This document shows positions 1 to 64,000 of a DNA stretch of 64,000 nt, in pieces. Source of the DNA: an uncultured Pseudomonadota bacterium. Its GTDB lineage: Bacteria > Pseudomonadota > Alphaproteobacteria > Acetobacterales > Acetobacteraceae. The position numbers were made by a program, and so were the translations under genes. The stretch lies in contig OY970182.1 in NCBI GenBank assembly GCA_963708095.1, positions 2,355,345 through 2,419,344 of the forward strand. The letters run 5' to 3'. Under the pieces are notes generated by a model. That model made no database searches. It saw nothing but the letters and a program-made list of their open reading frames with translations, and had not been told where the DNA came from. Positions within the stretch are counted from its first letter, which is position 1. Every line of letters begins with the position of its first letter.

Positions 1-8
1 CTCCGCCA

Positions 9-323
9 TCAGCGCTTCGCCGCGCCCTTTTCCCACGGCGCCTTACGGCGGAGGGATGTCACCATCTCCGGCACCGGTGTGGCGGGGGCGGAGACGGCTT
101 GGACGAACGCCTCGAAGCCCTCGGGGGTCATGCGCAGCAGCGTGCTTTCCATGAGAACCTCCTCGGCGGCCCGTACCGCTGCGTCCCGCACGAAGTCGGT
201 CCGCGACCGGCCGCGCAGGTCGGCGGCACGGTCGATGATGGCGATGTCGCCTTCCGGGAGGCGCATCGAGAGCGGATAGTCTTTGCGTTTGGCTGCGCCG
301 GTCATGGTGGTCCCCTTCGGCAT
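9..323 (-). CDS. DUF1778/TacA-like ribbon-helix-helix antitoxin; the partner GNAT toxin would lie beyond the left edge
   Basis: 104-aa ORF. The segment LSMRLPEGDIAIIDRAADLRGRSRTDFVRDAAVRAAEEVL is typical of DUF1778 antitoxins. Alternative start at 305. Confidence 0.65.
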   Translation of the reverse strand: MPKGTTMTGAAKRKDYPLSMRLPEGDIAIIDRAADLRGRSRTDFVRDAAVRAAEEVLMESTLLRMTPEGFEAFVQAVSAPATPVPEMVTSLRRKAPWEKGAAKR

Positions 324-394
324 GGCGCGAATTTAGGAGATCGTAGCGCGTTCTGCAATACGTAACGCGCTGCTGCGCGCTGTCCCAGCCGCGG

Positions 395-712
395 TCACTC
401 CGACCCGGCGATGGCTGGCTGATCTCCCTCGCGTTCCCGGCTGGACGGCGACTGTTCTGGATGTGGCGGCGGCTTGTGTGGCACGGCCGGTGGCGCCTTG
501 TGCAGAGGGGGCCGAAACGCCCGGTCCGTGGTGATGAACCGCTCGACGATGATCGGCACCAGCTTCTCGACGGGTGGCGCCTCGGACAGGCCGTCCTGCG
601 CCGCGATGGCGGCGGCGTAGTCGCGGATCAGCGCGTCCAGCGCCGCGGTGAACGTGATGGTGCGCTTGACGGGCCGGTCGTCCGGCAGCGGGCCGATGCG
701 GAGTTTCGCCAT
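395..712 (-). CDS. DUF2274-like small protein that terminates Trb operons
   Basis: MAKLRIGPLPDDRPVKRTITF... starts 11 nt after the trbI stop and is preceded by GAGG. This position after trbI is typical of this ICE family. Confidence 0.65.
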   Translation of the reverse strand: MAKLRIGPLPDDRPVKRTITFTAALDALIRDYAAAIAAQDGLSEAPPVEKLVPIIVERFITTDRAFRPPLHKAPPAVPHKPPPHPEQSPSSREREGDQPAIAGSE

Positions 713-723
713 CCTCGCTCTCC

Positions 724-1983
724 TCACCCGCCCCCATAGGGCCGCAGCACGATATCGCGGTTGACCGTGACGTCGAGCGGGAAGCCCGGGCGCACGGTCA
801 GGGTCGGCTGAACGCCAAGATCCCGGGAGACGATCGACTCCCCGGCCTGGTTGGCGGCCTGGTCGGCGCTCTGGCCGAGGGCAATGATCACGTTGCCCGT
901 CCCAGTACCGCCGACCACGTTGTTGGTTGCGAGCGCGCTGGAGACGCCGAGCAGCGAGGACAGCGCGACGCCGCGCAGCAACCGCCAGAAATGATAATCG
1001 ACGCCGTCCTCAAGCCCGGCATAACCCTGGGTGTCGGCACCGGGCAGGTTGTCGAGCACGACCGAGCTACCATCGGGCATTATCAGCCGCGTCCAGATCA
1101 GCAGCACCCGTGACTGGCCGTAGGCGACGACGCTGTCGTATTTGCCGATCAGCTTCGCACCCTGGGGAACCAACAGATGACGGCCGGAGACGCTGTCATA
1201 GACGTCCTGGGTCACCTGGGCGATCACCTGCCCCGGCAGGTCGGAGTTCAGCCCGGTGATCAACGCGGCGGGAATCACGGTGCCGGCCATCAGCTCGTAG
1301 GGGCTGAGCGGCGTCTGCAGCCGGTCGGGCGAATAGATCGCGCGATCGACCGGACTGTTCAGGAACGCCTGCTTGGCGTCCTGCTGGTTCTGGTCGCCAT
1401 GCGGCCCTGCAAGAGCGCCGTTACCGCCCGCAGGTCCGGGAGTCGGCGGGCTGGCCGGAACGGCGCCTGACGCGGGGCCGGCTGCACCGTTGGTGCCGCC
1501 GGTGTTCGCAGCCACGGTGAAGAACACCCCCGCATCGGCGGCCCGCGCCCGCAGCCGCGCGGCGGCCTGGTCCCCACTGTTTGGTGGCGCCGCGAAGGCG
1601 GTGGGCGCCCCTTGCCCCAACATCGGCCGGCCGAGGTCACCCGGCAGTGGCGGCCCGAGCCGGGGCACTGCTCGCGGTGGGGCTGGCGGCGGCTTTGGCT
1701 TGGTGAGGCTGGCATAGCCGTTCGGGAGTGCACCGATCGCATCCGCCGAGGGCCGGACATCCGTGTTGTAGAGCTCCTTGCCGGTGGTGATCCGAAAGCT
1801 GTGCAGCGCGAACGCCCACCACACCGCCCCCACCACGCAGACCGCGATGCCGCCAGCTGCCACGATCAGCGCCCGACGCGAGAGGCGCGTCACTGCACGG
1901 GGACGCGCCCGCAGCGCGAAGTCGGCCGGGTCAGCCTTGGGTGCCGGTCGCTGCCCAGGCTCCGCATCATCAGGACCCGCCAT
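724..1983 (-). CDS. trbI: Conjugal transfer protein TrbI (VirB10-like)
   Basis: 419 aa with an N-terminal TM segment, a Pro-rich linker and a conserved C-terminal domain (VIPAALITGLNSDLPGQVIAQVTQDVYDS...RLIMPDGS). TGATG overlap with trbG. Confidence 0.9.
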   Translation of the reverse strand: MAGPDDAEPGQRPAPKADPADFALRARPRAVTRLSRRALIVAAGGIAVCVVGAVWWAFALHSFRITTGKELYNTDVRPSADAIGALPNGYASLTKPKPPPAPPRAVPRLGPPLPGDLGRPMLGQGAPTAFAAPPNSGDQAAARLRARAADAGVFFTVAANTGGTNGAAGPASGAVPASPPTPGPAGGNGALAGPHGDQNQQDAKQAFLNSPVDRAIYSPDRLQTPLSPYELMAGTVIPAALITGLNSDLPGQVIAQVTQDVYDSVSGRHLLVPQGAKLIGKYDSVVAYGQSRVLLIWTRLIMPDGSSVVLDNLPGADTQGYAGLEDGVDYHFWRLLRGVALSSLLGVSSALATNNVVGGTGTGNVIIALGQSADQAANQAGESIVSRDLGVQPTLTVRPGFPLDVTVNRDIVLRPYGGG

Positions 1984-2963
1984 CAGCCGTGCCCATCGGT
2001 CCGCGTGATGCGCACGACCTGCTGCGGCCCGGCGCCGAGGCGGAGTTCGGCGGCGGCAAACAGCCGATCGACGATCATGGTGTTGCCCCGCACGCGGTAA
2101 TTGACGATCTCCGCCTTGCCGGGCGGCGCGCCGAGAATGAACAGCGGCGGCATGTCGCCCTGAGCGATCCCCGGCGGGAATTGGACGTAAACCTTCGAGC
2201 CGTCATCGAAGACCTGCACCGGCCGCCAGGGTGGATCATCGCCGCTGATCCGATACCGGAAATGCAGCGCCGCGATGTTCACATCGTTCGCCGCCACGGC
2301 GTTCGCGTAATCCGTCGCCGCGGCGTTCTGCGTCCGCAGCGCCAGCAGATCGTCCTGCGGGTAGTTCCAGGACACCGCGGCCATGTAGGTGTCCTTGGTC
2401 GGGTGCACCTCGAGATGATAGGCGCGCCGGTCGGTCATGATGACGATGTTGTTCATCGGCAGATCGGCCGAAATCGGCTTGATCAGGACGTGCACCTGCT
2501 GATCGGCCCCCGCGCCGCTGGTGGTGTTGCCGATCTTCCACTGCACGGTGTCGCCGGCGGCGATTGAGATCAGATGCTCGCCCGGTTGGAGCGCGATATC
2601 GGTCACGTGCAGTGGCGAGGCGTAGATCTCGTAAAGCGCCCCGGCGGACCAGGGGAATACCTGCATGGCGTTGATGTAGCCGTCGCGCGTCGGGTTGATG
2701 CGCGCCGCGGCGTTGGCCAGGGCCACGCGCGCGATGGGGTTGGCGGGCTGCGGTGATGGTCGACCCGCCGAGGCTGGCGGCAGCTTCTTGAGCTGCCCCG
2801 GCAACGGCAGTGGCTCGGGCAAGGTCACAACCTGAACCGGAGCCGGAGGCGATGGCACGAGATGCGCAGGCTGAGGCGTGTCGTAGGCGATCTTCGGCAC
2901 CGGCTGGGCGCAGGCCGAAAGCACCAATGCACCGCCACACGCGAGGAGGAACGAGAATCTCAT
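1983..2963 (-). CDS. trbG: Conjugal transfer protein TrbG (VirB9-like)
   Basis: 326 aa with a lipoprotein-like signal (LLACGGALVLSAC). VirB9/CagX-like body. ATGA overlap with trbF. Confidence 0.9.
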   Translation of the reverse strand: MRFSFLLACGGALVLSACAQPVPKIAYDTPQPAHLVPSPPAPVQVVTLPEPLPLPGQLKKLPPASAGRPSPQPANPIARVALANAAARINPTRDGYINAMQVFPWSAGALYEIYASPLHVTDIALQPGEHLISIAAGDTVQWKIGNTTSGAGADQQVHVLIKPISADLPMNNIVIMTDRRAYHLEVHPTKDTYMAAVSWNYPQDDLLALRTQNAAATDYANAVAANDVNIAALHFRYRISGDDPPWRPVQVFDDGSKVYVQFPPGIAQGDMPPLFILGAPPGKAEIVNYRVRGNTMIVDRLFAAAELRLGAGPQQVVRITRTDGHG

Positions 2964-3670
2964 GGGGTCGATCCTTCGGTCTGGGTGGTGTTCACCTCGC
3001 GCGCCCAGCTGATCGCATCGATGTAGATGCCGAGCGGGTTCTGCCGCAGCGCCACCTCGGTGTGCGGGGTCTGGATCACCACGGTCAGGATCGCGGTCCA
3101 GTGCTCGGGCGGCAGGGCGGTGCCGTCCTGGAACGGATGCTCGACCCAGGCGACGCGAAAGGAATTCGGGCTGGCGCGGACGACGCTGGTGACATCGACG
3201 GTGACCGCACGCTTACCGATCTGTCCGAACGGATCAGCCTGGCGAGCGTAGGCGTCGAGCAGCGGCTTGGCGTGGCTGGTGATCTGCGCATAGGCGTCGA
3301 GCCAGGCTTGGCGGACGACAACGGGATCGACCGAGAGGCCGCGCACACGCTCGATGAACTGGGCGAGGAAGTAGGCAATCTCGGTGTCGGTCGGCTGTAC
3401 CTCCACGCGCGCCGGGGCAACCGCCTGAACCGCGCCGAGATGATCGACCTCGACCACGAACGGGGTGACCATGGCGCGGGAATGCATGCGGATGTCATCG
3501 GCGGTGACCACCGCGGCGAGCGCCAGGCAGCCGAACGCCATCAGGCGCCAGTTCGCGGCCTGCACGCGGGCGGACCCGATCCTCTGGTCCCACAGTTGGC
3601 CCGCGCGCTGATAGGGCGTGGCCGGCGTCTCGGTATCGCCGAGACGGGAGGAGAAGCGGCGCCACCTCAT
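2960..3670 (-). CDS. trbF: Conjugal transfer protein TrbF (VirB8-like)
   Basis: 236 aa with a single TM segment and a VirB8-like periplasmic domain. Start and stop codons overlap both neighbouring genes. Confidence 0.9.
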   Translation of the reverse strand: MRWRRFSSRLGDTETPATPYQRAGQLWDQRIGSARVQAANWRLMAFGCLALAAVVTADDIRMHSRAMVTPFVVEVDHLGAVQAVAPARVEVQPTDTEIAYFLAQFIERVRGLSVDPVVVRQAWLDAYAQITSHAKPLLDAYARQADPFGQIGKRAVTVDVTSVVRASPNSFRVAWVEHPFQDGTALPPEHWTAILTVVIQTPHTEVALRQNPLGIYIDAISWAREVNTTQTEGSTP

Positions 3671-4965
3671 GTTCCGTCCCCGCGCAAATTGGGCCGCATG
3701 CCGCCGGCACGGCCTTCGGCTTCATGGAGGATGTTCTGCGCGGCCCGGGAGACGGTTTGCCGCCGCAGGCGCTGGGCCCAGGCCGGCGCACCGCTGGGCG
3801 CCGTTGAGGTCTGGGACGCGCCGGCAGCATCTCCGCCCGATCCGCCGGTTGCCGACCAGGCGGCGCGTTGGCCGGCGGCGAAGCGGTCGCGCAGCGCGGT
3901 GGGGGCGCTCTGGGCCGCGCCGCGCAGGCCGCTGGTGGCAGCACCGGCCGCCCCGCGGGCGACACCGGCCAGGCCAGCAGAAACCGATCCGCCGCCGGTG
4001 GCGCTGCCGAGCGTGTAGGCACCGCTGGCACCGCCGGCGAGCGAGGCTGCGGCACCAACCCCTCCCGCCACGGCGCGGGCGGCTGCCACCCCTCCCATCC
4101 CGGCCAGGGCCGCGGCACCGGCGACAGCGCCGCCCGCCGCGGCGGCGCTGCCAAGGCCCAGTTGTGGCGCGCCAGAGGTGATGCCGGCGGCGAGCCGGTT
4201 CGCCGAGAAGGCCAGCCCGGCGATGGTCATCGAGGCGAGCAGAATGGTGAGCGCGTCCTGGAGCGAGAGTTCGGTGGCCGGGTTGCTCGGCAGGATCTGG
4301 CCGAAGAGTTGGGTGCCGATGCCGGTGATCACGGCAAAGACCAGAATGCGCACGCCGGAGGTGACGATCTGGCCGAGCACCGGTTCGGCGATGAAGGCGG
4401 TCCCGCGCCAGAGCGCGAAGGGGACGAGGATGAAGCCCTTCAGCGTGGTCAGCTTGAATTCGATGATCGCCAGGAACAGCAGGATCGCGAGCACGAAGAA
4501 GCCGAGCAGAGTGACGATCCAGGACAGACCCATGACCAGGATCTGGCCGAGGTTCCAGAAGAAGTCTGGAAACCCGGCGAGACGCTGGATCTGCGTGAGC
4601 AGGACGTTCGCTCCCTGGACGCCTGCCTGGGCGAGCATTCCTGGTCGCAAAAAGTCCGCATAAGAAAGCGTTGAGCCGGTTGCCTTCAGACCAAGCGCCG
4701 CAAAGCTGTTGAAGATGAGCCCGGCAAGGGTGTTCCAGTTATTCAGTATGAATGCGAAGAAGCCCACATACAGGACCTTTTTCGCTAGAGACTGAATCGC
4801 GTCATCCTCGCCAAGCGCCCATGCAAGGCCAGCGAGCGTTGCATCGATCCCAATCAGGACGGCAACCAAGAAACCAACGTCGGGCGAGATCAATCCAAAG
4901 CCGCTATCGATGTAGCGGCTGAAGATGTCGAGGAAATGGTCGATGATCGAGGTGTTGCTACCCAT
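3667..4965 (-). CDS. trbL: Conjugal transfer protein TrbL (VirB6-like)
   Basis: 432 aa, polytopic membrane protein with a Gly/Ala-rich C-terminal tail. Operon position matches trbL. Confidence 0.9.
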   Translation of the reverse strand: MGSNTSIIDHFLDIFSRYIDSGFGLISPDVGFLVAVLIGIDATLAGLAWALGEDDAIQSLAKKVLYVGFFAFILNNWNTLAGLIFNSFAALGLKATGSTLSYADFLRPGMLAQAGVQGANVLLTQIQRLAGFPDFFWNLGQILVMGLSWIVTLLGFFVLAILLFLAIIEFKLTTLKGFILVPFALWRGTAFIAEPVLGQIVTSGVRILVFAVITGIGTQLFGQILPSNPATELSLQDALTILLASMTIAGLAFSANRLAAGITSGAPQLGLGSAAAAGGAVAGAAALAGMGGVAAARAVAGGVGAAASLAGGASGAYTLGSATGGGSVSAGLAGVARGAAGAATSGLRGAAQSAPTALRDRFAAGQRAAWSATGGSGGDAAGASQTSTAPSGAPAWAQRLRRQTVSRAAQNILHEAEGRAGGMRPNLRGDGT

Positions 4966-5266
4966 TGGGCGGTTTCACCGGTGATGGTTTGGGAGGATGC
5001 AGGTCCGGAAACGGTGCATTGGGATAAACCTGTGGCCTGCTCGGCGTGTACGTGACCCCACTCCCGAAGAACCGCTTGTTCTCTGCCTGCCACGCCGTTT
5101 GGCATCGCGCATCGTCATTTGCCGCCATGCCGAGATGCTTGCAGCGGTCCATCTCGGCGTTGAGCAGTGTTGGGTTGGCGACGAGTTGGTCGATCGTCGG
5201 TGCTGCGGACCAAGCCGGTGTTGCGATGCTGAAGATGCCGATGGTGAGCAGAGTTTTGGTATTCAT
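4958..5266 (-). CDS. trbK: TrbK-alt-like entry-exclusion protein
   Basis: 102 aa with a signal peptide. The motif C..LG....D..C...W....RF.G (RCKHLGMAANDDARCQTAWQAENKRFFG) is present. Located between trbJ and trbL. Confidence 0.55.
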   Translation of the reverse strand: MNTKTLLTIGIFSIATPAWSAAPTIDQLVANPTLLNAEMDRCKHLGMAANDDARCQTAWQAENKRFFGSGVTYTPSRPQVYPNAPFPDLHPPKPSPVKPPNG

Positions 5267-6045
5267 GGTGCAGGTCCTCCGAACACGTTGACCGGGGTCG
5301 GAGTATAGCTCACGCCGTTGCCGTAGAAGCGCTGCCAGTTCGCCTCCGCAGCCGACCGAACCTCCGCGTTCTGCATCGCATTGGCGGCCTGCGCGCGGGC
5401 ATCAGCGGCGATCAGATCCTGCGTCGCGGACAGTTGCCGCGCTTGCAGCGCCAGAAGCTGATTGCTCGCCTGGATCGCCTGCAACGCGCCAACCGCGCCC
5501 TGGCTCTGGCCAACGAGCACGGACAGATCGGCCTGATCCTCGGGGATCGAAGCGACGATCTGGCTCTGCACCTGCATGGTGTGCTGAAACGTGTTGACCG
5601 ATGCCTGCCAGCGCGCGTTGGCGTCCGCCAGCAGGCCGGCCTGTGTGACATTTCCTTGAAAGTTTGCGGACTGGTAGTTCGGGTAGAGTTGCTGGAACTG
5701 AGCCTGGACCTGCTGCACGTTGTAGGCGAGGCTTTGCGCCTGCCCCATGAGCTGGTCGATCTGCCCCATGGAGGATTGCAGCTCGGCCAGCACCGAGAAC
5801 GGCAGCGTCGTCAGGTTCCGTGCCTGGTTCTCCAGCATGGCGATGCCCTGCTGGATCTGGGTGATCTGATTGTTCACCTCTTCCAAGGTGCGTGCCGCCG
5901 TCAGCACGTTCTGCGACAGGTTGGCGATGTCGATCACCGGCACTGTCGCACCGGCGGGCAGCACAGGCGCGATCGCCAGCAGCGCCGTCATTAGAGCGGT
6001 GCCGACCCCTCGTGTGCCAATGCGCTTGAACCACTCAGGGATCAT
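5263..6045 (-). CDS. trbJ: Conjugal transfer protein TrbJ (VirB5-like)
   Basis: Start taken at MIPEWFKRIG (ATGA overlap with the trbE stop at 6042-6045), not at the track start 6231. Signal peptide followed by a coiled-coil Gln-rich body. Confidence 0.85.
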   Translation of the reverse strand: MIPEWFKRIGTRGVGTALMTALLAIAPVLPAGATVPVIDIANLSQNVLTAARTLEEVNNQITQIQQGIAMLENQARNLTTLPFSVLAELQSSMGQIDQLMGQAQSLAYNVQQVQAQFQQLYPNYQSANFQGNVTQAGLLADANARWQASVNTFQHTMQVQSQIVASIPEDQADLSVLVGQSQGAVGALQAIQASNQLLALQARQLSATQDLIAADARAQAANAMQNAEVRSAAEANWQRFYGNGVSYTPTPVNVFGGPAP

Positions 6046-8687
6046 CTGATCGTCTCCGTCACAGGACGCATCGGCGTCGTGGACCAAGCGGCACCGTCTC
6101 CGAAGGGCAGCATGGGCTGCGCGGGATCGGGGCCGATATCGGCGACGGACGCAGCTTCGCCGATGACGGCAGGGTCGTCCGGGATACTCGTCGCGGTTGC
6201 TATTCCATGCGCGAACAGCGCCGCTGCCCAATCGAGCCCGCGCTCGCGCAGCCAGGCCGCCGGGAATGCGGCGAGCCCATGCCGTCCCAGAACGCGGTCG
6301 ATTGCGGCCAGATCTTCCGCCCGGCTCGCGCCACAGAAGGCGAGTGCGATCTCGCCGAGGCCGAGTTCGAACAGTCGGCAGCCGGCGGCGGACTGGAACC
6401 AGTAGTCCCGCTTCGGAACCGCGCGCGCGATCGTCTCGATCTGCCGGTCATTCAGGCCGAGGCGGGCGTAGGCGTCGCGGCTCTCCGGCTCGATCGCCCG
6501 CGCGTTCGGCAGGAAGATGCGGGAGAGGCAGCTCTCGATGACGGTCGGCGCGACCGGCGAACGGGTGATGTCAGCCAGGCTCTGGGTCGAGAAGAGGACG
6601 GAGGTGTTCTTCCGCCGCAAGGTCTTCAGCCACTCACGCAGCTTCGGCGCGAAGATCGGATCGTCGAGTGCGAACCACGCCTCATCCACGGCGATCAAGG
6701 TCGGGCGCCCGTCCAGCCCCGCCTCGATGCGGTGGAACAGGTAGGTCAGCACGGCGCGGGCGGCGTGTTTGGAGCCGAGCAGGTCCTCGGTCTCGAAGGC
6801 CAGCACGTCGGCGTCTCCGACGCTCTCCTGCTCGGCATCCAGCAGACGGCCGAACGGGCCGGCGATGGTGTACGGTTCGAGCGCCGCCTTCAGCCTGTTG
6901 GCTTGCAGCAGTGCGGTGAAACCCGACAGCGTGCGCTCGGGCACCGGTGCCGTGGCGAGCGAGCCGAGCGCTGACCAGATGGCGCCGCGGACCTCCGGCG
7001 TCAGCTCGATGCTCTCCTGGACCAGCAAGGTCGCAATCCATTCCGCCGCCCAGGCGCGCTCGGCGGGATCGTCGATCCGCGCCAGCGGCTGGAAGGCAAC
7101 GGCCTGCTGATGCTGGTACGAAACCTCGCTGCCGAGGGCGAGATCGTGAAATGCGCCGCCCATGCCGAGCGCCGTGGCCTTGGACGAACGACCCTTGTCG
7201 AAGATCACCACGCGCGCGCCAGGGTAGCGGCGGAACTGCAGGGCGATCAGCGCGAGCAGCACGCTCTTGCCCGCGCCGGTGGGCCCGACGATCAGCGTGT
7301 GGCCGACATCGCCCTGGTGCAGCACGAGGCGGAACGGCGTCGATCCCGCGGTGTGCGCGATCAGCAGTGGCGGGCCGTCGAGATGGGCGTTGCGCTCCGG
7401 CCCGGCCCAGACTGCAGAGAGCGGCAGCATGTGGACGAGGTTCAGCGACGAGACCAGCGGCTGGCGGATGTTGGCGTAGCACTGGCCGGGCAGGCTGGAG
7501 AGCCAGGCCTCGACCGCGTTCAGCGTCTCCTCGACCGCGACGAAGCCCTGGGCGCGCACCGCGCGGCCGACCAGCCGGACCTTCTCGATGACAGCGGCTT
7601 CGTCGGTATCCCAGACCGTCACCGTCGCGGTGAAATAGCCGAAGCTGACGGCGTCCGAGCCGAGCTCCTGCAACGCCGTGTCGGCGTCCACCGACTGGTT
7701 CTCGGCGTCGGAATCGACCAGCCGCGTCTCCTGCTGCCAGACCACCTCGCGCAGCAGGGCGGCGATGCCCTTGCGCTTGGCCCACCAGTGCCGGCGCTTC
7801 TTGCCGAGTTCCTTCTGCGCCTCCGCCTTCTCGAGCGGCAGCCAGCGCGCGACCCAGCGGTATTCGATGGGCAGCCGATTGAGTTCGTCCAGCAGCCCCG
7901 GCCAGGTGCGGTCCGGCAGGCCGCGCAGGGTGAGCGTGCGGAGATCGCAGCGCCCGAGCATCGGCGCGATGCCCGGGGTGAGGTCGCAGTCCGGCAGCAG
8001 CCCGTCGAGGTAGAACGGCACTTCGGGAACAGCGACCGGATGCCGCCCGTTGGTCGAGATCGTGAAGTGCAGATAGGCCAGCGTGCCGGCGTCATCGAGC
8101 CAGGCGCAGTCCGGCATGAGCGCGGCCAGCAGGTCCAGCACGCGATCGGTCTCGGCCGCAAAGGCGTCGAGGATGCCGCGCCAGTCGATGTCGCCAGGCT
8201 CGCCTGGTGCCCGCGCCCCGCTGTTCCGACCGTCATCACCCCGGTCATAAAGCAGCCGGTTGGCCCGTTCGGCGCGCTCGGGCGGCGCGAGGAAGCAGAA
8301 GGTCAGGAAATATCCGCTCTCGAAATGCGCACCCTCCTCTTGGAAGGCGTGCCGCCGCTCCTCGTCGATCAGCCAGGACACCGGATCGGGGAAGCGGCTC
8401 TCGGGATAGCCGGGCGCGGCGGAGCGCGCCGCCTCGACAAAGATCGCCCAGCCCTCGCCGAGGCGTTTGAGCGCGTTGTTGACCCGTGCGGCGACTGCGA
8501 TCAGCTCGGCCGGCGTGCTGGCATCGAGGTCCGGCCCGCGGAACCTTGCGGTGCGCTGGAGTGCACCGTCCTTGTTCAGCACGATCCCCGGGCCGACCAG
8601 CCCCGCCCATGGGAGGAAGTCGGCGAGTTCCCGGCGCCTGGTGCGATATTCCCGGAGGTCGAGCATGGCCGGCGGCTCCTCCGTCAC
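6042..8687 (-). CDS. trbE: Conjugal transfer ATPase TrbE (VirB4-like)
   Basis: 881 aa with Walker A IVGPTGAGKSVLL and Walker B LIAVDEAW. Confidence 0.95.
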   Translation of the reverse strand: MTEEPPAMLDLREYRTRRRELADFLPWAGLVGPGIVLNKDGALQRTARFRGPDLDASTPAELIAVAARVNNALKRLGEGWAIFVEAARSAAPGYPESRFPDPVSWLIDEERRHAFQEEGAHFESGYFLTFCFLAPPERAERANRLLYDRGDDGRNSGARAPGEPGDIDWRGILDAFAAETDRVLDLLAALMPDCAWLDDAGTLAYLHFTISTNGRHPVAVPEVPFYLDGLLPDCDLTPGIAPMLGRCDLRTLTLRGLPDRTWPGLLDELNRLPIEYRWVARWLPLEKAEAQKELGKKRRHWWAKRKGIAALLREVVWQQETRLVDSDAENQSVDADTALQELGSDAVSFGYFTATVTVWDTDEAAVIEKVRLVGRAVRAQGFVAVEETLNAVEAWLSSLPGQCYANIRQPLVSSLNLVHMLPLSAVWAGPERNAHLDGPPLLIAHTAGSTPFRLVLHQGDVGHTLIVGPTGAGKSVLLALIALQFRRYPGARVVIFDKGRSSKATALGMGGAFHDLALGSEVSYQHQQAVAFQPLARIDDPAERAWAAEWIATLLVQESIELTPEVRGAIWSALGSLATAPVPERTLSGFTALLQANRLKAALEPYTIAGPFGRLLDAEQESVGDADVLAFETEDLLGSKHAARAVLTYLFHRIEAGLDGRPTLIAVDEAWFALDDPIFAPKLREWLKTLRRKNTSVLFSTQSLADITRSPVAPTVIESCLSRIFLPNARAIEPESRDAYARLGLNDRQIETIARAVPKRDYWFQSAAGCRLFELGLGEIALAFCGASRAEDLAAIDRVLGRHGLAAFPAAWLRERGLDWAAALFAHGIATATSIPDDPAVIGEAASVADIGPDPAQPMLPFGDGAAWSTTPMRPVTETIR

Positions 8688-8956
8688 ACGTCCAGATGGC
8701 GCCGCGCGGCGCGCAGATGCCGTGCGAACACCGGCCCGAACTGCGGGTCCTGACGGGTCAGGAACAGTGCCGCGGCATGGCCGATCAGGTAGATCGCGAT
8801 TCCGGCGATCCAGAGCTGGAGGCCAAGCCCGATCGCGGCGGCAAGCGTGCCGAGGGCGATCGCCATGCCGCGCGGCACGCCGCCGAGCAGGATCGGCTCA
8901 GTCAGGCTGCGATGCAGCGGCACCGACCACCCGGGAATGTCCGCGGGACCCTTCAT
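8684..8956 (-). CDS. trbD: Conjugal transfer protein TrbD (VirB3-like)
   Basis: 90 aa from MKGPADIPGWSVPLHRSLTEPILLGGVPR. ATGA overlaps with trbC on one side and trbE on the other. Confidence 0.85.
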   Translation of the reverse strand: MKGPADIPGWSVPLHRSLTEPILLGGVPRGMAIALGTLAAAIGLGLQLWIAGIAIYLIGHAAALFLTRQDPQFGPVFARHLRAARRHLDV

Positions 8957-9285
8957 CCGACCAGCGCCCCACCGGAGAAGTTGAAGAAGGTCAGGAAGAA
9001 GCTCGCGGCGGCGAAGGCGATCGACAGGCCGAACACGATCTGGATCAGGCGGCGCATGCCGCCGGAGGTCTCGCCGAAGGCGAGGCCCAGGCCCGTGCCG
9101 ATGATGATCAGCACGGCGATGATCTTCGCGACCGGCCCCTGCACGGAATCGAGGATCTGCTGCAGCGGCTGCTCCCACGGCATGTTCGACCCTGCCGCGA
9201 AGGCGGAGCCCGGCCAGAGCAGCACCAGCGCAATGAGGGCGGCCGTGCACTGCTGCCCATGACGAAGGATGGTCTTCGGGTTCAC
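8953..9285 (-). CDS. trbC: Pilin precursor TrbC (VirB2-like)
   Basis: GTG start overlaps the trbB stop (GTGA at 9282-9285). Signal sequence plus two hydrophobic helices. Confidence 0.8.
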   Translation of the reverse strand: MNPKTILRHGQQCTAALIALVLLWPGSAFAAGSNMPWEQPLQQILDSVQGPVAKIIAVLIIIGTGLGLAFGETSGGMRRLIQIVFGLSIAFAAASFFLTFFNFSGGALVG

Positions 9286-10289
9286 GGATGGCTTCCGGGC
9301 TGGAGGGGAACGATGTTGGAGGGGCGCACGGCGCCGATCTCCGTCAGCACGTAGTCGCCGGCGGCCAGGACCTTGCCGACCTGCCACAGCCCGGCGAGAC
9401 GCCGTTGCCGACCGCGGCCATGCAGCACAGCGATCAGGTCGATGGTCTCGGCGATCAGCGGACGCGGCACGTTCACTACCGCCTCCTGGATCAGCTGTTC
9501 GAGACGGCGCAGCGCGCCGAGGGCTGAGCCGGCATGGATGGTCCCGATCCCGCCGGGATGGCCGGTGCCCCAGGCCTTCAGCAGGTCGAGCGCCTCGGCG
9601 CCGCGGACCTCGCCGATCGGGATGCGGTCGGGACGCAGCCGCAGGCTGGAGCGGACCAGATCGGCGAGCGAGCAGACGCCATCCTTGGTGCGCAGCGAAA
9701 CGAGGTTCGGGGCTTCGACCCGGAGTTCGCGCGTGTCCTCGATGACCACCACGCGATCGCCGGTCGCGGCGACTTCCTTGAGCAGCGCGTTGGCGAGTGT
9801 GGTCTTACCGGTCGAGGTGCCGCCGGCGACCAGGATGTTCCAGTGCTCAATGATCGCCGCCCGCAGCACGGCAGCCTGATCGGCGTGCATGATCCCGGTC
9901 TCGACGTAGTCGTCGAGCGAGAACACCGCGATGGCAGGTTTGCGGATGGCAAAAGTGGGGCCGGTCACCACCGGCGGCAACAGGCCTTCGAAGCGCTCGC
10001 CGGTCTCCGGTAGCTCCGCGGAGATGCGTGGATTATGGGCGTGCGCCTCGACGCCGACATGATGGGCGACCAGGCGGATGATGCGCTCGCCGTCCGCGGG
10101 CAGCATACGCAGCCCGGTATCGGCGAGGCCGGCGCCGAGGCGGTCCACCCAGAGCCGGCCGTCCGGGTTGAGCATTACCTCGACGATGTCGGGCTGTCCC
10201 AGCAGGGCCGCGATCGCCGGGCCGAGGGCGGTGCGCAGCATGCGCACCGAGCGGGCCAGCATCACACCGCTGCTGTCAGAGACCGGCAT
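9282..10289 (-). CDS. trbB: Conjugal transfer ATPase TrbB (VirB11-like)
   Basis: Walker [18 protein letters not shown] and the hexameric secretion ATPase motif [11 protein letters not shown]. Start chosen at MPVSDSS, which overlaps the end of the upstream RHH gene. Confidence 0.9.
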
Positions 10290-10791
10290 GGACACGCTCC
10301 TTCCCGGCCATGTCCTTGTCGGCGGGTGCGAGGTCTTCGTCGGCATCATCGCCGGTGCCTGCCGGTGTGCCGTCACGGCCGTAGTGTTCAGGGGTGATCT
10401 CCCGGCTGATCTCGCGGACCAGGGAGTCGCCGCGCTGAAGTCGCCGGCCGAGGGTCTCGATGAAGCCCTGGTAGCGGCTGGCGCCCTGCGCCTTCGCTGC
10501 GTCCTGCTGGGCCGCCGGGATCGGCGGCGAGGCTGACAACCAGAAGCGCACGAAGAGGGCCTGCACCTCGATGGCGATGATCAGATCGCGCTCGATTCGC
10601 TCCATCTGCCGCGACAGCCGGTCGAGGCGGCGGACGAAGGCGGCTTCGCGACGATCCAGCGCGTCGGGCGAGAGGAAGGAGGTGACGGCGGCCTCGACCA
10701 GCTGCGAGCGATGCACGCCCTGGCGCAGCGCGAAAGCGGTGAGCTGATCGGCGAGCTTGGGATCGAAGTAGCAGTTCAGCCGGCTTTTCAT
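10276..10791 (-). CDS. CopG/ribbon-helix-helix family regulator between traG and trbB
   Basis: The N-terminus MKSRLNCYFDPKLADQLTAFALRQGVHRSQLVEAAV is RHH-like. The position is conserved in Trb-type ICEs. Confidence 0.7.
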   Translation of the reverse strand: MKSRLNCYFDPKLADQLTAFALRQGVHRSQLVEAAVTSFLSPDALDRREAAFVRRLDRLSRQMERIERDLIIAIEVQALFVRFWLSASPPIPAAQQDAAKAQGASRYQGFIETLGRRLQRGDSLVREISREITPEHYGRDGTPAGTGDDADEDLAPADKDMAGKERVHAGL

Positions 10792-10794
10792 CGG

Positions 10795-12804
10795 CTACAT
10801 CTCCATCGCCATGCCGTCGCCCCGGTCAATCGCGGCGTTGCGCACGGTCTGCCGTTGCAGCGCCGCCATGGCGCGCTGGCGCTGCGGCTCGTCGTCGGGC
10901 TCGTCCTCCAGGATCGCGAACTCGCCGGCCGGCTCGCGGACCGGCGCGATGGCTTCGTGCTCCGGTAGTTCCGGCTCCTGGCGAATGCCCCCATTGGCGG
11001 GGTCCGGGACCGCCGCTTCGGCAGTGTCCGCAGCCTGGGCGCCGATCGGTGCCGCGCCGGTCCAGTCGTCGTGTCGGGCCGGTGGGGAATCCGGGTAGCC
11101 GCGCTCCGACAGCGTCGGCGCCGGCAGCACCCGGTCCCGGAATGCCGGCTCCTCGTAGTAGCGCAGCTTCTTGGCCCGGATTGGCGGCAGGCCGGCGACC
11201 ATGACGATCTCGTCGGTCGGCGGCAGCTGCATGACCTCGCCCGGGGTCAGCAGCGGGCGGGCGGTCTCCTGGCGGCTGACCATCAGGTGCGACAACCACG
11301 GCGCGAGCCGGTGGCCGGCGTAGTTCTTCATGGCCCGGAGTTCGGTCGCGGTGCCGAGCGCATCCGAGATGCGCTTGGCCGTCCGTTCGTCGTTGGTCGC
11401 GAAGCAGACCCGGACATGGCAGTTGTCCAGGATCGCATCGTGCTCGCCATAGGCCTTCTGGATCTGGTTGAGCGACTGCGCGATCAGGAAGGCGCGGATG
11501 CCGTAGCCGGCCATGAAGGCCAGTGCGGATTCGAAGAAATCCAGCCGGCCCAGGGCCGGGAACTCGTCGAGCATCATCAGCAGTCGCGATGAACCACGAT
11601 CCGCCGCCCGGCGCGCGGGATCGTCCAGCGTCTCGGTCAGCCATCGGCCGATCTGGTTGAGCACCAGGCGGATCAGCGGCTTCGTGCGCGAAATGTCCGA
11701 TGGCGGCACGACGAGGTAGAGCGAGGCGGGCCGCCCGGCCGCGACCAGATCGGCGATCCGCCAGTCGGAATGGGACGTGACCTTCGCAATCACCGGATCG
11801 CGGTAGAGGCCGAGAAATGACATCGCCGTGCTGAGCACGCCGGAGCGCTCGTTCTCCGACTTGTTGAGCAGCTCGCGTGCCGACTGCGCGACGACGGGAT
11901 GGACACCACGCGCGCCGAGATGCGGCGTGGTCATCATCGCCCGCAAGGTCCGCTCGATCGGGCGCGCCGGGTCAGAGAGAAAAGACGCGACGCCGGCCAG
12001 CGTCTTGTCCGGCTCGGCGTAGAGCACATGCAGGATGGCACCGACCAGGAGCGAGTGGCTGGTCTTCTCCCAGTGGTTCCGGCGTTCCAGCGCGCCCTCG
12101 GGATCGACCAGCACGTCGGCGATGTTCTGGACGTCGCGCACTTCCCATTCGCCGCGGCGGACCTCCAGCAGCGGATTGTAGGCGGCGGAGCGCGGGTTGG
12201 TCGGGTCGAACAGCAGGCAGTGGCTGAACTGCGCGCGCCAGCCGGCGGTCAGGGTCCAGTTCTCGCCCTTGATGTCGTGAACGATGACGCTGCCGGTCCA
12301 TGAGAGCAGGGTGGGCACGACCAGGCCGACGCCCTTGCCCGAGCGCGTCGGGGCGAAGCAGAGCACGTGCTCCGGGCCGTCATGGCGAAGGGCGCGCGCG
12401 CCGAGCCGGCCAAGCTGCACGCCGACGTTACCGAACAGGCCCGCCGCCGCGATGTCGTGGCGCGTCGCCCAATGCGCTGAGCCATAGGTGGTGACGTGGC
12501 GCGCCTGGCGTGCGCGGAGCACCGAGGCCACGATGGCAAGGAGCGCCGCGCCCAGGCCTCCGGCGGACGCGATCACGGCGCCTTTGGCGAAAACGCCAGG
12601 GGCGTAGGCGTCGAAATGGTACCACCACGCGAAGAAGAGCTGCGGCGGATAGACCGGCGCCGCGCCAATTCGGACCCAGGGCAAACCGAGCGCCGGCTGG
12701 AAGCCGAGCCGCCAGGCGGTCCATTCCGTAGCGGTCCAGCAGCCCAGCAGCACCATGGCGAGTGCGCCCAGCATCTGGCCCCAGAGAATCTTCGTCCCGG
12801 TCAT
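10795..12804 (-). CDS. traG: Type IV coupling protein TraG/VirD4
   Basis: 669 aa with N-terminal TM helices, Walker A FAPTRSGKGVGLVVPT and Walker B LLMMLDEFP. Confidence 0.95.
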   Translation of the reverse strand: MTGTKILWGQMLGALAMVLLGCWTATEWTAWRLGFQPALGLPWVRIGAAPVYPPQLFFAWWYHFDAYAPGVFAKGAVIASAGGLGAALLAIVASVLRARQARHVTTYGSAHWATRHDIAAAGLFGNVGVQLGRLGARALRHDGPEHVLCFAPTRSGKGVGLVVPTLLSWTGSVIVHDIKGENWTLTAGWRAQFSHCLLFDPTNPRSAAYNPLLEVRRGEWEVRDVQNIADVLVDPEGALERRNHWEKTSHSLLVGAILHVLYAEPDKTLAGVASFLSDPARPIERTLRAMMTTPHLGARGVHPVVAQSARELLNKSENERSGVLSTAMSFLGLYRDPVIAKVTSHSDWRIADLVAAGRPASLYLVVPPSDISRTKPLIRLVLNQIGRWLTETLDDPARRAADRGSSRLLMMLDEFPALGRLDFFESALAFMAGYGIRAFLIAQSLNQIQKAYGEHDAILDNCHVRVCFATNDERTAKRISDALGTATELRAMKNYAGHRLAPWLSHLMVSRQETARPLLTPGEVMQLPPTDEIVMVAGLPPIRAKKLRYYEEPAFRDRVLPAPTLSERGYPDSPPARHDDWTGAAPIGAQAADTAEAAVPDPANGGIRQEPELPEHEAIAPVREPAGEFAILEDEPDDEPQRQRAMAALQRQTVRNAAIDRGDGMAMEM

Positions 12805-12943
12805 CGACCCCGCTCATGGATGCGAACGGGGCACAGATAGAAAGACGGAAACCCCGCCGCGCAACAGCAAAGAACGGCGATCGTAGGGGATCGAAGAAAT
12901 AGAAACGGATGGCGGGTTGCGCCCTTCGTTCGAGGCCTCGGGC

Positions 12944-13330
12944 TCAGATCGCCTGGATCGGTCCTGGATATCGCGCGAGGTTGGCGTCCGCGGTGAGCAG
13001 CATGATGCCTTCGACCAGCGCCTGCGCGATCAGCATGCGGTCGAACGGGTCCTTGTGCAGCGGCGGCAGGAGGTCGAGCGCGACGGCGTGCGCACTGGTG
13101 ACAGGGAGCTCGGCATAGCCGTTATCGAGCAGGCCGCGCCGCAGCAACCGCGCATCCGCACGGAAATCCTCTCGTCCCAGCTGCTGCTTGATCGCCACCT
13201 CCCAGAGACTGGCGGCGCTGAACACCAATTCGTTCGCTTCATCCTCAAGCAGTGCCCGCGCGGCGCGCGGCAGCCGCCGCGGGGTGCCCGCCGCCCACAG
13301 CAGCACATGGGTATCGAGCAGCAGTTTCAT
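12944..13330 (-). CDS. vapC: PIN-domain toxin (VapC family)
   Basis: MKLLLDTHVLLWAAG...ASLWEVAIK...DPFDRMLIAQA shows the classic PIN acidic residues. Confidence 0.85.
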   Translation of the reverse strand: MKLLLDTHVLLWAAGTPRRLPRAARALLEDEANELVFSAASLWEVAIKQQLGREDFRADARLLRRGLLDNGYAELPVTSAHAVALDLLPPLHKDPFDRMLIAQALVEGIMLLTADANLARYPGPIQAI

Positions 13331-13340
13331 GCCGACGCGC

Positions 13341-13583
13341 TCAGCCGGCCTCAGTCCCGAACAGGCGCGCGATTTCCTCGGCGCCCATGGTATCGAAATC
13401 CTCCGGAACGGCGATCTGGCCCTTGAGGAAGCCGAGGCGGCGCGGGCGCGCCGAGGCCTCGAGCGCCGTGAGCTTCACCAGTGGCTTGCCAGCCTTGGCG
13501 ATGATCACCTGTTCTCCCTGCGCGGCCTGCTCGATCAGGCGGGACAGATGGGTCTTGGCGTCGTGGATGTTGACGGTGGACAT
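13341..13583 (-). CDS. Phd/YefM-type antitoxin
   Basis: MSTVNIHDAKTHLSRLIEQAAQGEQVIIAKAGKPLVKL. Lies 10 nt upstream of the PIN gene. Confidence 0.85.
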   Translation of the reverse strand: MSTVNIHDAKTHLSRLIEQAAQGEQVIIAKAGKPLVKLTALEASARPRRLGFLKGQIAVPEDFDTMGAEEIARLFGTEAG

Positions 13584-13597
13584 CGGTTGCCTCGAGC

Positions 13598-13622
13598 GGA
13601 CTTAGTCTAGTTAGACTAGTCC
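13598..13622. promoter_or_regulatory. Palindromic candidate operator of the Phd-VapC promoter
   Basis: GGAC-T-TAGTCTA-GT-TAGACTA-GTCC lies 15 nt upstream of the antitoxin start. TA antitoxins typically autoregulate through such palindromes. Confidence 0.4.
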
Positions 13623-14052
13623 ATAGATCGGGCCTGCGCAACCTAGTGACAAAACTCTGACGCTTGGTGCCGGCAGTAAGCGGCCGGAGTCGACCCGGGT
13701 CGGACACCTGTGCGCCGAGCGAGCGATCCCGCAAGCGGCCATTCGCCATCGCCAGAAGACGACGGCGCTGCGTTGGACACGGACGAACGACTGATGGGCA
13801 ACCTGACCCCAGTCGGGGTGAGCGGCAGCGCCGGTACGCAGATGATCGTGGACACTATCCGGTTAGTCGCATGGATCTGGACGCTCTGCCGGAAATACTG
13901 GTCAGCTGGGCTGAGGCGATCTCATATCTGGGTTGCGAGAAATGCGGCGGCGTTTGTCTTGCGCTTGTCACGGGGACGTGCAACGTATGTCCCCGTGACC
14001 CGCAGTGAGGCGCAGCAACGCCTCATCCAACAACTCCAACCAGGAGCCTTAC

Positions 14053-14514
14053 ATGGAAGAGCGTACAGCAAAACGCATGCTGGCAAAAGCCCGGCGTGCA
14101 GCCTCGGTGATCCACCGGGGAGACGAAATCCTCGAATGCGTCGAGGACGAGAAGGACCTGCTGATCGAGGGTGCCGACGAGGGCGTGCCCCCGGTGTCAA
14201 AAATCGGCCGCATCCTAGAGGATCGGTTCGGCGACGACGTGAAGCACCTGCCGGTTCGCCAGTGGGTCGGCTCGCTCGTCAGGGCCCTGCTCGCCGTCGA
14301 GGGGTACGATGTGGAAGAGCGTGGGGTTCGGTTCAGGGACCCGGTTTTTAAGTCCGGGTCGACCTACCGTCGCGTCGACGAGGACAGCGACCCCGACAAC
14401 GACGACATGTACGACGACAGCGCCCTCGAGGAGACTTTCGGTCGTCTCATCGAGGGGCTGACCACCCGTGAGCAGCGGATACTGCTCAAAGTGCTCGAGA
14501 ACGAGCTCGCGTAA
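14053..14514 (+). CDS. Hypothetical acidic protein (orphan cargo)
   Basis: AGGAG sits 7 nt before the ATG. The region is visibly lower in GC and is followed by a strong terminator. No family recognised. Confidence 0.5.
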   Translation: MEERTAKRMLAKARRAASVIHRGDEILECVEDEKDLLIEGADEGVPPVSKIGRILEDRFGDDVKHLPVRQWVGSLVRALLAVEGYDVEERGVRFRDPVFKSGSTYRRVDEDSDPDNDDMYDDSALEETFGRLIEGLTTREQRILLKVLENELA

Positions 14515-14560
14515 CCGAAGAAGCTGACGGTCCCGCGGGTCGCACGTCAGCGGGCTGGAA

Positions 14561-14585
14561 GGGGGCGGAAACGCCCCCTTTTTTT
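14561..14585 (+). terminator. Rho-independent terminator
   Basis: GGGGGCG-GAAA-CGCCCCC followed by seven T residues. Confidence 0.75.
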
Positions 14586-14778
14586 GCCTATACCGCCGGG
14601 TTCTTTACCGTCCACCTGATAAGGCCAGCTTTAAATAAGCCCCGAAGAGGCCCCCCGATGGCCGGCGAAGAACTGTTACTGCCTCGGCAGCCCTGAAGGT
14701 CAGCGTTTACGTAACCGGCCAGAACTGGCCGCGCGCCGTCTAACTTTGCGCCGAGGTCACTGGGTCTTTAGTTGGGCA

Positions 14779-16824
14779 TCAGATGCCAAAGCCCCGGTCG
14801 CGGCCGATCTGCCAGGAAATCCCGCCGTCGGTGACGACCCCGACGACGTCGCGGGCAACGGTTCGCTCGATCACCGGTCGCCAGGGGACCAGGGTGAATT
14901 CCTGGGCATTCTCGACGAGGGCGTAGCGACCGGAGGCGAGCTGGATAGCCTCGCGGTAGGTGCCGCGGATCGTGTCGCCGGGCGCCGGCATCCGGAATGG
15001 CACGGCGCGCGTCGCCGCCAGTTCGCCGCCGGCTCGCGCGAGTTCGCGGCGCTCCAGCGTCGCGAGCAGGTCCCGGTGATACCGCACGCCCCCGTCCGCG
15101 CCCCGACGCGCATCGCCGTGGCTGAGGTGATGCTGGCGGCGGCGCTCAAGGGCGACTTCGACCTCCAACCCGAACGCGCCTTGCGCGAGCGGCACCGGGT
15201 CGCGGGCCAGAAGTTGGCGATCGAGCCAGGTCGCCCCGTCGCTGCGGATCTGGGCTTCCAGGTCGAGCGCGGAGAGTACGCGCACACGGGGCGTCTGGCT
15301 GCGGCCCGTGTCGTGGCGGGCAGCTCGCTGTTCGAGATCCGGCGGGACGCGCCAATGGTCGGCGTCGAGCCGCTGGACCACGTCAGCGCGGCGCAGCGCC
15401 TCCAGGCGGCGGACATGCGCTTCGACATAGGCCTCCGCATCGGCGATGCCGGGATCGGCGCGCGCGGTGGCGAGGTGGTCCGCGGGCCGATAGATGCCGG
15501 CGGTCCTGTGCGCCAGGTCGGCGATGTTCCGGTCCGCGGCGCGCGGCGCTCCGCGTTCTGCGCCAAGCTCCACGATGGCCCCGATCGGCGGGTTGGTGGC
15601 ATCCGCGCCGGCGGCGGGGACCTCGACGTAGTGGACCCGCCCGTCGAGGCCATCGACGATCAGATGGACCCTATCGCCCAGTTCGTCGCCGCCAAGCCCC
15701 CGCCCCAGCAGCCGCCCAGTGATCGGTGCGGCGAGCGGCTCGCGGAGGTCGTGGATCGCGAACTGCTCGGCGCCGCGTTCCGCACCATGGCGGGTCAACG
15801 CATGGTGCATGGTCTTGATGATGTCCCCGCGTTCCCCGAGGGCGCGCAGCGTCTCCTCCATGCCGGGAACCAGACGCCAGCGGCCGGTGGCGATCTCCTC
15901 GGCCAATTCCAGCCGCTCCAGGGCTTGCAGCCGGCCGATCCGTAGCTGCCAGTCGAAGTCGGAGCGCGGCTCCCCGACGACGGTGCGGAGGTCGATCACG
16001 CCACCCACCGCCTCACCGGCCTCGCGCAGCAGCGCCCGATCGATCCGGGTCAGCCGTTTCTGGTCGATCTCGCGCACGAGCTTCACCTGTCGTTCCATCG
16101 TGCTTTCCGGGCCGAGCTCGATGGTGACCAGCTCCGAGGCGCGCTCCCGGATGCCGTGGGCCAGATAGGCCCCGGCGATCACCAGATTCTCGCCGGCCTC
16201 ATCGACGCCGCGGATGACGATGTGGGTGTGCGGGTGTGCGGTGTTGAAGTGATCGACTGCGACCCAGTCGAGTCCGGTTCCGAGATCGCGCTCGACCTGC
16301 CGCATCAGATCACGGGTGAAGGCGCGGAGGTCGGAGAGCTCCGCGCCGTCCTCCGCGGCAACGATCAGCCGGAACTGACGCGGGTCGCCCTCTGAGCGGT
16401 CGAGGAAGGCGCGGCCATCGGCCCGGTCGGCCGTGGCGGAGTAGAGCTGGCCGGGTGAGCCCTCTCGGGTGACGCCGTCACGCTGGAGGTAGCGCAGATG
16501 CACCGCCGCCGCGCGGCTCGCGGCGCGCATCTTCACGTAGCGCGCCTTGACGACGACTCGGCGCGCGCCTGGCTGCACCTGCGACCAGCCCCGTGGTGAG
16601 GCTGCCCGGCCGCGCGCGAACGCTGCGCCCCTGCCGCGCTTGGCTGGCAGATCGGCGAGGCTCCGCATGCCCGCAGGTGGCCCACCAGCTGATGATCGCG
16701 CGAGAGGGCCGGCACGAGAAATCGCGCGCTTGATCTGCGTTGCCGCCAGCACCCGCCCATGATCCCGGCTACGCGTGCGGCCGAGGCGTGGACGAAGGCG
16801 CGGGTCATCGTCAGTGCGAGCCAT
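14779..16824 (-). CDS. Conjugative relaxase (VirD2/MOBP-like nuclease domain plus DUF3363-like C-terminal region)
   Basis: Start at MARTDDDPRLRPRLGR. Histidine triad HFNTAHPHTHIVIRG. The long C-terminal region is common in ICE relaxases of this type. Confidence 0.9.
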   Translation of the reverse strand: MARTDDDPRLRPRLGRTRSRDHGRVLAATQIKRAISRAGPLARSSAGGPPAGMRSLADLPAKRGRGAAFARGRAASPRGWSQVQPGARRVVVKARYVKMRAASRAAAVHLRYLQRDGVTREGSPGQLYSATADRADGRAFLDRSEGDPRQFRLIVAAEDGAELSDLRAFTRDLMRQVERDLGTGLDWVAVDHFNTAHPHTHIVIRGVDEAGENLVIAGAYLAHGIRERASELVTIELGPESTMERQVKLVREIDQKRLTRIDRALLREAGEAVGGVIDLRTVVGEPRSDFDWQLRIGRLQALERLELAEEIATGRWRLVPGMEETLRALGERGDIIKTMHHALTRHGAERGAEQFAIHDLREPLAAPITGRLLGRGLGGDELGDRVHLIVDGLDGRVHYVEVPAAGADATNPPIGAIVELGAERGAPRAADRNIADLAHRTAGIYRPADHLATARADPGIADAEAYVEAHVRRLEALRRADVVQRLDADHWRVPPDLEQRAARHDTGRSQTPRVRVLSALDLEAQIRSDGATWLDRQLLARDPVPLAQGAFGLEVEVALERRRQHHLSHGDARRGADGGVRYHRDLLATLERRELARAGGELAATRAVPFRMPAPGDTIRGTYREAIQLASGRYALVENAQEFTLVPWRPVIERTVARDVVGVVTDGGISWQIGRDRGFGI

Positions 16825-17288
16825 ACTCCGAGATTGACGGCAGAGCTGCCACTCGCGAAGGAGCCTTGGTGGCACTGCGAAAATGCGCCGATGAAGGCGG
16901 CCTTGAGACGGGGTTGCCGTGCGTCGTTGCGACTCCGCGGCACGGCCTCCACGGTCGATAACCCAATGTGCAGACACTGAAATCGCGACCAATCGCGCGG
17001 AGTGGTGCCGCAGGCCTTTATCTTGCCGTCCCTTCTAATCGGAACTTTCGTCTCTCTCCGGTCGTCTTTCTCGAAGCGCAGATCAACAGAAATCGCCGCA
17101 AGCAATACGATGCGCTGCGATCTCGCACGGCGGGCCACGATAGTCGGATGGATCGACGCCGCCATGCGAATTGACGGTGCGATCAGCTGCGGACCAGGTG
17201 CAGCGCATGTGCAGTTCGACAGCCGGATCTCGCGCCAGGCCGCGACATCGACAGAAGCGGTCGTCAGATCATCCGCGGTGTGCCGGCG

Positions 17289-18137
17289 TCATTGGAGGGC
17301 GACGAACAGCGCACCATGTCCGCGCACATCGAGGGCAGAACCGGAGACGGATCGCGGCACAAGTCCGGCCGCAGCCGAACGGCCCGTGACCACCGCCGGC
17401 GCAGACATCGGCGCCCGGCTTGGTCTCACGATCGGCGGAACCGTGCGCGCCGGATAGGCCTCGGGATGCACAACGACGGTCGCGAAGAGGCCGGCGCTGA
17501 TGGCGTCGCTCGGGCCCGGGACCGGCGGCTCCGGAGGAGACTTCGTGCTCAATCCCGTCGTCGCGACTGCCGCCTGCAACGCACCCGACATGCCGCCGAT
17601 CTGCGGCGCGAGTGCGGCGAGGTAGCGCTGTGTCTCGGCCGGCAGCGCGCGGCCGGTGCGCAGGAACGCATCGAGCCGCGCCGGCCCGGCGTTGTAGGCA
17701 GCGAGGAACCAGGGCACGCCGTAGCGGTCCAGCAACTCGCGCAAATACGCCGCGCCGGCGAGGATGTTGTCGCGCGGCGCATACGGATTGGCCCCCAGCC
17801 CGTAGCGGGCACGCAGCGCGGCGTAGGTCTGCGGCATCACCTGCATCAGGCCCATCGCGCCTGCTGGTGAGCGGATTGGCTCGCCGTCCATGGTCGCCTG
17901 GCCGCCGCTCTCCGCGCGCATCACGGCGGCAATCCATGCTTCGGGAATGTCGAAGCGGTGCGCCGCCGCGGCGATGTCGGGCTGCCAAACGGCGACCGCT
18001 TCGTGTCCGTGGCCGCGCAATAGGGGTGCCGCACTTGCGCACACCGGCGCGCCGCTGAGCGGTACGAACAGCGCCGCGCGGGCCGCAAGACCGCAGGTCG
18101 CGACCAGGGTCAGCACGTCCATCGTGAACCCCTCCAT
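17289..18137 (-). CDS. Lytic transglycosylase (SLT domain)
   Basis: AVMRAESGGQ...GAMGLMQVMP...AAYNAG. Start uncertain (18137 or 18122; the track start 18212 is less likely). Confidence 0.85.
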   Translation of the reverse strand: MEGFTMDVLTLVATCGLAARAALFVPLSGAPVCASAAPLLRGHGHEAVAVWQPDIAAAAHRFDIPEAWIAAVMRAESGGQATMDGEPIRSPAGAMGLMQVMPQTYAALRARYGLGANPYAPRDNILAGAAYLRELLDRYGVPWFLAAYNAGPARLDAFLRTGRALPAETQRYLAALAPQIGGMSGALQAAVATTGLSTKSPPEPPVPGPSDAISAGLFATVVVHPEAYPARTVPPIVRPSRAPMSAPAVVTGRSAAAGLVPRSVSGSALDVRGHGALFVALQ

Positions 18138-18339
18138 GAGCCAAAGCGCTGCCACGCCGCCGACAGGTGAAGCGCTGCCAGCGTGCTCGCTTCGGTCAAG
18201 GGTAAAGCGCACCAGGGCGCGCCGGCTTCGCCGCCCTTGACCTTCGCTGCGCGCGCCGGCGATGCGGAAACTGGCCGGGACGGCAGGATGGCCGTCCCTG
18301 GGCCGAACAACAGGATGGCGGGGAAGATGCGCGGCACGG

Positions 18340-18879
18340 TCATCGTGTCCGCCCGCCGGGAAGCCAGAGCGGCGTGACGCGGCCGATGACGGCGCGGATC
18401 GGCGTCGGCCCGAAATACCGCCCGTCGAGCGAGGTCGGCACGCTGGGGATCAGCACGAAAATCTCGCCGTTCGGGAGCCTGCCGCAGCCGCTCCATGCGG
18501 CCAGGCTGCGTCCGCGTCCGTCCACCGGCAGGGCGCGGGCGACGGTGCGGCCATTGATCGAAACCGCGCCGTCGCGCTCGCACACGGTCTGTCCGGCAAC
18601 GGCGGCAACGCGCTTCAGCAGCGGCACGCCGCGCGGCAGATAGCCGCGCCCGGCGAACAGCCTGGCGCTACGCCGGTCGGGCCAGAACAGCACGTAATCG
18701 CCGACGCGGAGGTGCTTCCGGCTCGCGGCTGGCAGCACGCGCCAAAGGCCGACCGGCGTGCTGGCCGTGGCGTTCCAGACCACCAGCGGCCGTGCCTGCA
18801 CGGCTGACGCTGCGAGCAAGAGCAGGCCCGCGAGCATGGCGACGAGCACGGCATGCCAATTCCGCCGATTCCGCTTCAC
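18340..18879 (-). CDS. traF: S26-family conjugative signal peptidase (TraF-like)
   Basis: GTG start overlaps the upstream stop (GTGA at 18876-18879). 179 aa with a TM anchor and a peptidase body (VGDYVLF...LLKRVAAVAGQTVC...GEIFVL...SLDGRYFG). The 411-aa track ORF is an over-extension. Confidence 0.85.
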   Translation of the reverse strand: MKRNRRNWHAVLVAMLAGLLLLAASAVQARPLVVWNATASTPVGLWRVLPAASRKHLRVGDYVLFWPDRRSARLFAGRGYLPRGVPLLKRVAAVAGQTVCERDGAVSINGRTVARALPVDGRGRSLAAWSGCGRLPNGEIFVLIPSVPTSLDGRYFGPTPIRAVIGRVTPLWLPGGRTR

Positions 18880-19334
18880 GACGCCATCACCCGGCGCCGC
18901 AGTAGCCAGGCGCGATGCTGATCGCGGGCATAGGGCCGCGGCTGCTCGCCGCAGAGCAGGCGGTTGTGCACGTGCTGCCAGTAGGCCGGCGCGACATCCG
19001 CCGCCTCGACGCCGGCCTGCTCGACCGCGTCGATCAGCGCGAGCAATCGCTGCACACGCGCCCAGCCTGAGAGCCGCAGCAGGATCTCGCCGCCTGGATG
19101 CACGCCGGGCACCGTCGCGCAGGGCTCCCCCGCCCCGCAGGCGCAAAGGATGTCGATGCGCGACACGATGGTCCCGAAGTCGTTCGCCTGCCAGCGAACG
19201 AAGGCGAAGACCGCGCCGGGGGCGAAGAAGATCAGGCGCCGGCGGCGATCGAGAATGCGCTCGCCGGCATCGCGACCGAAGCGCAGCCAGTGTTCGACCC
19301 GATCCCGATAGAACACCAGCCTGACGCTGGTCAT
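18876..19334 (-). CDS. DUF2840-like protein
   Basis: MTSVRLVFYRDRVEHWLRFG... The position upstream of traF is typical for this ICE family. Confidence 0.65.
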   Translation of the reverse strand: MTSVRLVFYRDRVEHWLRFGRDAGERILDRRRRLIFFAPGAVFAFVRWQANDFGTIVSRIDILCACGAGEPCATVPGVHPGGEILLRLSGWARVQRLLALIDAVEQAGVEAADVAPAYWQHVHNRLLCGEQPRPYARDQHRAWLLRRRVMAS

Positions 19335-19400
19335 AGGCTCCTGCGCGCTCACCGCTCGCCTCCCAGGCCATCCCGGTGTGGTCGCCCCGACACCCGCTCC

Positions 19401-19428
19401 GCGTCCTTCCCGACGGCGGGAAGGACGC
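19401..19428. other. Perfect 12-bp stem / 4-nt loop hairpin
   Basis: GCGTCCTTCCCG-ACGG-CGGGAAGGACGC lies between repA and the DUF2840 gene. No T-tract follows. Confidence 0.4.
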
Positions 19429-19666
19429 ACGAACCGTGAAGCCATCCCTCTCTCGATGCGCCTTCCTTCTGCTGTCCGAGGCACCGAACGGCCGGCGGGA
19501 GACGCCTCGCCCGCCGGCGTGCGGAGTGGCGTGACACCCTGGGGTTCTGAGGGTGCGAAGGCCTAACAAAAACAAGAAAGATTCCAGTACTGAGAATCAG
19601 GTACTAAAGTAGGGCGCTCCGAATCTGTGATAACACATTGAACAGAAACACAAAAAAATCGCCCTC

Positions 19667-19725
19667 TGCGTGTGAAGGGCCGTGGTTTTGCGTGTGTTCG
19701 GCCGCGGGGGTGCGTGTGATAGGCT
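19667..19725. repeat. Three iteron-like direct repeats with 22-bp phasing
   Basis: TGCGTGTGnnnGGC starts at 19667, 19689 and 19711. The repeats are next to an A-rich tract (19641-19660) and immediately 3' of repA. Confidence 0.45.
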
Positions 19726-19729
19726 GCGC

Positions 19730-20578
19730 TCACTCACAGATGCGCTCCCGTAACTGTGGATCAAAGCCCGGCTTATCCCCAGGCACCAGCGCGGCACTGT
19801 GGATCGCGGTCGGTGATCGGCTGAACCGCAACCCCTCTTCCCCCCGGTGCCGGACCGGTTCGATGCGATACGCTAGCAACCGCCCTGACCGCGACAGCCT
19901 ACGCAGAGCCGCGACGAAGTCGGAGTGCCGGGCTGCACTTCCGGAACGATCCCGCAGCTGGTCGAGCGAAATCCACCAGCCTGTGGATATCTGCTGGGCG
20001 TGTTTGCGCGCCAGTAGCCAGAGCCAGCGTTCGATCCCACCGGTCAGCGCGAAATACCGCGGCTCGACCGCCAGCACCCGGCGCTGGACGATGGAAGCAA
20101 CCAACCAGTCGGGGACGGTGATCACGATCCCCGCGGGCGTGGCGCGCCAGGCCTCGACCCAGTGGAACCGGGCGAGCAAGCCGTCGGCGGCACCGACCGT
20201 GGTCGTGATCTCGGTCGTGGCGAGCCGGTTCAGCGCCGCGGCGAGTCGCACATACTGGCTGCGCCCGGTCTCGCGCCTGACGAAGCGCAGAATGCGCCGC
20301 AGCGGCGCGATCAGCGTGGGCGCGGCGCGGAGCTTCTCGTCCTGGGCCTGGATGAGCTGGGCGGTGGCCCAGAACAGGATGTCGGCGTCCCAGATGGTGG
20401 CGATGGCGGTGGCGCCCGGCGCCGGCGCGACCAGCACCGAATGACGCCGCCCCTGATAGCGGATCGGCGCCGTGCGCGGCGTCTTGGCCAGGCTGAACCA
20501 GGGCCAGTTCATCAGATCGACCGGCGCGCGCGGGCGCGCATGTTCCAGGATCGCCGGCAGGGGAGGCTCGACCATCAT
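19730..20578 (-). CDS. repA: Replication initiator protein A (RepA/RPA family)
   Basis: 282 aa from MMVEPPLP. WPWFSLAKTPR...IWDADILFWATAQL is typical of this family. ATGA overlap with the upstream HTH gene. Confidence 0.8.
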   Translation of the reverse strand: MMVEPPLPAILEHARPRAPVDLMNWPWFSLAKTPRTAPIRYQGRRHSVLVAPAPGATAIATIWDADILFWATAQLIQAQDEKLRAAPTLIAPLRRILRFVRRETGRSQYVRLAAALNRLATTEITTTVGAADGLLARFHWVEAWRATPAGIVITVPDWLVASIVQRRVLAVEPRYFALTGGIERWLWLLARKHAQQISTGWWISLDQLRDRSGSAARHSDFVAALRRLSRSGRLLAYRIEPVRHRGEEGLRFSRSPTAIHSAALVPGDKPGFDPQLRERICE

Positions 20579-20847
20579 CGGCGGGCGAACACCGCCGGGC
20601 GCCCCGGCCCGCGCGTGGTGGCGGCACCGAGGCCGGGATCGGAGGTGGAAGTCCGGGCACCGGCTTCGGCCCAATGCTGGAGGTCCTCGAGGCGATAGAC
20701 GACCCGGCCGCCGATCTTGCGGTAGGCGGGGCCGGTGCCGAAGGTGCGGTGCTTCTCCAGCGTCCGACCGGAGAGGCCGAGGAACTTGGCCGCCTCGGGG
20801 GTGCGCAGATAGCGCGGCGGCAGGTTGGGAAGTGGCTCTGGCTGCAT
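20575..20847 (-). CDS. Excisionase/AlpA-type helix-turn-helix DNA-binding protein
   Basis: YLRTPEAAKFLGLSGRTLEKHRTFGTGPAYRKIGGRVVYRLEDLQHW. Confidence 0.75.
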   Translation of the reverse strand: MQPEPLPNLPPRYLRTPEAAKFLGLSGRTLEKHRTFGTGPAYRKIGGRVVYRLEDLQHWAEAGARTSTSDPGLGAATTRGPGRPAVFARR

Positions 20848-21006
20848 GGTGGTGACCCTCGGCGTCGGGCGGCCGGCAATCGGCGCGCGTCCGCACGCAG
20901 GATCGGCGTCCGATGGCGCCGTGCTCAGGGCCAATTCTGGGGGGTGGCCGGAATCGGCCAGGGGGACGCGGAGGATGGCGCCGGCGTCGCGTCGGCTTGC
21001 GGCTGG

Positions 21007-21582
21007 CTACCCGGCTAACGAGCGCCGCTGGGGCATCAGCAGCCGGAACACCGCCCCGTCGCGCCAGCGTCGTGCGGTGGCGAGTAAGATGCGGATGCGA
21101 CTGCGGGCGCCGCTGTCTTCCCAGGGGGCGGGCGGCTCGCCGATGACGGCGCGGTGGATGTCGCGCTCGCTGGCGCCCGCGCCGGCCAGGTCGAGCGCCC
21201 AGGCCATATAGGCGACTTTCAGACCGCGCGAGTGCGGCCGAGCCGGTGGGCTGCGCGGCACCGGCGACACCCGGGGCTGGGCGGCGAAATGCCAGAACGC
21301 GCGAGCCGCCTCGAGCCGCTCGGGGTGCCATTCATCCCAGGGGATGCATGGCGTCAGGATGGCGCCGGGTGCCGGCGGCTCGGGGCCGGGCAGCAGCAGG
21401 TGATGCCGGATGCCCACGTCCGGCGCGACGATCAGGTGGTAGCCGTCCGGCGTCAGCCTGCCGACGTGGCGGGCACCCCATCCGTCCCGCTCGAATCGGA
21501 TCAGGGCGCGGTCGGCCGCCGCACCTGCGGCGACGACAGCCCGGACGATGCGGGCCGTGGCGTCCGCGTTCCAGAACAGCAT
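21007..21582 (-). CDS. DUF2285-like regulator-associated protein
   Basis: 191 aa from MLFWNADATARIV. Recognised only by resemblance to ICE-borne DUF2285 proteins. Confidence 0.55.
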   Translation of the reverse strand: MLFWNADATARIVRAVVAAGAAADRALIRFERDGWGARHVGRLTPDGYHLIVAPDVGIRHHLLLPGPEPPAPGAILTPCIPWDEWHPERLEAARAFWHFAAQPRVSPVPRSPPARPHSRGLKVAYMAWALDLAGAGASERDIHRAVIGEPPAPWEDSGARSRIRILLATARRWRDGAVFRLLMPQRRSLAG

Positions 21583-21601
21583 CGCGTGGTCGCCAGTCGT
21601 G

Positions 21602-21811
21602 TCAGGGCTTTCGAGGAAATCGCAACCTCCATCGTTCGGAGATTGCGTTCGAGGCTTCGGGCAACGGGTCGTGTTCGACCTGTGTGACCGCCTCGTAGTC
21701 TGCACGGTAGGCCGTGCTCCGTCGCTGCAACTCCCAGACCAGCCCGTCCGGCGATAGGCTCTCGATATATCGATACCGGGCGGCCAGCCGCTCTCGCGTG
21801 AAGGGCCGCAT
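21602..21811 (-). CDS. Small conserved protein (DUF6499-like) preceding the DUF2285 gene
   Basis: MRPFTRERLAARYRYIESLSPDGLVWELQRRS. Typical partner of DUF2285 genes. Confidence 0.5.
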   Translation of the reverse strand: MRPFTRERLAARYRYIESLSPDGLVWELQRRSTAYRADYEAVTQVEHDPLPEASNAISERWRLRFPRKP

Positions 21812-21967
21812 ATCGCTCCTCCGACGCGACAGCGGTTCTGACGCGCCCACCGAGATTGATTCGGACCTGCGGGCGAATTCGCAACCCAAGTCATGGAACT
21901 TTCATAATGATCGCAATTGACGCAGGACAGGACGCAGTTGTTCGTGTTTGTTTCTGTTTAACGAGTC

Positions 21968-22255
21968 TCAGACTTGTCCGTCGAACGAACCGGCGCGCAG
22001 CATTTGACGCCAGCCAGAGTTGGCCATCCACTTTGCCCGGGCAAGATGCGTTTCATAAGCGCGACGCGCGCGGGCAGGTTCCGTCAGCGGGTCGATCTGA
22101 AGTGCCTCACGTGCAACCTCGTCCCACGGCACGTTCTCGCGCTCGGCATCGAGCAGGATGACGTAGTGGATGATGTGCAGAAGGTCGTAGTCGGTGAGCT
22201 GATCCGAGGTGGGAGGCTCGTCGGCGACCGGCGCGTCGAAGCTCGGCCTGATCAT
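21968..22255 (-). CDS. Conserved hypothetical protein divergent from the XRE regulator
   Basis: MIRPSFDAPVADEPPTSDQLTDYDLLHIIHYVILLDA... Coding-like, but the family was not recognised with certainty. Confidence 0.5.
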   Translation of the reverse strand: MIRPSFDAPVADEPPTSDQLTDYDLLHIIHYVILLDAERENVPWDEVAREALQIDPLTEPARARRAYETHLARAKWMANSGWRQMLRAGSFDGQV

Positions 22256-22410
22256 CGGTGTTATTCCCCTGCGGCCAATTTTTGGCATGCCACCGTATTC
22301 GGAATCGGACGAATAGCGCGCCTTGGGATGTCGCGCACGGCCAGTCCCGTGACAAGTCCGCGTATTATAGTGCGTAGCGCCAGGATACGCGATTGCGCTC
22401 CATCCTGCGG

Positions 22411-22695
22411 ATGGACATCCGGAGGATCTTTGGCGCGAATCTGCGGCATTATCGCCTGGCGGCCGGGCTCAGTCAGGAAGCGGTGGCTGAGCGTATGGGC
22501 GTTGACCGTGCCCATGTCAGCAGCATGGAGCGTGGCAGACAGAACGTGACACTGATCACGCTCTGGCACCTTGCCGATGCGCTGAAGATCCAGCCTGCCG
22601 ATCTGCTCGACACCACCCCCAAACCCCCCGTGGAGACGTCCCGCCCCGCGAGACGTCGGCTCAGCACCCCGGTCCGCCGCCGGCGCATCCCCTGA
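22411..22695 (+). CDS. XRE-family helix-turn-helix regulator
   Basis: IFGANLRHYRLAAGLSQEAVAERMGVDRAHVSSMERGRQNVTLITLWHLADAL. The ATG at 22411 is preferred over the TTG at 22393. Confidence 0.85.
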   Translation: MDIRRIFGANLRHYRLAAGLSQEAVAERMGVDRAHVSSMERGRQNVTLITLWHLADALKIQPADLLDTTPKPPVETSRPARRRLSTPVRRRRIP

Positions 22696-22766
22696 TCCGA
22701 CACAGCGTCGACGCGGCAAGTTGGCCATGGGCCGGACCCGTGCGGGCCCGGCTCGGTCGCCGGCGT

Positions 22767-22937
22767 TCAGAACGGCACCTCGGCCTCGGTGATCGGCGAT
22801 TCGTCCCGGCCCCAGAGGATCTCTGTCTCGGTCACGCCGTCGGGCCAATTGTAGGTCTCGACTGCGATGATCTCGTAGCCGGCCTCGGTCATGGCGGCGT
22901 TGAGGGCCGGGCAGTCGGTGTGGCGGATGATGGTCAC
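22767..22937 (-). CDS. Possible 56-aa small protein (GTG start)
   Basis: Not in the track (below the size cutoff). AGGGAG lies 6 nt before the GTG. The translation VTIIRHTDCPALNAAMTEAGYEIIAVETYNWPDGVTETEILWGRDESPITEAEVPF looks protein-like. Confidence 0.35.
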   Translation of the reverse strand: MTIIRHTDCPALNAAMTEAGYEIIAVETYNWPDGVTETEILWGRDESPITEAEVPF

Positions 22938-23311
22938 GGTCTGCTCCCTTGCTGGTCAGCCGATTGCTGACGGGAGCGGCTGACGCCGGCCTTCGGGGTG
23001 GCTCAGCCCCTGTGGTGCGCAACCGGGCGGGGTCGGGGTGCGACCGGCGCGGACCGCTTGGGGTCTGCGACCGGCGCGGCCTGACCCAGCTGTAGGTTGC
23101 GTGCCGAAGCCGCGCGCAGGGCTCTTCCCCTGGGCGCGGCGCCGCAGGCGGGGTTGAACCGGCCCGACCTCCGGCCGGCGTGACAATGGGAAGCCCGCGG
23201 AGGCGCCCTCTTCCTCCTTCGGGCGCGCGGGAGGTGACGGCGCCGTCCGCCGGCCGGGCGCGTGCGTACACGCGAAGTGCCCCGCCCGGGTGGGGCGGGG
23301 CGCCGCGGTGG

Positions 23312-23614
23312 TCAGCGGGACCAGATCAGATTGTAGCTGCCCTCCGCCTCGGCCTCGACCAGGCTCGCGTAGATCGGCTGCGGGAAGCTCGGGTCGTCGA
23401 GCTTGACCGAGAGGTATTCACGCCCCGTTTCCTTCGCCTTGCGGGTCCAGGCGGCGCCGAGTTCGACGTTGCCGGCGGCGAAGACCCGGAAGTCGGGCGC
23501 CTTGTCCGTGCCGCCCTCAGCGGGGACCAGCCGCGCCTTGGCGTTGATGCTGAGGGTGCGGACCGTCCCGGTGTAGCCGTTCGTGTCCTTGCTGAAGCTG
23601 CCGATGATCGCCAT
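23312..23614 (-). CDS. DUF736-family protein
   Basis: [31 protein letters not shown]...[16 protein letters not shown] is the hallmark of DUF736. Confidence 0.8.
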
Positions 23615-23808
23615 GGGAAGTCTCCTTCGCTTGGGTTCTCGGGGCCGCCCCGTGCGGCCTCGATGGCGGTCCTGGGGCCGGGAGGCGATCGACCCGCACC
23701 GCTTGCGGCCGCAGCGCAGCGGAGGACGGCGCGGCGAGACTTTCTTGTCTCGCGAGGAATGCCGCGCCCGGGCGGCAGGGGAAGAAAGTCGCGCCGACGC
23801 CGTTGCGG
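23615..23808 (-). promoter_or_regulatory. Class-B structured leader, copy 1 (upstream of the DUF736 gene)
   Basis: Shares CGCAACGGCG, TCGCGAG and CCGTCCTCCGCTGCGCT with copy 2. Nested stems: GACTTTCTT/AAGAAAGTC (23738-23746 / 23782-23790) enclose GCCGC/GCGGC. Confidence 0.45.
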
Positions 23809-24363
23809 GCAGGCGATCGGGGCGCAGCCCGCACCCCCTGGCCAAATCCGCCCATCGAGAAGCCGGACGGACGGCACCGCATCCCAGCAGGGAGGCGACG
23901 GTGGCGAGCCGCGGCGGGGGTGATCAAGGTGTCACGATGGCACCCTGGCGGGAGACCTCCTGCCAGCACGCCGACCGGATGGCATGGGCGAACGGCGGCG
24001 CAGTGAGCTCAGATGCGGGTCTGCGGTGGCGACGATCTCGGCGGATCCAACACGCCGACCGGGTGATACCTCTGGTCGGCAGGTTGCAGTCGCGCCGGTC
24101 ACTGACACCGACAAACAGCCCGATCTGGCAGGGATCGAGGAGCTGGTCCGCCCGCCAACGCCGGTTACGCGTATCGCCGCGAAGGAGGTCGGGCCGCGAA
24201 GACGATGCTCCCAGCCTTGCCGCCTAGCTCAGGAGGCTCTTCGGGACTTGATTGGCGGGTTGATCATCAAGTTGGAGGAAGTGGACGCATGACAAATTGC
24301 GCGGCGGGTCTTCCAAGGAAGTGGCCGTAGCAACCGGAATTGCATGACGCACCTATGATGGTG

Positions 24364-25704
24364 TCATGATCCGAGCGCAATGCACAAGGTTCGCAGACCG
24401 TGCTCTAGGTCGTCACGGCGCTCTGGTGCACCGAGAGACAGGCGTACGGCATTGGGGACACGCCCGACCGCAAAGGCTGCGCCGAGAGCAACGCGTACAC
24501 CCAACTCTAGAGCGCGTTGTGCAGCCTCATCGCTGCGCAATATCGCTGGAAGATGCAGCCATAAATGCAACGATATTGGATGTGTTTGTCTACGCCATCC
24601 CGCCGGGAGCAGTTGTGCGGCAAGCGCCTGACGGGCCTCAGCCTCGGCGCGTTTCGCCCGCACCAGGTGGACCGCAGTTCCGTCGGCGACCCAGCGTGAG
24701 GCGATAGCGGCGCCCAACGACGGGCTTACCCAGACGGTGGCGCGTACCAGATCGGCCGCACGTCTGGCCTGATCGGGCGTGAAAAGCCACGCGCAACGCA
24801 GCCCGGGCGCAAACGCCTTCGAAGTGCCGCAGACGAGCCAAGTTCGCTCAGGCGCCAATGCCGCCAATGGGGCAGCAGCATCTCCCGCAAGCCAGCCATA
24901 CACGTCGCTCTCGATGATTTGGAAGTCGAGACGGCGAGCCAACGCCACCACCATCTCGCGTCGGCGCACGGACATGACCGCTGATGTGGGATTTTGCACC
25001 GTCGGCATGCAATATAGAGCGGCGATCTTGTGCCTACTCGCCACACGGAGCAGTGCGCGTGGACGCAGCCCCCCTTCATCAAGCGGCACGGCGACCACCC
25101 GCAGATGAAGCGCCGCTGCCGCTGCCTTGATACCCGGCCAGGTGAGCGCTTCGACGGCTATCGTGTCACCCGGTCGGCACACCGCCAACAGCGCCAGGAA
25201 GGTGGCGTGCTGGGAACCGGCGCACACCACGACGCGCCCCGGATCGTTGGGCAGCAAGCCATCGCGCGCAAGCCACGCCGCCCCGGCCGCCCTGTCCTCG
25301 TCGCGCCCCGCGTGCGGCTGGTAGCCGGCTAAGCCTGGCTCCCGCCGCAGGATTGCAACCGCTGCCTTGTAGAAGCGGGCAGCAAGGCCGGGCACCGGCA
25401 TGGCATTGCGCGAAAGGTCCAAGATCCCCTCGGCCTCCGTGCCGAGCCGGAATTCCGCAGCGTCCGCCTGGGCCGGAGCACGAACAAAGCTGCCACGTCC
25501 CACCTCGCCGACGGTCAGACCGCGGTTCGCGAGCAACTGCATTGCTCGTGTTGCGGTGTTGACCGCGACGCTGCGTGTCTCAGCGAGTGCCCGGTGGGTT
25601 GGCAGCCGCTCGCCGGGTCGCAAGCGACCGGCGCGGATGTCTGCTTCCAGATCGGCGGCAATGGCTACGGCGAGATCGACCACGACGCGTTGTCCCTGAG
25701 ACAA
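24364..25704 (-). CDS. MocR/PdxR-type regulator (GntR wHTH fused to a PLP aminotransferase-like domain)
   Basis: 446 aa. The N-terminus RLRPGERLPTHRALAETRSVAVNTATRAMQLLANRGL is followed by a fold-type I aminotransferase-like body. Divergent from the phzF-like gene. Confidence 0.9.
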   Translation of the reverse strand: MSQGQRVVVDLAVAIAADLEADIRAGRLRPGERLPTHRALAETRSVAVNTATRAMQLLANRGLTVGEVGRGSFVRAPAQADAAEFRLGTEAEGILDLSRNAMPVPGLAARFYKAAVAILRREPGLAGYQPHAGRDEDRAAGAAWLARDGLLPNDPGRVVVCAGSQHATFLALLAVCRPGDTIAVEALTWPGIKAAAAALHLRVVAVPLDEGGLRPRALLRVASRHKIAALYCMPTVQNPTSAVMSVRRREMVVALARRLDFQIIESDVYGWLAGDAAAPLAALAPERTWLVCGTSKAFAPGLRCAWLFTPDQARRAADLVRATVWVSPSLGAAIASRWVADGTAVHLVRAKRAEAEARQALAAQLLPAGWRRQTHPISLHLWLHLPAILRSDEAAQRALELGVRVALGAAFAVGRVPNAVRLSLGAPERRDDLEHGLRTLCIALGS

Positions 25705-25769
25705 TTCAACTATTGTCGCACCCTACGGTGGTCCGCACAATGACGGTCCAACTCACGAGGTCAGAGCCG

Positions 25770-26702
25770 ATGCTGCGCCGCTTCCAAACCGTTGATGTGT
25801 TCACCTCCGTCGCATTCAGCGGGAACCCGCTTGCCGTCGTCCTCGACGCGGAGGGGCTGACGACGGCGCAGATGCAGGCCGTGGCACGCGAGTTTAACTA
25901 CGTCGAAACCAGCTTCGTCCTGCCTCCGCGGGACCCCGCGCATGCGGCGCACGTCCGGATATTCACGCCCGATCGCGAGCTGCCCTTCGCCGGCCATCCG
26001 AATGTCGGCACCGCTTTCGTGCTCGCGCGGCTGGGCGAGGCGTTCGGACGCCCGGTGGGTGACGAGATCATGTTCGAGGAGGGCGCGGGCCTCGTCCCGG
26101 TTACGGTGTTGCGGGAGGATGGTGAGGTTGCCGGCGGTGAGTTGACGGCACCCCAACCATTTAGACGCGGTCCGGAAGCGGAACCGAGCCACGTCGCCGC
26201 GGCCGTCTCGCTCGACGTCGAGGATATTGCGACGTCCCGGCATGCCCCGGTAGTTGCGTCAGTGGGACTGCCTTTCCTGGTGGCCGAACTCGGTAGCCGG
26301 GATGCCCTTCGCCGCGTGGTGCCCGATCCGATGGCGCTGGCGCACGTGCTGAGGCTTGCCGGCGTGTCCGGTCTGTATTTGTACACGCGCGACGTGGCAA
26401 AGGGGGACGCTTCCGACACGAGATGTGATCTGAGTGCCCGCATGGTGTGCCGGATTCCGCTAGTGGTCGAGGATCCGGCGACAGGCAGCGCTACGTGCGC
26501 CCTCGTGGCCCTGCTCGCGCATCTCGCACCAGACCAAGACTTGGTTGTCGCGACGACGATAGCACAGGGAGTGGATATGGGCCGTCCCAGTTTACTGGAG
26601 GCTCATGTGCGCAAGTGTGGCGGATCTGTCGAGGCCGTTCGTGTCGGGGGACGCTGCATCGAGGTGATGCACGGGACCCTGCATTTGCCCAATGGGATAT
26701 AG
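25770..26702 (+). CDS. PhzF-family isomerase
   Basis: MLRRFQTVDVFTSVAFSGNPLAVVLDAEGLTTAQMQAVAREFNYVETSFV. Confidence 0.9.
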   Translation: MLRRFQTVDVFTSVAFSGNPLAVVLDAEGLTTAQMQAVAREFNYVETSFVLPPRDPAHAAHVRIFTPDRELPFAGHPNVGTAFVLARLGEAFGRPVGDEIMFEEGAGLVPVTVLREDGEVAGGELTAPQPFRRGPEAEPSHVAAAVSLDVEDIATSRHAPVVASVGLPFLVAELGSRDALRRVVPDPMALAHVLRLAGVSGLYLYTRDVAKGDASDTRCDLSARMVCRIPLVVEDPATGSATCALVALLAHLAPDQDLVVATTIAQGVDMGRPSLLEAHVRKCGGSVEAVRVGGRCIEVMHGTLHLPNGI

Positions 26703-26781
26703 GCAAGTTAGTTCCACGGAGCGGATAGACCCGCCAGACGACCTTGACTCCCACAGGCCCCACAGAGCGCAAGGATGGTTC

Positions 26782-27201
26782 ATGACCGAAAGCGATGCGG
26801 CGCCGATTCGACGGCTCAACCCGCCGGAGTTGGGCGATCCACCTGGCTATTCGCAGATAGTCGATGTGCGTGCAAATCGAATAGTGTTTATCGCGGGCCA
26901 AGCTGCTCTTGATTGTCAAGGAAAGCTGGTCGGGAAGGACGACTTCGCGACGCAGGCCGACCAGGTCTTCCTGAATTTGGCCATGGCCCTCAAGTCGGCT
27001 GGTTGCACTGCGAGCAATGTTATGAAGTTAACCGTTTTTCTCAAAGACATGGATAACCTTGCGGCGTATCGAGAAGCGCGGAATCGATTTTTCGCGATGG
27101 TCGATCCCCCGGCCGCCCCCGCAGTTACTCTGGTCGAGGTATCACGACTATATGCGCCAGAATTCCTGATTGAGATTGAGGCTATCGCAGCAACTTGGTA
27201 G
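26782..27201 (+). CDS. RidA/YjgF-family deaminase
   Basis: GYSQIVDVRANRIVFIAGQAALDCQGKLVG...VMKLTVFLKDM...LIEIEAIA. Confidence 0.9.
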   Translation: MTESDAAPIRRLNPPELGDPPGYSQIVDVRANRIVFIAGQAALDCQGKLVGKDDFATQADQVFLNLAMALKSAGCTASNVMKLTVFLKDMDNLAAYREARNRFFAMVDPPAAPAVTLVEVSRLYAPEFLIEIEAIAATW

Positions 27202-27280
27202 ATTTGGCTGCTGTAGACTAGTATAGAACGACCTCGTATCTACGAACGGACTGAGACCTCAAGTGGCAGGAGCGTGCACG

Positions 27281-27739
27281 ATGTCGACTGGAATCACTGT
27301 TCTTGCGGCGGTGGCAGGAGATGCCATCGAATGGCAGACCCTCTGGGACGGATATTGTTTTGAACTCAACGCCAGCGTACCCTGAGCGGTGACAGCGGGC
27401 ATCTGGCAGCGCATTCTTGCACCAAACGAGCCGGTCTGGTGTCTTCTTGCCTGCCGTCCTGAGGATGAGGTCGTGGGCCTGGCCAATTATAACCTCCATC
27501 CCCACACTCGGAGTCTTCGCTCCGTCTGCCATCTGGGGGACCTCTTCGTAACTACGGAAGCGCGTGGTACTGGCGCAGGGCGAGCGCTGATCGAGGGTCT
27601 GGCTGCGCTCGGCGAGACACACGACAGGCGGCGAGTCTACTGGCACACGCACGAGAGCAACTATCGCGCGCGATCCCTCTACGGCCGGCTTGCACAACGG
27701 ACAGACTATATCCGCTACGATCGTGACATCGATGCATGA
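27281..27739 (+). pseudogene. GNAT N-acetyltransferase interrupted by an in-frame TGA (or truncated, restarting at GTG 27389)
   Basis: The ATG at 27281 has AGGAG 9 nt upstream. 34 GNAT-like codons (MSTGITVLAAVAGDAIEWQTLWDGYCFELNASVP) run into TGA at 27383-27385. The same frame then continues through the acetyl-CoA motif TTEARGTGAGRAL. Confidence 0.55.
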
Positions 27740-28019
27740 CTGGAGGACGGGTCGGCGATTATAGTCATAGTACCGCGATCCGACCGGCTACCTGGTCGTT
27801 CGGTAACCGGCCGCGCGCATCAAAGAACAGCCTTGCTGATCACATACTATAGATTTGCCGGATCAGCCGCGCTACGACGGACGCCGGCTTGGGTCTGTGG
27901 CCGCGACGCCGGGGCAGTTCTGGGGTAGTCGGTGACCCACCGCTGTTGTCGGCCTTGCGGGTGGGGAACGGCGAATCGACCGCGGGCCGGAGCCGCTTTG
28001 CTGCTGGGCAAGGCGGCGC

Positions 28020-28967
28020 TCACACGCCGCCCTCCCCGAACCGCCACACTGGAATGCCGAGACCCCGGGCCTTGTCAGCAAGGTTCTCGCAGATGCCCGA
28101 GCCCGGGAAGACGATCACCCCGATCGGCATCGTCTCGAGCATCCGGTCATTCCGCTTGAACGGTGCCGCCTTGTTGTGCCGTGCCCATTCGGGCTTGAAC
28201 GCGATCTGCGTGACGTTGCGGGAGTTTGCCCAGCAGGCGGCGATGCGTTCGGCCCCTCGCGGGGTGCCGCCGTGCAGCAGCACCATGTCGGCGTGCTTGC
28301 GATACACCCGGTCGAGCACCGCCCAGATGCGCCCGTGGTCGTTGAAATCGACCCCGCCGGCGAAGGCGATCCGCGGCCCGGCGGGCAGCAGCACCTCGGT
28401 CTCGGCGCGGCGCTTGGCAGCGATGAAGTCGCGGCTGTCGATCATCGCAGCGGTCAGGGCGCGGTGGTTGACCATCGATCCCGCACGCGGACGCCAGGCC
28501 GAGCCGGTGTGGCGTTCGAACAGCTCGGCGGCGTGGTCGCGGAGAAGCTCGAAGGCGTTGCGCCGCTCGATCAAGGTCAGCCCCTCGGCGATCAGGCGTT
28601 CCAGCTCGACCGAGCGGATTTCCGAGCCGTCCTGCTCCTGCTGGCTGTGGCGCTGCCGGTCCTCGTTGGCGTCGAGCTCGCGCTGCACGCGGTCCACCGT
28701 GCGGTGGAAGAGATTGACCTGCGACCAGAGCAGATCGGCGAGGTCGGGTTCCAGCCGCGTCTCGGAAAGGGTGGAGACGAGGGCGTCGAAGATGTCGGCC
28801 AGCGCGCCTTCGAGCCGTGCGGCCTCGGGCAGTGGACGCGGATCCGGGTCGTCCTGGTAGGGGCGATGGCCGTAGAGCTGCAGCTCGTCGAGCAGGCGGG
28901 CGGTCGGGGATGCGGCGTGGGCTGGCTCGGCATCGTCGTGGTGCCGGGTGAAGCGGTCGGTCGCCAT
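28020..28967 (-). CDS. DUF2493-domain (SLOG-like) protein
   Basis: 315 aa from MATDRFTRHHDD. The C-terminus is IAFAGGVDFNDHGRIWAVLDRVYRKHADMVLLHGGTPRGAERIAACWA. Confidence 0.7.
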   Translation of the reverse strand: MATDRFTRHHDDAEPAHAASPTARLLDELQLYGHRPYQDDPDPRPLPEAARLEGALADIFDALVSTLSETRLEPDLADLLWSQVNLFHRTVDRVQRELDANEDRQRHSQQEQDGSEIRSVELERLIAEGLTLIERRNAFELLRDHAAELFERHTGSAWRPRAGSMVNHRALTAAMIDSRDFIAAKRRAETEVLLPAGPRIAFAGGVDFNDHGRIWAVLDRVYRKHADMVLLHGGTPRGAERIAACWANSRNVTQIAFKPEWARHNKAAPFKRNDRMLETMPIGVIVFPGSGICENLADKARGLGIPVWRFGEGGV

Positions 28968-29170
28968 GATCGGTGTCCTCGTTCGGCTGGCCGCGCCCAT
29001 CGCGGCCTTCACGGCGATCCCTTGGCCGGGGCCGGGCCGGGGCTGCACCGCCAAGCTCCGCGCGGGCGGCCGGAGCGCAGCGGAGGACGGCGGGCGGCGG
29101 CTATTTTGCCTCGCGATGCAAAGCGCCCCTTCTGGGGCGCGGCGGAAAATAGTCACCGCCCGCCGTTGCG
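28968..29170 (-). promoter_or_regulatory. Class-B structured leader, copy 2 (upstream of the DUF2493 gene)
   Basis: Same invariant blocks as copy 1 (GCGCAGCGGAGGACGGCG at 29075-29092). Stems are in equivalent positions but with different sequence: CTATTTT/AAAATAG (29101-29107 / 29146-29152) enclose GCGCCCC-TTCT-GGGGCGC (29123-29140). Confidence 0.45.
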
Positions 29171-29291
29171 TCCCCGGCCCGGTTCTGGCCCGATCGCCGC
29201 TCTCAGAAGGCCGTGGGCACGGCCCACTCCCGGACACGAGGCACAACGGCGACCGGCGGCGTTCTTCCGACACGAGGCGTTGCCAGGTCTC

Positions 29292-30144
29292 TCACGCTGA
29301 AGCCACAGGCTGCGTGCCGCCCGATGCAAAGCGCGCGGCACCCTCCGGGGTGAGCTGGACCCTCAGCCGTGCCAACAGAGCGTGGGCACCGAAGCGGCGC
29401 AGGTCGGCGTTGAAGTCGTTCGTCACCGGCCAGAGCATGCGCGCCTCGATCCCGGCCGCTTTGGCCCGGTCGCGCAGACGCTTCGCCGCATGACGCCCGG
29501 CCGCGTCGTTGTCGCGCGCGATGTAGAGGCGGCGCAGCGCCGGCGGCAGGATCAGGGCGGTGAGGTGGTTCGCCGAGAGCGCCGCCGCCATCGGCATGTC
29601 GGGCAAGACGCATCGCAGCGACAGCATTGTCTCGATGCCTTCGCCCGCGATCATGACGTCGGACGCCGTGCCGAAGCGGACGGCGTTGCCGAGGAGATTG
29701 CCCAGCGCCCGGCGTGGTGTGGCGATCGGCGCCTTGCCGGCGCCGTCCCGGTCGAGCCAGGTTCGATGCACGCCGGTGATCGCGCCGGCGGCGTCGGTGA
29801 CCGCGGTGATCAGCGCCGGCCAGGACTCACGGGGGGCAGCGTCATGCGCCCGGTAGAAGCAGCCGGGGTGGAAGCGGAGTGCCGGTATGTCGTCCAGGCG
29901 TGCGGTGATGCCACGGTTGCGGAGATAGGTTTCGGCCAGGGTCCCGACGATCGGACGCGAAAGAGCGAACAGCCGCCGGGCCGAGTCCGACGATCCCGCT
30001 CGTGCCGGTGCGCGCGCCGGCTCCCGCTGCGGCAGTCCGAGGAAGGCCCGTGCCTCGCCCAGCGTATCGCCCAGGCGATCGAGACCACGGTTGAGCCGGA
30101 TCAGGTCGAGCAGATCGCCATGCTGACCGGTTGCGGCGTCGGTC
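29292..30144 (-). pseudogene. C-terminal fragment of the resident Toprim-domain gene, split by the RIT element
   Basis: The frame reads TDAATGQHGDLLDLIR...AGEGIETMLSL...LYIARDNDAAG (Toprim Glu and DxD). There is no start codon. It joins seamlessly with the fragment at 35733-35929. Confidence 0.8.
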
Positions 30145-30168
30145 TTATGTGCAGTTGAACATAAGACC
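30141..30168. repeat. 10-8-10 palindrome at the left junction (candidate recombinase core site)
   Basis: GGTCTTATGT-GCAGTTGA-ACATAAGACC. The architecture resembles lox/FRT-type core sites. Present only at the left end. Confidence 0.5.
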
Positions 30169-30770
30169 GATTATGTTGCGCGGCTGGTTATGTTGCGGTC
30201 CCGCGCTGGGCGGCGGTGTTGCGAGCGATCGGCGGCTTCTACGCAACATAACCTCAGCCCATCGGGGTGGGTCGCGTGATGCCCCGCGACGCTTCCGAAC
30301 TGGCGCGTCGGCTCGCCCGCGACGCCGAGGCGGTCTGCCGCCATTACCTCTCCAAGGGACGACGCCAGGGCCGCTACTGGACGGTGGGCGACGTGCGCAA
30401 CACGCCCGGCCGGTCGATGTTCGTGCGGCTGAGCGGGCCGGACTCCGGCCCCGGCGCCGCCGGGCGCTGGACCGATGCCGCCTCGGCCGAGCACGGCGAT
30501 CTGCTCGACGTCATCCGCGAGAGCTGCGGGCTCATGCAGTTCCGCGAGGTCGCCGACGAGGCGCGGCGCTTCCTCTCGCTGCCCCGCGCCGAACCGACGG
30601 CCGCGCCACTACCACCCGCCCCGCAGGGCTCGCCCGAAGCGGCGCGCAGGCTCTGGGCCATGGCCAAGCCGCTCGCCGGCACCTTGGCCGAGACTTACCT
30701 TCACGCCCGCGGGATCAACGATCTGAGGGGCTGTGAGACCCTCCGCTTCCACCCGCGCTGCTGGTATCGC
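30165..30770. repeat. Left terminal inverted repeat (606 bp)
   Basis: Exact reverse complement of 35133-35738 (position x pairs with 65903-x). Supported by identical translations in several frames and by direct comparison at both ends. Confidence 0.95.
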
Positions 30771-31322
30771 CCGGAGGAGCATGCGCCGACCGAGACCTGG
30801 CCGGCGATGATCGCCGCCGTGACTGACCTTTCCGGCGCCATCACCGGCGTGCATCGCACCTGGCTTGCCCGGGACGGCTCGGCCAAGGCGCCGATCGACA
30901 CGCCACGACGAGCCATGGGTGGTCTCCTCGGCCATGCCGTCCGGTTCGGAACGGCCGGCGACGTCCTCGCGGCCGGCGAAGGCATCGAGACGATGCTGTC
31001 GCTGTTGTGCGCGCTGCCCGCCATGCCCATGGCGGCGGCCCTGTCGGCCAGCCATCTCGCCGTTCTCGAGTTCCCGTCGGCGCTCCGTCGGCTCTACATC
31101 GCCCGCGACGGCGACACCGCGGGCGACATAGCCGCCGCGGCGCTCACCGAGCGAGCCGAAGCCGCTGGCGTCGAGGCGCTGGTCCTCTCCCCGCAACGGG
31201 ACGACTTCAACGAGGACCTGCGCGCGTTCGGCCTCAGCGCCGTTCGCGCATCGGTGCGCACCCAGCTCGCGCCGCACGATGCGGTCCGCTTCATGCGCCG
31301 GAGGATGGCCAGGACGGGGTGA
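30279..31322 (+). CDS. Toprim-domain (primase-like) protein, element copy A
   Basis: MPRDASELARRLARDAEAVCRHYLSKGRRQGRYW...AGEGIETMLSL...LYIARDGDTAG. The first 164 codons are identical to copy B. Confidence 0.8.
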   Translation: MPRDASELARRLARDAEAVCRHYLSKGRRQGRYWTVGDVRNTPGRSMFVRLSGPDSGPGAAGRWTDAASAEHGDLLDVIRESCGLMQFREVADEARRFLSLPRAEPTAAPLPPAPQGSPEAARRLWAMAKPLAGTLAETYLHARGINDLRGCETLRFHPRCWYRPEEHAPTETWPAMIAAVTDLSGAITGVHRTWLARDGSAKAPIDTPRRAMGGLLGHAVRFGTAGDVLAAGEGIETMLSLLCALPAMPMAAALSASHLAVLEFPSALRRLYIARDGDTAGDIAAAALTERAEAAGVEALVLSPQRDDFNEDLRAFGLSAVRASVRTQLAPHDAVRFMRRRMARTG

Positions 31323-31347
31323 CCGATGCCGGCACCCCGTCCCCAAC

Positions 31348-32343
31348 TCACAAGGCCTTCAGGAAGGCCATGAGATCCTTGTCCTCCTTCCATGAGCGAG
31401 CGGGCCGTGGCTGTCCCACTTCGCAGAGCGCAACAGCGTTGGCTTTCAGCGTGAGGTCGATCTCGGCATAAATATTGGTCGTGCTGATCGAGACGTGTCC
31501 GAGCCAAGCGCGGATGGTGTTGATGTCCACGCCGGCGAGGACCAAGTGGCAGGCCGTTGTGTGCCGGATCACGTGCGGGGTTATCGTTCGGCCGGCCAGT
31601 TCCGGGACTTGGGCCGCACAGCGCTCGATCAGGCGGTAGACCCCGAAGCGGGTAAACGGCGTCCCGAGCCGGCTGACGAACACGGAGTCTTCGCCCGCAC
31701 GACCGATGATCTCGTCCATCAGGACGCGCTCGGTTTCCGGCCACAGCGGACACTGGCGCGTCCTACCGCCCTTACCGTGCAAGTTGGCCAGATCGTGCCC
31801 GCCGTTCCGCGACCCGATTTGCAGATCGCGCACCCTCAGCTGGGTGGCTTCGGAGACTCTTGCGCCGGTGTTGTAGAGGAAGAGCAGAAGCGCGTACTCG
31901 CTCCGGCCGCGCCGGGTCTTGCGGTCGGGCGTCGCCAGCATCGCCTCCATCTCCGCCCGTGTCAGCCATCCGACTGGCGGCGGCATAGACCTCTTCGACG
32001 CGATGGCCCGGATGTGACCGCACCACTCGACAAGGGTCGGATCCCGGCTGCCGACGAAGCGCGCGAACGCCCGGATGGCGGCAAGCCGCTGATTGCGGGT
32101 CCGCGCGGAGCAACCTCGATCCGTCTCGAGATGAGCGAGGAACTGCAGCACGTGTCCGGACGTGAGGTCCGATACGGCCAGCCGGTCCACGGGCTTGCGC
32201 GCTTTCCGGCTGACGAAGGGCAGCAACAGGCTGAAGGTGTCGCGGTAGCTTTTGCGGGTGTTCCGGGCGAGATTGCGTTCAGTGACGATGTGCTCGGTGA
32301 GGAACCGGCGGAGCCAGGGGCCGAGGATTGAGAGGTCAGGCAT
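31348..32343 (-). CDS. ritC: Tyrosine recombinase, third gene of the trio (RitC-like)
   Basis: MPDLSILGPWLRRFLTEHIVTERNLARNTRKSYRDT...HVIRHTTACHL...LGHVSISTTNIYAE. The start overlaps the ritB stop by 8 nt. Confidence 0.85.
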   Translation of the reverse strand: MPDLSILGPWLRRFLTEHIVTERNLARNTRKSYRDTFSLLLPFVSRKARKPVDRLAVSDLTSGHVLQFLAHLETDRGCSARTRNQRLAAIRAFARFVGSRDPTLVEWCGHIRAIASKRSMPPPVGWLTRAEMEAMLATPDRKTRRGRSEYALLLFLYNTGARVSEATQLRVRDLQIGSRNGGHDLANLHGKGGRTRQCPLWPETERVLMDEIIGRAGEDSVFVSRLGTPFTRFGVYRLIERCAAQVPELAGRTITPHVIRHTTACHLVLAGVDINTIRAWLGHVSISTTNIYAEIDLTLKANAVALCEVGQPRPARSWKEDKDLMAFLKAL

Positions 32344-33286
32344 GCCGACCTCCCGCCGCATAGTGGGCGAACCGCAGCGACGCCTGTTCCAGCAGCTCCG
32401 GCGTCATCGACAGATAGACCTTCGTGCCCTCCAGATCGGCGTGACCGAGATAGGTGGAGAGCACCGGCAGCAGCCGTTGCACATCGGCGCCCTGCCGATA
32501 CCAGCTCGTCAGGCGATGGACAGCGAAGCTGTGACGAAGATCGTGCAGCCGCGGGATTGTCCGGCCGCCTGCCGCGCGGTGGACCCCGGCGACGCGCCGC
32601 AGCGCGTCGAACGCGGCCTGCACGGTGCTGCTCGCGAGCCGCGTTCCATCCTGGTTCGCCAAGAGCAACGCATTCTGGCCGTCCACAAGCCCGGCTTGCC
32701 GGTGCTGGGACACGTGGCTGTCCAGCACCGCGGCAAGCTGTGCCCCGACCGGGACCAGCCGGCTCTTGTAGAACTTCGTGGCCCGGATGGTCAGGACGGC
32801 GTTCGCCAGATCGACGTCGGCCAAGGTGAGGCGAGTCGCCTCCCCGAAGCGTAACCCCGCGCCGTACAGCACGAGAAGCAAGGTGCGGAACGTCGCCGCA
32901 TCCAGCTGAACCGCGCCGCGCCGGCTTGCCTCCAGGGTCGCGGGATCGAAGAGGCGCGCAAGCTCATCGCGCGAGTAGATGTAGGGCGGCGCCCGGACGG
33001 GCGATCTCGGCGCATCGTCCGGCATCGGCCAGTGAGTGGCGTGGCCGCGGCTGATCGCGTGACGCCAGAAGCCGGCAAGCGCGTAGTACTTGTTCTCGCG
33101 GTGACGCGTTGGCGGGCCCTCGCCCGCCAGGTAGGCGAGGAGCTGCCCCGTGGTGATCGCGTCGCAGGCGGCGTCGCCATCGGCGTGGTCGAGGAAGCGG
33201 CGCAGGAGATTCGCCGCGGTCGTGTACTTCGCGCCGTGAGCCCGTCGCCATAGGATATATCGCTCGATTGCCTCACGCAGGATCAT
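32336..33286 (-). CDS. ritB: Tyrosine recombinase, second gene of the trio (RitB-like)
   Basis: 316 aa from MILREAIERY. HDLRHSFAVHRL...LGHADLEGTKVYL. ATGA overlap with the ritA stop. Confidence 0.85.
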   Translation of the reverse strand: MILREAIERYILWRRAHGAKYTTAANLLRRFLDHADGDAACDAITTGQLLAYLAGEGPPTRHRENKYYALAGFWRHAISRGHATHWPMPDDAPRSPVRAPPYIYSRDELARLFDPATLEASRRGAVQLDAATFRTLLLVLYGAGLRFGEATRLTLADVDLANAVLTIRATKFYKSRLVPVGAQLAAVLDSHVSQHRQAGLVDGQNALLLANQDGTRLASSTVQAAFDALRRVAGVHRAAGGRTIPRLHDLRHSFAVHRLTSWYRQGADVQRLLPVLSTYLGHADLEGTKVYLSMTPELLEQASLRFAHYAAGGRHA

Positions 33287-34635
33287 ACAAGGCCCTCCAG
33301 GTCGAGAGCGGCCACCTCGCGAAGCGCGACGAGGTCGACCTTGGCGTAGATCGTGGTGGAGGACGGATCGCGATGGCCGAGGAAGTCCCCGATCACCTTC
33401 ATCGACGTGCCCTGATCCAGCAGATGCTGGGCCGCCGCATGCCGCAGGGCGTGGGCGCCGCGTCGGCCGGTGACGACGCCGATGCCCGCCAGCCGGTCGC
33501 GGACCATCTTGCCCAGGGCTTTTCGGTCGAGCGGCCGGATCGGCGCATGCATCGTGAAGAAGAGGCTGCGTCCGAAGCCGGACGGCCGCGCCTCCCTGAT
33601 GTAGCGCAGGATGGCATGGCCCACGCCCTGCGACAGCGGCCACAGATGGGTTCGGCCCGGTTTCGGGCAGCGGACCCGAAGCATGGCGTTCTCCCAGTCC
33701 AGATCGTCCAGCCGCAGGCCGCCGACCTCTCCGGTCCGAAGCCCGTACCCGATGAACAGCATCAGGATAGCCCGGTCGCGCCTGTCGACCGGGCGATCAC
33801 CTCCAACCGACGCCAGCAGGCGCACGACATCCTCGCGCGGCAGCCCCTTCGGCACGGTCTCGTCGGCCATGAACCGGGGCGCCATGATCCCTGCTGCGAC
33901 GCCCGCTCGGCACCAGCCGCGCGTCTCGGCGAACAAGAAGAAGGCCCTCAGACGCTGCGCATAATCGTGTCTCGTACGGCGGCCCCAGGCGCCTCGCCCG
34001 AGCTCCGTCGCTACGGCATCGTCGATGTCGGTCATTCCTACGGCAATCAGCGGTGTGCCTCTTCCCGCCAGCCATAGGAAGAAGCGGTCGGCAGCCCGAC
34101 AATAGTCGTGCACGGTCGCCGCAGAGAGACCGCGTTCCTCGCGCATCCACCGCTCGAAGGCGCGGACCTCGGCGTCATGCGGATGGCGACGGTCGTCGGG
34201 TTCATCAAGCCAGCCCAGGAAGGCGAGCCATCGAACACCGTGGCTGACGAAGCGGTCGCGCGTCTTGGGCGACGCGGTCCGATCGCAGCGGCGTCCCCTC
34301 GGCTGCGACCACAGCACTGCAGCAGCCTCGATCTGCGACGGACTTACCCGCTCGCCATCTTCAAGGTCCAGAAGGCGCACCAGGCTCAGCTGATCGTTGG
34401 CGCACTTTCGCAGGGTCGATCGCCTCGCGCCGGTCGCCTTGAGATGAACGAGGTATCGTTCCCGCTGCTCCGCGAGCGGCGCTGCGCGATACCTCTTGGC
34501 GGTGTGGGGGAAGAAGATGTCGTCGAACACGTTGGCCTCCACGTTGTTGAAGGCTTGAGCTTCTCGACGGAGCGGGACGGCGGAAGCTATGTTGATCGCA
34601 CGCGAGGCCTTTCGTCCGGCGCGAGCTGGACGCAC
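33283..34635 (-). CDS. ritA: Tyrosine recombinase, first gene of the trio (RitA-like)
   Basis: HALRHAAAQHLL...LGHRDPSSTTIYAK. Start uncertain: the ATG at 34635 overlaps the Toprim copy B 3' end, and a GTG near 34542 is an alternative. Confidence 0.8.
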   Translation of the reverse strand: MRPARAGRKASRAINIASAVPLRREAQAFNNVEANVFDDIFFPHTAKRYRAAPLAEQRERYLVHLKATGARRSTLRKCANDQLSLVRLLDLEDGERVSPSQIEAAAVLWSQPRGRRCDRTASPKTRDRFVSHGVRWLAFLGWLDEPDDRRHPHDAEVRAFERWMREERGLSAATVHDYCRAADRFFLWLAGRGTPLIAVGMTDIDDAVATELGRGAWGRRTRHDYAQRLRAFFLFAETRGWCRAGVAAGIMAPRFMADETVPKGLPREDVVRLLASVGGDRPVDRRDRAILMLFIGYGLRTGEVGGLRLDDLDWENAMLRVRCPKPGRTHLWPLSQGVGHAILRYIREARPSGFGRSLFFTMHAPIRPLDRKALGKMVRDRLAGIGVVTGRRGAHALRHAAAQHLLDQGTSMKVIGDFLGHRDPSSTTIYAKVDLVALREVAALDLEGLV

Positions 34636-35624
34636 AGTCCGTTCCTCAGCACCTCGGCGCCGAGCTGGCGCAGGTCTTCGTTGAAGTCGTTCAGCGCTGG
34701 CACGAGCGTCAGCGCCTCGACACCAGCGGCACGCGCGCGGTCGGCCAGGGTCTCCACCGCACGGTGTCCTGCGGGATCATCGTCCCGCGCGAGGTAGAGC
34801 CGTCGTAATCCGGCGGGCAGTTCGAGCGCGGCGAGGTGGTTGGCCGAGAGCGCGGCCGCCGCCGGCATCGAGGGCATGACCTGCCGAAGCGAGAGGATCG
34901 TTTCCAGCCCTTCTCCTGCGATCAAGACGTCGACCGCGCGGCCGAACCGGACGGCGTTGCCAAGCAGCAGGCCCATGGCGCGGCGGGGCGTCGAGACCGG
35001 TGCTTTGCAGGCGGACCCTGGATCCAGCCAGGTGCGGTGCGCACCGGTCATCGCGCCATCGAGCGCCGTGACCGCCGCGATCAGCGCGGGCCAGGCATCC
35101 CGAGCCCGGTCACGGAGGTCGTCATCGTCGCCGCGATACCAGCAGCGCGGGTGGAAGCGGAGGGTCTCACAGCCCCTCAGATCGTTGATCCCGCGGGCGT
35201 GAAGGTAAGTCTCGGCCAAGGTGCCGGCGAGCGGCTTGGCCATGGCCCAGAGCCTGCGCGCCGCTTCGGGCGAGCCCTGCGGGGCGGGTGGTAGTGGCGC
35301 GGCCGTCGGTTCGGCGCGGGGCAGCGAGAGGAAGCGCCGCGCCTCGTCGGCGACCTCGCGGAACTGCATGAGCCCGCAGCTCTCGCGGATGACGTCGAGC
35401 AGATCGCCGTGCTCGGCCGAGGCGGCATCGGTCCAGCGCCCGGCGGCGCCGGGGCCGGAGTCCGGCCCGCTCAGCCGCACGAACATCGACCGGCCGGGCG
35501 TGTTGCGCACGTCGCCCACCGTCCAGTAGCGGCCCTGGCGTCGTCCCTTGGAGAGGTAATGGCGGCAGACCGCCTCGGCGTCGCGGGCGAGCCGACGCGC
35601 CAGTTCGGAAGCGTCGCGGGGCAT
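34587..35624 (-). CDS. Toprim-domain (primase-like) protein, element copy B
   Basis: The N-terminal 164 codons are identical to copy A. The C-terminus is diverged (AGEGLETILSL...LYLARDDDPAG). Confidence 0.8.
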   Translation of the reverse strand: MPRDASELARRLARDAEAVCRHYLSKGRRQGRYWTVGDVRNTPGRSMFVRLSGPDSGPGAAGRWTDAASAEHGDLLDVIRESCGLMQFREVADEARRFLSLPRAEPTAAPLPPAPQGSPEAARRLWAMAKPLAGTLAETYLHARGINDLRGCETLRFHPRCWYRGDDDDLRDRARDAWPALIAAVTALDGAMTGAHRTWLDPGSACKAPVSTPRRAMGLLLGNAVRFGRAVDVLIAGEGLETILSLRQVMPSMPAAAALSANHLAALELPAGLRRLYLARDDDPAGHRAVETLADRARAAGVEALTLVPALNDFNEDLRQLGAEVLRNGLCVQLAPDERPRVRST

Positions 35625-35738
35625 CACGCGACCCACCCCGATGGGCTGAGGTTATGTTGCGTAGAAGCCGCCGATCGCTCGCAACACCGCCGCCCAGCGC
35701 GGGACCGCAACATAACCAGCCGCGCAACATAATCGGTC
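35133..35738. repeat. Right terminal inverted repeat (606 bp)
   Basis: Mirror image of 30165-30770. Confidence 0.95.
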
Positions 35739-35929
35739 CATTTGCCGGCGGCACCCCGGCCGGAGTCCGGCCCGGTCAGCCGCACGAACAGGCTGCGGCC
35801 CGGCGTGTTCTGGACATCGCCGACCAGCCAGTAGCGGCCTTGGCGGCGGCCGTTGGAGAGGTAGTGGCGGCACACCGCCTCGGCCTTGCGCGCGAGGCGG
35901 TGTGCCAGTTCGGCGGCGGACCCGGACAT
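35733..35929 (-). pseudogene. N-terminal fragment of the resident Toprim-domain gene
   Basis: MSGSAAELAHRLARKAEAVCRHYLSNGRRQGRYWLVGDVQNTPGRSLFVRLTGPDSGRGAAGKWTD, then the frame runs into element sequence. Confidence 0.8.
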
Positions 35930-35944
35930 GGAGCAACTCCACCG

Positions 35945-38900
35945 TCAGGCCGCGACACGATCGACGACTCGAAGGAGCGGCGATCGCTCGAACAGCGCCG
36001 AGAGGATCGCGGGTCCGCGTTCAGTGACCGGGACGAACAGCCGCAGCCGCCAGGCGATGATCTCGCTCGTGAGCCCCATCGCCTTGAGCTGATCGACGGC
36101 CCCCTCGGTGAAGCCGGCGAGTTCGACGCGGGCGGCACCCATTACCGTCGCGCGGCGGATGGTGAGCCCGCCGGCGAGATGCAGGACGGCGGCATCGGTG
36201 CGTACGGCGGACCACGCTTCGTCCGGCGACAGGGTCGGCGCGTCATCCAGCCCGAGCGCCCGGCAGACCTCGCCCATGGCGGCGGGCGAGATCAGGCGGC
36301 CAATGACCCGCTCACCATCGTCGGTCTGCATGCGATATACGCGCAGCGATTCGTCGGGCAGCCGGTTCCAGATCGGCAGGAGCAGGCCGGTGACGATGTG
36401 GAACGCGCTCTCGGTGAATTCCGGCACCTGGGCCACTTCGGCGGTCCAGGTCGCAGCGAACCTTTCGGCGTCCGCCTCCGTCCAATGGGTGTGATCCAGC
36501 GCGTCGAGGGCGAGCGTCTCGCGGGCCATCGGCCGGACGAGACGCACCCGGCGCTGCACCTCGCCGTCATCGAGGGTCAGGCTCGGCGCCGGCATCTGCA
36601 CCGCGGCACGGCCGGACTGGGCGTTGACCAGCAGCCGCGCTCGCGGGTCCCGCGCCAGGGCAAGCGCGTCGCCGGCGGGAAGCGGCCGGTTGCGGTCCCG
36701 CCGCAGCACCTTGAACAGCCGCGTTTCGGCGCCGCTCGCCGCGTGAGTATGGATGGTGCGCCGCTCGGTGATGCGCAGACTGTCCGCCGTCAGCGTCTCG
36801 ACGCCGACATCGTAGCTGCCGGCGGCGATCGCGTTCTCGATGCGGCTGGTAAGCAGCTCCTCGAACACCGCGAACAGGCCGTTCTGCAGGGCGATCGGCA
36901 GCGCCAGCAGCCGGTTGAGGAAGGTGGTGATCGGCGGCAGGTCCTCGCGTAGCGACCCGTCGCGGTCGGAGAGATCAAGCCCGGTCGTCTCCTCGAAACG
37001 CTGCAACGAGCAGCACTCCACCTTGCCGGCGAAGATCAGGCCGTAGAACTGCCGAAGTGCCGCGCGGGCATAGTGGCTTTCCAGATTGTCGTCGGCCCGG
37101 AACAGGCCTTGACCCCCGGTCTGGCGCTGGCCGCGCGTGATGGCGCCGAGGCTGTCGAGCCGGCGGGCGATGGTGGAGAGGAAACGTTTCTCGCCGCGCA
37201 CGTCGGTCGCCACCGGGCGGAACAGCGGCGGCTGGCGCTGATTGGTGCGGTTCGAGCGACCCAGCCCTTGGATGGCGGTGTCCGCCTTCCAGCCGGGCTC
37301 CAGCAGGTAGTGCACCCGCCGGCGCTGGTTCCGCGCGGCCAGATCGGCGTGATAGCTGCGTCCGGTGCCGCCGGCGTCGGAGAAGACCAGAATGCGCTTC
37401 TCATCGTCCATGAAGGCCTGGGTCTCGGCGAGATTGGCCGAGCCGGGCCTTGTCTCGACGGCGAGCCGCTCGGTGCCATCGGCGGCGACCTTGCGCACCA
37501 CGCGCCGCGACCGCCCGGTGACCTCGGCGACCTGATCGGTGCCGAAGCGCTGCACGATGTGATCCAGTGCGCCCTGCACCGCCGGAAGGGCGGCGAGGTG
37601 TTCCATCATCCGATCGCGCCGCTCCACCGCCTCGCGCGACTGCAACGGCTGGCCGTCGCGGAAAACCGGGCGGGAGAGCAAATTGCCCTCGCTGTCGGTG
37701 AACACCTCGAACAGCTGCGTCGGGAAACCGTGCGCCAGGTAGTCGAGGACGTATTCGCGCGGGGTGATGTCCACCTGCACGTCGCCCCACTCACCGGCGG
37801 GGATGTCGGCCAGCCGCCGGTCCAGCAGTGCTTCGCCGGTGGAGACCAGTTGGACGATGCAGGCGGCGCCTGCGGCGATGTCGCGCTCGATGGCGCCGAT
37901 CAGCGTCGGCACCTTCATCGCGGTGATGAGGTGGTTGAAGAAGCGCTGCTTGTTCGATTCGAACGCCGATCGTGCCGCCGCTTTCGCCTGGCGGTTCAGC
38001 GTGCCGGACGGGCCGGTGACGTTGGCGGCTTCCAGGGCCTCGGTCAGGTTGGCGTGGATCACCTGGAACGCCTCGGCATAGGCATCGTAGATGCGCACCT
38101 GCTCGGGGGTGAGCGCGTGCTCGACGATCTCGACCTCGATTCCCTCGTACGATAGCGACCGCGCGGCGTAGAGACCGAGCGCCTTTAGATCCCGCGCCAG
38201 CACCTCCATCGCGGCGATGCCGCCGGCCTCCATCGCAGCGACGAATTCCTGTCGCGTCGCGAACGGGAAATCCGCCCCGCCCCAGAGGCCCAGCCTTTGC
38301 GCATAGGCGAGGTTCTGCACCGAGGTCGCACCGGTCGCGGAGACATAGAGCACCCGTGCGTCGGGCAGCGCATGTTGCAGGCGCAGCCCGGCGCGGCCCT
38401 GCTGGGACGGCCCGCGCTCGCCGCGTTCGGAGGTGTCGCCGGCGGCGTTGGCCATGGCGTGCGCCTCGTCGAACACGACCACCCCGTCGAAATCCCGTCC
38501 CAGCCAGTCGATGATCTGATCGAGCCGCGACGCCTTGCCCTCCCGTTCCGCGGAGCGCAGCGTGGCGTAGGTGGTGAACAGGATGCCCTGGTCGAGGCGG
38601 ATCCGCGTGCCCTGGCGGAAGCGCGCGAGCGGAGTGATCAGCAGCCGCTCCTGGCCGAGTGCGGACCAGTCGCGCTGGGCGTCCTCGATCAGCTTGTCGG
38701 ACTTCGAGACCCAGAGCGCGCGGCGGCGGCCCTTCAGCCAGTTGTCGAGAATGACGCCGGCAACCTGCCGCCCCTTGCCCGCGCCGGTGCCATCGCCGAG
38801 GAACCAGCCGCGGCGGAAGCGCACCGCGCCCTCGGCGTCGTCGGGGGCGGCGGAGACCTCGTCGTAGGTCGCATCCACCAGCCAGGCGCCGGCGAGATGC

Positions 38901-40318
38901 CCGGCATGGGCTTCGCCTGCGTAGATGACGCTCTCGATCTGCGCATCCGATAGCAGACCGCCCGAGACGATCTCCGACGGTAGATGCGGCCGGTAGCTTG
39001 GGCGCGGCGGCGCTACGGACGCCATGGCCGCGGATTGCACGAGCTTCGTCGGATGCGGCTGCGCGTCCGGGATGGCGATGGTCTGGACGGCATAGCCTTC
39101 GTAGAGCGCATCGCTGATGCGGCCATGTTCGGCCGGCAGTTCCCCCCGGACCTCGTAGGCGAGCGGGAGGCCGGGATCGATCGCCGGTTCCGGGTGACGG
39201 GTCGGGGTGGGATGCAGGCGCGGGACGATCGCGCGTGGGGGCACCGGGCGGGCGGCGGGCGCCGCGACCGCGACTGGGGGCGCTGACAAGGCCGGGCGCG
39301 GCGGCACGAGGCGGGTCACCCACTCCAGCAGCGTCGCCGCGTCGGGGGCGATGCCGGGACATGGGGGGAAGACGGTCGGGTCCTCGGCCGGCACGCGGTC
39401 GATGACGGTCAGTCGCGTCTCGACCGCGGTGCCGTGGCGAGCATAAACGCGGCGGTCGATCCCGGCCGAGAACACCACCCGCCCGCGCGCCTGCAGCCGG
39501 ACGAAATCCTCCCGCCAAGACGGGTTGTCCGGCGCGAGCGAGATGCCGGTGATCGCGACCAAGCGCCCGCCCTCGACCAGCCGCGCCAGCGCCGCGGCGA
39601 CATGGCGGAAGGCCGCGTCTGCCATCCGCCCCTCGAGATGCGCGGCGACCGAGAAAGGCGGGTTCATCAGCACCACCGACGGCGCAATGGCCGGAGCCAG
39701 GTAATCGTGGATCTGCGCCGCGTCGTAACGGCTGACGGCGACGCCTGGGAACAGATTGCCGAGCAGGTCGGCGCGGGTCTCGGCGAGCTCGTTCAGTGCC
39801 AGGACGCCGCCAGCGAGGGCGGCGAAGACGGCGAGCAGCCCGGTGCCAGCGGACGGTTCCAGCACCAGGTCACCCGGCGTGATCGCGGCGGCGACGCTGG
39901 CCGCGAAGCCGAGCGCAATCGGCGTCGAGAACTGCTGGAGTGCCGCACTCTCTTCGGAGCGGCGGGTATGCGTCGGCACCAGCGCGGCCAGCCGGGCCAG
40001 CATGGCGAGCATCCCCGCCGGGCTGCCGGCGCGGGCGCGCATGGCCGGGGCGTGCCGGCGCAGGAACAGAACCTGCGCGGCCTCGCAGGCCTCGTAGGCG
40101 TCCTTCCACACCCAGGCGCCGCCGGTGTCGGATGCGCCGAACGCCGCCTCCATGGCGGCGCGCAGGATGGCGGCATCGAGGGCCTGGCCCCGCTCCAGCG
40201 CGGGCAGCAGCAGCCGGGCGGCGTGCAGGATGGCGGACGCCCGATCGGGCGCAGGGGGCGCGGACGGGGATGCGAGCATGGCCGACCGCTCGGCCAGCGC
40301 GGGGACGATGAGGTTCAT
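35945..40318 (-). CDS. Giant N6-adenine methyltransferase fused to a strawberry-notch/SNF2-like helicase
   Basis: 1457 aa. MTase motifs LEPSAGTGLL and VLMNPPFS. Helicase P-loop GDGTGAGKGRQ and VVFDEAHAM. Confidence 0.9.
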   Translation of the reverse strand: MNLIVPALAERSAMLASPSAPPAPDRASAILHAARLLLPALERGQALDAAILRAAMEAAFGASDTGGAWVWKDAYEACEAAQVLFLRRHAPAMRARAGSPAGMLAMLARLAALVPTHTRRSEESAALQQFSTPIALGFAASVAAAITPGDLVLEPSAGTGLLAVFAALAGGVLALNELAETRADLLGNLFPGVAVSRYDAAQIHDYLAPAIAPSVVLMNPPFSVAAHLEGRMADAAFRHVAAALARLVEGGRLVAITGISLAPDNPSWREDFVRLQARGRVVFSAGIDRRVYARHGTAVETRLTVIDRVPAEDPTVFPPCPGIAPDAATLLEWVTRLVPPRPALSAPPVAVAAPAARPVPPRAIVPRLHPTPTRHPEPAIDPGLPLAYEVRGELPAEHGRISDALYEGYAVQTIAIPDAQPHPTKLVQSAAMASVAPPRPSYRPHLPSEIVSGGLLSDAQIESVIYAGEAHAGHLAGAWLVDATYDEVSAAPDDAEGAVRFRRGWFLGDGTGAGKGRQVAGVILDNWLKGRRRALWVSKSDKLIEDAQRDWSALGQERLLITPLARFRQGTRIRLDQGILFTTYATLRSAEREGKASRLDQIIDWLGRDFDGVVVFDEAHAMANAAGDTSERGERGPSQQGRAGLRLQHALPDARVLYVSATGATSVQNLAYAQRLGLWGGADFPFATRQEFVAAMEAGGIAAMEVLARDLKALGLYAARSLSYEGIEVEIVEHALTPEQVRIYDAYAEAFQVIHANLTEALEAANVTGPSGTLNRQAKAAARSAFESNKQRFFNHLITAMKVPTLIGAIERDIAAGAACIVQLVSTGEALLDRRLADIPAGEWGDVQVDITPREYVLDYLAHGFPTQLFEVFTDSEGNLLSRPVFRDGQPLQSREAVERRDRMMEHLAALPAVQGALDHIVQRFGTDQVAEVTGRSRRVVRKVAADGTERLAVETRPGSANLAETQAFMDDEKRILVFSDAGGTGRSYHADLAARNQRRRVHYLLEPGWKADTAIQGLGRSNRTNQRQPPLFRPVATDVRGEKRFLSTIARRLDSLGAITRGQRQTGGQGLFRADDNLESHYARAALRQFYGLIFAGKVECCSLQRFEETTGLDLSDRDGSLREDLPPITTFLNRLLALPIALQNGLFAVFEELLTSRIENAIAAGSYDVGVETLTADSLRITERRTIHTHAASGAETRLFKVLRRDRNRPLPAGDALALARDPRARLLVNAQSGRAAVQMPAPSLTLDDGEVQRRVRLVRPMARETLALDALDHTHWTEADAERFAATWTAEVAQVPEFTESAFHIVTGLLLPIWNRLPDESLRVYRMQTDDGERVIGRLISPAAMGEVCRALGLDDAPTLSPDEAWSAVRTDAAVLHLAGGLTIRRATVMGAARVELAGFTEGAVDQLKAMGLTSEIIAWRLRLFVPVTERGPAILSALFERSPLLRVVDRVAA

Positions 40319-40660
40319 GGTGGGATTCCGGAGAGTGGGGTTCCGAGGCCGGCGGGCGCTCTCTCGACCCCACCTGGCTCACCCCGTCCCGGCCATCCTC
40401 TCGCTTTTGCCCCTCACCACGGTGTCATCGATGGTCGGCGCCGCCGGCAGCGGCACCCAAGGCCGCCGGAATCGGCGTGGGCATCCTCACGTTGTCCCGA
40501 CGCGGGTTAATGGCGCAGTTTGAACGTCCGCTATGAGGAGGAGTTGCCATTCGACCAACCGCGATGCGACGGGTCAATTGCGCCCGGAGCGGACCTTGGC
40601 CAGCCTCCAGGGTCCGGACAGGCATTCCTCTGTCGAGGCAAGCCAAGGTCCACATCCTCC

Positions 40661-41572
40661 TCACGCCATCGGCGTGACGCTCTTAATGAGTTCATCAGCC
40701 AACCTCCTGACCTCCGTCCGTCGAGCTTCGACTTCACCGCGGTTGTCGAGAACCAGTTGAATCCTCTTAGGCGCGAGTTGCTCGGGATCGAGATCCAGGT
40801 TCAGCTGGCTTTCCAGATAGTATGAGGAACACACAGAAGTTGTGACTTCGAGCGCCCCGTGGCGCATTCCATGATCCCGCTCGACGGCGACGCGCATGGC
40901 CGGCGACAACCGGGGATTTGCAACGAGCCGCATCTTTAGGGGCTCCTTCCATTCTAGGTCCCATTTGCTGCGCGCGACGGTTGGTCCCATCTCTCCGAAC
41001 TGGCTCAGCCGGCCAATGACAAAGTCGCGAAAGCCCTGACTGCGGAAACAGAAGGCGCGGATGTGCCAGCGCTGGCCGTCGAAGCCGAGTGCATGCGGCG
41101 CAATGGTCCGAACCGACGCCTCGTCGCTGGAGAACGACAGATAGCGCACTTTGATTTGAAGCTGCTCCCGGATGCACTGGATCAAACGGCGAAGGACTTC
41201 CGGATCGTAGTGGCGCCTGATCCTCGGAGCGCCGGCAAAGTCCGGCGGCCGCCCGATCCAGGAGTCCCCGGGGCCAAGGCCGCCCGTGCTGATCGACCTG
41301 AGCTGGGCGAGGTAGCCGTCGGCCGAGGGCGTGATCAGCTTCGGCTGAAACTCAGGACCGGCCACGTAGGTCTTCGCGGTCTTGTCGTAGGCCAAGTTGC
41401 CGGGAGCCAGATGGTCATAGCGCGCTAGGTCTTGGGACGCTTGCGGCACGCTGATGCCGAAGAATTCCACCAAGTCCGACCGGTTGATGCGCCCCTCCCA
41501 GTAGAGCCTCAGCTCGATGAAGGTCAGCCTGCGTTCGATGTTCCAGCGCAGACGTGCTCGCCCCTCTTCCAT
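40661..41572 (-). CDS. wHTH-WYL domain transcriptional regulator (CapW/BrxR-like)
   Basis: Start at MEEGRARLRW (GGAGG 6 nt upstream). wHTH LVEFFGISVPQASQDLARY. WYL core IAPHALGFDGQRWHIRAFCFRSQGFRDFVIGRL. Confidence 0.85.
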   Translation of the reverse strand: MEEGRARLRWNIERRLTFIELRLYWEGRINRSDLVEFFGISVPQASQDLARYDHLAPGNLAYDKTAKTYVAGPEFQPKLITPSADGYLAQLRSISTGGLGPGDSWIGRPPDFAGAPRIRRHYDPEVLRRLIQCIREQLQIKVRYLSFSSDEASVRTIAPHALGFDGQRWHIRAFCFRSQGFRDFVIGRLSQFGEMGPTVARSKWDLEWKEPLKMRLVANPRLSPAMRVAVERDHGMRHGALEVTTSVCSSYYLESQLNLDLDPEQLAPKRIQLVLDNRGEVEARRTEVRRLADELIKSVTPMA

Positions 41573-41605
41573 GAACCCTCCACCGATTCCGGTCCGCATA
41601 GTCTC

Positions 41606-41636
41606 TTGACCCGTCTCGAAAAACAACCCATATAGT
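41606..41636 (+). promoter_or_regulatory. Candidate sigma70-type promoter of the Ubl operon in the divergent intergenic region
   Basis: TTGACC (41606-41611) and TATAGT (41631-41636) are 19 nt apart. CATATA at 41629 gives 17-nt spacing. The region is AT-rich. Confidence 0.4.
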
Positions 41637-41683
41637 TTTTTTCCCCATCCTGGGGGCGGGTGGTGGCTGCAGAGGACACGAGG

Positions 41684-42103
41684 ATGATGGGCGCCGAACG
41701 CGATGACGATGAATTGGAGCGCGAGGAGGATTGCCTCTTGAAGGAGGACCAGGAGCGCCTGGCGCGCGACGTGGAGCGCCTGAAGGAAGGCGAAGCGCGG
41801 ATCGAAGAGGACCGGAAGGATATCGAGCGCGATGAGGCCCGCCGCGAGCGGCGGCTCCGGATCGAACTGCTGGTCATCGTCAGCGGCGACGAGGTGAAGA
41901 TCAAGGCGAAGCCCGACGAGTTCCTGTCCAAGGTTGCTGAGCAAGCGCTGGAGAAGAGCGAACATACCGGTCGGCCCCTGTCGGATTGGGTGATGCGCAA
42001 CGAAGCCGGCGACGTGCTCGACGTGAGCCGGACGGTGGAGTCCTACGGGCTGAAGGACGGCGACATCCTCTCGCTGACCCTCGAAGCCGGGGTCGCTGGG
42101 TGA
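41684..42103 (+). CDS. Ubiquitin-like (beta-grasp) protein with a hypercharged N-terminal extension and C-terminal Gly
   Basis: 139 aa from the ATG (GAGGA upstream; the track start GTG 41660 is possible). The C-terminal ~80 aa LRIELLVIVSGDEVKIKAKPDEF...SYGLKDGDILSLTLEAGVAG-stop is beta-grasp-like. First gene of the E2/JAB/E1 operon. Confidence 0.75.
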   Translation: MMGAERDDDELEREEDCLLKEDQERLARDVERLKEGEARIEEDRKDIERDEARRERRLRIELLVIVSGDEVKIKAKPDEFLSKVAEQALEKSEHTGRPLSDWVMRNEAGDVLDVSRTVESYGLKDGDILSLTLEAGVAG

Positions 42104-42645
42104 ACGAACAAGTCGTCGATCCGGCGGTTTCCCGGGCCAAGTTCGAACGTGAGCTCCACGCCTTCCAACAGCTAAAGGCCATGCATCGGCGACGCGGCTG
42201 GTGGGTCAGGTCGGCGGAGTTCCCCGTCGTCGAAGTGGCGTTCTTGACGCCAGCTTGCCGCCCCGCTGCGATCGCAGCCTGCGTCAGGATCGACTTCACC
42301 AATTATGACCTATGGCCGCCATCAGTGGTGTTCGTTGACCCGTTTTCCGGGGCCGCCCTGACCATCGACCAGATCACTACCCCATTCGCCCGGATGACGC
42401 CGAGTGGCCCGCAGCGCCTAGTGCAAGGCCATCCGGGTCAGCCGGCGTTTCTGTGCTTGCCGGGCGTGCGGGAGTACCACAACCATCCCGGTCACAGCGG
42501 GGACGATTGGCTTCTGCACCGCGGCGCCGGCGAAGGCGGTCTTCAGTTTCTGGTCGACAAGATCTCCACCTACGGATCGGAAAGCGTGACCACTTGGGGA
42601 GTGCAGATGCAGGTGATCCTTCAGCAGCAACAACTCCCCGCATGA
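42100..42645 (+). CDS. Prokaryotic E2-like (UBC-fold) conjugating enzyme
   Basis: GTG start in a GTGA overlap with the Ubl stop. Candidate catalytic Cys in QPAFLCLPGVREYHNHPGH. Confidence 0.75.
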   Translation: MNEQVVDPAVSRAKFERELHAFQQLKAMHRRRGWWVRSAEFPVVEVAFLTPACRPAAIAACVRIDFTNYDLWPPSVVFVDPFSGAALTIDQITTPFARMTPSGPQRLVQGHPGQPAFLCLPGVREYHNHPGHSGDDWLLHRGAGEGGLQFLVDKISTYGSESVTTWGVQMQVILQQQQLPA

Positions 42646-43157
42646 TGGTCAGTCTCACGACCGTGGAGCGGGTCCTCGTCCCGCGCAAAATCGCGGACGA
42701 TACGCAAGCCCATCTGCGCAACGTCGGCCGAAATGGCCTAGAGGGGATGGCACTTTGGGCCGGAGAGCTCGACGGAGCCGACTTCCTCGTTCGCGCCGCC
42801 GTGATCCCCCAGCAGCAGGGCCACCGCACCGAACATGGCATAGCCGTTTCCGTCCCCGGCTTCGAATTGCATCGGATCAACATGTGGCTGCACCGTAACC
42901 GGCTGCGACTCATCGCCCAGATACACAGCCATCCGACCGAGGCCTATCACAGCGACACAGATGACCGGTACGCTATCGTTACGGCGCTCGGCTCTTTGTC
43001 GCTGGTCGTGCCCGATTTCGCCGTGCGGCCGTTCGCCTTGAACGACTGCGCTGGCTACCGCCTGTCCACGCCGCCCTGGTGGCGGCTTTCCAGTAGGCCT
43101 CAATGGCGCGCCTTGCCGTTTGAGGAATTGACCCGAACCATTCAAGTCATGTCCTGA
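42642..43157 (+). CDS. JAB/MPN (JAMM) metallopeptidase
   Basis: ATGA overlap with the E2 stop. JAMM motif IHSHPTEAYHSDTD and upstream Glu in GLEGMALWAG. Confidence 0.9.
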   Translation: MMVSLTTVERVLVPRKIADDTQAHLRNVGRNGLEGMALWAGELDGADFLVRAAVIPQQQGHRTEHGIAVSVPGFELHRINMWLHRNRLRLIAQIHSHPTEAYHSDTDDRYAIVTALGSLSLVVPDFAVRPFALNDCAGYRLSTPPWWRLSSRPQWRALPFEELTRTIQVMS

Positions 43158-43160
43158 CCC

Positions 43161-44777
43161 ATGGCCGCCGCCAACTTCTTTGATCGAGCGCTGATGAGCG
43201 CTGCACAGGCGCTGCAAGGCGCCGATCCCGCCCAGGTTCAAGCCGAGCTTGACGGCCACGTGGTCGAACTGGCCTGGGATCGGCGCGCCGCTCAAACCGT
43301 GGAAGGTCAGGCGGCGCTCGACCTCGGCGTTCGTCTGTTGGCGCGCCTTTATCCGGTTTTGCGCCTGTCGCCATTGGACGCGGCGGCGGCCGGTCGCCGC
43401 GCCGGCTTAGAAGCGCTCGCCCTATCCATCAATCCCGCGATTGAGCTGAGTAGCGCCGCCGAGAGTACCGTCCGTTTGGTCTTCGGCGACACTGCTGTCG
43501 CCGCCGGCCCGGTGACGATCTACGCTGGCTCCAACGGCTGGCTGGCCAAGGCTTCGACGCGCCGGCCCCAGGGTATCGGATCCACGCTCTTACCGTTCGG
43601 CGCCGGCGGCGCAGCCTGCCTCGGCGCGGCGAACGTCTTTCGGGCAATCTTCGCGAACCGACTGCCGTCTGCGGCCCTAGACGAGAAGGCCGCGCTGTCG
43701 ATGCTGGACTTCAGCACTGGCCGCCAGGCGACCCAAGGGCCGACGATGCTCGATGTCGATCTGGGGCTGACGCCATTGGTCGGCGTGGGTGCAATTGGCA
43801 ACGGCGTTATCTGGGCGCTGGCTAGAGCGCCGGGGCTGAAGGGCGTCTTGCATCTGATCGACCATGAGCAAGTCGAACTTTCGAACCTTCAGCGCTACGC
43901 CTTGGCGACGCAGACCGACGTTGGCCGGGTGAAAGTCGAAATCGCTCGAGATGCGCTTGTCTCCAACTCCTCCTCTCTCACGCCCATGCCGTTCACGGCG
44001 CGCTGGGATGAGTATCAGGCGGGGCGCGGCCACGCGGTTCTGAAACGCGTCCTCGTCGCGCTGGATACGGCACGGGATCGGATCGCCGTTCAGGCCGCGT
44101 TACCCGGGCGCGCGTTGAATGCCTGGACGCAGGTTGGCGACCTGGGGATTTCGAGGCACGATTTTCTTGGCGAGGAGGCCTGCCTAGCCTGCCTGTATCT
44201 GCCGAAGGGCGCGGCGCCTCATGAAGACGAATTAATCGCCCAGGCGCTGGGACTTTCAACGGAAAGACCAGTGCTGCTCGATCTGCGCAACCGTCTGATC
44301 GGCAACGAGCCCGTGGGCGAGGCCTTCGTCCGCGAGACCGCAGCGCGAGTGGGCGCGCCTGCTGATACGCTATTAGGATTTGCTAACGATACGTTACGGC
44401 AGTTCTACGTCAAGGCGGTTTGTGGTGGGCTACTCCTGAAGCCAAATAGCGGCCGGCCGCCGCTCGAAGCGCCGCTTGCCTTTCAATCGGCGATGGCGGG
44501 GATCATGTTGGCCGCCGAAACCGTCGCTGATGCGGGCAGCCTAAGGGCAACACCTTCCGTTACAAAAACCATCCTGGACATAACCCGCCCGTTGGCGTCA
44601 CACCTCAACGTCCGAGTGCTCAAGTCCGCGCCGTCAGCCGGGCCTCGGTGCATCTGCCAGGATCAGGACTTCGTGACGGTCTATCGCCAAAAGCACGGCA
44701 TGCCTGAACCCGAGCCAGCCGTGGACTCCAGTCGCCATCACGCACCCAAATGCGGGCCTAGCGAACTTCCGCTATGA
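43161..44777 (+). CDS. E1-like (ThiF/UBA-family) activating enzyme
   Basis: 538 aa with GVGAIGNGVIWAL and DHEQVELSNLQRY (adenylation domain). There is an extra N-terminal ~200-aa domain and a Cys pair in EEACLACLY. Confidence 0.85.
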   Translation: MAAANFFDRALMSAAQALQGADPAQVQAELDGHVVELAWDRRAAQTVEGQAALDLGVRLLARLYPVLRLSPLDAAAAGRRAGLEALALSINPAIELSSAAESTVRLVFGDTAVAAGPVTIYAGSNGWLAKASTRRPQGIGSTLLPFGAGGAACLGAANVFRAIFANRLPSAALDEKAALSMLDFSTGRQATQGPTMLDVDLGLTPLVGVGAIGNGVIWALARAPGLKGVLHLIDHEQVELSNLQRYALATQTDVGRVKVEIARDALVSNSSSLTPMPFTARWDEYQAGRGHAVLKRVLVALDTARDRIAVQAALPGRALNAWTQVGDLGISRHDFLGEEACLACLYLPKGAAPHEDELIAQALGLSTERPVLLDLRNRLIGNEPVGEAFVRETAARVGAPADTLLGFANDTLRQFYVKAVCGGLLLKPNSGRPPLEAPLAFQSAMAGIMLAAETVADAGSLRATPSVTKTILDITRPLASHLNVRVLKSAPSAGPRCICQDQDFVTVYRQKHGMPEPEPAVDSSRHHAPKCGPSELPL

Positions 44778-45077
44778 GCCAACTTCGGCCACTGCCGACC
44801 GGGCGGTCGATAGGCAGCTATGGGTGCGAATCTGCCGTTGGAAGATTTTCGGGCGGACTTCCGCTTACCTCCCATCCCCGCCGATCGGCATCGTGCAGGT
44901 GATCGGCCGCTTCGGATCAGCATGAGCCGGTCTTGGCCGGTCCGTCTGATGATGCCTATGCGGCGGAAGGCGCACCCCAACTCGAATACGATCCGACCGG
45001 GTCCCAATTCGCCCGTATCTTCGTTGGCCGGCTAATGTCCGCTCTGCCACCCGGCCGATCGCCTCGGAAACCTGCCA

Positions 45078-45731
45078 ATGCAGTTGAACGCCGATCTCCC
45101 CCATCCCGCCGCGGTCGATAGCGCGGCGCTCGCCTGGGGTGCCTCGCCCATGACGGGGGTGGAGCGGCGGATGCTCGAGCGCGACGGCGACGAAGTTGCC
45201 CGCGCCGCCTCGCTCGTGCGCTACGCGCCCGGCTCCGCCTTCTCCGCCCACACCCACGGCGCCGGCGAGGAGTTCCTGGTGCTGGCGGGCGTGTTCTCCG
45301 ACGAGACCGGGGATTTCCCGGCCGGCTTCTACGTCCGCAACCCGCCCGGCTCGCGGCACATGCCCGCCAGTGCACGGGGCGCGGTGATCCTGGTCAAGCT
45401 CCGCCAGATGCCGCCCGAGGAGACCGAGGCGGTGCGGCTCGACACGCGCGATCCCGCGCTCTGGCGCGACCTCGGGCAGGGCCGGCGTGAGGCTGTGCTG
45501 TTCCAGGCGCCGTGGGAGCGGGTGGTGATGTTGCGGCTTGCGCCCGACCATGCCGGCGCCGCCGAGACCTGGCCGCGCGGCGTCGAACTCTTCGTGGTCG
45601 AGGGCGATGTCGTGATCGACAGCACGACCCATCGCGCCGGCGCGTGGCTCCGCCGGCCGCCCGGCAGCCGCCTGACGCTGGCAAGCCAGGGCGGGGCGCT
45701 GCTCTACCGCAAGACCGGCCATCTCGGCTGA
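45078..45731 (+). CDS. ChrR-like cupin domain protein
   Basis: WGASPMTGVERRMLERDGDEVARAASLVRYAPGSAFSAHTHGAGEEFLVLAGVFSDE...YVRNPPGSRH. Confidence 0.7.
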   Translation: MQLNADLPHPAAVDSAALAWGASPMTGVERRMLERDGDEVARAASLVRYAPGSAFSAHTHGAGEEFLVLAGVFSDETGDFPAGFYVRNPPGSRHMPASARGAVILVKLRQMPPEETEAVRLDTRDPALWRDLGQGRREAVLFQAPWERVVMLRLAPDHAGAAETWPRGVELFVVEGDVVIDSTTHRAGAWLRRPPGSRLTLASQGGALLYRKTGHLG

Positions 45732-45737
45732 CGCAGG

Positions 45738-46792
45738 GTGCCGGACCTGATCGTCATCGGCGCCGGCCTTTCCGGCTTGGCGCTGGCGCGGGCGGCGACC
45801 GGGCGCGGCGCCGAGGTGGTGGTGCTGGAAGCCCGCGCGCGCATCGGCGGCCGGGTGCTGAGCCATCGCACCGCGGCCGGCGCCTACGACCTCGGCCCTG
45901 CCTGGGTCTGGCCCGCCATGCAGCCGCGCATCGCCCGGGCCGTGCGGGCGGCGGGGCTGGCGCTCACCGAGCAGGCGGAGGCGGGCGGCTTCGTCTTTCA
46001 GGACCAGACGGGGCGCATACAGCGCCTGCCGCATGGGTTCGCGCAGGAGCCGCCGAGCATGCGCATCACGGGCGGCATCGCGGCGCTGGTGGAAGCTGTC
46101 GCCGCCGGCCTCGCCCCGGGGTGGTCCGGCTGGAACACGCGGTCCGGCGCATCGCGCTGACCGGAAGCGGCGTTGCCGTCACCGCCGAAAGCTCCTCCGG
46201 CCCCGTGATGCTGTATGCCGCGCGCGCCGCGCTCGCCCTGCCGCCGCGCCTGATCGCTGGGATCGAGATCCTGCCCGACCTGCCACCGTCCGTGCAGGCG
46301 GCGCTTGCTGCTGTGCCGGGCTGGATGGCGGGCCAGGCCAAGGTGCTGGCGCTCTACAACCGGCCGTTCTGGCGCGAGGCGGGCCTGTCGGGCAGCGCAT
46401 TCAGCCAGGCGGGACCGCTCGGGGAACTCCACGATGCGAGCCTCGCCGGCGCCGCCGAGGCTGCGTTGTTCGGCTTCTTCTCCTGGCCACCCGCCCTGCG
46501 CGCGGGGCGACGCACGGCCTTGCCGGAGCTGGTCGCCCGCCAACTCGGCATGCTGTTCGGCGCCGAGACCGCTCGGCCGCGCGAGGTGATCATCCAGGAC
46601 TGGGCAACCGAACCCTTCACCGCGACCGAAGCCGACCACGCCAACGGCAACGTGCATCCGGACTATCGCCCGATCGCCCTGCCGGCGCCGTGGGGCGAAC
46701 GGATTACCCTCGCCGGCGCCGAAATGGCCCCCGAATTCGGTGGCTATCTGGAGGGCGCGCTCGCCGCGGCCGAGGCCGCCACTATCGCGTGA
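45738..46792 (+). pseudogene. FAD-dependent amine oxidase with an apparent frameshift
   Basis: The GTG start gives DLIVIGAGLSGLALA (FAD GxGxxG). The frame ends at 46160, while the rest of the protein (VVRLEHAVRRIAL...YLEGALAAAEAA) continues in another frame from about 46117. The switch lies in CCCCGGGG (46114-46121). Confidence 0.65.
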
Positions 46793-46864
46793 TGTGCCGT
46801 CGGCCTCGAAGTCGGGGCAGGTGCTCACTGCGAACGGATCGACGTCACGGTGGATCGGCTGGGC

Positions 46865-47023
46865 GCGGCCCATCCATGGCTCGGGGCGGATGCGGCGTGC
46901 CCAGTCGGCGAAGCTCGGGATGAAGCCGAGATCCTCGCGGACATGCTGCTCGCCGATCAACCGCACCGGCAAAACGCACCCGGTCGAGATGGTGATGGTC
47001 GGCCCGAAGAATTGCTCCGCCAT
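46865..47023 (-). pseudogene. C-terminal fragment of a small DUF6915-like gene, split by a mobile element
   Basis: (M)AEQFFGPTITISTGCVLPVRLIGEQHVREDLGFIPSFADWARRIRPEPWMGR. There is no in-frame stop until 45998, so the 3' end is undefined. Confidence 0.6.
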
Positions 47024-47098
47024 TATATGGACAGACTCTGCCAGAGAGCGCTTTCGGCGTAGGCTCGACGACGAGTACGACTGGGCTGGAGGTCTGCC

Positions 47099-48241
47099 AT
47101 GTCGAACAATTCTATGAGCATTGATGCGCCTGCATTGGGTGGGTTCGACCCGGCTGCATCGCAGTTTTCTGTGTATCTCGATGCGTCGGGATGTTCGCCC
47201 AACACCGCGCGCGCATATGCTCAAGATCTTTCGCATCTTCGATCCTTTCTGGTTGAACAAGGTTTGGAATGGCCGAGCCTCACGCCCGCGCTTGCGGTCG
47301 ATCTGCTGCTTCACCTTCGGAGCAAGCGGAGCCATCGTCGCGGTGCTGCCCAGTATCCCTCGCTCGCGACAGTCAACGGCGAGCGGGGCGCACGTCTCAG
47401 CACCGCGACGATCAACCGGGTGTTGGCCGCCGTGTCATCATTCTACGAGTGGGGCAGGATCACCGAGCGGTTCGATGGCCCTAACCCGATCACCCGTGTT
47501 CACGATCGCGCCGCCGCTCGGGTCTCGGAACGTCATCGGCCGTTCCTGACCGGCGTTGTGCCACCGCGCCAGATACGCAGCCCGGTGCGGCTACGGCAGG
47601 TACATCGCGTGCCCCGCCCGATGTCGAATGAGGACATCGACGCGCTGATCGCGCAGCTCCGCTGCCGTCGCGATCTGGCGATAATTCGCCTGATGCTCGA
47701 CGGTGGTCTTCGTCCCGGCGAAGTGCTTGGCCTTCATCTGATCGATCTCGCCTACGGCAGACGGCGGGTGATGATCAGGGTCCGCTTCGATCATCCGCGC
47801 GGCGTGCGCAGCAAATCTAGAACCGAGCGCGTAGTCGATCTCCACGAGGCGGCGACACTGGAAGCTGTAAGCGCCTATGTGATGCGCGAGCGGCCGCAGG
47901 ATACCGATACTCCGCACCTCTTCCTCGTTGGCGGACGCGGCCCGCGCCGGCATGAGGCATTGTCCTATTCCGCGTTGGTCAGGCTGTTCGCGCGGGCCTG
48001 CACCCGCGCTGGCATTCGGACGCCGTGGATTACACCACACGCGCTGCGCCACACCCATGCGACCCGCATGTGGGAGGGCGGCATGCGCGAGCTGACGCTC
48101 CAGCGACGGCTTGGCCACGCCTCGCCCGAAGCGACCCGCGTCTACACACGCGTTTCGGACCCGATCGTCGTCGCTGAGTATCGACGCGCTCTCGGCCTCG
48201 GCGACGCGCCTGCAACCGAGCCGGGGACCACAGCGTCGTGA
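47099..48241 (+). CDS. Tyrosine recombinase (smaller subunit)
   Basis: 380 aa. HALRHTHATRMWEGGMRELTLQRRLGHASPEATRVYTR. Confidence 0.9.
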   Translation: MSNNSMSIDAPALGGFDPAASQFSVYLDASGCSPNTARAYAQDLSHLRSFLVEQGLEWPSLTPALAVDLLLHLRSKRSHRRGAAQYPSLATVNGERGARLSTATINRVLAAVSSFYEWGRITERFDGPNPITRVHDRAAARVSERHRPFLTGVVPPRQIRSPVRLRQVHRVPRPMSNEDIDALIAQLRCRRDLAIIRLMLDGGLRPGEVLGLHLIDLAYGRRRVMIRVRFDHPRGVRSKSRTERVVDLHEAATLEAVSAYVMRERPQDTDTPHLFLVGGRGPRRHEALSYSALVRLFARACTRAGIRTPWITPHALRHTHATRMWEGGMRELTLQRRLGHASPEATRVYTRVSDPIVVAEYRRALGLGDAPATEPGTTAS

Positions 48242-50283
48242 GAGCGGGCCCGGTCTCGGCCGCCGCAATGCAGGCGCGCGCAGTCGAGGAGCCGCGGAAC
48301 AATCGGAGCCGTCACTGCTCGGCGGACGAGTATGACGCGTTTCTCGCCGGTTGCGAGGTCGCCAAGCACTTCGTCCAGCAGCGCCGCAGTCATCGCAAGC
48401 TCTTCGTGCAAGCCTGGCCTGATCTCGAAGAGTGGCTTCACGCACCACTTGCCGATCGCATTGGCCGAATGGACGGGCAGACACGACGCACGCTCACCAA
48501 CCGGCCATCCTATTACGCGCGCGCCTATCTCTATTATCTGGCGCTCAACGGTCATCTGCGTCTCGACTATCCGTGGCTGCTCGCGATTGGCGACCTGTGT
48601 GTCCATGATGTCGCCTATCATATGCGCCTTGATCTGGGGGCGGATACGCTCGCGACCGAGGCCGCCGCGCTCGGCCTTCGCTGCGAGAACGCGAAGCTTG
48701 CGATGCGTTGGACGCTGGGCCGCATCGCCGTTCACGGCGGTCCACAATCGATCGACAGGCTCAATGACAACGACATCGACCAGATGCTCGTCGCGGTTCG
48801 CGAGTTCAGCAAGCGGCCAGATCTTGCCGCTTACTGGACGTCGGCCGAGCGTTATTGGCAGGTTTCCAAGAGCTGGATCACGAAGATCGGCCAGCTCAGG
48901 CTCGTGCTCTATCATCGCGGCCAGGTTCAGGAGGTACCGCGTAAGATAATGCCGTCGGCTGACCTGTGTGCGGGGCAACCGGCGATGGGCGTGCTGGTCG
49001 ATGCGTGGCTTGAACGTCGTGCGCCTGCCTTGCGACCAGCGACCACATATCATTATGCGCTGACGGCACGCCGGTTTCTCGGGCATCTCGCCGAGTCCCA
49101 TCCGCAGGTCCAGACCTTCGCCGACGTAAAGCACGATCACATTGTCAGCTGGATGGATGCGATGGCGACCGAGCTGTCGCCGACGACGGGACGGCCGCTC
49201 ACCGCACGGTCGCAGCGTGAGCGCGTCATTCGTCTGGCGCAGTTTTTCAAGGATGCTGAGGATTGGGCATGGCACAACGTGCCGAGATGGCCGCTGATCG
49301 CCAAGCGCGATCTACCGCGCGTCCCAGACCGCATACCACGTTACATTCCTCGTGCTGACCTCGAACGACTGATGGATGCTGTCAGGGCGCTGCCCGACCC
49401 GTTTCAGCGGGCTGCGATGATCGTCGCACGCTGGTCGGGCGCGCGGCGCAGCGAGGTGCGGCGTCTTACGACCGACTGCCTCAACAACTATTCCGATGGC
49501 ACGGCCCGACTGCGCATCCCGGTCGGCAAGACCGCACGCGAACGTATGATCCCACTCCATGACGAAGCGGCCGACGCTCTGCGCGCGGTGCTGGCAATCC
49601 GCGCGGAGGTCGCCGACCGGCGCTTGCCCGACGAGCGAACCGGCGATCTGGTCCGGTTCGTGTTCGTCTGGCGAGGCAAGCTTATGAGCGATCGGCATCT
49701 GTTCGGAACGCCGCTTAGGCGCGCATGCGAAGCAGCGAGTCTTGTCGACGCTGTCGGCAAACCGACGATCACCATGCATCGCTTTCGCCATACGCTCGGC
49801 ACCGAACTTGCCGAGCGCGGCGCGAAGCTGCACACGATCATGAGCATCCTCGGCCATGAGAGTCCACAGATGACGATGGTCTATGCGCGGATAAGCGATG
49901 CCGAGGTATTGCGCGACTATCGCTCGGTGCTCGAACCAGGCGCCGTGATCGCGGGTGCGGGAGCCGAGGCGATCCGCGCCGGCGCCCTCTGCGACAGTGC
50001 GATCGATTGGTTGCGCACCAACTTCCTGAAGACCGAGCTCGAGCTGGGGCATTGCCTGCGGCTGCCCTCGGAAGGGCCGTGCGAATGTGATCTCTATCTG
50101 AGTTGCTCGCGGTTCGTGACGACGCCAACTTATGCTCCGAGGCTGCGAGAGCGCCACCGGCTCGAACTGTCTCTTGCAGACGATGCCCGCGAGCGGTCCT
50201 GGCCGCGGGAGGTCGAGCGGCACTGCTCGGTCGCCCGCCGTATCGAGCAGTTGCTCACAGATCTTGGACAAGGAGTAGATTGA
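48238..50283 (+). CDS. Tyrosine recombinase (large subunit)
   Basis: 681 aa. GTG start in a GTGA overlap with the upstream stop. HRFRHTLGTELAERGAKLHTIMSILGHESPQMTMVYAR. Confidence 0.9.
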   Translation: MRAGPVSAAAMQARAVEEPRNNRSRHCSADEYDAFLAGCEVAKHFVQQRRSHRKLFVQAWPDLEEWLHAPLADRIGRMDGQTRRTLTNRPSYYARAYLYYLALNGHLRLDYPWLLAIGDLCVHDVAYHMRLDLGADTLATEAAALGLRCENAKLAMRWTLGRIAVHGGPQSIDRLNDNDIDQMLVAVREFSKRPDLAAYWTSAERYWQVSKSWITKIGQLRLVLYHRGQVQEVPRKIMPSADLCAGQPAMGVLVDAWLERRAPALRPATTYHYALTARRFLGHLAESHPQVQTFADVKHDHIVSWMDAMATELSPTTGRPLTARSQRERVIRLAQFFKDAEDWAWHNVPRWPLIAKRDLPRVPDRIPRYIPRADLERLMDAVRALPDPFQRAAMIVARWSGARRSEVRRLTTDCLNNYSDGTARLRIPVGKTARERMIPLHDEAADALRAVLAIRAEVADRRLPDERTGDLVRFVFVWRGKLMSDRHLFGTPLRRACEAASLVDAVGKPTITMHRFRHTLGTELAERGAKLHTIMSILGHESPQMTMVYARISDAEVLRDYRSVLEPGAVIAGAGAEAIRAGALCDSAIDWLRTNFLKTELELGHCLRLPSEGPCECDLYLSCSRFVTTPTYAPRLRERHRLELSLADDARERSWPREVERHCSVARRIEQLLTDLGQGVD

Positions 50284-50464
50284 GATGGCGACAGCGCGTG
50301 TGGCCCGGTGCTCGCCCCGGTGGGTCCACAGGCACCTCCCCGCCGCCCGCTCCGCTTGCGCGCTGATACGCGCTACGCGGACGGCGGGGCCCCTCCTATG
50401 GACTACCGGGACGACCACCTCCGTCAGTGCCAAGATCAGACCGCGCTTGCATGTCCACATAACC

Positions 50465-50625
50465 GCCATGAAGATACCTTCCGCATGATGCCGGAGTGCA
50501 CGATGTCGAAAATCCGAGGTCAACATCTTCGACTCGTCGAACCAGGCGTGGAGCGGCAGGTAATCATCCGCAGTTCCGCCCCAAAGGCGCGCCGAGGACA
50601 GGGCGTGATGATATGGATGTGCCAT
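50465..50625 (-). pseudogene. N-terminal fragment of the DUF6915-like gene
   Basis: MAHPYHHALSSARLWGGTADDYLPLHAWFDESKMLTSDFRHRALRHHAEGIFMA, then element sequence. Confidence 0.65.
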
Positions 50626-50636
50626 CGTCGCCTCCA

Positions 50637-51101
50637 TCAGAATTCGTGTTCGGAGTAGGAGGTCGTCATCACGCGCTCGTTGTATTCCAAACGGATGGTG
50701 CGCTCGCCGACGTCGAAGGTGAATTCGCCATAGGCGCCGTCTTCGTTCTCCCAGCCGTCATGCGCCTCTTCGAGGAAGTCGTAGGCCAGCTTCTCGATGG
50801 CGTCGCGCGCCGACATGGTCTCGGTCTGCACGCCACTTCCGTCCCAGAGCGGGGTGCGGATCTCGATGGTGCCGTCGGGCAATGCGGCGGCGGTTTCGTC
50901 TGGGTTCGTCGCGTCGATGCTCTCGATCTGTCCGGAATCACCGGCGCCGTCGAAGTGAACGGTGATATGCTGGATGCCAGCCGCCTGAAGCACTGCGAAT
51001 AGCGCGGCCTTGTTGAGCGGTGTCACCTCGCGGGCCAGATGGGCGCGCAGCCGGGCCTGGGCCTCGTACGGCGCGAAGGCATCGTTCGGGTTGTCGATCA
51101 T
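50637..51101 (-). CDS. Conserved ICE-associated protein (DUF6878-like)
   Basis: MIDNPNDAFAPYEAQARLRAHL...VHFDGAGDSGQIESI...GWENEDGAYGEFTFDV. Confidence 0.55.
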   Translation of the reverse strand: MIDNPNDAFAPYEAQARLRAHLAREVTPLNKAALFAVLQAAGIQHITVHFDGAGDSGQIESIDATNPDETAAALPDGTIEIRTPLWDGSGVQTETMSARDAIEKLAYDFLEEAHDGWENEDGAYGEFTFDVGERTIRLEYNERVMTTSYSEHEF

Positions 51102-51129
51102 GGGGGTGTTCCTCCGGGGTTCGAGAAAG

Positions 51130-51170
51130 CCGATGAAGGCCCGAGGCAGGATGCCCCGGGCCGTCATCGG
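51130..51170 (-). terminator. Intercistronic hairpin immediately after the parB-like stop (attenuator, terminator or RNA stabiliser)
   Basis: 17-bp arms (CCGATGAAGGCCCGAGG / CCCCGGGCCGTCATCGG) with 2 mismatches and a 7-nt loop. In gene sense it is followed by CUUUCUCG. Confidence 0.35.
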
Positions 51171-53291
51171 TCACTCAGCGGCGATGGCCTGCGGCACGGC
51201 GGGATCTTCGGCGTCGATCAGGAACGCCGGCAGTGCGGTGATCGCGTCGGCGTCACCGCCGGCCGCCTCCTCGGCTTCATCGTCACTGGCGGCGAGAGGG
51301 ACGGCCGCAGCCTCAGGCAACCCGGGCGTGCGGAGCGGCTCCGGCAGCCAGCCGGTGCCGGCGAGCAGCCGTTCGGCCTCCTGCGCCATCTCCGGCTTCT
51401 TCAGGTGGTCGATCAACTGCGCGGCGTGCTCGCTCTTTGCCTCGCGCACCGCCTCCAGGATGCGGGCCTTCGGCACCCGGCCGAGATAGGTCTCGACGGT
51501 TGGCACCCAGCCGGCCGCCGCCATGTCGAGACCGACCGCCTGCGCCAGTCGATCGGCGTGGGCCAGCGCGCCCGGACGACGGTTCCAGGGTTCGTGCAGC
51601 GCGTTGATCGTCAGTGCGGCGCAATGCGCAAACAGCGCCGCGCGCGTGTCGGTGTCGAACCCGACGAGCGCATCCCAGAGTTCTCTGGACGTCGCGGGCA
51701 ACTGCTTCACCCACGCCTCGTGCCGCACGTCGATGGCCTGGGCGGACGCGGTGTCGTTCAGTCCCGGAGCCTGGGTCCCGAACCCGGCGCTCTTGGCCTC
51801 GATCTCCAGGCACGTGTCGGCGGCGGAGCGATAGAACAGGCGGAGGCAAAACGCGTGGAGCACGGCCAGCAACGCCGTGTCGCAGTCGTTCCCCAAGGCT
51901 TCCCGCAACGCGAGCGTCCGGTGTGCGGTGAGTTCCGTCATCAGCCGCTCGGGCAGCGGCTTCAGCCCCTCGTCCTCCTCGGGCACCTCGGCGGACGGAT
52001 CCGCGGCCGTGATGGTCGTGGTCGAGCGTGCCTGCGGCAGCGACAGATCGCGATCGGTATCGGGCATCGTGCTGGCCGGCTCCGCGGCCTGATCGGGATC
52101 GTCGGGCGCAGCGACCGGCGGCTCGTCCTCGGGCCGCACGTAGCCGCGCTCGATGCGCAGCGCGCCGTCCCGGTCGATACTGACGAACGCACCGGCGCGC
52201 ACGATGTCGTCGCGATCGAACTTCGGCGGACGGTTCTGGAATGCCCCAATCGCCGTCTCGATCTCGACCAGCCGTGCCTCGACCGCGTCCGGCAGTTCGT
52301 CGGTCTCGCCATACTGCTCCTCCAGCGCGTCGTATTCGGCCTTCAGCGCCTCGAACTCCGTCTGCTCTGCTTCGATGAGGGGATTGGTGGTGGGCAGCGG
52401 ACGCAGTCCGTGCCGGTGGCCGTAGGGGAAGTCCGGCGCGGCCTCGACCCATTTCCAGCCCTCGGCGCGGATGGCGTCGGCCTCCCGCGCCAGGCGCTCG
52501 GCCACCAGCCGGTCGAGCAATGCCGGATCCTGCAACCAGCCGCCCTCGTCCTCCTGGAACAGGTCGCGCATCACGATGCCGCCTAAGGCTTCGTACGCCT
52601 CGATGCCGACGAAGCAGGCGCGCCGGTCGCTTGCGCGTACCGCGCCCTCGGTCAGCATGCGGCGGATGATGTGTGGCTCCTTGTTCCAGCCACGCTGGAT
52701 CGTCGCCCACACCTGCTCCTGCCGCGCGTGATCGTCGCTGACGCAGAACGCCATCAGCTGATCGAGCGTCATCGCCCCCTCGGCATAGGCGTCGAGCAGC
52801 GCCTGGTTGGCGGCGGCGAGCTTGAGCCGCTGGCGCACCACCGCGGCGGTGACACCGAACGCCGCGGCGATCTCCTCCTCGCCCTGGCCCTTCGTGCGCA
52901 GCGCCTGGAAGGCGCGGAACTGATCGAGCGGATGCAGCGCCTCGCGGTCGGTGTTCTCGGCGAGGCTGTCCTCCTCGGCGAGGCCCTCGGTCTTGACGAT
53001 GCAGGGGATGGGCGCGGTCTTGGCCAGGCGCTTCTGCCGGACCAGCAGTTCCAGCGCCCGGAAGCGCCGTCCGCCGGCGGGCACCTCGAACATGCCGGTC
53101 TCATTGCCCTCGGCGTCCAGCACCGGGCGCACGCTCAGGCTTTGCAGCAGGGAACGCCGGGCGATGCTCTCGGCCAGCGCCTCGATCGAGACGCCGGCCT
53201 TCACGCGCCGGACATTGGCCTGGCTGAGGACGAGCTTGTTGAACGGGATGTCCCGGGACGGGTTCAGGACGATCTTTTGGGTCGCAGCCAT
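51171..53291 (-). CDS. ParB/Srx-domain protein (large ICE ParB-like)
   Basis: 706 aa. The N-terminus LVLSQANVRRVKAGVSIEALAESIARRSLLQSLSVRP...EVPAGGRRFRAL is a ParB N-domain with the GGRR box. Confidence 0.85.
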   Translation of the reverse strand: MAATQKIVLNPSRDIPFNKLVLSQANVRRVKAGVSIEALAESIARRSLLQSLSVRPVLDAEGNETGMFEVPAGGRRFRALELLVRQKRLAKTAPIPCIVKTEGLAEEDSLAENTDREALHPLDQFRAFQALRTKGQGEEEIAAAFGVTAAVVRQRLKLAAANQALLDAYAEGAMTLDQLMAFCVSDDHARQEQVWATIQRGWNKEPHIIRRMLTEGAVRASDRRACFVGIEAYEALGGIVMRDLFQEDEGGWLQDPALLDRLVAERLAREADAIRAEGWKWVEAAPDFPYGHRHGLRPLPTTNPLIEAEQTEFEALKAEYDALEEQYGETDELPDAVEARLVEIETAIGAFQNRPPKFDRDDIVRAGAFVSIDRDGALRIERGYVRPEDEPPVAAPDDPDQAAEPASTMPDTDRDLSLPQARSTTTITAADPSAEVPEEDEGLKPLPERLMTELTAHRTLALREALGNDCDTALLAVLHAFCLRLFYRSAADTCLEIEAKSAGFGTQAPGLNDTASAQAIDVRHEAWVKQLPATSRELWDALVGFDTDTRAALFAHCAALTINALHEPWNRRPGALAHADRLAQAVGLDMAAAGWVPTVETYLGRVPKARILEAVREAKSEHAAQLIDHLKKPEMAQEAERLLAGTGWLPEPLRTPGLPEAAAVPLAASDDEAEEAAGGDADAITALPAFLIDAEDPAVPQAIAAE

Positions 53292-53295
53292 CGGT

Positions 53296-53350
53296 GATCT
53301 CCGCGACGGGCCGGCCGGGAGCCGCTCTCCCAGCCCCTCGACCCGTCACG
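53296..53350 (-). promoter_or_regulatory. Class-A structured leader, copy 1 (before the parB-like gene)
   Basis: In gene sense: CGUGACGG...GGCUGGGAG-AGCGG-CUCCCGGCC...CCGUCGCGGAGA, then 4 nt and the AUG. Confidence 0.5.
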
Positions 53351-53392
53351 AAAATCCCCTCCGCCCTCTAACTCCCGGCGGCGATGCGAGCC

Positions 53393-53788
53393 TCACGCGC
53401 CGGGGTCATCCGCCGCTGGTTCCGGCAGGTTGACCACGTCGGCGCCGGCGGCGCGGTAGGCCGCCGCGACCGCCACCAGGGGCGCGTAGCTGAACGGGCC
53501 ATGCGGCGGCGGGTCAGGCGGCGCGCCGACGGCGACCATCGGCCCGCGAATGACGAGCCGCGCCACGGCATCGAAGGCGACGCCACGGCTGTCGATCACC
53601 GGCAGGCCCGCTTCGATGCAGGCCGCCTTGATCGGCTCGGAGTCGTATCCCAGGAGCCGGCATCCATCCCCATACCAGAGGATGAAGCCGCCCCGGCCGA
53701 TCGAGAGATGGCCACCCTCGGTCGCCAGGGCTTCCGCGATCAGGTCGGAATGGTGGGAGTGGAGGTCGGCGTTTTCGGTCGCGTTCAT
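53393..53788 (-). CDS. Conserved hypothetical protein between ardC and the parB-like gene
   Basis: 131-aa ORF preceded by a class-A leader with a Shine-Dalgarno sequence. Family not recognised. Confidence 0.55.
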   Translation of the reverse strand: MNATENADLHSHHSDLIAEALATEGGHLSIGRGGFILWYGDGCRLLGYDSEPIKAACIEAGLPVIDSRGVAFDAVARLVIRGPMVAVGAPPDPPPHGPFSYAPLVAVAAAYRAAGADVVNLPEPAADDPGA

Positions 53789-53792
53789 GGCA

Positions 53793-53848
53793 GATCTCCG
53801 CGACGGACCGGCCGGAAGCCTCTCTCCCGACCCTTCGACCCGTCACGG
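53793..53848 (-). promoter_or_regulatory. Class-A structured leader, copy 2
   Basis: CCGUGACGG...GGUCGGGAG-AGAGG-CUUCCGGCC...CCGUCGCGGAGA. The ardC stop codon (53843-53845) is the UGA inside the outer stem. Confidence 0.5.
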
Positions 53849-54832
53849 AATGTCGGCGGCCCTCTGGCTCTCGGGCGCCGAGGCCGGCATCGCGAGACCC
53901 GCTGGAGCTTCCGGCTCACTTTCATCAACCTGGAACGCCAGCAGATAGTCGGCGGCTTTCGAGGCCGCGCTGGCGGCGCGGATGATCGCGCGATCATCGT
54001 CGCGCAGCACCTCGAGCCACGAGCCGACGTAGTCGGCGTGCCGCACAGTCGGCACGATGCCGAGGCTGGCGCAGAGGAACGCCGCCGTCATCTCGGCGAC
54101 CAGTTCTTCCTTCGCGTAGCTGGCGGAGCCGAAGCCGCCGGACATGTCGCGGGCCAGCCGATGGGCCGCGCCGGACCAGTGGCCGAGCTCGTGGAGAGCC
54201 GTGCGATGCCAGTTCACCGGCTCGAAGTATGCTTGCGGCGGTGGCACCTGGATGAAGTCGCCCATGACCGAATAGAACGCGCGGTCGCCGTCGATCCTGA
54301 TGTCGGCGCCACTGGCCCGGATCAGCGCCTCGGCCTGGGGCAGGATCAGGCCCTCGGGAACCGGTGGTGCCACGGATGCGACCGCGTCGGGCAGTCCGTC
54401 GCACTGATCGGTGTTGAACACGGTGAAGCGCTTGAGGAACGGGATGGCGCTCGGCTCGTCGCCGTCGCGGTCGGCGCGCTTACGCTCGGCCTCCGGCACG
54501 AAGCGATCGGCGTAGACCACCGTGGTGCCCCGTTCGCCTTTGCGGACATTGCCCCCGAGCCCGAGCGCCTGGCGGAAGGTGAGCCAGGCCTGGCCGGAAT
54601 AGCCGCGCTCGATCACCGCGCCCCAGAGGATCAGCACGTTGATCCCCGAATAGCGCCGGCCGGTCGCCGCGTTCCTCGGCAGGCCGACGGCCGCCCCGGT
54701 GCCCGAGGCGCCCCAGGGCTGGATCCAGGGCAGGCGTCCGGCCTCCAGCTCGGCGATGATCTTGTCGGTGATTTCGGCATAGAGGCTCGCCCGGTCCTGG
54801 CCGGCACGAGGGCGAGCGGATGAACGTGACAT
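53843..54832 (-). CDS. ardC: ArdC-type antirestriction protein (ssDNA-binding N-domain plus zincin peptidase)
   Basis: YAEITDKIIAELEAGRLPWIQPWG and HELGHWSGA (HExxH). Start set at 54832 by alignment of the conserved leader (the track start is 54859). Confidence 0.9.
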   Translation of the reverse strand: MSRSSARPRAGQDRASLYAEITDKIIAELEAGRLPWIQPWGASGTGAAVGLPRNAATGRRYSGINVLILWGAVIERGYSGQAWLTFRQALGLGGNVRKGERGTTVVYADRFVPEAERKRADRDGDEPSAIPFLKRFTVFNTDQCDGLPDAVASVAPPVPEGLILPQAEALIRASGADIRIDGDRAFYSVMGDFIQVPPPQAYFEPVNWHRTALHELGHWSGAAHRLARDMSGGFGSASYAKEELVAEMTAAFLCASLGIVPTVRHADYVGSWLEVLRDDDRAIIRAASAASKAADYLLAFQVDESEPEAPAGLAMPASAPESQRAADIP

Positions 54833-54836
54833 CGCG

Positions 54837-54889
54837 GGTCTCCGCGACGGGCGCCGCAAGCCTCTCTCGCGGCCATAAACCCGTCACGG
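54837..54889 (-). promoter_or_regulatory. Class-A structured leader, copy 3 (before ardC)
   Basis: CCGUGACGG...GCCGCGAG-AGAGG-CUUGCGGC...CCGUCGCGGAGA. Confidence 0.5.
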
Positions 54890-55011
54890 CCAACCCGGCC
54901 GAACTCCCACTCTGGAACTTTGCCCTGCCTCAGCCGCAGGTCGCCCACAAACCCGACCACGGAGGCGACGAGCCGGTTCAGCGACGCTCTCGTCACGACC
55001 CTTCGTGGGGG

Positions 55012-56205
55012 CTATGCCTTGAAGCTGCCCAGATTCTCCCACACGACGTCGTCTGCAATCTGATTGACCAGGAAATCCGCCCATGCCTGCGAGTAGGTGT
55101 AGGATTTGAAGGGCGGGTGATAGATGCAGAATTTCTTGTCGGTTGTGGCGGGATCGCCTGCGCCGGTCTTGGGGCGGGCCTTGAACATCTTCCACGCACG
55201 CTGATGCCTGTCGCTCGTGAAGTTCCGTCCGCTTTTGTCAGCCACCAGATTCACGACGTCGCCTGGCTTTAAGGGATAGAGGTCATCGAGTGGCTTATAT
55301 TTGAGCAGTACATTCTGGATCTCCTTACCCTCGGCGGAATCGGGTTGGACAAACTGGAAGTGCGCCTTCGCCTTTGATGCGTTAGTGAGCGTATAGACGA
55401 CCTTGAATTGATACTCGAGATTGTCGGCGTCGCCTTCGTCGAGCCTTGCAGCCAAGTTGGCGTCGAGGGCCGCAATGTGCTCAGGCAACTCGAAGCCTTC
55501 CAACGCGGCGATCTCCTCCGTGGTCATCTTGGCGAACTGGAGGGAGAAGCCCAGTTCGCGGCCCAGTGTGAGCCGCGGGCCGAACAACTCGGTCAGGGCT
55601 CTCTCAAAGTTTAGACAGGTAGACTGGAACAGGGGTAGCCACTTACGGTCAAAAGACCCGATCGTGCGGTGCTCGACGACGTCCCGGATGTCCTTGAGCG
55701 CCGCCAGGTTTTGCTTGCACGCTTTGGAGAGTGGGCAATCGTCGCGTGCAATCATCTGGGAGAGGAGCAGGCTGAATCCATCCTTGTTGATGATCGCAAC
55801 ACCCTTGGACTCATAGAATTCGTGTAGCAGGTAGGTCCAAGCGACATTCGTCAGCATCGAGAAGACCCCAGCCTTGAAGGCGATCCGAGGGGTATTAAAC
55901 AGTTCGACCGCAAGGATCATTGCCTCACGGGCGCGGACAAGGCGCTCATTGTCGATCGGGCAGAGGCCCGTGACGTGATCGAAAAGCAGCTTCTTCTGCC
56001 GAAAAGCATCTACCTGCTGCTTCGTGGCAGGCACGACCATGCCGTCGGCCTTTATCCCTGCGATGCGCCCGAAATTGATGGAAGCGGACCTGCCCGTGTT
56101 GATTAGCGCCTGGATATCTTGGTTCCGCCAGCCCTCGTCGAGCAGCGCTTTGATCACCGACCTCTCGATCGGCGTCAGCATCGATTTGGACGGCTTCTTG
56201 ACCAT
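55012..56205 (-). CDS. DUF3644-like protein
   Basis: 397 aa, visibly lower GC with A/T-ending codons. The core REAMILAVELFNTPRIAFKAGVFSMLTNVAWTYLLHEFY resembles DUF3644. Confidence 0.6.
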   Translation of the reverse strand: MVKKPSKSMLTPIERSVIKALLDEGWRNQDIQALINTGRSASINFGRIAGIKADGMVVPATKQQVDAFRQKKLLFDHVTGLCPIDNERLVRAREAMILAVELFNTPRIAFKAGVFSMLTNVAWTYLLHEFYESKGVAIINKDGFSLLLSQMIARDDCPLSKACKQNLAALKDIRDVVEHRTIGSFDRKWLPLFQSTCLNFERALTELFGPRLTLGRELGFSLQFAKMTTEEIAALEGFELPEHIAALDANLAARLDEGDADNLEYQFKVVYTLTNASKAKAHFQFVQPDSAEGKEIQNVLLKYKPLDDLYPLKPGDVVNLVADKSGRNFTSDRHQRAWKMFKARPKTGAGDPATTDKKFCIYHPPFKSYTYSQAWADFLVNQIADDVVWENLGSFKA

Positions 56206-56282
56206 TACATCACGCTATCATGAAGAGGCATCACTCTCTAGTGGGACGCGAGGTCGGTGGGCGCGGCGAGAGGAGCTTGCGC

Positions 56283-57527
56283 TCATGCTCCTGTTTGGGG
56301 CGCCTTGTCCACAGGGCCGAGCAAGAAGCGTGGCTTCGGATATTCGCCTTTCTGGAGCGCGACTTCGAAGAGCTGAAGCAGGCCGTTCATTAGCCGCGTA
56401 GGCGACGGCAGTTTCAGCGCCATCACGTGGAGCGCGGCATATTCGAGGAGGACGGCCGGCGCCCCGCACGCCTGGGCGGCAGCAAGCACCGGTATGCTGC
56501 ATGCACGATAATCGTCGTCGAACATTTCGCGCACGACGACGAGACCGCAGATCAAGCGGTCGCCGACCACGAGGGTTTGCGGATCATCGTCGTCGCGGAT
56601 CACGATGGCCTCGCGCCCGAGGATATAGGTCATGGCCCCGCGCAGCTGCGCAGCTCCCTTTTCGATATGCGCCCGAATGGTCGCGCGTTTGCGTTCAATC
56701 GAGCGGCGCAGCGCCCGTTCGGTGTTGGGGCTATCCTTGGCTTGGACCACGAGAATGATGTCGTCAGTGATGCACATGACGTCAGCGAGTTCCTTGCCGG
56801 TGTCATCGCGAATGGGATTAAGGAAGACGCAGTCAGCAGCAAAGGCCCGGCGAAGCAGACGCGCGATGTCCCGCTCTTGATAAGCGCCGGGCTCCTCGCG
56901 TTCGAGGCTGTTAACCGCAGCATCGGCGCCCGCGCCTCGGTAATCGGTGGCCTCCAGCCGGGCATCGATGAACACGAAGTCAGAAGGGTATAGTTCGCTC
57001 TCGAGATGGATAGTAAAGGCCGCAGCATCGTCCGATGCGGTGCGATAGGCAAACCAGTCGTGCATCGCGCTTAACATGTCGGGCACCCTGTCGAGGTCCA
57101 ACATGCTCAGCTTGCTCCCGTTCCAGGTCGCGCCAAGCCGGTCCGCCTCGCCAAGCCTCGCGCTCACCCCTAACAGCTCGCGATCATGCTCGTCGAAAAA
57201 ATAGAGATTGAAGACACCTTGCCCGAGAAGGAGGCCGAGATCCGTTGCGAGCGCATCCTCGGCAAAGAGTGGGGTATAGATGACCAACGGCTCGTCGTGA
57301 TCGTCGAAGAAGGCGGTGATACAGCCGTGCGCTCGGCCCGGACTATGCACGTCTGGAATCAGATAGATCTTAATCTGCCGATTAAGGCGGGTGGTGAGGA
57401 TGGCCTCTTTGTTGATTTTGATGATCAGGCACAAGCGTCCGTCGGGCGGAACTCGCACTGGCTGCAGCCCATAGGCCAGATCGCCCAGATGGGCGAGGAT
57501 CTGCGGAAACTCAACGGAGAACAACAT
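56283..57527 (-). CDS. Hypothetical protein with a possible PD-(D/E)xK (Mrr-like QxK) nuclease core
   Basis: 414 aa from MLFSVEFPQ (GGAG 7 nt upstream). The segment GAYQERDIARLL...ELADVMCITDDIILVVQAKDS fits the E...D...QxK pattern. Family not recognised. Confidence 0.5.
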   Translation of the reverse strand: MLFSVEFPQILAHLGDLAYGLQPVRVPPDGRLCLIIKINKEAILTTRLNRQIKIYLIPDVHSPGRAHGCITAFFDDHDEPLVIYTPLFAEDALATDLGLLLGQGVFNLYFFDEHDRELLGVSARLGEADRLGATWNGSKLSMLDLDRVPDMLSAMHDWFAYRTASDDAAAFTIHLESELYPSDFVFIDARLEATDYRGAGADAAVNSLEREEPGAYQERDIARLLRRAFAADCVFLNPIRDDTGKELADVMCITDDIILVVQAKDSPNTERALRRSIERKRATIRAHIEKGAAQLRGAMTYILGREAIVIRDDDDPQTLVVGDRLICGLVVVREMFDDDYRACSIPVLAAAQACGAPAVLLEYAALHVMALKLPSPTRLMNGLLQLFEVALQKGEYPKPRFLLGPVDKAPQTGA

Positions 57528-57762
57528 GTCAGAACTCCGGCGTCCGTATGGGCCATTGGTGTGCTCGCAGCCCCATACGCATGCATAAAGCCTATCGGGT
57601 GACGGGCCAACCGCTGCTTCCGTGGCGCGCACCAGAATGAGCTGTATGGCTTCGACGGGCGCGAAGCGGACTCTGCCAGGTCGGGTGACCAGTTTCCGTT
57701 CTTGGCGCGCCGCAGTCGTCGGAGACGATGCTGGCGACCCCCTGCTTCCCCGGTCAAGCCGG

Positions 57763-59988
57763 CTATTGAGCACGGGTGTCGGTTCCAGCGGCCGCAGCTG
57801 GCACCCGCATCGCGGCCAACCATTCCCGCAGCTTCGACCAGCGCCGCCGTCCCGTCACGTTCCGTACCGCGATTGCCACCGCCTTCCGGCTGCCGACCAG
57901 CACAACCAGCCGCTTGCCGCGGGTGATGCCGGTATAGAGCAGGTTCCGTTGCAGCATGGCGTAGTGCTGCGTCAGCACCGGGATCACCACGGCGGGATAT
58001 TCCGATCCCTGCGCTTTGTGGATCGTCGCCGCATAGGCCGGTACCAGCGCATCAAGATCGCCAAGGCCATAGGTCACGTCACGCCCGTCGAACCGCACGG
58101 TGATCTCGGCCTCCTCGGTATCGATTGCTGCGATGAAGCCGATATCGCCGTTATTGACCTCGCGATCGTAGTCGTTCTCGATCTGCATGACCTTGTCGCC
58201 GGGCGCAAAGGTCCAGCCGAATTTCTCGACCTTCGGCGTCGCCTCGCCATTCAGCGCGGCCTGCAAGTCGATGTTCAGCGACCGCGCGCCGACGCCGCCG
58301 CGCGCCATCGGGCACAGCACCTGGATGTCGCGCACCGGATCGAGCTCGAACCGGCGGGGAATGCGGATCTTCACCAGATCGATGATGCGCGCGACGGCCG
58401 TCTCCGGGTCGTCGGCCTGGACGAAGTGGAAATCGCTCCCTGCCTCGGCGCGGGTCAGGTCCGGCATCTCGCCGCGATTGATCCGGTGCGCGCTGGTGAT
58501 GATCCGGCTGGAGGCCGCCTGGCGGAAGATCTCGGTCAGCCGCACCACCGGCACCGCGCCGGAGCCGATCAGGTCCGCCAGCACCTGGCCAGGCCCGACC
58601 GAGGGCAGCTGATCCACGTCGCCCACCACCAGCAGGGCGGCCGCTGTGGGGATCGCCCGGGTCAGCGCGTGCATCAGCGGCACGTCGACCATGGAGGCCT
58701 CGTCGATGACCAGCAGGTCGCACTCCAGGAGGTGATCCGGTCCGCGCCGGAACCCGCCGGTGCGCGGATCGACCTCCAGCAGGCGATGGATCGTCCGAGC
58801 CTCGAATCCGGTCGCCTCGCTCATCCGCTTCGCCGCCCGCCCGGTGGGAGCCGCGAGCAGGATGCGCACCGCCTTGGCGGCGAGGATGGCGAGGATCGCC
58901 CGCATGATCGTCGTCTTACCGACGCCGGGGCCGCCGGTGATCACCAGCAGCTTCGCGGCAAGGGCAAGGCCGACCGCCTGGCGCTGGCTCTCGGCGAGCG
59001 TCATGCCGATCCGCCGCTCGACCCAGGGGATGGCCCTTTCCGCGTCGATCGCCGGCCAGGGCAGCGCGCCGGAGGCGACCGCCCGCAGCCGTTCGGCGAT
59101 GCCACGCTCCGCGTGGTAGAGGCCGGCGAGGAAGACGCAGTCCGCCTCGTCGACGCGGTCGGCGATCACCGCGCCGTCGGCCAGTTCGAGATCGAGCGCG
59201 GTGCGGATCAGCGCCTCCGGCACCTCCAGCAGGCGTTCCGCGAGCGGGATCAGTTCCGCGACGGGCAGCCCGCAATGGCCCTCGTCCATCGCCTCGGAGA
59301 GGGCATAGCCGATGCCGGCGCGGACGCGGATCATCGCCGTCTTCTCGATGCCGAGCCGGGCGGCGATGGCATCCGCCGTCTTGAAGCCGATGCCTCTTAT
59401 GTCGCGCGCGAGCCGGTACGGGTTCTCGCTCATCACCTGGATGGCGTCGGCCCCGTAGGTCTTGAAGATACGCACGGCGCGCGCCGTGCCGACGCCGTGG
59501 CTGTGCAGAAACACCATGATCTCGCGGATCACCTTCTGCTCGGCCCAGGCATCGACGATACGCTTCGCCCGGACCTCGCCGATCCCGCCCACCTCACGCA
59601 GGCGCTGTGGCGCACCCTCGATGATGTCGAACACCGCCTCGCCGAAGCCGCGGACCAGCTTCTTCGCGTAGACCGGCCCGATGCCGCGGATCATGCCGGA
59701 GGCGAGGTAGCGCTCGATTCCCTCGGCGGTGGTGGGTGCTGAGGTCTTCAGGAACCGCGCCTTGAACTGCTGGCCGTGGGTGCGGTCGTTCACCCACTCC
59801 CCGGTGGCGGTGATCCACTCGCCGGCGGCGATGGCAGCGGCGTGGCCGACGATGGTGACGAGGTCGCGGTGCCCGCGCGCCTTCACCCGCAGCACGGCGA
59901 AGCCGCTCTCGGCATTGTGGAACGTCACCCGCTCGACGATGCCGGCGAGCACTTCGCCATCGGGCCACGGGGCTTGGTGCTCGGTCAT
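57763..59988 (-). CDS. RecD2/TraA-like SF1B helicase
   Basis: 741 aa. N-terminal OB/HhH region, Walker A LVITGGPGVGKTT, Walker B LLVIDEASMVD, and a C-terminal SH3-like region. Confidence 0.9.
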   Translation of the reverse strand: MTEHQAPWPDGEVLAGIVERVTFHNAESGFAVLRVKARGHRDLVTIVGHAAAIAAGEWITATGEWVNDRTHGQQFKARFLKTSAPTTAEGIERYLASGMIRGIGPVYAKKLVRGFGEAVFDIIEGAPQRLREVGGIGEVRAKRIVDAWAEQKVIREIMVFLHSHGVGTARAVRIFKTYGADAIQVMSENPYRLARDIRGIGFKTADAIAARLGIEKTAMIRVRAGIGYALSEAMDEGHCGLPVAELIPLAERLLEVPEALIRTALDLELADGAVIADRVDEADCVFLAGLYHAERGIAERLRAVASGALPWPAIDAERAIPWVERRIGMTLAESQRQAVGLALAAKLLVITGGPGVGKTTIMRAILAILAAKAVRILLAAPTGRAAKRMSEATGFEARTIHRLLEVDPRTGGFRRGPDHLLECDLLVIDEASMVDVPLMHALTRAIPTAAALLVVGDVDQLPSVGPGQVLADLIGSGAVPVVRLTEIFRQAASSRIITSAHRINRGEMPDLTRAEAGSDFHFVQADDPETAVARIIDLVKIRIPRRFELDPVRDIQVLCPMARGGVGARSLNIDLQAALNGEATPKVEKFGWTFAPGDKVMQIENDYDREVNNGDIGFIAAIDTEEAEITVRFDGRDVTYGLGDLDALVPAYAATIHKAQGSEYPAVVIPVLTQHYAMLQRNLLYTGITRGKRLVVLVGSRKAVAIAVRNVTGRRRWSKLREWLAAMRVPAAAAGTDTRAQ

Positions 59989-60000
59989 CGCCTGGTTCCG

Positions 60001-60183
60001 TCAGGCGGGCGGAAGCGGGGCGAGCAGGTCGGCGTCGTTGTTGGCTGGCCGGTTGACCAGTGTACTCACCGGCCAAACCCGCAACGTGTCCTTGGCCGCC
60101 GGGTGCAGCAGCGATCCGGCGTCGCCCTCGATCTCGCCGAGCCATAGCGGCCAGTCGGGCGGTTCGACAATCACGGGCATGCG
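60001..60183 (-). pseudogene. C-terminal fragment of an SOS-response-associated peptidase (SRAP/YedK) gene
   Basis: RMPVIVEPPDWPLWLGE...LRVWPVSTLVNRPANNDADLLAP. Confidence 0.75.
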
Positions 60184-60247
60184 GCAGGTTATCCGCACCA
60201 AGGCCAGCCATGCCACAATGGCAGGGTCCCCTTCGGCGGAGGCCGCC

Positions 60248-61438
60248 ATGTCCGTGCCCGCGAAAGGCTTCGCCGTCAGAGAGGACCGTGTCGGCAGCCC
60301 CTCACACGAGGTCACGGGCACCGCCGGCAGCGTCGAGCCGGCGGTACACGCGTTTCTGCTCGACCTTTTCGTCGCTGATTGCAGCCCGGCCACAGTCAAG
60401 TCCTATGCCTTCGCCCTCTGCTCCTGGCTGAACTTCCTCGCCGCGAACGCTACCGCTTGGCAGAACGCCCGGCCGGAGCATCTGCGCGATTATGTCCTTC
60501 ACCTGCGCACCGCCGACAATCCCCATCGCGCGCGGCATCGAAAGGATGGCCCCGCGCCCGGTAGCGCCAATACCCGTACTGGCAAGCCTTACCTCGCGGC
60601 CGGGTACCAACCGGCGACCATCAATCACCGGCTGAGCGTCATTCAGGGCTTCTATGCTTTCCAGCAGCATGCAACCGGATGCGCCGCCTTTGAGCGCTTA
60701 TTCGTTTTCGGGCGCCGCCGTGCTCACCACAGCCCACTCGACCCCTGGCCGCTGCGCCGGCGAACTGGGTATCGGCAGCGGCAACCGAAGCGCATCCCGC
60801 GCGCCTTGACCGACGATCTCTGGAAGGATGTGTTCGCCAGCCTTGCCTTCGACAGGGACCGGGCGATTTTGTGCCTGCTCGTCTCTTCCGGTAGCCGTGC
60901 GCAGGAACTGCTCGACATGCGCGCCGCCGACGTCGATTGGGGCGGCCAGCGGGTTTGCCTCACCTGCAAGGGCACGCGGGACCGGACGTGGGTGGCGGCC
61001 TCGCCCGAATTCTTCAGGTGGCTGGCCGCCTACCTGACCCAGCGCAGTCATGCCCCGCCGGAAGCGCCACTTTGGGTCACCCTGCGCCGACCGGTGCGTC
61101 CACTTCGCTATCCGGCGCTGCGTGCCATCTTCACGCGCGTCAATGCACGGCTCGGCACCAACATCATGGCGCATGACCTACGCCACACCTGTGCGCTCCG
61201 CCTTGCAGCGGACCCGGCGGTACCCCTCGTGCACGTGCAGGCTCACATGCGACACCGACACATTGCCACAACCGAGCACTACCTGATCGCGCGGCCGGAT
61301 GATGTCGTGGCGCAGCTCCGCGCTCACCTTTCCCGCAAACCGTCTGCCGGCGGGAGTGCCGCGGCGGGCGCCGACGCCTGGAATTACGAGCCGAGCGATC
61401 TGGCCGTGCTGCTTGGCGGCAACGGGAGCAGGCGATGA
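60248..61438 (+). CDS. Tyrosine recombinase (smaller subunit)
   Basis: GGAGG lies 5 nt before the ATG at 60248 (alternative start 60218). HDLRHTCALRLAAD...MRHRHIATTEHYLI. Confidence 0.85.
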   Translation: MSVPAKGFAVREDRVGSPSHEVTGTAGSVEPAVHAFLLDLFVADCSPATVKSYAFALCSWLNFLAANATAWQNARPEHLRDYVLHLRTADNPHRARHRKDGPAPGSANTRTGKPYLAAGYQPATINHRLSVIQGFYAFQQHATGCAAFERLFVFGRRRAHHSPLDPWPLRRRTGYRQRQPKRIPRALTDDLWKDVFASLAFDRDRAILCLLVSSGSRAQELLDMRAADVDWGGQRVCLTCKGTRDRTWVAASPEFFRWLAAYLTQRSHAPPEAPLWVTLRRPVRPLRYPALRAIFTRVNARLGTNIMAHDLRHTCALRLAADPAVPLVHVQAHMRHRHIATTEHYLIARPDDVVAQLRAHLSRKPSAGGSAAAGADAWNYEPSDLAVLLGGNGSRR

Positions 61439-63690
61439 CAGGCTGGACCACCGTGCGCCCGACAGAAGGCGAGACAATGCGTCTGCTTTACGAGGAGCAC
61501 TTCGCGCGCTACGAACTCAGCAAGGGCCAGCGGGTGCGCTATCGCAGGGGATTACAGATGTTGCTCGCATGGCTGCGCCCAGCGCCATGCGAATCCTGGC
61601 AGGGAGTCTGGGGGACACGCGTTGAAGCCAAGGGCGCATGGAAGGATCTGATCGCTCCCCTGGAGCACAGCGGACGCACCTGCTTGTACAAAGCGGTCCA
61701 GGTTCTTGTCGCGAACCGCGTCGTACGCCCGAGCTATGGTTGGCTGCTCGGTCATGGCCTCGGCGATGTCTATTATCTGCTGTTCGACACGACCGAGTGC
61801 GAGGCGCGCGATCGTATCGCCGGCGCTGCACGTGAGCTCGGTTACGGTGCTCATACCCTGAACAGCGTCTGGGTCTTGCTCGGCCGTGTCCTGGCGCATA
61901 CCGGCAAGACCCTCGACGACGTCAGCTCGGCTGACCTGTTGGAGCTACGCGCTGCGGCACACGACACCGACCATGTAGTGGTAGGACATTTCGCGGTGAC
62001 GCGGCTTCTATTCCACCTCGGAATTGTTCGAGATCCATTGCTCTCACCAGGTTATTTCCGTACCGTCCGACCTACCGTCGAGCAACTGGTAGATGGCTTC
62101 GACATTCGCACCTCTGCTGCCCGCGAAGTGTTCGCGCTCTACCTCAAAGAGCGCGAGCCCACACTGGACTTCAACTCCTTGCGTCAGATCGCTAACAGTT
62201 TGTTACGACTGTTCTGGTGTGACATCGAGGCGCATCACCCGGACGTGGCGGGTCTCAACCTGTCCGGTGATGTTATCGACCAATGGCGGCGGCGTGTCCG
62301 CCTGCTGCCCAGCGGGCAGCCACGCGCCAACTTCGAAGCCGTCTTCTTCACCGTACGGGCCTTCTATCTCGACATCCTGCAGTGGTCGACCACAAACCCA
62401 GGCGTATGGGCGCGGTACGCCTGTCCATGCCCGATTCGCGATAGCGACCTTGCATCGAATCGCAAGAGCGTTCTTCAGCAACGTGCGCGCACGCATGCGC
62501 GCATTCGTCTCATGCAGCCCATGCTGACGCGCTTCGTCACCCATGTGCGCAAGCACCGTCACGCAGCCGAGCGGCTGCTGGCGGCAGCAAGCGCCTGCCC
62601 GGCAGGCGGCACATTCGAGCTGGACGGCGTCCGCTACATTCGGCAACGTCACTCAGTGACGACAGAGCGACAGTGCGGGACAGCCGTGCCAGTAATGATC
62701 CGCCAGGTCGATCTGCCCGCAGAGAGAAATCTCAACTGCCGGATCATGGAAGATCGGGCATTCTGGGCGTGGGCAGTGACGGAGATACTGCGCCTGACCG
62801 GTCTACGCTGTGAGGAGCTGCTCGAGCTGACTCACGTCAGCTTGCGCGACCACACGATGGCCGATGGTCAGCGTGTGCTCTTACTCCAGATCGCCCCGTC
62901 CAAACAGGATCGTGAGCGCGTCCTGCCTGTATGCCCCGAACTCGCGCACGTGCTCGCGCAGGTGGTCGAACGCGCCCGCGGCAAAGCGCGCCAGATTCCC
63001 TGCATTCCGCGATACGATCCTTGCGAGCGCAGCATCAGCGCCCCGTTGCCCTACCTGTTCCAGGGTGGCCCGAAGCGCCAGCGGGGCGTGTTCTGTCGTG
63101 AACACATTCGCCAGCTGCTTCGGGACGCCAGCGCTTCGGCCGGCTTGGAGGATAGCGACGGTGTCCGGGTCGGCTTCCAGCCGCACGACTTTCGTCGGCT
63201 GCTCGCAACCGAGGCCGTCAATAGCGGTCTGCCACTGCACATCGCGGCCAAGCTGCTGGGGCACACCGACTTGAATACGACGCGCGGCTACGTCGCTGTG
63301 TATGAGGAGGAGGTGGTTCGCCAATATCAGATCTATCTTGCCCGGCGCCGCACCTTCCGACCGCCGCACGAATACCGTGAGCCGACGACCGCCGAATGGT
63401 CCGAGTTCGCCAAGCACTTCCGACGGCGAAGAATGGCCCTTGGCGACTGCTACCGGCCGTATGGCACCGATTGTCCGCACGAGCACGCTTGCATTCGCTG
63501 TTCGCAGCTTCGGGTGGACCCGACGCAGCTGCCGCGCCTGCAAGAAATTGAGGTGGACACGCATCGTCTGCTGAATGAAGCACGGCACCACGGCTGGGAA
63601 GGTGAAGCCGCGGCTCTGGCGATGACCCTCGCGCACACGCGGGAGAAAAAGACGCAGGCCGAACGGCTTCAAGCTGCCGATACGGCATAG
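61435..63690 (+). CDS. Tyrosine recombinase (large subunit)
   Basis: 751 aa with an ATGA overlap with the upstream stop. HDFRRLLATEAVNSGLPLHIAAKLLGHTDLNTTRGYVA. Confidence 0.9.
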   Translation: MTGWTTVRPTEGETMRLLYEEHFARYELSKGQRVRYRRGLQMLLAWLRPAPCESWQGVWGTRVEAKGAWKDLIAPLEHSGRTCLYKAVQVLVANRVVRPSYGWLLGHGLGDVYYLLFDTTECEARDRIAGAARELGYGAHTLNSVWVLLGRVLAHTGKTLDDVSSADLLELRAAAHDTDHVVVGHFAVTRLLFHLGIVRDPLLSPGYFRTVRPTVEQLVDGFDIRTSAAREVFALYLKEREPTLDFNSLRQIANSLLRLFWCDIEAHHPDVAGLNLSGDVIDQWRRRVRLLPSGQPRANFEAVFFTVRAFYLDILQWSTTNPGVWARYACPCPIRDSDLASNRKSVLQQRARTHARIRLMQPMLTRFVTHVRKHRHAAERLLAAASACPAGGTFELDGVRYIRQRHSVTTERQCGTAVPVMIRQVDLPAERNLNCRIMEDRAFWAWAVTEILRLTGLRCEELLELTHVSLRDHTMADGQRVLLLQIAPSKQDRERVLPVCPELAHVLAQVVERARGKARQIPCIPRYDPCERSISAPLPYLFQGGPKRQRGVFCREHIRQLLRDASASAGLEDSDGVRVGFQPHDFRRLLATEAVNSGLPLHIAAKLLGHTDLNTTRGYVAVYEEEVVRQYQIYLARRRTFRPPHEYREPTTAEWSEFAKHFRRRRMALGDCYRPYGTDCPHEHACIRCSQLRVDPTQLPRLQEIEVDTHRLLNEARHHGWEGEAAALAMTLAHTREKKTQAERLQAADTA

Positions 63691-63834
63691 CGTGGGGAGA
63701 CCTCCTCCAGGTCACCTGAGTTGGCGGTGTCATGACGCACATCAACTCAATCGAGCTCCGCGGCCGGGTGCGGACCCACGGCAAATATCTGGGCCTGCCG
63801 CCTATCTAAGCTTGACGCGCGTGGTGCAGATAAG

Positions 63835-64000
63835 GTCGTGGATGGGCGCCATGGTCGCGTTCGCGGCGGTGACGATGATGGCGAAGCTGCGCAGCACTTC
63901 GCCCTCGGGACTGCGCCAGCCTTCCCAGAGACCGGCAAAGGCCAGCGTCTCGCCGTCCCGCCGGGCGATCGCGTAGGGCTGCTTGGAGCCGTTCTCGGTG
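63835..64000 (-). pseudogene. Upstream part of the split SRAP gene (runs off the window)
   Basis: The minus frame reads TENGSKQPYAIARRDGETLAFAGLWEGWRSPEGEVLRSFAIIVTAANATMAPIHD, which is canonical SRAP. Confidence 0.75.

Follow-up and report, generated by a model that had tools for sequence, protein, structure and literature searches.

A repeated, covarying rod 5' of DUF736 and DUF2493 genes as a candidate single-stranded-DNA initiation element of an alphaproteobacterial conjugative element

What is the role of an imperfect repeat that precedes both the DUF736 and the DUF2493 gene of this locus, and on which strand does it act? The preliminary description of the window (the whole 64,000-nt stretch of DNA that was analyzed) had proposed a leader of ~190 nt that would co-regulate early or establishment genes, whether as an sRNA, as a structured 5' UTR, or as a promoter-like element in single-stranded DNA (ssDNA). 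The presence of two copies 5' of these genes, for both of which gene sense is the minus strand (approximate limits in Table 1), was borne out by a repeat finder (family D5; 23700-23768 versus 29061-29129, 75% identity), by a 17-mer, CCGTCCTCCGCTGCGCT, with exact matches only at 23713-23729 and 29074-29090, and by Pfam, and their resemblance is far above chance. The blocks CGCAACGGCG and TCGCGAG read as originally given, and the nested helices that differ between the copies (outer helix, GACTTTCTT/AAGAAAGTC versus CTATTTT/AAAATAG; inner hairpin, GCCGC/GCGGC versus GCGCCCC/GGGGCGC), as well as the ACGGCG/CGCCGT pairing, were present. However, the length had been set too short, since the element is an imperfect rod of ~210-230 nt that reaches into the spacer and further upstream (P1-P3), with the rod base 20-45 nt 5' of the Shine-Dalgarno sequence. 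A Shine-Dalgarno sequence and an ATG do follow the last block after ~100 nt, but these 100 nt are no mere spacer, being conserved and contributing to the outer helices P1-P3. Copy 2 is the DUF2493-type variant, in which the gene-distal arm is shorter.

Table 1. Parts of the two copies and adjoining genes (window positions; "sense" refers to the downstream gene)
Feature	Positions	Strand	Basis
Copy 1, whole element	23640..23865	+ (predicted folded strand; gene sense -)	nhmmer, 101-sequence profile, E=4.6e-42
Copy 1 P1 3' half, sense CCATCGAGGCCG, partner 23852-23865; rod base	23655..23666	+	covariation helix 1, DNA fold
Copy 1 P1 5' half, sense CGGCTTCTCGATGG	23852..23865	+	covariation, DNA fold
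Copy 1 P2/P3 3' half, partner 23835-23849	23668..23685	+	covariation helices 2 and 3, DNA fold
Copy 1 P2/P3 5' half	23835..23849	+	covariation, DNA fold
Copy 1 side hairpin 2, gene-proximal arm	23696..23712	+	top mutual-information pairs; helix 10
Copy 1 mini-hairpin GCGCAGC, d(GC-GNA-GC)	23714..23720	+	helix 9 covariation
Copy 1 invariant block, sense CGCCGTCCTCC; CGCCGT(C) = P5 3' half, partner GCAACGGCG at 23798-23806; CCTCC unpaired	23721..23731	+	covariation helix 5
Copy 1 P5 5' half, sense GCAACGGCG, nearly invariant	23798..23806	+	covariation
Copy 1 P6 3' half, sense AAGAAAGTC, partner 23782-23790	23738..23746	+	covariation helix 7
Copy 1 P6 5' half, sense GACTTTCTT	23782..23790	+	covariation
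Copy 1 unpaired conserved block, sense ATTCCTCGCGAG, containing palindrome CTCGCGAG	23749..23760	+	conservation
Copy 1 apical hairpin, sense GCCGC-CCGGGC-GCGGC	23761..23776	+	fold
Copy 1 small hairpin, rod base to Shine-Dalgarno, sense GCCGC-ACGGG-GCGGC	23644..23658	-	sequence
DUF736 gene (23312-23614) with signals: Shine-Dalgarno AAGGAG 23622-27, ATG 23612-14	23312..23627	-	Pfam PF05284, E=1.6e-35
Copy 2, whole element	28989..29215	+	nhmmer E=9.1e-34
Copy 2 P1/P2 3' half, sense GATCGCCGTGAAGGCC, partner 29192-29212	29004..29019	+	DNA fold
Copy 2 P1/P2 5' half, sense GGCCTTCTGAGAGCGGCGATC	29192..29212	+	DNA fold
Copy 2 P3 3' half, partner 29172-29191	29024..29042	+	DNA fold
Copy 2 P3 5' half	29172..29191	+	DNA fold
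Copy 2 side hairpin 2, long version	29045..29073	+	DNA fold
Copy 2 mini-hairpin GCGCAGC	29075..29081	+	sequence position
Copy 2 invariant block, sense CGCCGTCCTCC; P5 3' half, partner 29161-29169	29082..29092	+	DNA fold
Copy 2 P5 5' half, sense GCAACGGCG	29161..29169	+	DNA fold
Copy 2 P6 3' half, sense AAAATAG, partner 29146-29152	29101..29107	+	DNA fold
Copy 2 P6 5' half, sense CTATTTT	29146..29152	+	DNA fold
Copy 2 block TTTGCATCGCGAGG and apical hairpin GCGCCCC-AGAA-GGGGCGC (sense)	29109..29140	+	DNA fold
YAcAr/DUF2493 gene (28020-28967) with signals: Shine-Dalgarno GAGGA 28976-80, ATG 28965-67	28020..28980	-	Pfam PF10686, E=1.2e-28
Relaxase gene (DUF3363 / VirD2-type), co-oriented with both copies	14779..17034	-	sets predicted transfer polarity

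The pairing expected from the preliminary description is kept, with covariation, in further homologues. When the 10-helix rod was evaluated in 101 of them, which are kin, so that the counts are not independent events, paired cells amounted to 81.2% versus 70.3% in shuffles, compensatory cells to 622 versus 200, and the covariation score to 0.292 versus 0.129. None of 500 shuffles reached the real value for any of these measures, and slid controls gave a covariation of 0.05-0.08. Compensatory changes occurred at all 10 pairs of helix 3, while in helix 7 (P6) UA was replaced by AU in 19 sequences and CG by UA in 20. Helix 9 (the mini-hairpin) was 96% paired and carried compensatory replacements of GC by AU in 19 sequences, and helix 10 (side hairpin 2), the length of which differs among homologues, was equally well paired (96%) and showed three Watson-Crick pair types. 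Conserved pairing is thus strongly supported by covariation.

The helices had been written in gene sense, but the best-folding strand is the complement, i.e., the template of the downstream genes. Three strand-specific signals favor the complement as the folded strand: (i) it was the better fold in 99 of the 101 instances, with an advantage of -11.8 kcal/mol against -7.7 expected from composition (p=1e-6), base composition accounting for about two thirds of the raw difference in folding energy; (ii) in pairs taken from sense-strand folds, sense A:C, which is a G:T wobble on the complement, exceeded G:U by 188 to 79 (at 21 versus 8 pairs), most strongly in the inner helices (121:20, 141:16, and 163:3); and (iii) the apical loop conformed to C-GNA-G in 43/102 cases on the complement and in 3/104 on the sense strand. 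The DNA folds of the plus strand had energies of -80 kcal/mol (z=-3.55) for copy 1 and -88.2 kcal/mol (z=-4.77) for copy 2.

A similar bias was found at the 2-bp mini-hairpin, which on the complement read d(NN-GNA-NN) in 53/101 and GNNA in 20/101 sequences, compared with 0/101 for the sense strand, and which showed the same preference in copies outside the selection by the search pattern (17/22). Strand-specific GNA or GNNA loops with a C:G closing pair occupy two positions of the element, while the apical loops of the window's own two copies are not GNA. One would not expect a hairpin of 2 bp and 3 nt to be stable in RNA, and on the sense strand the same loops read TNC, for which there is no known stability. 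As DNA, GCGNAGC/GCGNNAGC forms an extraordinarily stable mini-hairpin with a Tm of about 76 C (PMC13037366), its stability relying on the C:G closing pair (PMC3201870). Mini-hairpins of the GCGNAGC type occur at the G4 primase site, in RSF1010 ssiA, and in the ssDNA promoters of phage N4 (PMC13037366). GCGNAGC is not in excess across the whole window (130 occurrences versus 135 expected), and its evidential weight lies in positional conservation alone.

These observations bear on the main rival explanation, which we consider rather unlikely, namely a structured 5' leader in the sense RNA, made by read-through or from an upstream promoter. Its rod and invariant unpaired blocks (e.g. CCUCC) would interact with a protein, a small RNA, or the Shine-Dalgarno region and so regulate the DUF736 and DUF2493 mRNAs at the level of translation or stability. 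Almost all of the pairs are of the Watson-Crick type, and therefore the sense RNA is able to fold as well (z about -3.7); in the outer helices P1 and P2 sense G:U pairs are as many as A:C, and one apical pair favors sense G:U by 18 to 1. The strict association, at constant spacing, with the starts of two gene families, the small hairpin immediately 5' of the Shine-Dalgarno sequence, and the invariant unpaired CCUCC, complementary to the latter (anti-Shine-Dalgarno-like), would also suit a leader, and Rfam-type cis-regulatory leaders likewise have a conserved covarying structure directly 5' of particular gene families. However, the overall excess of A:C over G:U, strongest in the inner helices, and the TNC loops of the sense strand are indicative of DNA and of the opposite strand, and the invariant sequence is mostly located within helices. 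Furthermore, no conserved or sigma-70-like promoter was found within 150 nt upstream of the rod, and the whole window gave no match to Rfam 15 at gathering score, with only chance microRNA matches at E<=10. With no promoter or terminator found on either strand and no Rfam family, the option of a stable sRNA is unsupported.

Blastn matched the element in 699 plasmid records (105 for copy 2), with all hosts among the genera listed being Alphaproteobacteria. The family is also present in many alphaproteobacterial genomes, and its carriers include rhizobial symbiosis elements and Agrobacterium plasmids. In the sample examined, it was always located directly 5' of a DUF736 (n=72) or a DUF2493/YAcAr (n=20) gene, within a conserved co-oriented order of SNF2, Toprim, DUF2493, element, DUF736, RPA, DUF2840, S26, and relaxase. 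Toprim/DUF7146 genes adjoin the element here as well as in 36 related instances. The window also contains, in the same orientation, genes for ArdC and a ParB-like protein, and genes for FseA-like DUF2285 regulators are close by. The FseA box of PrdfS consists of two inverted hexamers 15-16 bp apart, adjoining the -35 and ~60-95 nt upstream of rdfS (PMC10359603); identity of the element with this box (ICEMlSymR7A-type) was rejected, as the element precedes DUF736 and DUF2493 genes and not an rdfS-like HTH gene. The relaxase gene was downstream and on the same strand in 13/13 related loci. Since oriT lies directly upstream of the relaxase gene in this element family (PMC11963761) and relaxase genes are typically the last to enter the recipient (PMC11541004), the plus strand of the window is the predicted T-strand as well as the template; a search for a nick site found none.

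Taken together, each copy may well be a leading-region ssDNA initiation element that resembles Frpo and ssi and belongs to a conjugative element similar to ICEMlSymR7A/Tn4371. Of the three original options the third is thus favored, while the conserved nesting of the helices and the association with two backbone genes of the same orientation are confirmed. We propose that the plus strand, the predicted transferred strand and template of all backbone genes, would enter the recipient, or be displaced in rolling-circle replication, whereupon the ~210-230-nt region of this single strand would fold on itself into the long imperfect rod. On the gene-proximal arm are two small side hairpins, one of them d(GC-GNA-GC), beside the invariant blocks, and this junction would remain clear of SSB. 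The structure would then be recognized by an RNA-synthesizing enzyme, possibly host RNA polymerase, as at Frpo/ssp of the F plasmid, or alternatively a primase (DnaG of the host or the Toprim/DUF7146 protein encoded by the element itself). From its putative start site, RNA synthesis would proceed toward the rod base and into the adjacent DUF736 or DUF2493/YAcAr gene, which would be expressed in a burst ahead of complementary-strand synthesis, the RNA possibly also serving as a primer, and the signal would be lost once the DNA became double-stranded.

The nearest counterparts are Frpo1, Frpo2, and ssp2 of the F plasmid, which share with the element an extended, imperfectly paired hairpin a few hundred bases long, formed by the template strand of co-oriented genes and present in several copies per mobile element. 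In F it lies directly 5' of early genes of the leading region (PMC11541004, PMC13478746), and the genes directly 3' of the element are predicted to be of this kind. Both are richer in GC than their surroundings, and that a single strand forms such a hairpin here is indicated by covariation, DNA folds, and strand bias. The element differs, however, in having no sequence similarity to Frpo/ssp and an extra junction with two side hairpins, including the GNA mini-hairpin, as well as in its alphaproteobacterial hosts and downstream genes (DUF736 and DUF2493 versus ssb, psiB, and ardB). Blastn against 5,426 E. coli genomes including F-type plasmids (20,395 records) gave no match. The sigma-70 -35/-10 hexamers that Frpo/ssp reconstitute in the stem were absent from a consensus scan of both strands in either arm or orientation, and such hexamers were not enriched over shuffles in the 101 homologues in either orientation; GGAAG-N15/16-CGTT on the plus strand is only a loose fit to ECF promoters. 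Phage N4 early promoters also present a ssDNA hairpin with a 3-nt purine-containing loop, which in N4 is a promoter (PMC13037366), but the N4 hairpins are short and serve an RNA polymerase that the virion carries, and no such polymerase is encoded in the window.

A second rival, which we regard as improbable, is a pure sso/ssi priming site for the complementary strand, used by host primase, RNA polymerase, or the Toprim protein and having no role in gene expression. The sso of rolling-circle plasmids and sso1 of ICEBs1 are orientation-specific structured ssDNA that recruits primase or RNA polymerase, and the same holds for G4 oric and RSF1010 ssiA/ssiB. The element shares with these signals a DNA-type, strand-specific structure, with GNA/GNNA loops corresponding to SSB-resistant hairpins, and with the G4 and ssiA priming sites mini-hairpins of the GCGNAGC type (PMC13037366); the adjoining Toprim/DUF7146 genes would also suit this explanation. 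However, ssi/sso signals are 40-150 nt long and not bound to gene starts, and a priming site needs neither a fixed spacing of 20-45 nt to the ribosome-binding site nor an exclusive tie to two gene families. Moreover, the predicted oriT is no more than about 12 kb away from either copy, so that only a short stretch toward the 5' end would be converted. Very improbable, finally, is a plus-strand cis-antisense RNA rod repressing the genes, or a double-strand operator or cruciform to which a regulator encoded by the mobile element would bind via the palindromes CTCGCGAG and CGATCG: the better fold of the plus strand, the conserved palindromes, and the nearby FseA-like regulators would fit, but no plus-strand promoter or terminator was found, the promoter would have to sit in two unrelated coding regions, a double-strand binding site leaves ~40 covarying pairs unexplained, and the known FseA box is upstream of rdfS and not at the element (PMC10359603).

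More tentatively, the element could represent a previously undescribed class of ssDNA promoter or initiation signal that has no sigma-70 hexamers and centers on a rod in which DNA mini-hairpins form a junction. If so, zygotic expression of the uncharacterized backbone genes DUF736 and DUF2493 would be driven from the entering strand, and such a class would span hundreds of alphaproteobacterial plasmids and ICEs.

A profile search of the window revealed exactly two copies of the class B element, one preceding the DUF736 gene (copy 1) and one the DUF2493/YAcAr gene (copy 2), and no further copies. The repeat finder paired positions 23700-23768 with 29061-29129, and exact matches of the 17-mer CCGTCCTCCGCTGCGCT were found in the window only at these two sites. 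When the minus strand, i.e., the gene sense, was read, the blocks and helices listed in the preliminary description were present in both copies. The extent proposed there captured a real core, but its coordinates were too short, as conservation reaches well past them, from the 5' block CGGCCTC to the 3' block GATCGCCATCGAGGCCGC, after which come a small hairpin, the Shine-Dalgarno, and the ATG. The class A repeated leader is indeed a separate family. Its two copies (80% identity over 88 nt), just downstream of ArdC, extend across the start of the ParB_N-like gene and that of gene 53393-53842 (-), and they carry a short hairpin (GACGGG...CCCGTC) adjoining the Shine-Dalgarno.

Using blastn, copy 1 matched 699 plasmid records, including those of Agrobacterium, Rhizobium, Sinorhizobium, Bradyrhizobium, and Mesorhizobium, none of which listed a feature at the matched position, and copy 2 matched 105 records. 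A pattern scan of species-representative genomes yielded 120 loci, in which nhmmer identified 101 distinct class B instances (E<1e-10), many of them second or third copies within a locus that were not selected by the scan pattern. The gene behind the element was DUF736 in 72 of these instances and DUF2493 in 20, while the remainder were frame errors or truncations. Two related loci contain a reversed copy (L043, 6422-6652 on the plus strand vs two minus-strand copies; L084, 5237-5450 on the minus strand vs two plus-strand copies), which may reflect a junction of two elements or an inversion.

The minimum-energy fold of each sequence was projected back onto the alignment, which gave a long imperfect rod composed, from base to apex, of helices P1 (CGGCCTC/GAGGCCG), P2 (GATC/GATC), P3 and P4, P5 (CAACGGC/GCCGT), and P6 (CTTTCTT/AAGAAAG), capped by an apical hairpin that takes insertions of up to ~40 nt. 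Mutual information indicated two extra small hairpins inside the gene-proximal arm. The helices formerly called outer and inner correspond to P6 and the apical hairpin, respectively, and the rod has further helices outside them. In the 101-sequence alignment A2, paired cells amounted to 81.2% vs 70.3% in shuffles, doubly changed cells to 622 vs 200, and the covariation score to 0.292 vs 0.129, and no shuffle out of 500 attained any of the three. Sliding the partners by 1-3 columns, as a control, gave a covariation score of 0.05-0.08, and three Watson-Crick types occurred at several rod pairs. Since pairing, compensation, and covariation all exceeded those of the shuffled and slid controls, the rod is real and under selection, and we hold its structure and conservation with high confidence; the pairing first described in the two copies was thus borne out in 101 homologues. 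Insertions of 20-45 nt were observed exactly at the rod apex in several homologues (L002, i.e., pAtS4b, at 5965-6229 and 3459-3723; L014, L046, L048, L062, and L103), where they lengthen the apical hairpin; length changes are tolerated there, and the flanking blocks are invariant.

The loops of the rod were of a DNA type on one strand. The apical loop read C-GNA-G (any base occurring at N) in 43/102 cases on the complement of the gene sense and in 3/104 on the sense strand, though the window's own two apical loops are not GNA. Although the first side hairpin is only 2 bp long, with a loop of 3 nt, compensatory changes were seen in it (GC-GCA-GC, AC-GAA-GT, AT-GAA-AT). Read on the complement, this hairpin had the form NN-GNA-NN in 53/101 instances and a GNNA loop in 20/101, on the sense strand never, and this preference was repeated in 17 of the 22 copies unselected by the scan pattern. 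GCGNAGC and GCGNNAGC are "extraordinarily stable" DNA mini-hairpins (Tm ~76 C), and those of the GCGNAGC type are known at the phage G4 primase site, RSF1010 ssiA, and the phage N4 hairpin promoters (PMC13037366); their stability hinges on the C:G closing pair (PMC3201870). Each copy in the window carries GCGCAGC (cf. the table). Because GCGNAGC is not enriched across the window (130 found vs 135 expected), the mini-hairpin argument rests on positional conservation.

The complement also formed the more stable fold in 99/101 instances. However, dinucleotide shuffles indicated that composition accounts for -7.7 of the -11.8 kcal/mol strand difference, and the raw energy difference was therefore discounted as evidence; the part beyond composition was significant (p=1e-6), the sequences being related to one another. 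Sense A:C, equivalent to a G:T wobble on the complement, outnumbered sense G:U by 188:79, even though counting at pairs taken from sense-strand folds biases the test against an A:C excess. A:C prevailed at 21 pairs and G:U at 8. The inner helices were lopsided (A:C vs G:U of 121:20 in P3, 141:16 in P5, and 163:3 in P6), whereas P1 and P2 were balanced and one apical pair favored sense G:U. These sense G:U pairs in the outer helices fit a leader in which the rod acts in the mRNA of DUF736 and DUF2493: the sense RNA would fold too, class B is linked to two gene families, and the Shine-Dalgarno could be masked by an unpaired CCUCC that is invariant. Given the wobble and loop statistics, we consider such an RNA leader less likely than a DNA element, but it is plausible and the main rival reading.

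The window (67% G+C) contains a conjugative element with all its backbone genes on the minus strand, and the gene organization is of the ICEMlSymR7A/pMLb type, DUF736 being msi110, a backbone gene of ICEMlSymR7A (PMC8627217; pMLb annotation). The order in related loci (SNF2, Toprim, DUF2493, element, DUF736, RPA, DUF2840, S26 peptidase, relaxase) is maintained, with the genes in the orientation of the element, and in 13/13 loci the relaxase lies downstream of it on the same strand; in the Ti-type plasmid pAtS4b, the copies point to traG-traD-traC, beside ArdC. In this ICE family, oriT directly precedes the relaxase gene (PMC11963761), and relaxase genes typically lie within the lagging region (PMC11541004). 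By this rule, the plus strand would leave oriT (~17.1 kb) toward higher coordinates and would therefore be the template of DUF736, DUF2493, Toprim, SNF2, ParB, and ArdC. The predicted transferred strand is thus the one singled out by the wobble and loop statistics. The nick motif YATCCTGY matched mainly minus-strand coding sequence and nowhere in the relaxase-proximal intergenic region, and a poorly anchored alignment of related loci upstream of the relaxase showed no oriT motif.

Features of the window and their coordinates
Feature	Position	Strand
TrbE	6042-8897	-
TraG coupling protein	10795-12813	-
Relaxase, DUF3363/VirD2-type	14779-17034	-
DUF2840	18876-19562	-
Replication initiator RPA	19730-21331	-
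DUF2285/RovC regulator	21007-21894	-
DUF736	23312-23614	-
Class B copy 1	23640-23865	-
GCGCAGC mini-hairpin, copy 1	23714-23720	+
Cargo island	24364-27201	
YAcAr/DUF2493 protein	28020-28967	-
Class B copy 2	28989-29215	-
GCGCAGC mini-hairpin, copy 2	29075-29081	+
Toprim/DUF7146	29292-30170	-
Toprim/DUF7146, inverted	30252-31322	+
Tyrosine integrase	31348-32403	-
Toprim/DUF7146	34587-35651	-
Direct repeat	35427-35624 / 35732-35929	
SNF2-type helicase, 1477 aa		-
Inverted repeat	47334-47412	
ParB_N-like gene	51171-53345	-
Class A copies	53266-53353 / 53763-53850	
ArdC	53843-54883	-

A tyrosine integrase sits between the three Toprim/DUF7146 copies, and the triplication together with the integrase (29292-35651) looks like an insertion or rearrangement within the leading region. 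A 198-nt direct repeat (79% identity, 305 nt apart) is located where the second Toprim gene meets the SNF2 helicase gene. The cargo island (GntR-aminotransferase regulator, PhzF-like, RidA), atypical in codon-position G+C, is inserted directly upstream of class B copy 1 and splits the DUF2493 module from the DUF736 module, two modules that adjoin each other in related loci. Among the local inverted repeats of the region, the longest has 34-nt arms (76% complementary) and an 11-nt loop. The closest homologue of the DUF736 protein belongs to Acidiphilium sp. (90%), pointing to a host within the Acetobacteraceae. The protein gave a confident AlphaFold2 model (pLDDT 90.6) with an eight-strand all-beta fold; as to clues to its function, there was no PDB sequence match, and the best PDB fold match was no better than E=0.4.

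Scans for sigma-70 promoters and intrinsic terminators around both copies found none, and relaxed -35/-10 scoring indicated no enrichment in the 101 homologues or their 150-nt upstream flanks. An ECF/EcfG-like promoter (GGAAG-N15/16-CGTT, plus strand) was too weak a candidate; the spacing was mostly 15-16 nt vs the expected 16-17, and CGTT was changed to CATT in 21% of sequences. A sigma-54 promoter was rejected by eye. The FseA box/PrdfS was rejected as an explanation, since that promoter lies upstream of rdfS and not at the class B element (PMC10359603). Rfam returned nothing relevant (whole window at gathering threshold; class B locus at E<=10), and no mention of the element was found in the literature consulted on DUF736/DUF2493, ssDNA promoters, and the regulation of ICEMlSymR7A.

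The best-supported reading, in which we have moderate confidence, is that the class B element acts as a single-strand DNA initiation element, in analogy to the Frpo/ssp of F, a long T-strand hairpin upstream of co-oriented leading-region genes that is active only as ssDNA. In support of this, no sigma-70-like promoter was found upstream of the rod, and the rod base lies at a fixed 20-45 nt from the ribosome-binding site. The element would be read while the DNA is single-stranded, by RNA polymerase, host primase, or the adjacent Toprim/DUF7146 protein. In contrast to Frpo, however, the class B stem contains no -35/-10 hexamers, and the element shows no sequence similarity to E. coli genomes and their plasmids; lacking these two defining features, it should not be filed within the Frpo family. 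A pure priming site with no role in gene expression would fit the mini-hairpins and the neighboring Toprim gene but leaves the coupling to gene starts unexplained, and we regard it as improbable. An antisense RNA or double-strand operator is slightly less probable still, given the missing promoter and terminator signals, the ~40 covarying pairs it leaves unexplained, and the position of the known FseA box elsewhere (PMC10359603).

Taken as a single-strand DNA initiation element, class B would be a previously undescribed form of this kind of element. Known single-strand promoters were found via similarity or sigma-70 hexamers and, to our knowledge, have so far been established only for F-like enterobacterial plasmids. 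If confirmed, the class B family would extend the single-strand promoter principle to Alphaproteobacteria and ICEs, and it would indicate that recognition can follow a different logic, a DNA mini-hairpin junction replacing the canonical hexamers. It would also offer a concrete way into the study of DUF736 (msi110) and DUF2493, two very common backbone genes whose function is unknown, as well as a sequence and structure signature by which leading regions could be oriented in the symbiosis islands of rhizobia and in plasmids of Agrobacterium. Should class B turn out to be an RNA leader instead, it would represent a large, well-supported new family of cis-regulatory RNAs.

Follow-up and report, generated by a model that had tools for sequence, protein, structure and literature searches.

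A probable mobile RIT element with a primase-type gene in each arm splits a homologous gene of an alphaproteobacterial conjugative element

A gene for a Toprim-domain protein in contig OY970182.1 of an uncultured Acetobacteraceae bacterium (GCA_963708095.1) is interrupted by an insert containing three tyrosine recombinase genes and, in an inverted repeat, two more genes homologous to the one it splits. The question is what this insert is, how it entered the gene, and what the two additional copies might do. The window analysed comprises 64,000 nucleotides (positions 2,355,345 to 2,419,344 of the forward strand). The first-pass annotation, made from the letters alone, had proposed a recombinase-in-trio (RIT) element inserted site-specifically into the Toprim gene. 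All its sequence observations were borne out and its interpretation holds with refinements; it overlooked a third, inverted core copy, a 20-bp palindrome and an in-frame readthrough to TGATG. It is probable that positions 30145-35732 represent a mobile RIT element, one member of a Toprim-carrying clade, which inserts at a core sequence in the primase gene and carries a replacement primase gene in both ends. The features are as follows.

28020-29273, minus strand: DUF2493/YAcAr gene, context downstream of the target gene; start codon uncertain
29292-30138, minus strand: 3' part of the resident primase gene, from ...AATGQHGDLL to the stop
30139-30144, minus strand: core GACCGA of the distal junction, attR-like; the rest of the resident gene comes next
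30145-35732, no strand: RIT element proper, 5,588 bp, with 6-bp core copies on both sides, delimited by junction anatomy
30145-30164: 20-bp palindrome TTATGTGCAGTTGAACATAA = TTATGT-GCAGTTGA-ACATAA between left core and left arm, only at the target-3' end
30165-30170, plus strand: third, inverted core GACCGA (internal site, "S1")
30165-30770: left arm, perfect inverted repeat
30171-30251, plus strand: terminal repeats, candidate recombinase-binding sites, TTATGTTGCG at 30171 and 30188, inverted CGCAACATAA at 30242
30279-31322, plus strand: element-borne primase gene of type A, DUF7146 + Toprim_3, converging on ritC
31348-32343, minus strand: ritC, 331 aa from MPDLSIL..., Pfam Phage_integrase, best match pHG1 RitC (35%)
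32336-33286, minus strand: ritB, 316 aa, 8-nt overlap with ritC
33283-34530, minus strand: ritA, 415 aa, start set by homologue alignment, 4-nt overlap with ritB
34587-35624, minus strand: element-borne primase gene of type B, co-directional with snf and ritABC, ATG at 35624-35622
35133-35738: right arm, perfect inverted repeat
35624-35929, minus strand: truncated resident primase ORF, resident codons 1-65 at 35929-35733, then in frame to TGA at 35626-35624
35733-35738, minus strand: core GACCGA of the snf-proximal junction, attL-like, common to the resident W-T-D codons and the right arm
35945-40318, minus strand: strawberry-notch-type (snf) methylase/helicase gene, context directly upstream of the target gene

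The three recombinase genes lie, as annotated, between the arms on the minus strand, with overlaps of 4 nt (33283-33286) and 8 nt (32336-32343). All three products match Pfam Phage_integrase over the catalytic domain, and their translations contain the catalytic R...H-x-x-R...Y motif (RitA: GLRTGE ... HALRH ... GH ... IYAKV; RitB: GLRFGE ... HDLRH ... GH ... VYLSM; RitC: GARVSE ... HVIRH ... GH ... IYAEI). The three proteins are Xer/IntI-like tyrosine recombinases. The proposed RIT membership is supported by the A-B-C order, the ATGA-type overlaps and reciprocal best BLASTP matches to the pHG1 trio PHG134-136 (A-A 34%, B-B 36%, C-C 35%; cross-matches about 25%). RIT elements described earlier, including the CH34/pHG1 archetypes, have the same co-oriented RitA-B-C genes, overlaps of 4-8 nt between consecutive genes, terminal inverted repeats and a location on plasmids or genomic islands (Van Houdt et al. 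2009, 2012, PMC3414803; Ricker et al. 2013; PMC2864759). Some of them interrupt conserved genes of integrative conjugative elements, such as radC in CMGI-2 and in B. petrii GI3 (PMC3414803, PMC2864759). The terminal repeats are also present here: the outermost ~100 bp contain three TTATGTTGCG motifs, which are mirrored in the other arm at 35652, 35706 and 35723 and kept in all 39 distinct linkers. The canonical repeats measure about 34 bp (PMC10214605), whereas the arms of the window clade extend over 0.6-1.14 kb and enclose a whole primase gene; this length is a variant feature, not a failed RIT criterion. Also unlike in canonical RIT elements, the target is a homologous primase gene, and the layout of the arm would couple it translationally to what is left of that gene. 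No paper mentioning Toprim together with RIT was found in the literature. Within the element neither a sigma-70-like promoter nor a terminator was recognised.

The insertion point lies in the G-K-W-T-D codons of the resident DUF7146-Toprim primase gene. As the annotation had it, the minus-strand parts 35929-35739 and 30144-29292 join into one open frame of 347 codons without frameshift or stop. Toprim_3 is matched with E ~1e-20 by copy A, copy B and the resident gene, and the translations contain the motifs EGIET, DGD/DDD/DND and DFNED/DFNAD. Toprim_3 proteins of T4SS elements have been described as DnaG-like conjugative primases with a DaN- motif (D-aromatic-N-acidic) (PMC5512222); by domain and motifs the Toprim genes are thus putative conjugative primase genes, the primase activity being inferred. 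The resident gene belongs to the snf-Toprim-DUF2493 backbone of a Trb-type conjugative element, which is recognisable in the window by TrbI, CagX/TrbG, TrbL, TrbE, a T2SSE ATPase, TraG and a relaxase with DUF3363 at 724-16992.

The first-pass annotation had named as a possible refutation the lack of contiguity of the two fragments in any empty site. This condition is not fulfilled: two conjugative elements align in one colinear piece, at about 91%, across the site joined in silico, and carry an intact gene for 347 aa. The joined snf-Toprim-DUF2493 segment has 91.3% DNA identity to L092 and L094, unbroken over the junction, and the empty site of L092 reads GGCAAATGGACCGACGCCGCG; these closest empty sites, 91% identical, are not isogenic. 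An Indioceanicola plasmid has the same arrangement intact, uninterrupted target genes were found in at least 42 plasmids, and most homologous backbones lack the element. No identical copy of the window element was found at another site. Related trios are present at about 70 loci across Alphaproteobacteria, most of them with a Toprim gene in both arms. All related elements with readable junctions interrupt a resident Toprim gene at these same codons, G-K-W/F-T-D, which upholds the claim of site-specific insertion, and the order snf / N-fragment / Toprim / RitA-B-C / inverted Toprim / C-fragment / DUF2493 recurs at about 25 loci in many genera. Both orientations of the element occur with similar frequency.

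The annotation had noted TCGGTC (plus strand) at both junctions, and it is present there (30139-30144 and 35733-35738); it is better understood as a tyrosine-recombinase recombination core than as a target duplication of the transposase type. The word TGGACCGA likewise occurs inside the element-borne copies, at 30468-30475 and as its complement at 35428-35435. Similarity to related plasmid elements begins exactly at 30165, and the inverted core copy together with the palindrome sets the bounds of the element proper at 30145 and 35732, next to the 6-bp cores. Wherever the distal junction of a Toprim-gene insertion can be read (about 24 loci), the pattern ...GCAACATAA-core'-20mer-core-target is found, the 20-mer adjoining the 3' part of the target regardless of element orientation. 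The central 8-mer of the palindrome is found in both orientations across loci. It seems that the palindrome consists of the inner arms of two back-to-back core sites, an inference from these sequences.

Experiments have neither demonstrated transposition of a RIT element nor established which targets these elements choose, at which sites they recombine and how they move (PMC10214605). As inferred from the sites, RitA, RitB and RitC would integrate the element by site-specific recombination between the 6-bp GACCGA in its joined ends and the same core in the target, within the conserved G-K-W-T-D-A-A-T-G-x-H-G-D block of the primase gene that comes next after snf in alphaproteobacterial conjugative elements. 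The joined ends would read end A - core' - TTATGT N8 ACATAA - core - end B. With two back-to-back cores in opposite orientation the element could be inserted either way round, and in both cases the palindrome would remain at the target's 3' side, together with one inverted core. Five contigs from metagenomes, belonging to distant RITs with just 30-50% protein identity, have the predicted double-armed joined-end junction; in one of the five, L089, an 85-nt terminal overlap marks a circle of 3166 bp. A tandem arrangement could in principle produce such a junction as well. The internal inverted core is sometimes one base off the junction cores (L002, L008, L012, L041, L047), and the single-base differences fall at the Thr wobble position, which fits a crossover region keeping memory of earlier targets.

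A 6-bp core taken from the former site, which may differ from the new target, is known from Tn554, SEs and GInts, which also use several tyrosine recombinases; for SEs a double-stranded circular intermediate has been inferred (PMC10214605, PMC5385486). The window element shares the multiple recombinases and the core carryover but has no Tfp/GinC or TnpC/Srap-type fourth protein, and those elements in turn lack its long inverted arms and its two back-to-back inverted cores around a 20-bp palindrome. In CTX phage (XerCD) and integron attC sites (IntI), recombination sites are folded single strands. There too, two close inverted core-like sites are able to pair into one duplex site and the recombinases resemble the Rit proteins. 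The palindrome with its flanking cores folds as a 12-bp stem in computed single-stranded DNA, and the suggestion that RIT elements recombine as folded single strands can be offered as a speculation only, with the odds well against it. The strand transferred in conjugation, or a copied-out strand, would form a hairpin from the palindrome and joined ends, extended by the 0.6-1.1-kb arms, and would offer one duplex core site to the Rit proteins. If true, this would explain the facing cores, the one-base core mismatch and the arms kept identical, and would tie the movement of the element to the conjugative transfer of the host it repairs. However, there is no evidence for a single-stranded substrate in the window clade. 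The circular contig L089 is a metagenome assembly; standard libraries are assumed to capture double-stranded DNA, which was not checked for that sample.

The 606-bp inverted repeat (30165-30770 against 35133-35738) is 100% complementary, with 4362 nt between the arms. As annotated, each arm contains 114 bp upstream of the ATG (30279 on the plus strand, 35624 on the minus strand) and exactly 164 codons of the DUF7146 + Toprim_3 gene, and past the repeat the A and B genes diverge to ~60-70% identity. It might be thought that such a repeat, longer than a short read, arose by misjoining, and no read-level data are available. Nevertheless, three complete plasmids show the same architecture, as do over 20 independent assemblies and many long contigs, which makes an assembly artefact very unlikely, to the point that it hardly needs consideration. 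Besides, the flanking gene halves join seamlessly and match real uninterrupted genes, and in relatives assembled from short reads the contigs break off symmetrically within both arms, as a real repeat predicts.

A long, perfect, coding repeat had been called unusual. Perfect and coding it is, but it is no one-off: such arms are a hallmark of the whole clade, other members having perfect arms of 0.9-1.14 kb. The outer 500 bp are 100% identical within each of the window element, L006 and L012 and only 88-91% identical between them, which bears out the suggested gene conversion; on this comparison the perfect repeat is the product of recurrent conversion of the outer arm. In several members the arms are only 80-94% identical, so homogenisation is frequent, not obligatory. 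Past the converted part, the C-terminal halves represent two paralogue types, each conserved and distinct from the other. The C-terminal comparison places types A and B in separate clades, the A half of the window element clustering with type-A genes of L005, L006, L008 and L022 and the B half near resident genes. Both paralogues are intact, as had been claimed, with full-length Pfam matches and dN/dS of 0.16-0.45 (0.16-0.33 for type A). The comparison shows the arms to recombine with each other, repeatedly homogenising their outer 0.5-1.1 kb; this would also flip the interior. In the window element and its closest relatives the C-terminal halves remain two distinct types, both under purifying selection.

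The invertibility foreseen in the annotation agrees with the nearly equal frequency of the two orientations. It also admits the reading that the locus is mainly an invertible switch, with transposition secondary or extinct, whose 4.4-kb interior flips via the arms or inverted cores and selects the A or B C-terminus behind snf, as well as readthrough of ritABC from the host operon. In the window element a flip would indeed swap the two C-termini, both types are stably and separately conserved, the absence of a recognised internal promoter or terminator also counts for it, and the central 8-mer and the interior vary in orientation independently, which points to flips after insertion. Yet in L001-L003 the arms are identical over almost the whole gene, so a flip leaves the protein unchanged. 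Mobility is needed to account for the element in distant genera on diverged backbones; the many backbones and plasmids without it and the unrelated cargo of some members also speak against a mere switch, which is therefore improbable. The mobile-element reading is favoured by one target on many diverged backbones, empty sites in relatives, four copies in a single MAG (L019-L022) and the circular contig of a distant RIT, current activity being an inference. The orientation of the 4.4-kb interior cannot be fixed in a short-read assembly with a 606-bp perfect repeat.

The annotation had also stated that the insertion destroys the resident gene. The gene is split, but the element end appears arranged for translational coupling of its own Toprim gene to the truncated ORF. 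The latter reads in frame across the 114-bp element end to a TGA overlapping the ATG of the element gene (TGATG), with a GGGAGG Shine-Dalgarno sequence just 5' of that ATG. Of the 23 loci, 21 have retained this overlap. Linker length is 103, 106 or 109 nt in 37 of the 39 distinct linkers, and none has a stop in the resident frame (39 and 7 linkers have stops in the other two frames). With a full primase gene placed 114 bp from each tip, the element would replace the broken gene by translational coupling in either orientation. Coupling and complementation are inferred from this design, without expression data, as is any benefit to the host element, and binding-site spacing might be a further constraint on linker length.

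The Toprim genes could instead be passive cargo or recombination leftovers, kept alike by conversion of the inverted repeats only, of no benefit, with frame and TGATG incidental. L025 and L026 have no Toprim genes and are inserted at the same site, so the replacement gene is not required for insertion; the B-type C-terminus near resident genes suggests past exchange with hosts, and the resident gene of L094 has the element-type site sequence. Linker indels in multiples of three in 37 of 39 distinct linkers, a resident frame that is never broken, a stop-start overlap kept despite linker divergence, purifying selection on both copies and Toprim arms in 40/53 and 37/44 assessable members are hard to reconcile with idle cargo, an explanation in which we place little belief. 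The replacement reading has parallels in integrators that repair their target: SXT/R391 in prfC supplies a new 5' end, and phage 21 and e14 in icd and many tRNA-gene integrases behave comparably. They share the entry of a tyrosine recombinase into a conserved gene at a short core, with the gene product kept available, but bring no more than the displaced end of the gene, and in a single orientation. The window element has a complete paralogue at both ends, usable in either orientation, while the old gene stays permanently interrupted. In plastid genomes, large inverted repeats are kept identical by gene conversion, and shufflons are invertible segments. Here too the repeat evolves in concert, and the segment between the arms occurs both ways round; in contrast, the repeat belongs to a transposable element, and there is a fixed position within a gene beyond which conversion does not extend.

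Bacterial genomes commonly contain RIT elements, and this clade, with dozens of independent insertions at one codon block, gives natural evidence on how such elements recombine. The exact 6-bp crossover core, tolerated one-base core heterology, joined-end layout and matching empty sites make the mechanism directly testable with defined 30-60 bp substrates. The element may also represent a new transposon strategy, in which a conserved conjugative-element gene is the landing pad and its replacement, wired for translational coupling, is carried in both ends, so that the vehicle needed for spread need not be crippled. Homing introns and target-rebuilding integrases follow a comparable logic, but the symmetric whole-gene replacement is a different means. 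Perfect arms break short-read assemblies into orphan contigs of 3.3-5 kb, and such elements are easily missed or mis-oriented.

The element at 30145-35732 is probably a site-specific recombinase-in-trio (RIT) element which provides a replacement for the gene that it disrupts; its identity and insertion site are near certain, and the replacement function is moderately supported. The arms described as 606-nt inverted repeats in the first-pass annotation (30165-30770 and 35133-35738) are 100% complementary and are located 4362 nt apart. Each arm comprises a 114-bp leader followed by codons 1-164 of a gene with DUF7146 and Toprim_3 domains (Pfam). The protein halves encoded past the repeat are ~60% identical, and three tyrosine recombinase genes, overlapping by 4 and 8 nt, lie on the minus strand between the arms. 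The third homologue, claimed to be split, was recovered as one open frame of 347 codons when minus-strand 35929-35739 and 30144-29292 were joined. TCGGTC is present at both junctions, and the word TGGACCGA recurs within both element-borne genes. Thus, the observation was confirmed and its interpretation is supported; the palindrome and the third core copy at the left end had been overlooked.

Features of the element
30145-30164, 20-bp palindrome TTATGTGCAGTTGAACATAA, left end
30165-30170, third, inverted copy of the core GACCGA, left end
30279-31322, plus strand, type A primase gene
31348-32343, minus strand, ritC
32336-33286, minus strand, ritB
33283-34530, minus strand, ritA
34587-35624, minus strand, type B primase gene

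The sequence-level features of RITs are met, including the A-B-C gene order, the short overlaps, catalytic motifs in all three proteins and terminal inverted repeats. RitA, RitB and RitC are reciprocal best matches of the reference trio of pHG1 (PHG134/135/136). Mobility of the element as a unit is inferred, being supported only by comparative evidence. The Rfam search of the window gave no match, the promoter scan found no promoters and the terminator scan gave one match, below chance, neither scan being tuned for Alphaproteobacteria. At 29087-29166, between the coding regions of the resident primase gene and the DUF2493 gene, there is an inverted repeat of 29 nt, imperfect (83%) and with a 22-nt spacer.

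The window belongs to a conjugative element. Positions 724-18212 encode TrbI, TrbG/CagX, TrbL, TrbE, a TrbB-like ATPase, the coupling protein TraG, a relaxase with DUF3363 and a lytic transglycosylase, and a ParB-like protein and a RecD2-type helicase are encoded further right. The split gene is flanked by the gene of a strawberry-notch-type protein (snf; 35945-40318, 1457 aa) and by a DUF2493/YAcAr gene. The order snf-Toprim-DUF2493 is common in alphaproteobacterial plasmids, where it was found uninterrupted in at least 42 records. According to PMC5512222, the Toprim_3 proteins of type IV secretion elements are DnaG-like primases of conjugation, recognisable by a D-aromatic-N-acidic motif. 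Because this motif is present as DFNED or DFNAD in the translations of all three primase copies of the window, the target is predicted to be, most likely, a conjugative primase gene. The PDB sequence search with the primase as query gave no match.

The resident Toprim gene is split at the same place in every locus with readable flanks, the N-terminal fragment ending in ...G-K-W/F-T-D and the C-terminal fragment starting with ...A-A-T-G-x-H-G-D. Contiguity of the two fragments in an empty site, on which the first-pass interpretation hinged, was established: the protein joined in silico has full-length relatives of 347 aa with 88-91% identity. Two related loci, L092 (a MAG) and L094 (Acidiphilium multivorum), carry the intact gene between snf and DUF2493, and the joined 6.7-kb window sequence aligns with both at ~91%, in one piece across the junction. 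Precise excision would leave the junction GGCAAATGGACCGACGCC; the site of L092, GGCAAATGGACCGACGCCGCG, is one base off the window reconstruction. Exact-protein look-ups with the strawberry-notch-type protein and with RitC (two start codons tried) gave no match, and an isogenic empty site was not identified. The uninterrupted gene of L094 (6303-7346) has the element-type site GGGCGCTGGACCGATGCC (R-W-T-D) instead of GGCAAATGGACCGAC, which may have been acquired from an element-borne copy by exchange or may mark a resistant allele. The MAG that includes L092 (JAJZVV, SKS5.bin74), with its perfect target sequence, also contains an RIT interior on another contig (L028). The insertion could be polymorphic within the population, or a second conjugative element could be present.

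Three complete plasmids, Aminobacter aminovorans pAA02, Rhodobacter xanthinilyticus pEJ01 and Sagittula p4, contain related elements of this layout, whose perfect arms measure 1122-1139 nt. A scan with a RitA alignment against one genome per species yielded 80 loci, in 70 of which RitA is at least 60% identical. Among those of the 70 with enough flank to judge, a Toprim gene is located directly upstream of ritA in 40 of 53 and an inverted one directly downstream of ritC in 37 of 44; most of the exceptions have cargo in between. The hosts include, but are not limited to, Rhodopila, Acidiphilium, Acidocella, Rhodoplanes, Xanthobacter, Bradyrhizobium, Methylocapsa, Mesorhizobium, Nitratireductor, Hyphomonas, Labrenzia, Celeribacter and Salipiger. 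The closest relative of the window element belongs to Rhodopila globiformis DSM 161 (92.7% DNA identity). Many short-read contigs contain the interior alone (3.3-4.8 kb) and have symmetric ends 120-230 bp inside both arms, exactly the pattern that a real repeat would give. That the inverted duplication is an assembly artefact can practically be dismissed.

Several members of the clade show peculiarities. The cargo between ritC and the Toprim arm encodes a potassium channel and an SLC13 permease in pAA02 (L001, 7447-10113), and consists of DNA of undetermined content in L047 (6770-9657, 2.9 kb) and L039 (13180-20503, 7.3 kb). A 'minimal' 3.8-kb member (L026, 8843-12634) has 109-bp perfect ends and the same target codons, lacks full Toprim genes and retains a C-terminus remnant upstream of ritA only. 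It shares its left flank with L025; the right flank and the orientation of the 20-bp palindrome differ. One MAG (isolate 09f1bc1b) contains four copies of a clade member (L019-L022) and a separate 2334-bp repeat with a single tyrosine recombinase in several insertions, one of them inside ritB of L020.

In all elements inserted into Toprim genes, the snf-side junction has the form target - core - (T/A)TATGTTGCG..., and the far-side junction has the form ...CGCAACATAA - core' - TTATGT N8 ACATAA - core - target, core' being the inverted copy. The core is usually GACCGA, and TACGGA in the Rhodobacter and Sagittula elements. Judged by sequence alone, ACATAA - 6 bp - TTATGT looks like the core site of a tyrosine recombinase, with inverted arms around a short crossover region. 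In the proposed model, the joined ends would read end A - core' - 20-mer - core - end B, that is, two core sites back to back in opposite orientation; for the window this would be GCAACATAA-TCGGTC-20-mer-GACCGA-TTATGTTGC. Recombination of either core site with the target core would give one or the other orientation of the element, the 20-mer always adjoining the 3' part of the target. As the model predicts, this position was observed, for elements of either orientation, wherever the distal junction of a Toprim-gene insertion was readable (~24 loci). One-base differences among the three core copies occur in some elements, mostly at the wobble position of Thr (L002, L008, L012, L041, L047), so it seems that single-base heterology is tolerated and that the internal core retains the sequence of an earlier site.

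Scanning of metagenomes recovered the double-armed junction on five contigs that belong to distant RITs (30-50% protein identity). One of them, the 3252-bp contig L089 (Ga0268284_1009263), carries ritA-B-C and the predicted junction, and appears to be a 3166-bp circular RIT, as inferred from the recurrence of its first 85 nt at the end. L090 is 92% identical to it, linear, and has a different left flank resembling an RIT end. Other RIT types (L064, L071, L076) have the same end structure, so this layout seems to be general to RITs and not special to the Toprim clade. It is conceivable, though unlikely, that recombination proceeds via a folded single strand and is tied to conjugative transfer. 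In L007 (8600-14700) and L018 (9640-14560), the element lies between two inverted N-terminal target fragments without the 20-mer, L007 also having snf on both sides, and a distant RIT, L071 (whole contig), has the 20-mer at both ends. The two arrangements resemble the reciprocal outcomes of a recombination event between a pair of inverted element copies.

If the two cores were simply used alternately, the orientation of the central 8-mer of the palindrome would follow that of the element. This was ruled out, as the two orientations are independent and all four combinations occur. The interior must thus flip after insertion too, for which recombination between the arms is the simplest route. 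Such flips are what an element serving mainly as an inversion switch would undergo, a main role that is considered rather improbable. Translational coupling to the target, as proposed below for the replacement reading, would work in either orientation, since both arms are alike.

In the window, L006 and L012, the arms are 100% identical for the outer 500-600 bp, and identity then drops abruptly to ~60-65%; the perfect stretch is longer in L020 and L022 (~900 bp) and in L001-L003 (~1.1 kb). When the window, L006 and L012 are compared with one another, identity over the outer 500 bp is only 88-91%, which indicates that the arms were homogenised separately in each lineage. The arms of many other members are patchy (80-94%), so the repeat is inferred to result from frequent gene conversion without an obligatory copying step. 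A rule that tracts always start from the tip, one end being copied from the other, was ruled out by the patchy L008, L041 and L047 and the many arms of 80-94%. In the window subgroup, the C-terminal halves of types A and B form separate clades: at the protein level, the window type A is 79-87% identical to those of L005, L006, L008, L012 and L022, type B is 86-96% identical to those of L005, L006, L007, L008 and L012, and the two window types are ~60% identical. The repeat boundary (30770/35133) falls at an indel-rich loop (PEEHAPTET vs GDDDDLRDRARDA), which, by inference, would stop heteroduplex extension.

Homogenisation of this kind is also compatible with primase genes that are passive cargo, held similar by conversion. 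The two element-borne genes are both intact and have dN/dS values of 0.16-0.45 in comparisons among elements (L012_A was left out, a wrong match having been picked up), which corresponds to purifying selection, and the passive-cargo explanation is given little credence. In the replacement reading, ribosomes ending the truncated resident ORF would restart on the primase gene of the element. This ORF runs from 35929 through the core into the 114-bp element end and stops at TGA (35626-35624), whose A is also the first base of the primase B start codon ATG (35624-35622), with GGGAGG a few bases upstream. Of 23 loci, 21 have the TGATG overlap, and both orientation classes are represented among them. 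Nearly all of the distinct linkers (37/39) are 103, 106 or 109 nt long and keep the frame, and the other two, of 105 nt, lose it; none contains a stop in the resident frame, while 39 and 7 contain stops in the other two frames. Indels in threes argue for a coding constraint over a spacing constraint. The element-borne copies keep the GACCGA core, and their neighbouring codons, G-(H/R)-W-T-D-A-A-S, differ consistently from G-K-W-T-D-A-A-T-G of the targets, where the lysine codon creates GCAARTG, resembling the arm motif GCAACAT. By inference, this difference may protect the element from inserting into itself.

PMC10214605 gives ~34 bp for the repeats of published RITs and lists their target specificity and movement among the untested points; in this clade, the arms are of kilobase size and contain a full primase gene. 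Earlier known RITs include cases in which radC of an integrative conjugative element is interrupted (PMC2864759). The palindromic repeats of 47-51 bp at RIT ends in Sphingobium, described by Nielsen et al. (PMC5737581), are probably the same structure as the 20-bp palindrome region here. The literature search, which did not cover the main RIT survey (Ricker et al. 2013), found no paper linking RITs with Toprim genes. The new features are the kilobase arms with a complete primase gene in each, the insertion into the homologous primase gene, the coupling design and the concerted evolution of the arms.

Other recombinase genes were detected around the same target region. Distantly related recombinase trios interrupt snf near codon 735 in Sagittula p4 (L003, 1-3640) and follow DUF2493 in L064 (8520-10830), other trios adjoin snf in L062 and L063, and a recombinase pair lies within the Toprim C-terminal fragment in L069 and L075 (13715-15780). 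Several RIT types seem to share the ParB-snf-Toprim-DUF2493 block as a hot spot. In a Methylocystis heyeri plasmid (L085, 1-1292), tyrosine-recombinase genes are located ~2 kb upstream of an intact Toprim gene, in the usual place of snf.

Follow-up and report, generated by a model that had tools for sequence, protein, structure and literature searches.

A probable Type II BilABCD operon with a divergent CapW-family repressor in the cargo region of a Trb-type conjugative element

Gene organisation of the locus

The window (the whole stretch of DNA analysed, 64,000 nucleotides) contains, at 40661-44777, five genes arranged around a 111-bp divergent promoter/operator region (41573..41683). On the minus strand lies a capW-like repressor gene (40661..41572; 303 aa), whose product has wHTH, WYL and WCX domains. 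On the plus strand follow bilA, encoding a ubiquitin-like protein (Ubl; 41684..42103; 139 aa; Pfam DUF2604, 9.7e-27), bilB, encoding a CEHH-type E2 (42100..42645; 181 aa; Metal_CEHH/Y4jH-like, 3.1e-45), bilC, encoding a JAB/JAMM deubiquitinase-type peptidase (42642..43157; 171 aa; Prok-JAB, 8.6e-6), and bilD, encoding an E1 (43161..44777; 538 aa; Prok-E2_C, 6.5e-37, and ThiF, 1.7e-13). As the earlier note had described, the GTG start of bilB overlaps the bilA stop (GTGA, 42100-42103), the bilB stop and the bilC start share ATGA (42642-42645), and TGAcccATG at 43155-43163 leaves a 3-nt gap before the E1 gene. A ribosome-binding site, AGAGGA, precedes bilA at 41671-41676, and GGAGG lies 4 nt upstream of the capW ATG at 41572.

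Products of 139, 181, 171, 538 and 303 aa are also predicted by public gene callers; since all five (5/5) have profile or PDB-sequence matches, the gene calls go beyond chance. The GC3 of the cassette genes, 72-84%, is consistent with coding, and three independent read-set assemblies carry copies that are 99.4-99.7% identical.

The conjugation proteins

The Pfam set DUF2604, Metal_CEHH, Prok-JAB and Prok-E2_C plus ThiF, in the order Ubl-E2-DUB-E1, is that of the published CEHH/6C operon, known since 2023 as Type II Bil. Type II BilABCD of Ensifer aridi TW10 has been reconstituted biochemically and its structures solved (Chambers et al., bioRxiv 10.1101/2023.09.26.559546; PDB 8TYX, 8TYY, 8TYZ, 8TZ0). 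Its crystal chains are matched by all four proteins: BilD by 8tyz_A (E1) at 9.4e-130 over residues 1-519, BilB by 8tyz_C (E2) at 1e-40, BilC by 8tyx_B (DUB) at 1.6e-43, and BilA by 8tyz_B at 6.6e-13, next to a match to 8u38 at 8.8e-14. None of the catalytic or zinc-binding residues published for that system is missing. The proposal of a Bil-kind Ubl-E2-JAB-E1 conjugation operon is thereby borne out. Among the families named at that stage, Prok-JAB and ThiF were matched in Pfam, Multiubiquitin (PF14452) and Prok-E2_B (PF14461) were not, and the last gene, taken for a ThiF-type E1, encodes more than plain ThiF, having a Prok-E2_C domain too.

Residues 117-132 of BilB (FLCLPGVREYHNHPGH) hold the CEHH residues, namely the catalytic C119, E125, H127 and H132, aligned with C138/E144/H146/H151 of E. 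aridi; the cysteine nominated from the sequence is thus that of the E2 active site. The JAMM motif is real, being present at BilC residues 95-107 (HSHPTEAYHSDTD), and the active-site residues of this protein are E34, H95, H97, S104 and D107. The same is true of the E1 adenylation signature, GVGAIGNG at BilD 208-215, with NLQRY at 242-246. BilD comprises an inactive adenylation domain (IAD; Pfam 'Prok-E2_C', residues 38-165), an active adenylation domain (AAD) and a CYS insertion. Its key residues are R9, G208-G215, R245, D302, the catalytic C421 and the zinc ligands C341/C344/C497/C499; all except R9, which this locus shares with E. aridi BilD, are invariant in eight homologues.

BilA ends in EAGVAG-stop, so that Gly139 is its last residue, and a single β-grasp spans residues 57-139, in agreement with the free C-terminal glycine noticed earlier. 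Composition and AlphaFold2 suggest that residues 3-56 form a single long helix, 67% charged, of the coiled-coil (CC) type; the pLDDT of this helix is 84-98, and the β-grasp part is of low confidence in the single-sequence model. Ubls with a coiled coil and one β-grasp make up the published CC-Ubl1 class, an architecture reported for five Type II Bil Ubls; of two such proteins tested, one was dimeric and the other monomeric (Gong et al., PMC11601603). BilA shares with this class the coiled-coil-type tail and the single β-grasp. Tails resembling it occur in the sampled loci L029, L031, L036, L039 and L070; however, the tail of BilA is not alignable with them, having neither DNA nor protein homology over 41660-41860, and no His/Asp-rich linker comes after its helix as it does in the first four of these loci.

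With respect to E. aridi, the four proteins, their order and their Pfam families are alike, as are the aligned catalytic and zinc residues, the single β-grasp Ubl, the IAD/AAD/CYS architecture of the E1 and the CEHH-type E2. The system described here differs in the 56-residue charged helical tail added to BilA, in a BilB of 181 instead of 204 aa, whose variable loop is shorter, in the attached CapW-type regulator, and in a BilA that ends exactly at Gly and needs no trimming by BilC, whereas BilA of E. aridi carries an additional Ala. Ubls that stop exactly at Gly are common among the sampled Type II Bil loci.

The PADLOC Bil models, of whichever Bil type, match BilB (1.3e-3), BilC (9.6e-13) and BilD (1.9e-15) weakly and BilA not at all; automated defence finders may therefore overlook the locus.

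The divergent regulator and its promoter

The divergently transcribed protein matches Pfam WYL (2e-12), has the precomputed Pfam domains WHD_BrxR, WYL and BrxR_CTD, and resembles in sequence CapW 9c5g (7.9e-58), Stenotrophomonas maltophilia CapW 7tb6 (5.6e-57) and BrxR 7t8k (3.2e-39). Mapped against published work (PMC9122588, PMC11662680), it keeps the DNA-contact residues R31, S41, Q44 and S46 and the ssDNA-pocket residues S146, R168-W-H-I-R172 and R188. Judged from its sequence, the wHTH-WYL regulator recognised earlier is a wHTH-WYL-WCX repressor of the CapW/BrxR family. With the characterised members (PMC9122588, PMC11662680; PDB 7TB6, 9C5G, 7T8K) it shares the three-domain architecture (an 8e-58 match), the wHTH contacts, the RWH(V/I)R ssDNA pocket, a divergent position beside the presumed target operon and a candidate palindrome over the -10; the difference is that it presumably controls a Type II Bil operon, not CBASS or BREX. 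CBASS, BREX and Bub operons are known to be under CapW-type control, and the nearest non-Bil relatives of this one (51-54% identity) adjoin Type II CBASS operons.

Both hexamers reported for the 111-bp gap were found: TTGACC at 41606-41611 (CTTGAC, 41605-41610) and TATAGT at 41631-41636 (CCATAT/TATAGT, 41628-41636). Their spacer is 19 nt, hence a generic promoter scan with 16-18 nt misses them. In six capW-bil loci, the window and five others, the -35/-10 block is conserved and aligns without gaps; such conservation in the putative promoter carries more weight than agreement with a consensus. A 23-bp imperfect palindrome, AAAACAAC-N7-GTTTTTTT, straddles the -10 at 41620-41642 and is a candidate CapW operator; published CapW operators are imperfect palindromes of 19-24 bp overlapping the -10 (PMC9122588). 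Lying in an A/T-rich stretch, it could also be due to chance. A short dyad beside the -10, ATAG-N3-CTAT, is conserved in the relatives and degenerate in the window.

Genomic context and distribution

The cassette lies in a cargo insertion (40319..50636) that interrupts the conjugative-element backbone between a strawberry-notch gene (35945-40318, minus strand) and DUF6878/ParB-like genes (50637-53291, minus strand), as delimited by Pfam scans of the window genes and by comparison with the related plasmid CP122394, in which ParB directly adjoins strawberry notch. Besides capW-bilABCD, the cargo contains a ChrR-cupin gene, a split (frameshifted) amine-oxidase gene and two tyrosine-recombinase genes. 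The lower GC content remarked upon earlier holds, at 63.3% for the module against 71.1% for the strawberry-notch gene next door and 67.4% for the window, and so does the suggestion of an island near an anti-restriction gene: this is lower-GC cargo in a Trb-type element, next to ArdC.

Divergent capW-bilABCD recurs in five other distinct loci (L001, L007/L016, L009, L011 and L014), a minority arrangement that accounts for roughly 6% of the Type II Bil loci sampled; in a neighbour-joining tree, the BilD proteins of the capW-bil loci form one clade. DNA homology between the window and the other capW-bil loci ends within capW and within bilD, and among the genes beside the cassette in those loci are ones for AbiE, an SMC-like ATPase, RHS, Zeta toxin, relaxase and ArdC. 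Type II Bil is also carried by conjugative rhizobial plasmids, and nine of 12 plasmid-borne copies are on conjugative plasmids.

Discussion

Taken as a whole, the locus is, with a probability of roughly 85%, an intact Type II BilABCD operon with a divergent CapW-family repressor, forming a five-gene cassette among the cargo of a Trb-type ICE in a high-GC alphaproteobacterium.

Related systems share parts of this design. Type I BilABCD (Collimonas sp. OK412), which attaches its Ubl to the central tail fibre of the phage (Hör et al., bioRxiv 10.1101/2023.09.04.556158), is alike in gene order and chemistry and differs in its two-β-grasp Ubl, its Prok-E2_B-type E2 and its E1 N-terminal and sequence groups. 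Type II CBASS with CapW likewise places E1/E2 and JAB enzymes (Cap2/Cap3) under a CapW repressor; it conjugates a CD-NTase, however, has fused E1 and E2, and lacks a Ubl gene. Bub (DUF6527/'6E') operons also combine E1, E2, Ubl and peptidase, and many are linked to CapW/BrxR or CapH/CapP regulators (PMC11601596, PMC11601603); they use oxyester (serine) intermediates and a DUF6527 protein, in contrast to the catalytic cysteines found here, where a DUF6527 gene is absent. The main text on Type II Bil mentions CapH/CapP in 15% of operons and makes no mention of WYL (bioRxiv 10.1101/2023.09.26.559546).

By analogy with CapW and BrxR, a CapW dimer on the imperfect palindrome would keep the operon off. 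ssDNA releases CapW (PMC11662680), and ssDNA-induced wHTH spreading and promoter release have been demonstrated with CapW from E. coli and R. leguminosarum; the conserved S146, RWHIR and R188 suggest that here, too, ssDNA from DNA damage or phage replication would enter the WYL pocket, spread the wHTH domains and free the promoter. The E. aridi homologues have been shown to follow the ensuing route, from adenylation over E1 thioester and E2 to lysine isopeptide. Given the similarity and the retained residues, BilD would adenylate Gly139 of BilA, carry BilA as a thioester on C421 and pass it to C119 of BilB, which would form isopeptide bonds to lysines. As BilA needs no trimming, BilC probably acts only in conjugate removal. 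More speculatively, dimerisation through the charged helix of BilA may cross-link or obstruct tagged targets. In the texts covered, the demonstration of phage defence concerns a Type I Bil system, and the study of Type II describes non-specific conjugation in E. coli. From the Type I work and the defence-island and mobile-element context, we infer a phage-defence role for this locus, with a trigger as above and a target that is probably a phage structural protein, resulting in population-level defence.

The best-surviving alternative, which nevertheless appears improbable, is that the cassette mainly serves mobile-element conflict or ICE establishment rather than defence against phages. Conjugative transfer produces ssDNA, which CapW senses and which frees it (PMC11662680), and a new recipient, initially devoid of repressor, would experience a burst of Bil proteins on entry; the proteins tagged by them could belong to the recipient, to rival plasmids or ICEs, or to the entering element. 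The position of the cassette between ParB-like/DUF6878 and strawberry notch, near ArdC, fits this, as does the share of plasmid-borne copies on conjugative plasmids; moreover, two of the five other capW-bil loci adjoin conjugation or plasmid genes (relaxase, MobC, ArdC, DUF736 and ParB in L014; RepC and DUF736 in L009). Yet anti-phage cargo is common on mobile elements, and location alone cannot discriminate; other loci of this clade are chromosomal and have defence-island-like surroundings with AbiE, an SMC-like ATPase and RHS, and no Bil system is known to be tied to conjugation by experiment.

That the cassette is a decaying, non-functional passenger is quite unlikely: the rearranged cargo with its frameshifted amine-oxidase gene and its recombinase genes, and the degenerate dyad next to the -10, would suit decay, but the five ORFs are intact and translationally coupled, no catalytic residue is lost, GC3 fits coding, and near-identical copies occur in several samples.

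Still less credible is a ThiS/MoaD-ThiF/MoeB-type pathway for a sulfur carrier or cofactor (cf. CysO-Mec+ and siderophore systems), in which the β-grasp protein would be thiocarboxylated and not conjugated. The BilD adenylation domain does match Pfam ThiF (1.7e-13), PDB MoeB (8.3e-7) and NCBIfam MoeB (3.2e-10), and JAB peptidases accompany some sulfur carriers; however, the MoeB/ThiF NCBIfam scores fall well under the curated cut-offs (39.7 bits versus 266), Pfam scans of the window genes gave no adjacent sulfurtransferase or biosynthetic genes, the operon encodes an E2 with a catalytic Cys, and BilD has the two-domain IAD/AAD architecture with a CYS insertion. Homologues at 1e-40 to 1e-130 similarity make isopeptide conjugates, and in the E. 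aridi system BilA-lysine isopeptide conjugates depend on the E1 and E2 cysteines (here C421 and C119).

A Type I Bil operon (Multiubiquitin, Prok-E2_B, Prok-JAB, ThiF), as the earlier family list implied, has an identical Ubl-E2-DUB-E1 order and would suit the weak PADLOC matches of BilB, BilC and BilD, but it is rejected with near certainty: the top PDB matches and the Pfam families are both Type II (DUF2604, Metal_CEHH and Prok-E2_C, with no Multiubiquitin or Prok-E2_B match at E <= 0.1), BilA has one β-grasp instead of two, and E125 and H127 of CEHH, reportedly not conserved in Type I, are present.

To sum up, the Type II BilABCD operon described here is a further example of an already characterised system and no new kind of system; each of the three features first considered unusual has precedent, in the CC-Ubl1 class, in Type II Bil on conjugative plasmids and in CapW-type switches. 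The addition to knowledge is a modest one, namely that capW and bilABCD form a recurring five-gene cassette.

Gene content and coupling of the operon

The gene order required of a Type II BilABCD operon, namely Ubl, CEHH/E2, JAB DUB and multidomain E1, is present at 41684-44777 of the window. The plus strand carries bilA (41684-42103; Pfam DUF2604, 9.7e-27), bilB (42100-42645; Metal_CEHH, 3.1e-45), bilC (42642-43157; Prok-JAB, 9e-6) and bilD (43161-44777; Prok-E2_C, 6.5e-37 over residues 38-165, and ThiF, 1.7e-13), while the minus strand carries a divergent, capW-like WYL gene (40661-41572); the products of these ORFs are those of public gene callers. All five genes had been located correctly by the earlier note, made from the sequence alone, and its reading of the finer details is borne out. 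Successive genes are coupled by GTGA (42100-42103), ATGA (42642-42645) and TGAcccATG (43155-43163, a 3-nt gap), BilA ends in ...EAGVAG-stop, and the Cys, JAMM and adenylation motifs are where they had been placed. The 111-bp intergenic gap contains both TTGACC and TATAGT, and the module is indeed low in GC (63.3% versus 71.1% in the adjoining strawberry-notch gene).

The same note had proposed a Ubl-E2-JAB-E1 operon of the Bil kind built from the Multiubiquitin and Prok-E2_B families. The kind stands; the families do not, for neither has a Pfam match at E <= 0.1 and DUF2604, Metal_CEHH and Prok-E2_C are found instead, so that Pfam and PDB sequence matches place the operon in Type II. A Type I BilABCD operon, which would share the overall gene set, accordingly ranks low, also because BilA has one β-grasp and not two. 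In PADLOC, to which the note had pointed, BilB, BilC and BilD were matched weakly and BilA was unmatched.

Identity of the four Bil proteins

In PDB sequence searches all four operon proteins match one structure set (8TYX, 8TYY, 8TYZ and 8TZ0), that of the Type II BilABCD proteins from Ensifer aridi (Chambers et al., bioRxiv 10.1101/2023.09.26.559546). BilD matches E1(BilD) 8tyz_A at 9.4e-130 across residues 1-519, BilB matches E2(BilB) 8tyz_C at 1e-40, BilC matches DUB(BilC) 8tyx_B at 1.6e-43, and BilA matches Ubl(BilA) at 6.6e-13 and Methylobacterium BilA at 8.8e-14. The C-terminal ...AGVAG of BilA aligns to the PDB BilA chains, with the terminal Gly conserved, and sequence homology predicts a β-grasp fold.

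Every functional residue named by Chambers et al. for BilB, BilC and BilD is retained in the window proteins. BilB C119, E125, H127 and H132 align to E. aridi C138/E144/H146/H151 (the CEHH motif of 8tyz_C), which upholds both the assignment of the second ORF as an E2 and the Cys nominated as catalytic. The E...HxH...S..D JAMM site of BilC is complete (E34, H95, H97, S104, D107). BilD R9, R245, C341/C344, C421 and C497/C499 align to R9, R246, C340/C343, C417 and C491/C493 of 8tyz_A; C421 is the catalytic residue, C341/C344/C497/C499 are zinc ligands, and D302 belongs to the functional set as well. With the exception of R9, which is kept in the window and in E. aridi BilD, none of these BilD positions varies among eight homologues. 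That the cassette is a decayed passenger ranks low.

Chambers et al. (bioRxiv 10.1101/2023.09.26.559546) identify the 'CEHH' protein as a diverged E2, the Pfam 'Prok-E2_C' domain as an inactive adenylation domain in a eukaryote-like E1, and Ubl-CEHH/E2-DUB-E1 as the gene order. The same authors catalogued 162 such operons, chiefly in Rhizobiaceae, introduced the name Type II Bil in place of '6C' operon and demonstrated, with the E. aridi proteins, E1- and E2-dependent isopeptide conjugation of Ubl. To judge by these matches, the window locus is an intact, well-delimited Type II BilABCD operon, i.e. a member of an already well-characterised family.

A ThiS/MoaD-ThiF/MoeB sulfur-carrier pathway, which would likewise pair a small β-grasp protein with an adenylating enzyme, also ranks low: it was dropped because the MoeB/ThiF scores in NCBIfam, a collection with no dedicated models for these proteins, lie far below the cut-off (39.7 bits at best versus 266), and an E2 is present.

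A CapW-type regulator

The WYL protein has near-full-length PDB sequence matches to Rhizobium leguminosarum (Rl) CapW (9C5G, 7.9e-58), Stenotrophomonas maltophilia (Sm) CapW (7TB6, 5.6e-57) and BrxR (7T8K, 3.2e-39), and its WHD_BrxR-WYL-BrxR_CTD architecture corresponds to the wHTH-WYL-WCX arrangement of CapW/BrxR repressors. The residues for dsDNA contact are conserved, R31, S41, Q44 and S46 corresponding to R32, S42, Q45 and S47 of Sm CapW. So are those for ssDNA contact, S146, R168, R172 and R188 corresponding to S144, R164, R168 and R184 of Rl CapW, where the pocket motif reads RWHIR (R168-WHI-R172) in the window protein and RWHVR in Rl CapW. CapW is a repressor that sits on a 19-24-bp imperfect palindrome over the -10 element and is released by ssDNA (PMC9122588, PMC11662680).

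The capW-bil cassette in other loci

Each of the WYL protein's close homologues, at 53-75% identity, is encoded divergently next to a Type II Bil operon, and the settings are independent of one another. Besides the window these loci are L001, in an Allosphingosinicella MAG; L007/L016, adjoining AbiE; L009, in Rubellimicrobium roseum, adjoining RepC and DUF736; L011, on a Parablastomonas chromosome, adjoining an SMC-like ATPase, resolvases and RHS; and L014, adjoining a relaxase, MobC, ArdC, DUF736 and ParB. Homologues at 51-54% identity adjoin Type II CBASS operons instead. Between the window and the other capW-bil loci, DNA homology extends from inside capW, over the promoter, to inside bilD, and skips the BilA tail alone. 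Neighbour joining of 78 BilD sequences places the six capW-linked loci together in a single clade.

The frequency of such neighbours was assessed in a sample seeded with BilD only. The genome-collection scan with the single protein gave only three loci; an alignment-based metagenome scan was added, for a total of 3 genomic and 80 metagenomic loci, about 51 of them with usable upstream sequence. A WYL neighbour occurs in 3 of these ~51 loci (~6%), and a Peptidase_M78 (CapP-like) neighbour, with HTH partners, in 7, a fraction in agreement with the published 15% of Type II Bil operons with CapH/CapP (bioRxiv 10.1101/2023.09.26.559546). The main texts of the papers cited here make no mention of a WYL regulator with Type II Bil; for the related Bub operons, WYL regulators are mentioned in the main text of PMC11601603. 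The capW-linked sub-clade of Type II Bil is the sole, and modest, novelty of the locus.

Two further observations concern sampled loci. At L065 a Type II Bil operon of another BilD clade is preceded by a gene (2580-3488) for a WYL protein of 31% identity, which suggests that Type II Bil acquired a WYL regulator independently on two occasions. Three independent short-read Logan assemblies (L004, L005 and L006) contain the cassette at 99.4-99.7% identity, and their contigs all break at window position 40359, just outside the strawberry-notch gene, suggesting repeated or variable backbone sequence past this point in the samples concerned.

Promoter and candidate operators

A promoter block composed of CTTGAC, 17 nt, CCATAT and an overlapping TATAGT aligns without gaps across 6/6 capW-bil loci. 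A generic promoter and terminator scan missed this promoter because its spacer is 19 nt, and found no terminator 3' of bilD. Immediately at or after the -10 element (window 41628-41650 and aligned positions), five loci preserve a short dyad, ATAG-N3-CTAT: it occurs in two copies in L007, bears a symmetric double change in L011 (AAAG-TTT-CTTT) and has a flipped centre in L014 (ATAG-AAA-CTAT); the window has a degenerate form of it (ATAG-TTT-TTTT). An alternative candidate operator is a 23-bp palindrome at window 41620-41642. A generic repeat search of the intergenic region returned nothing at seed 6, and a custom palindrome search found no long dyad common to all six loci. A conserved 5'-UTR hairpin formed by GC-rich dyads 3' of the -10 element was considered and rejected, for these fold no better than shuffles (z -1.1 to +1.0).

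The N-terminal tail of BilA

Residues 1-58 of BilA are 67% charged. A single-sequence AlphaFold2 model gives one helix over residues 3-56 (pLDDT 84-98) and a β-grasp with its elements in the right order, at low confidence. A β-grasp behind a long charged extension had been put forward as unusual; it is in fact an already published class, CC-Ubl1, with five members among 134 Type II Bil Ubls (Gong et al., PMC11601603), and N/G-rich Ubl tails are reported in the same work. Similar charged helical tails occur in five sampled loci (L029, L031, L036, L039 and L070), and a BilA ending exactly at the Gly is found in many. Among the nearest relatives the tail is N/G-rich and of low complexity in L001 (4587-4949) and L011, and almost absent in L007, L009 and L014; it is the one part of the cassette devoid of homology between loci. 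Such hypervariability even among close relatives points to the tail as a fast-evolving effector end.

In L029, L031, L036 and L039 a His/Asp-rich linker (HDHDHDH...), absent from the window BilA, separates the charged helix from the β-grasp and suggests metal binding. In two metagenomic Type II Bil loci (L057 and L061) the BilA and BilB frames are fused into one ORF, a Ubl-E2 fusion; fused E2 domains are mentioned in PMC11601603.

The cassette as cargo of a conjugative element

Pfam scans of the window genes reveal a Trb-type conjugative element, with mating and transfer genes (TrbI, TrbG, TrbF, TrbL, TrbE, TrbB, TraG and a relaxase) and a backbone comprising SLT, DUF2840, DUF736, a SLOG protein, Toprim, strawberry notch, DUF6878, a ParB-like protein and ArdC. 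ParB directly adjoins strawberry notch in a related plasmid; the segment 40.3-50.6 kb is therefore inserted cargo, just as the earlier note had supposed in describing a block that interrupts the element backbone. This cargo holds the cassette, a ChrR-cupin gene, a split amine-oxidase gene and two tyrosine recombinases. No flanking repeats were found that delimit the cassette or the 10-kb insert, and the window has no tRNA genes, hence no integration site of the ICE is visible in it. Elsewhere, Type II Bil occurs on 12 PLSDB plasmids, of which 9/12 are conjugative, including pNGR234a; no relatives were found on viral contigs.

At the right end of the insert lie the two tyrosine-recombinase genes (47099-50283; 380 aa and 681 aa, with a stop/start overlap), and this pair may have mobilised the Bil-containing insert. 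The ChrR-type cupin gene and the flavin amine-oxidase gene that follows it (45078-46792) have a GC content of 74%, unlike the Bil cassette. The amine-oxidase gene is apparently split by a frameshift, its N-terminal part being at 45738-46160 and its C-terminal part in the frame of the ORF 45512-46792.

Elsewhere in the window, a 606-nt inverted repeat (30165-30770 and 35133-35738, 100% complementary) is built from the 5' portions of two Toprim/DUF7146 genes (30267-31322, plus strand; 34587-35636, minus strand). Its arms flank a 4.4-kb segment with tyrosine-recombinase genes at 31348-32361 and 33283-34635 and probably a third between them, and a third, truncated Toprim copy lies at 29292-29771. 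The arrangement resembles an invertible segment or else a recombinase-trio-type insertion accompanied by target duplication. Further cargo may lie rightward of ArdC (55012-60399), where a low-GC patch (57-61% GC) with a DUF3644 gene is accompanied by a RecD2-like helicase (57763-59988) and by a fragment of an SRAP domain (60001-60399).

Proposed mechanism and significance

The best explanation for the cassette is a Type II Bil cascade repressed by CapW and inducible by ssDNA. BilD would adenylate Gly139 of BilA, which would pass as a thioester from BilD C421 to BilB C119 and on to target lysines, and BilC would take conjugates off their targets. Such chemistry is expected from the very close homology to the reconstituted system, and regulation by CapW is likely given the conserved residues and the position of the gene. 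In the main texts of the work cited here an anti-phage outcome is demonstrated for a Type I system only; by analogy with it, and considering that Bil loci have defence and mobile-element neighbours, an anti-phage role may be envisaged for Type II Bil.

Among the alternatives, a role of the cassette in ICE conflict ranks low. I regard as quite improbable a transfer-coupled device distinct from the usual phage defence, in which ssDNA arising from conjugation, along with the lack of repressor in a new recipient, would trigger Ubl conjugation in a burst, and BilA with its coiled-coil tail would cross-link or obstruct proteins of the recipient or of rival mobile elements, to the benefit of ICE establishment or competitor exclusion.

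The locus is one more intact example in a family relevant to the origin of ubiquitination, for which crystal structures, biochemistry and a catalogue of >130 operons already exist. The known working of the Type II Bil system is unchanged by the sub-clade, the tail or the ICE-borne location. What the locus brings to light is that, within Type II Bil, one monophyletic sub-group passes on the operon and a CapW-type, ssDNA-sensing repressor as a unit, a five-gene cassette. The capW linkage offers a concrete handle on how Type II Bil is switched on, and the ICE-borne copy a place in which to test the link between conjugation and Bil induction.
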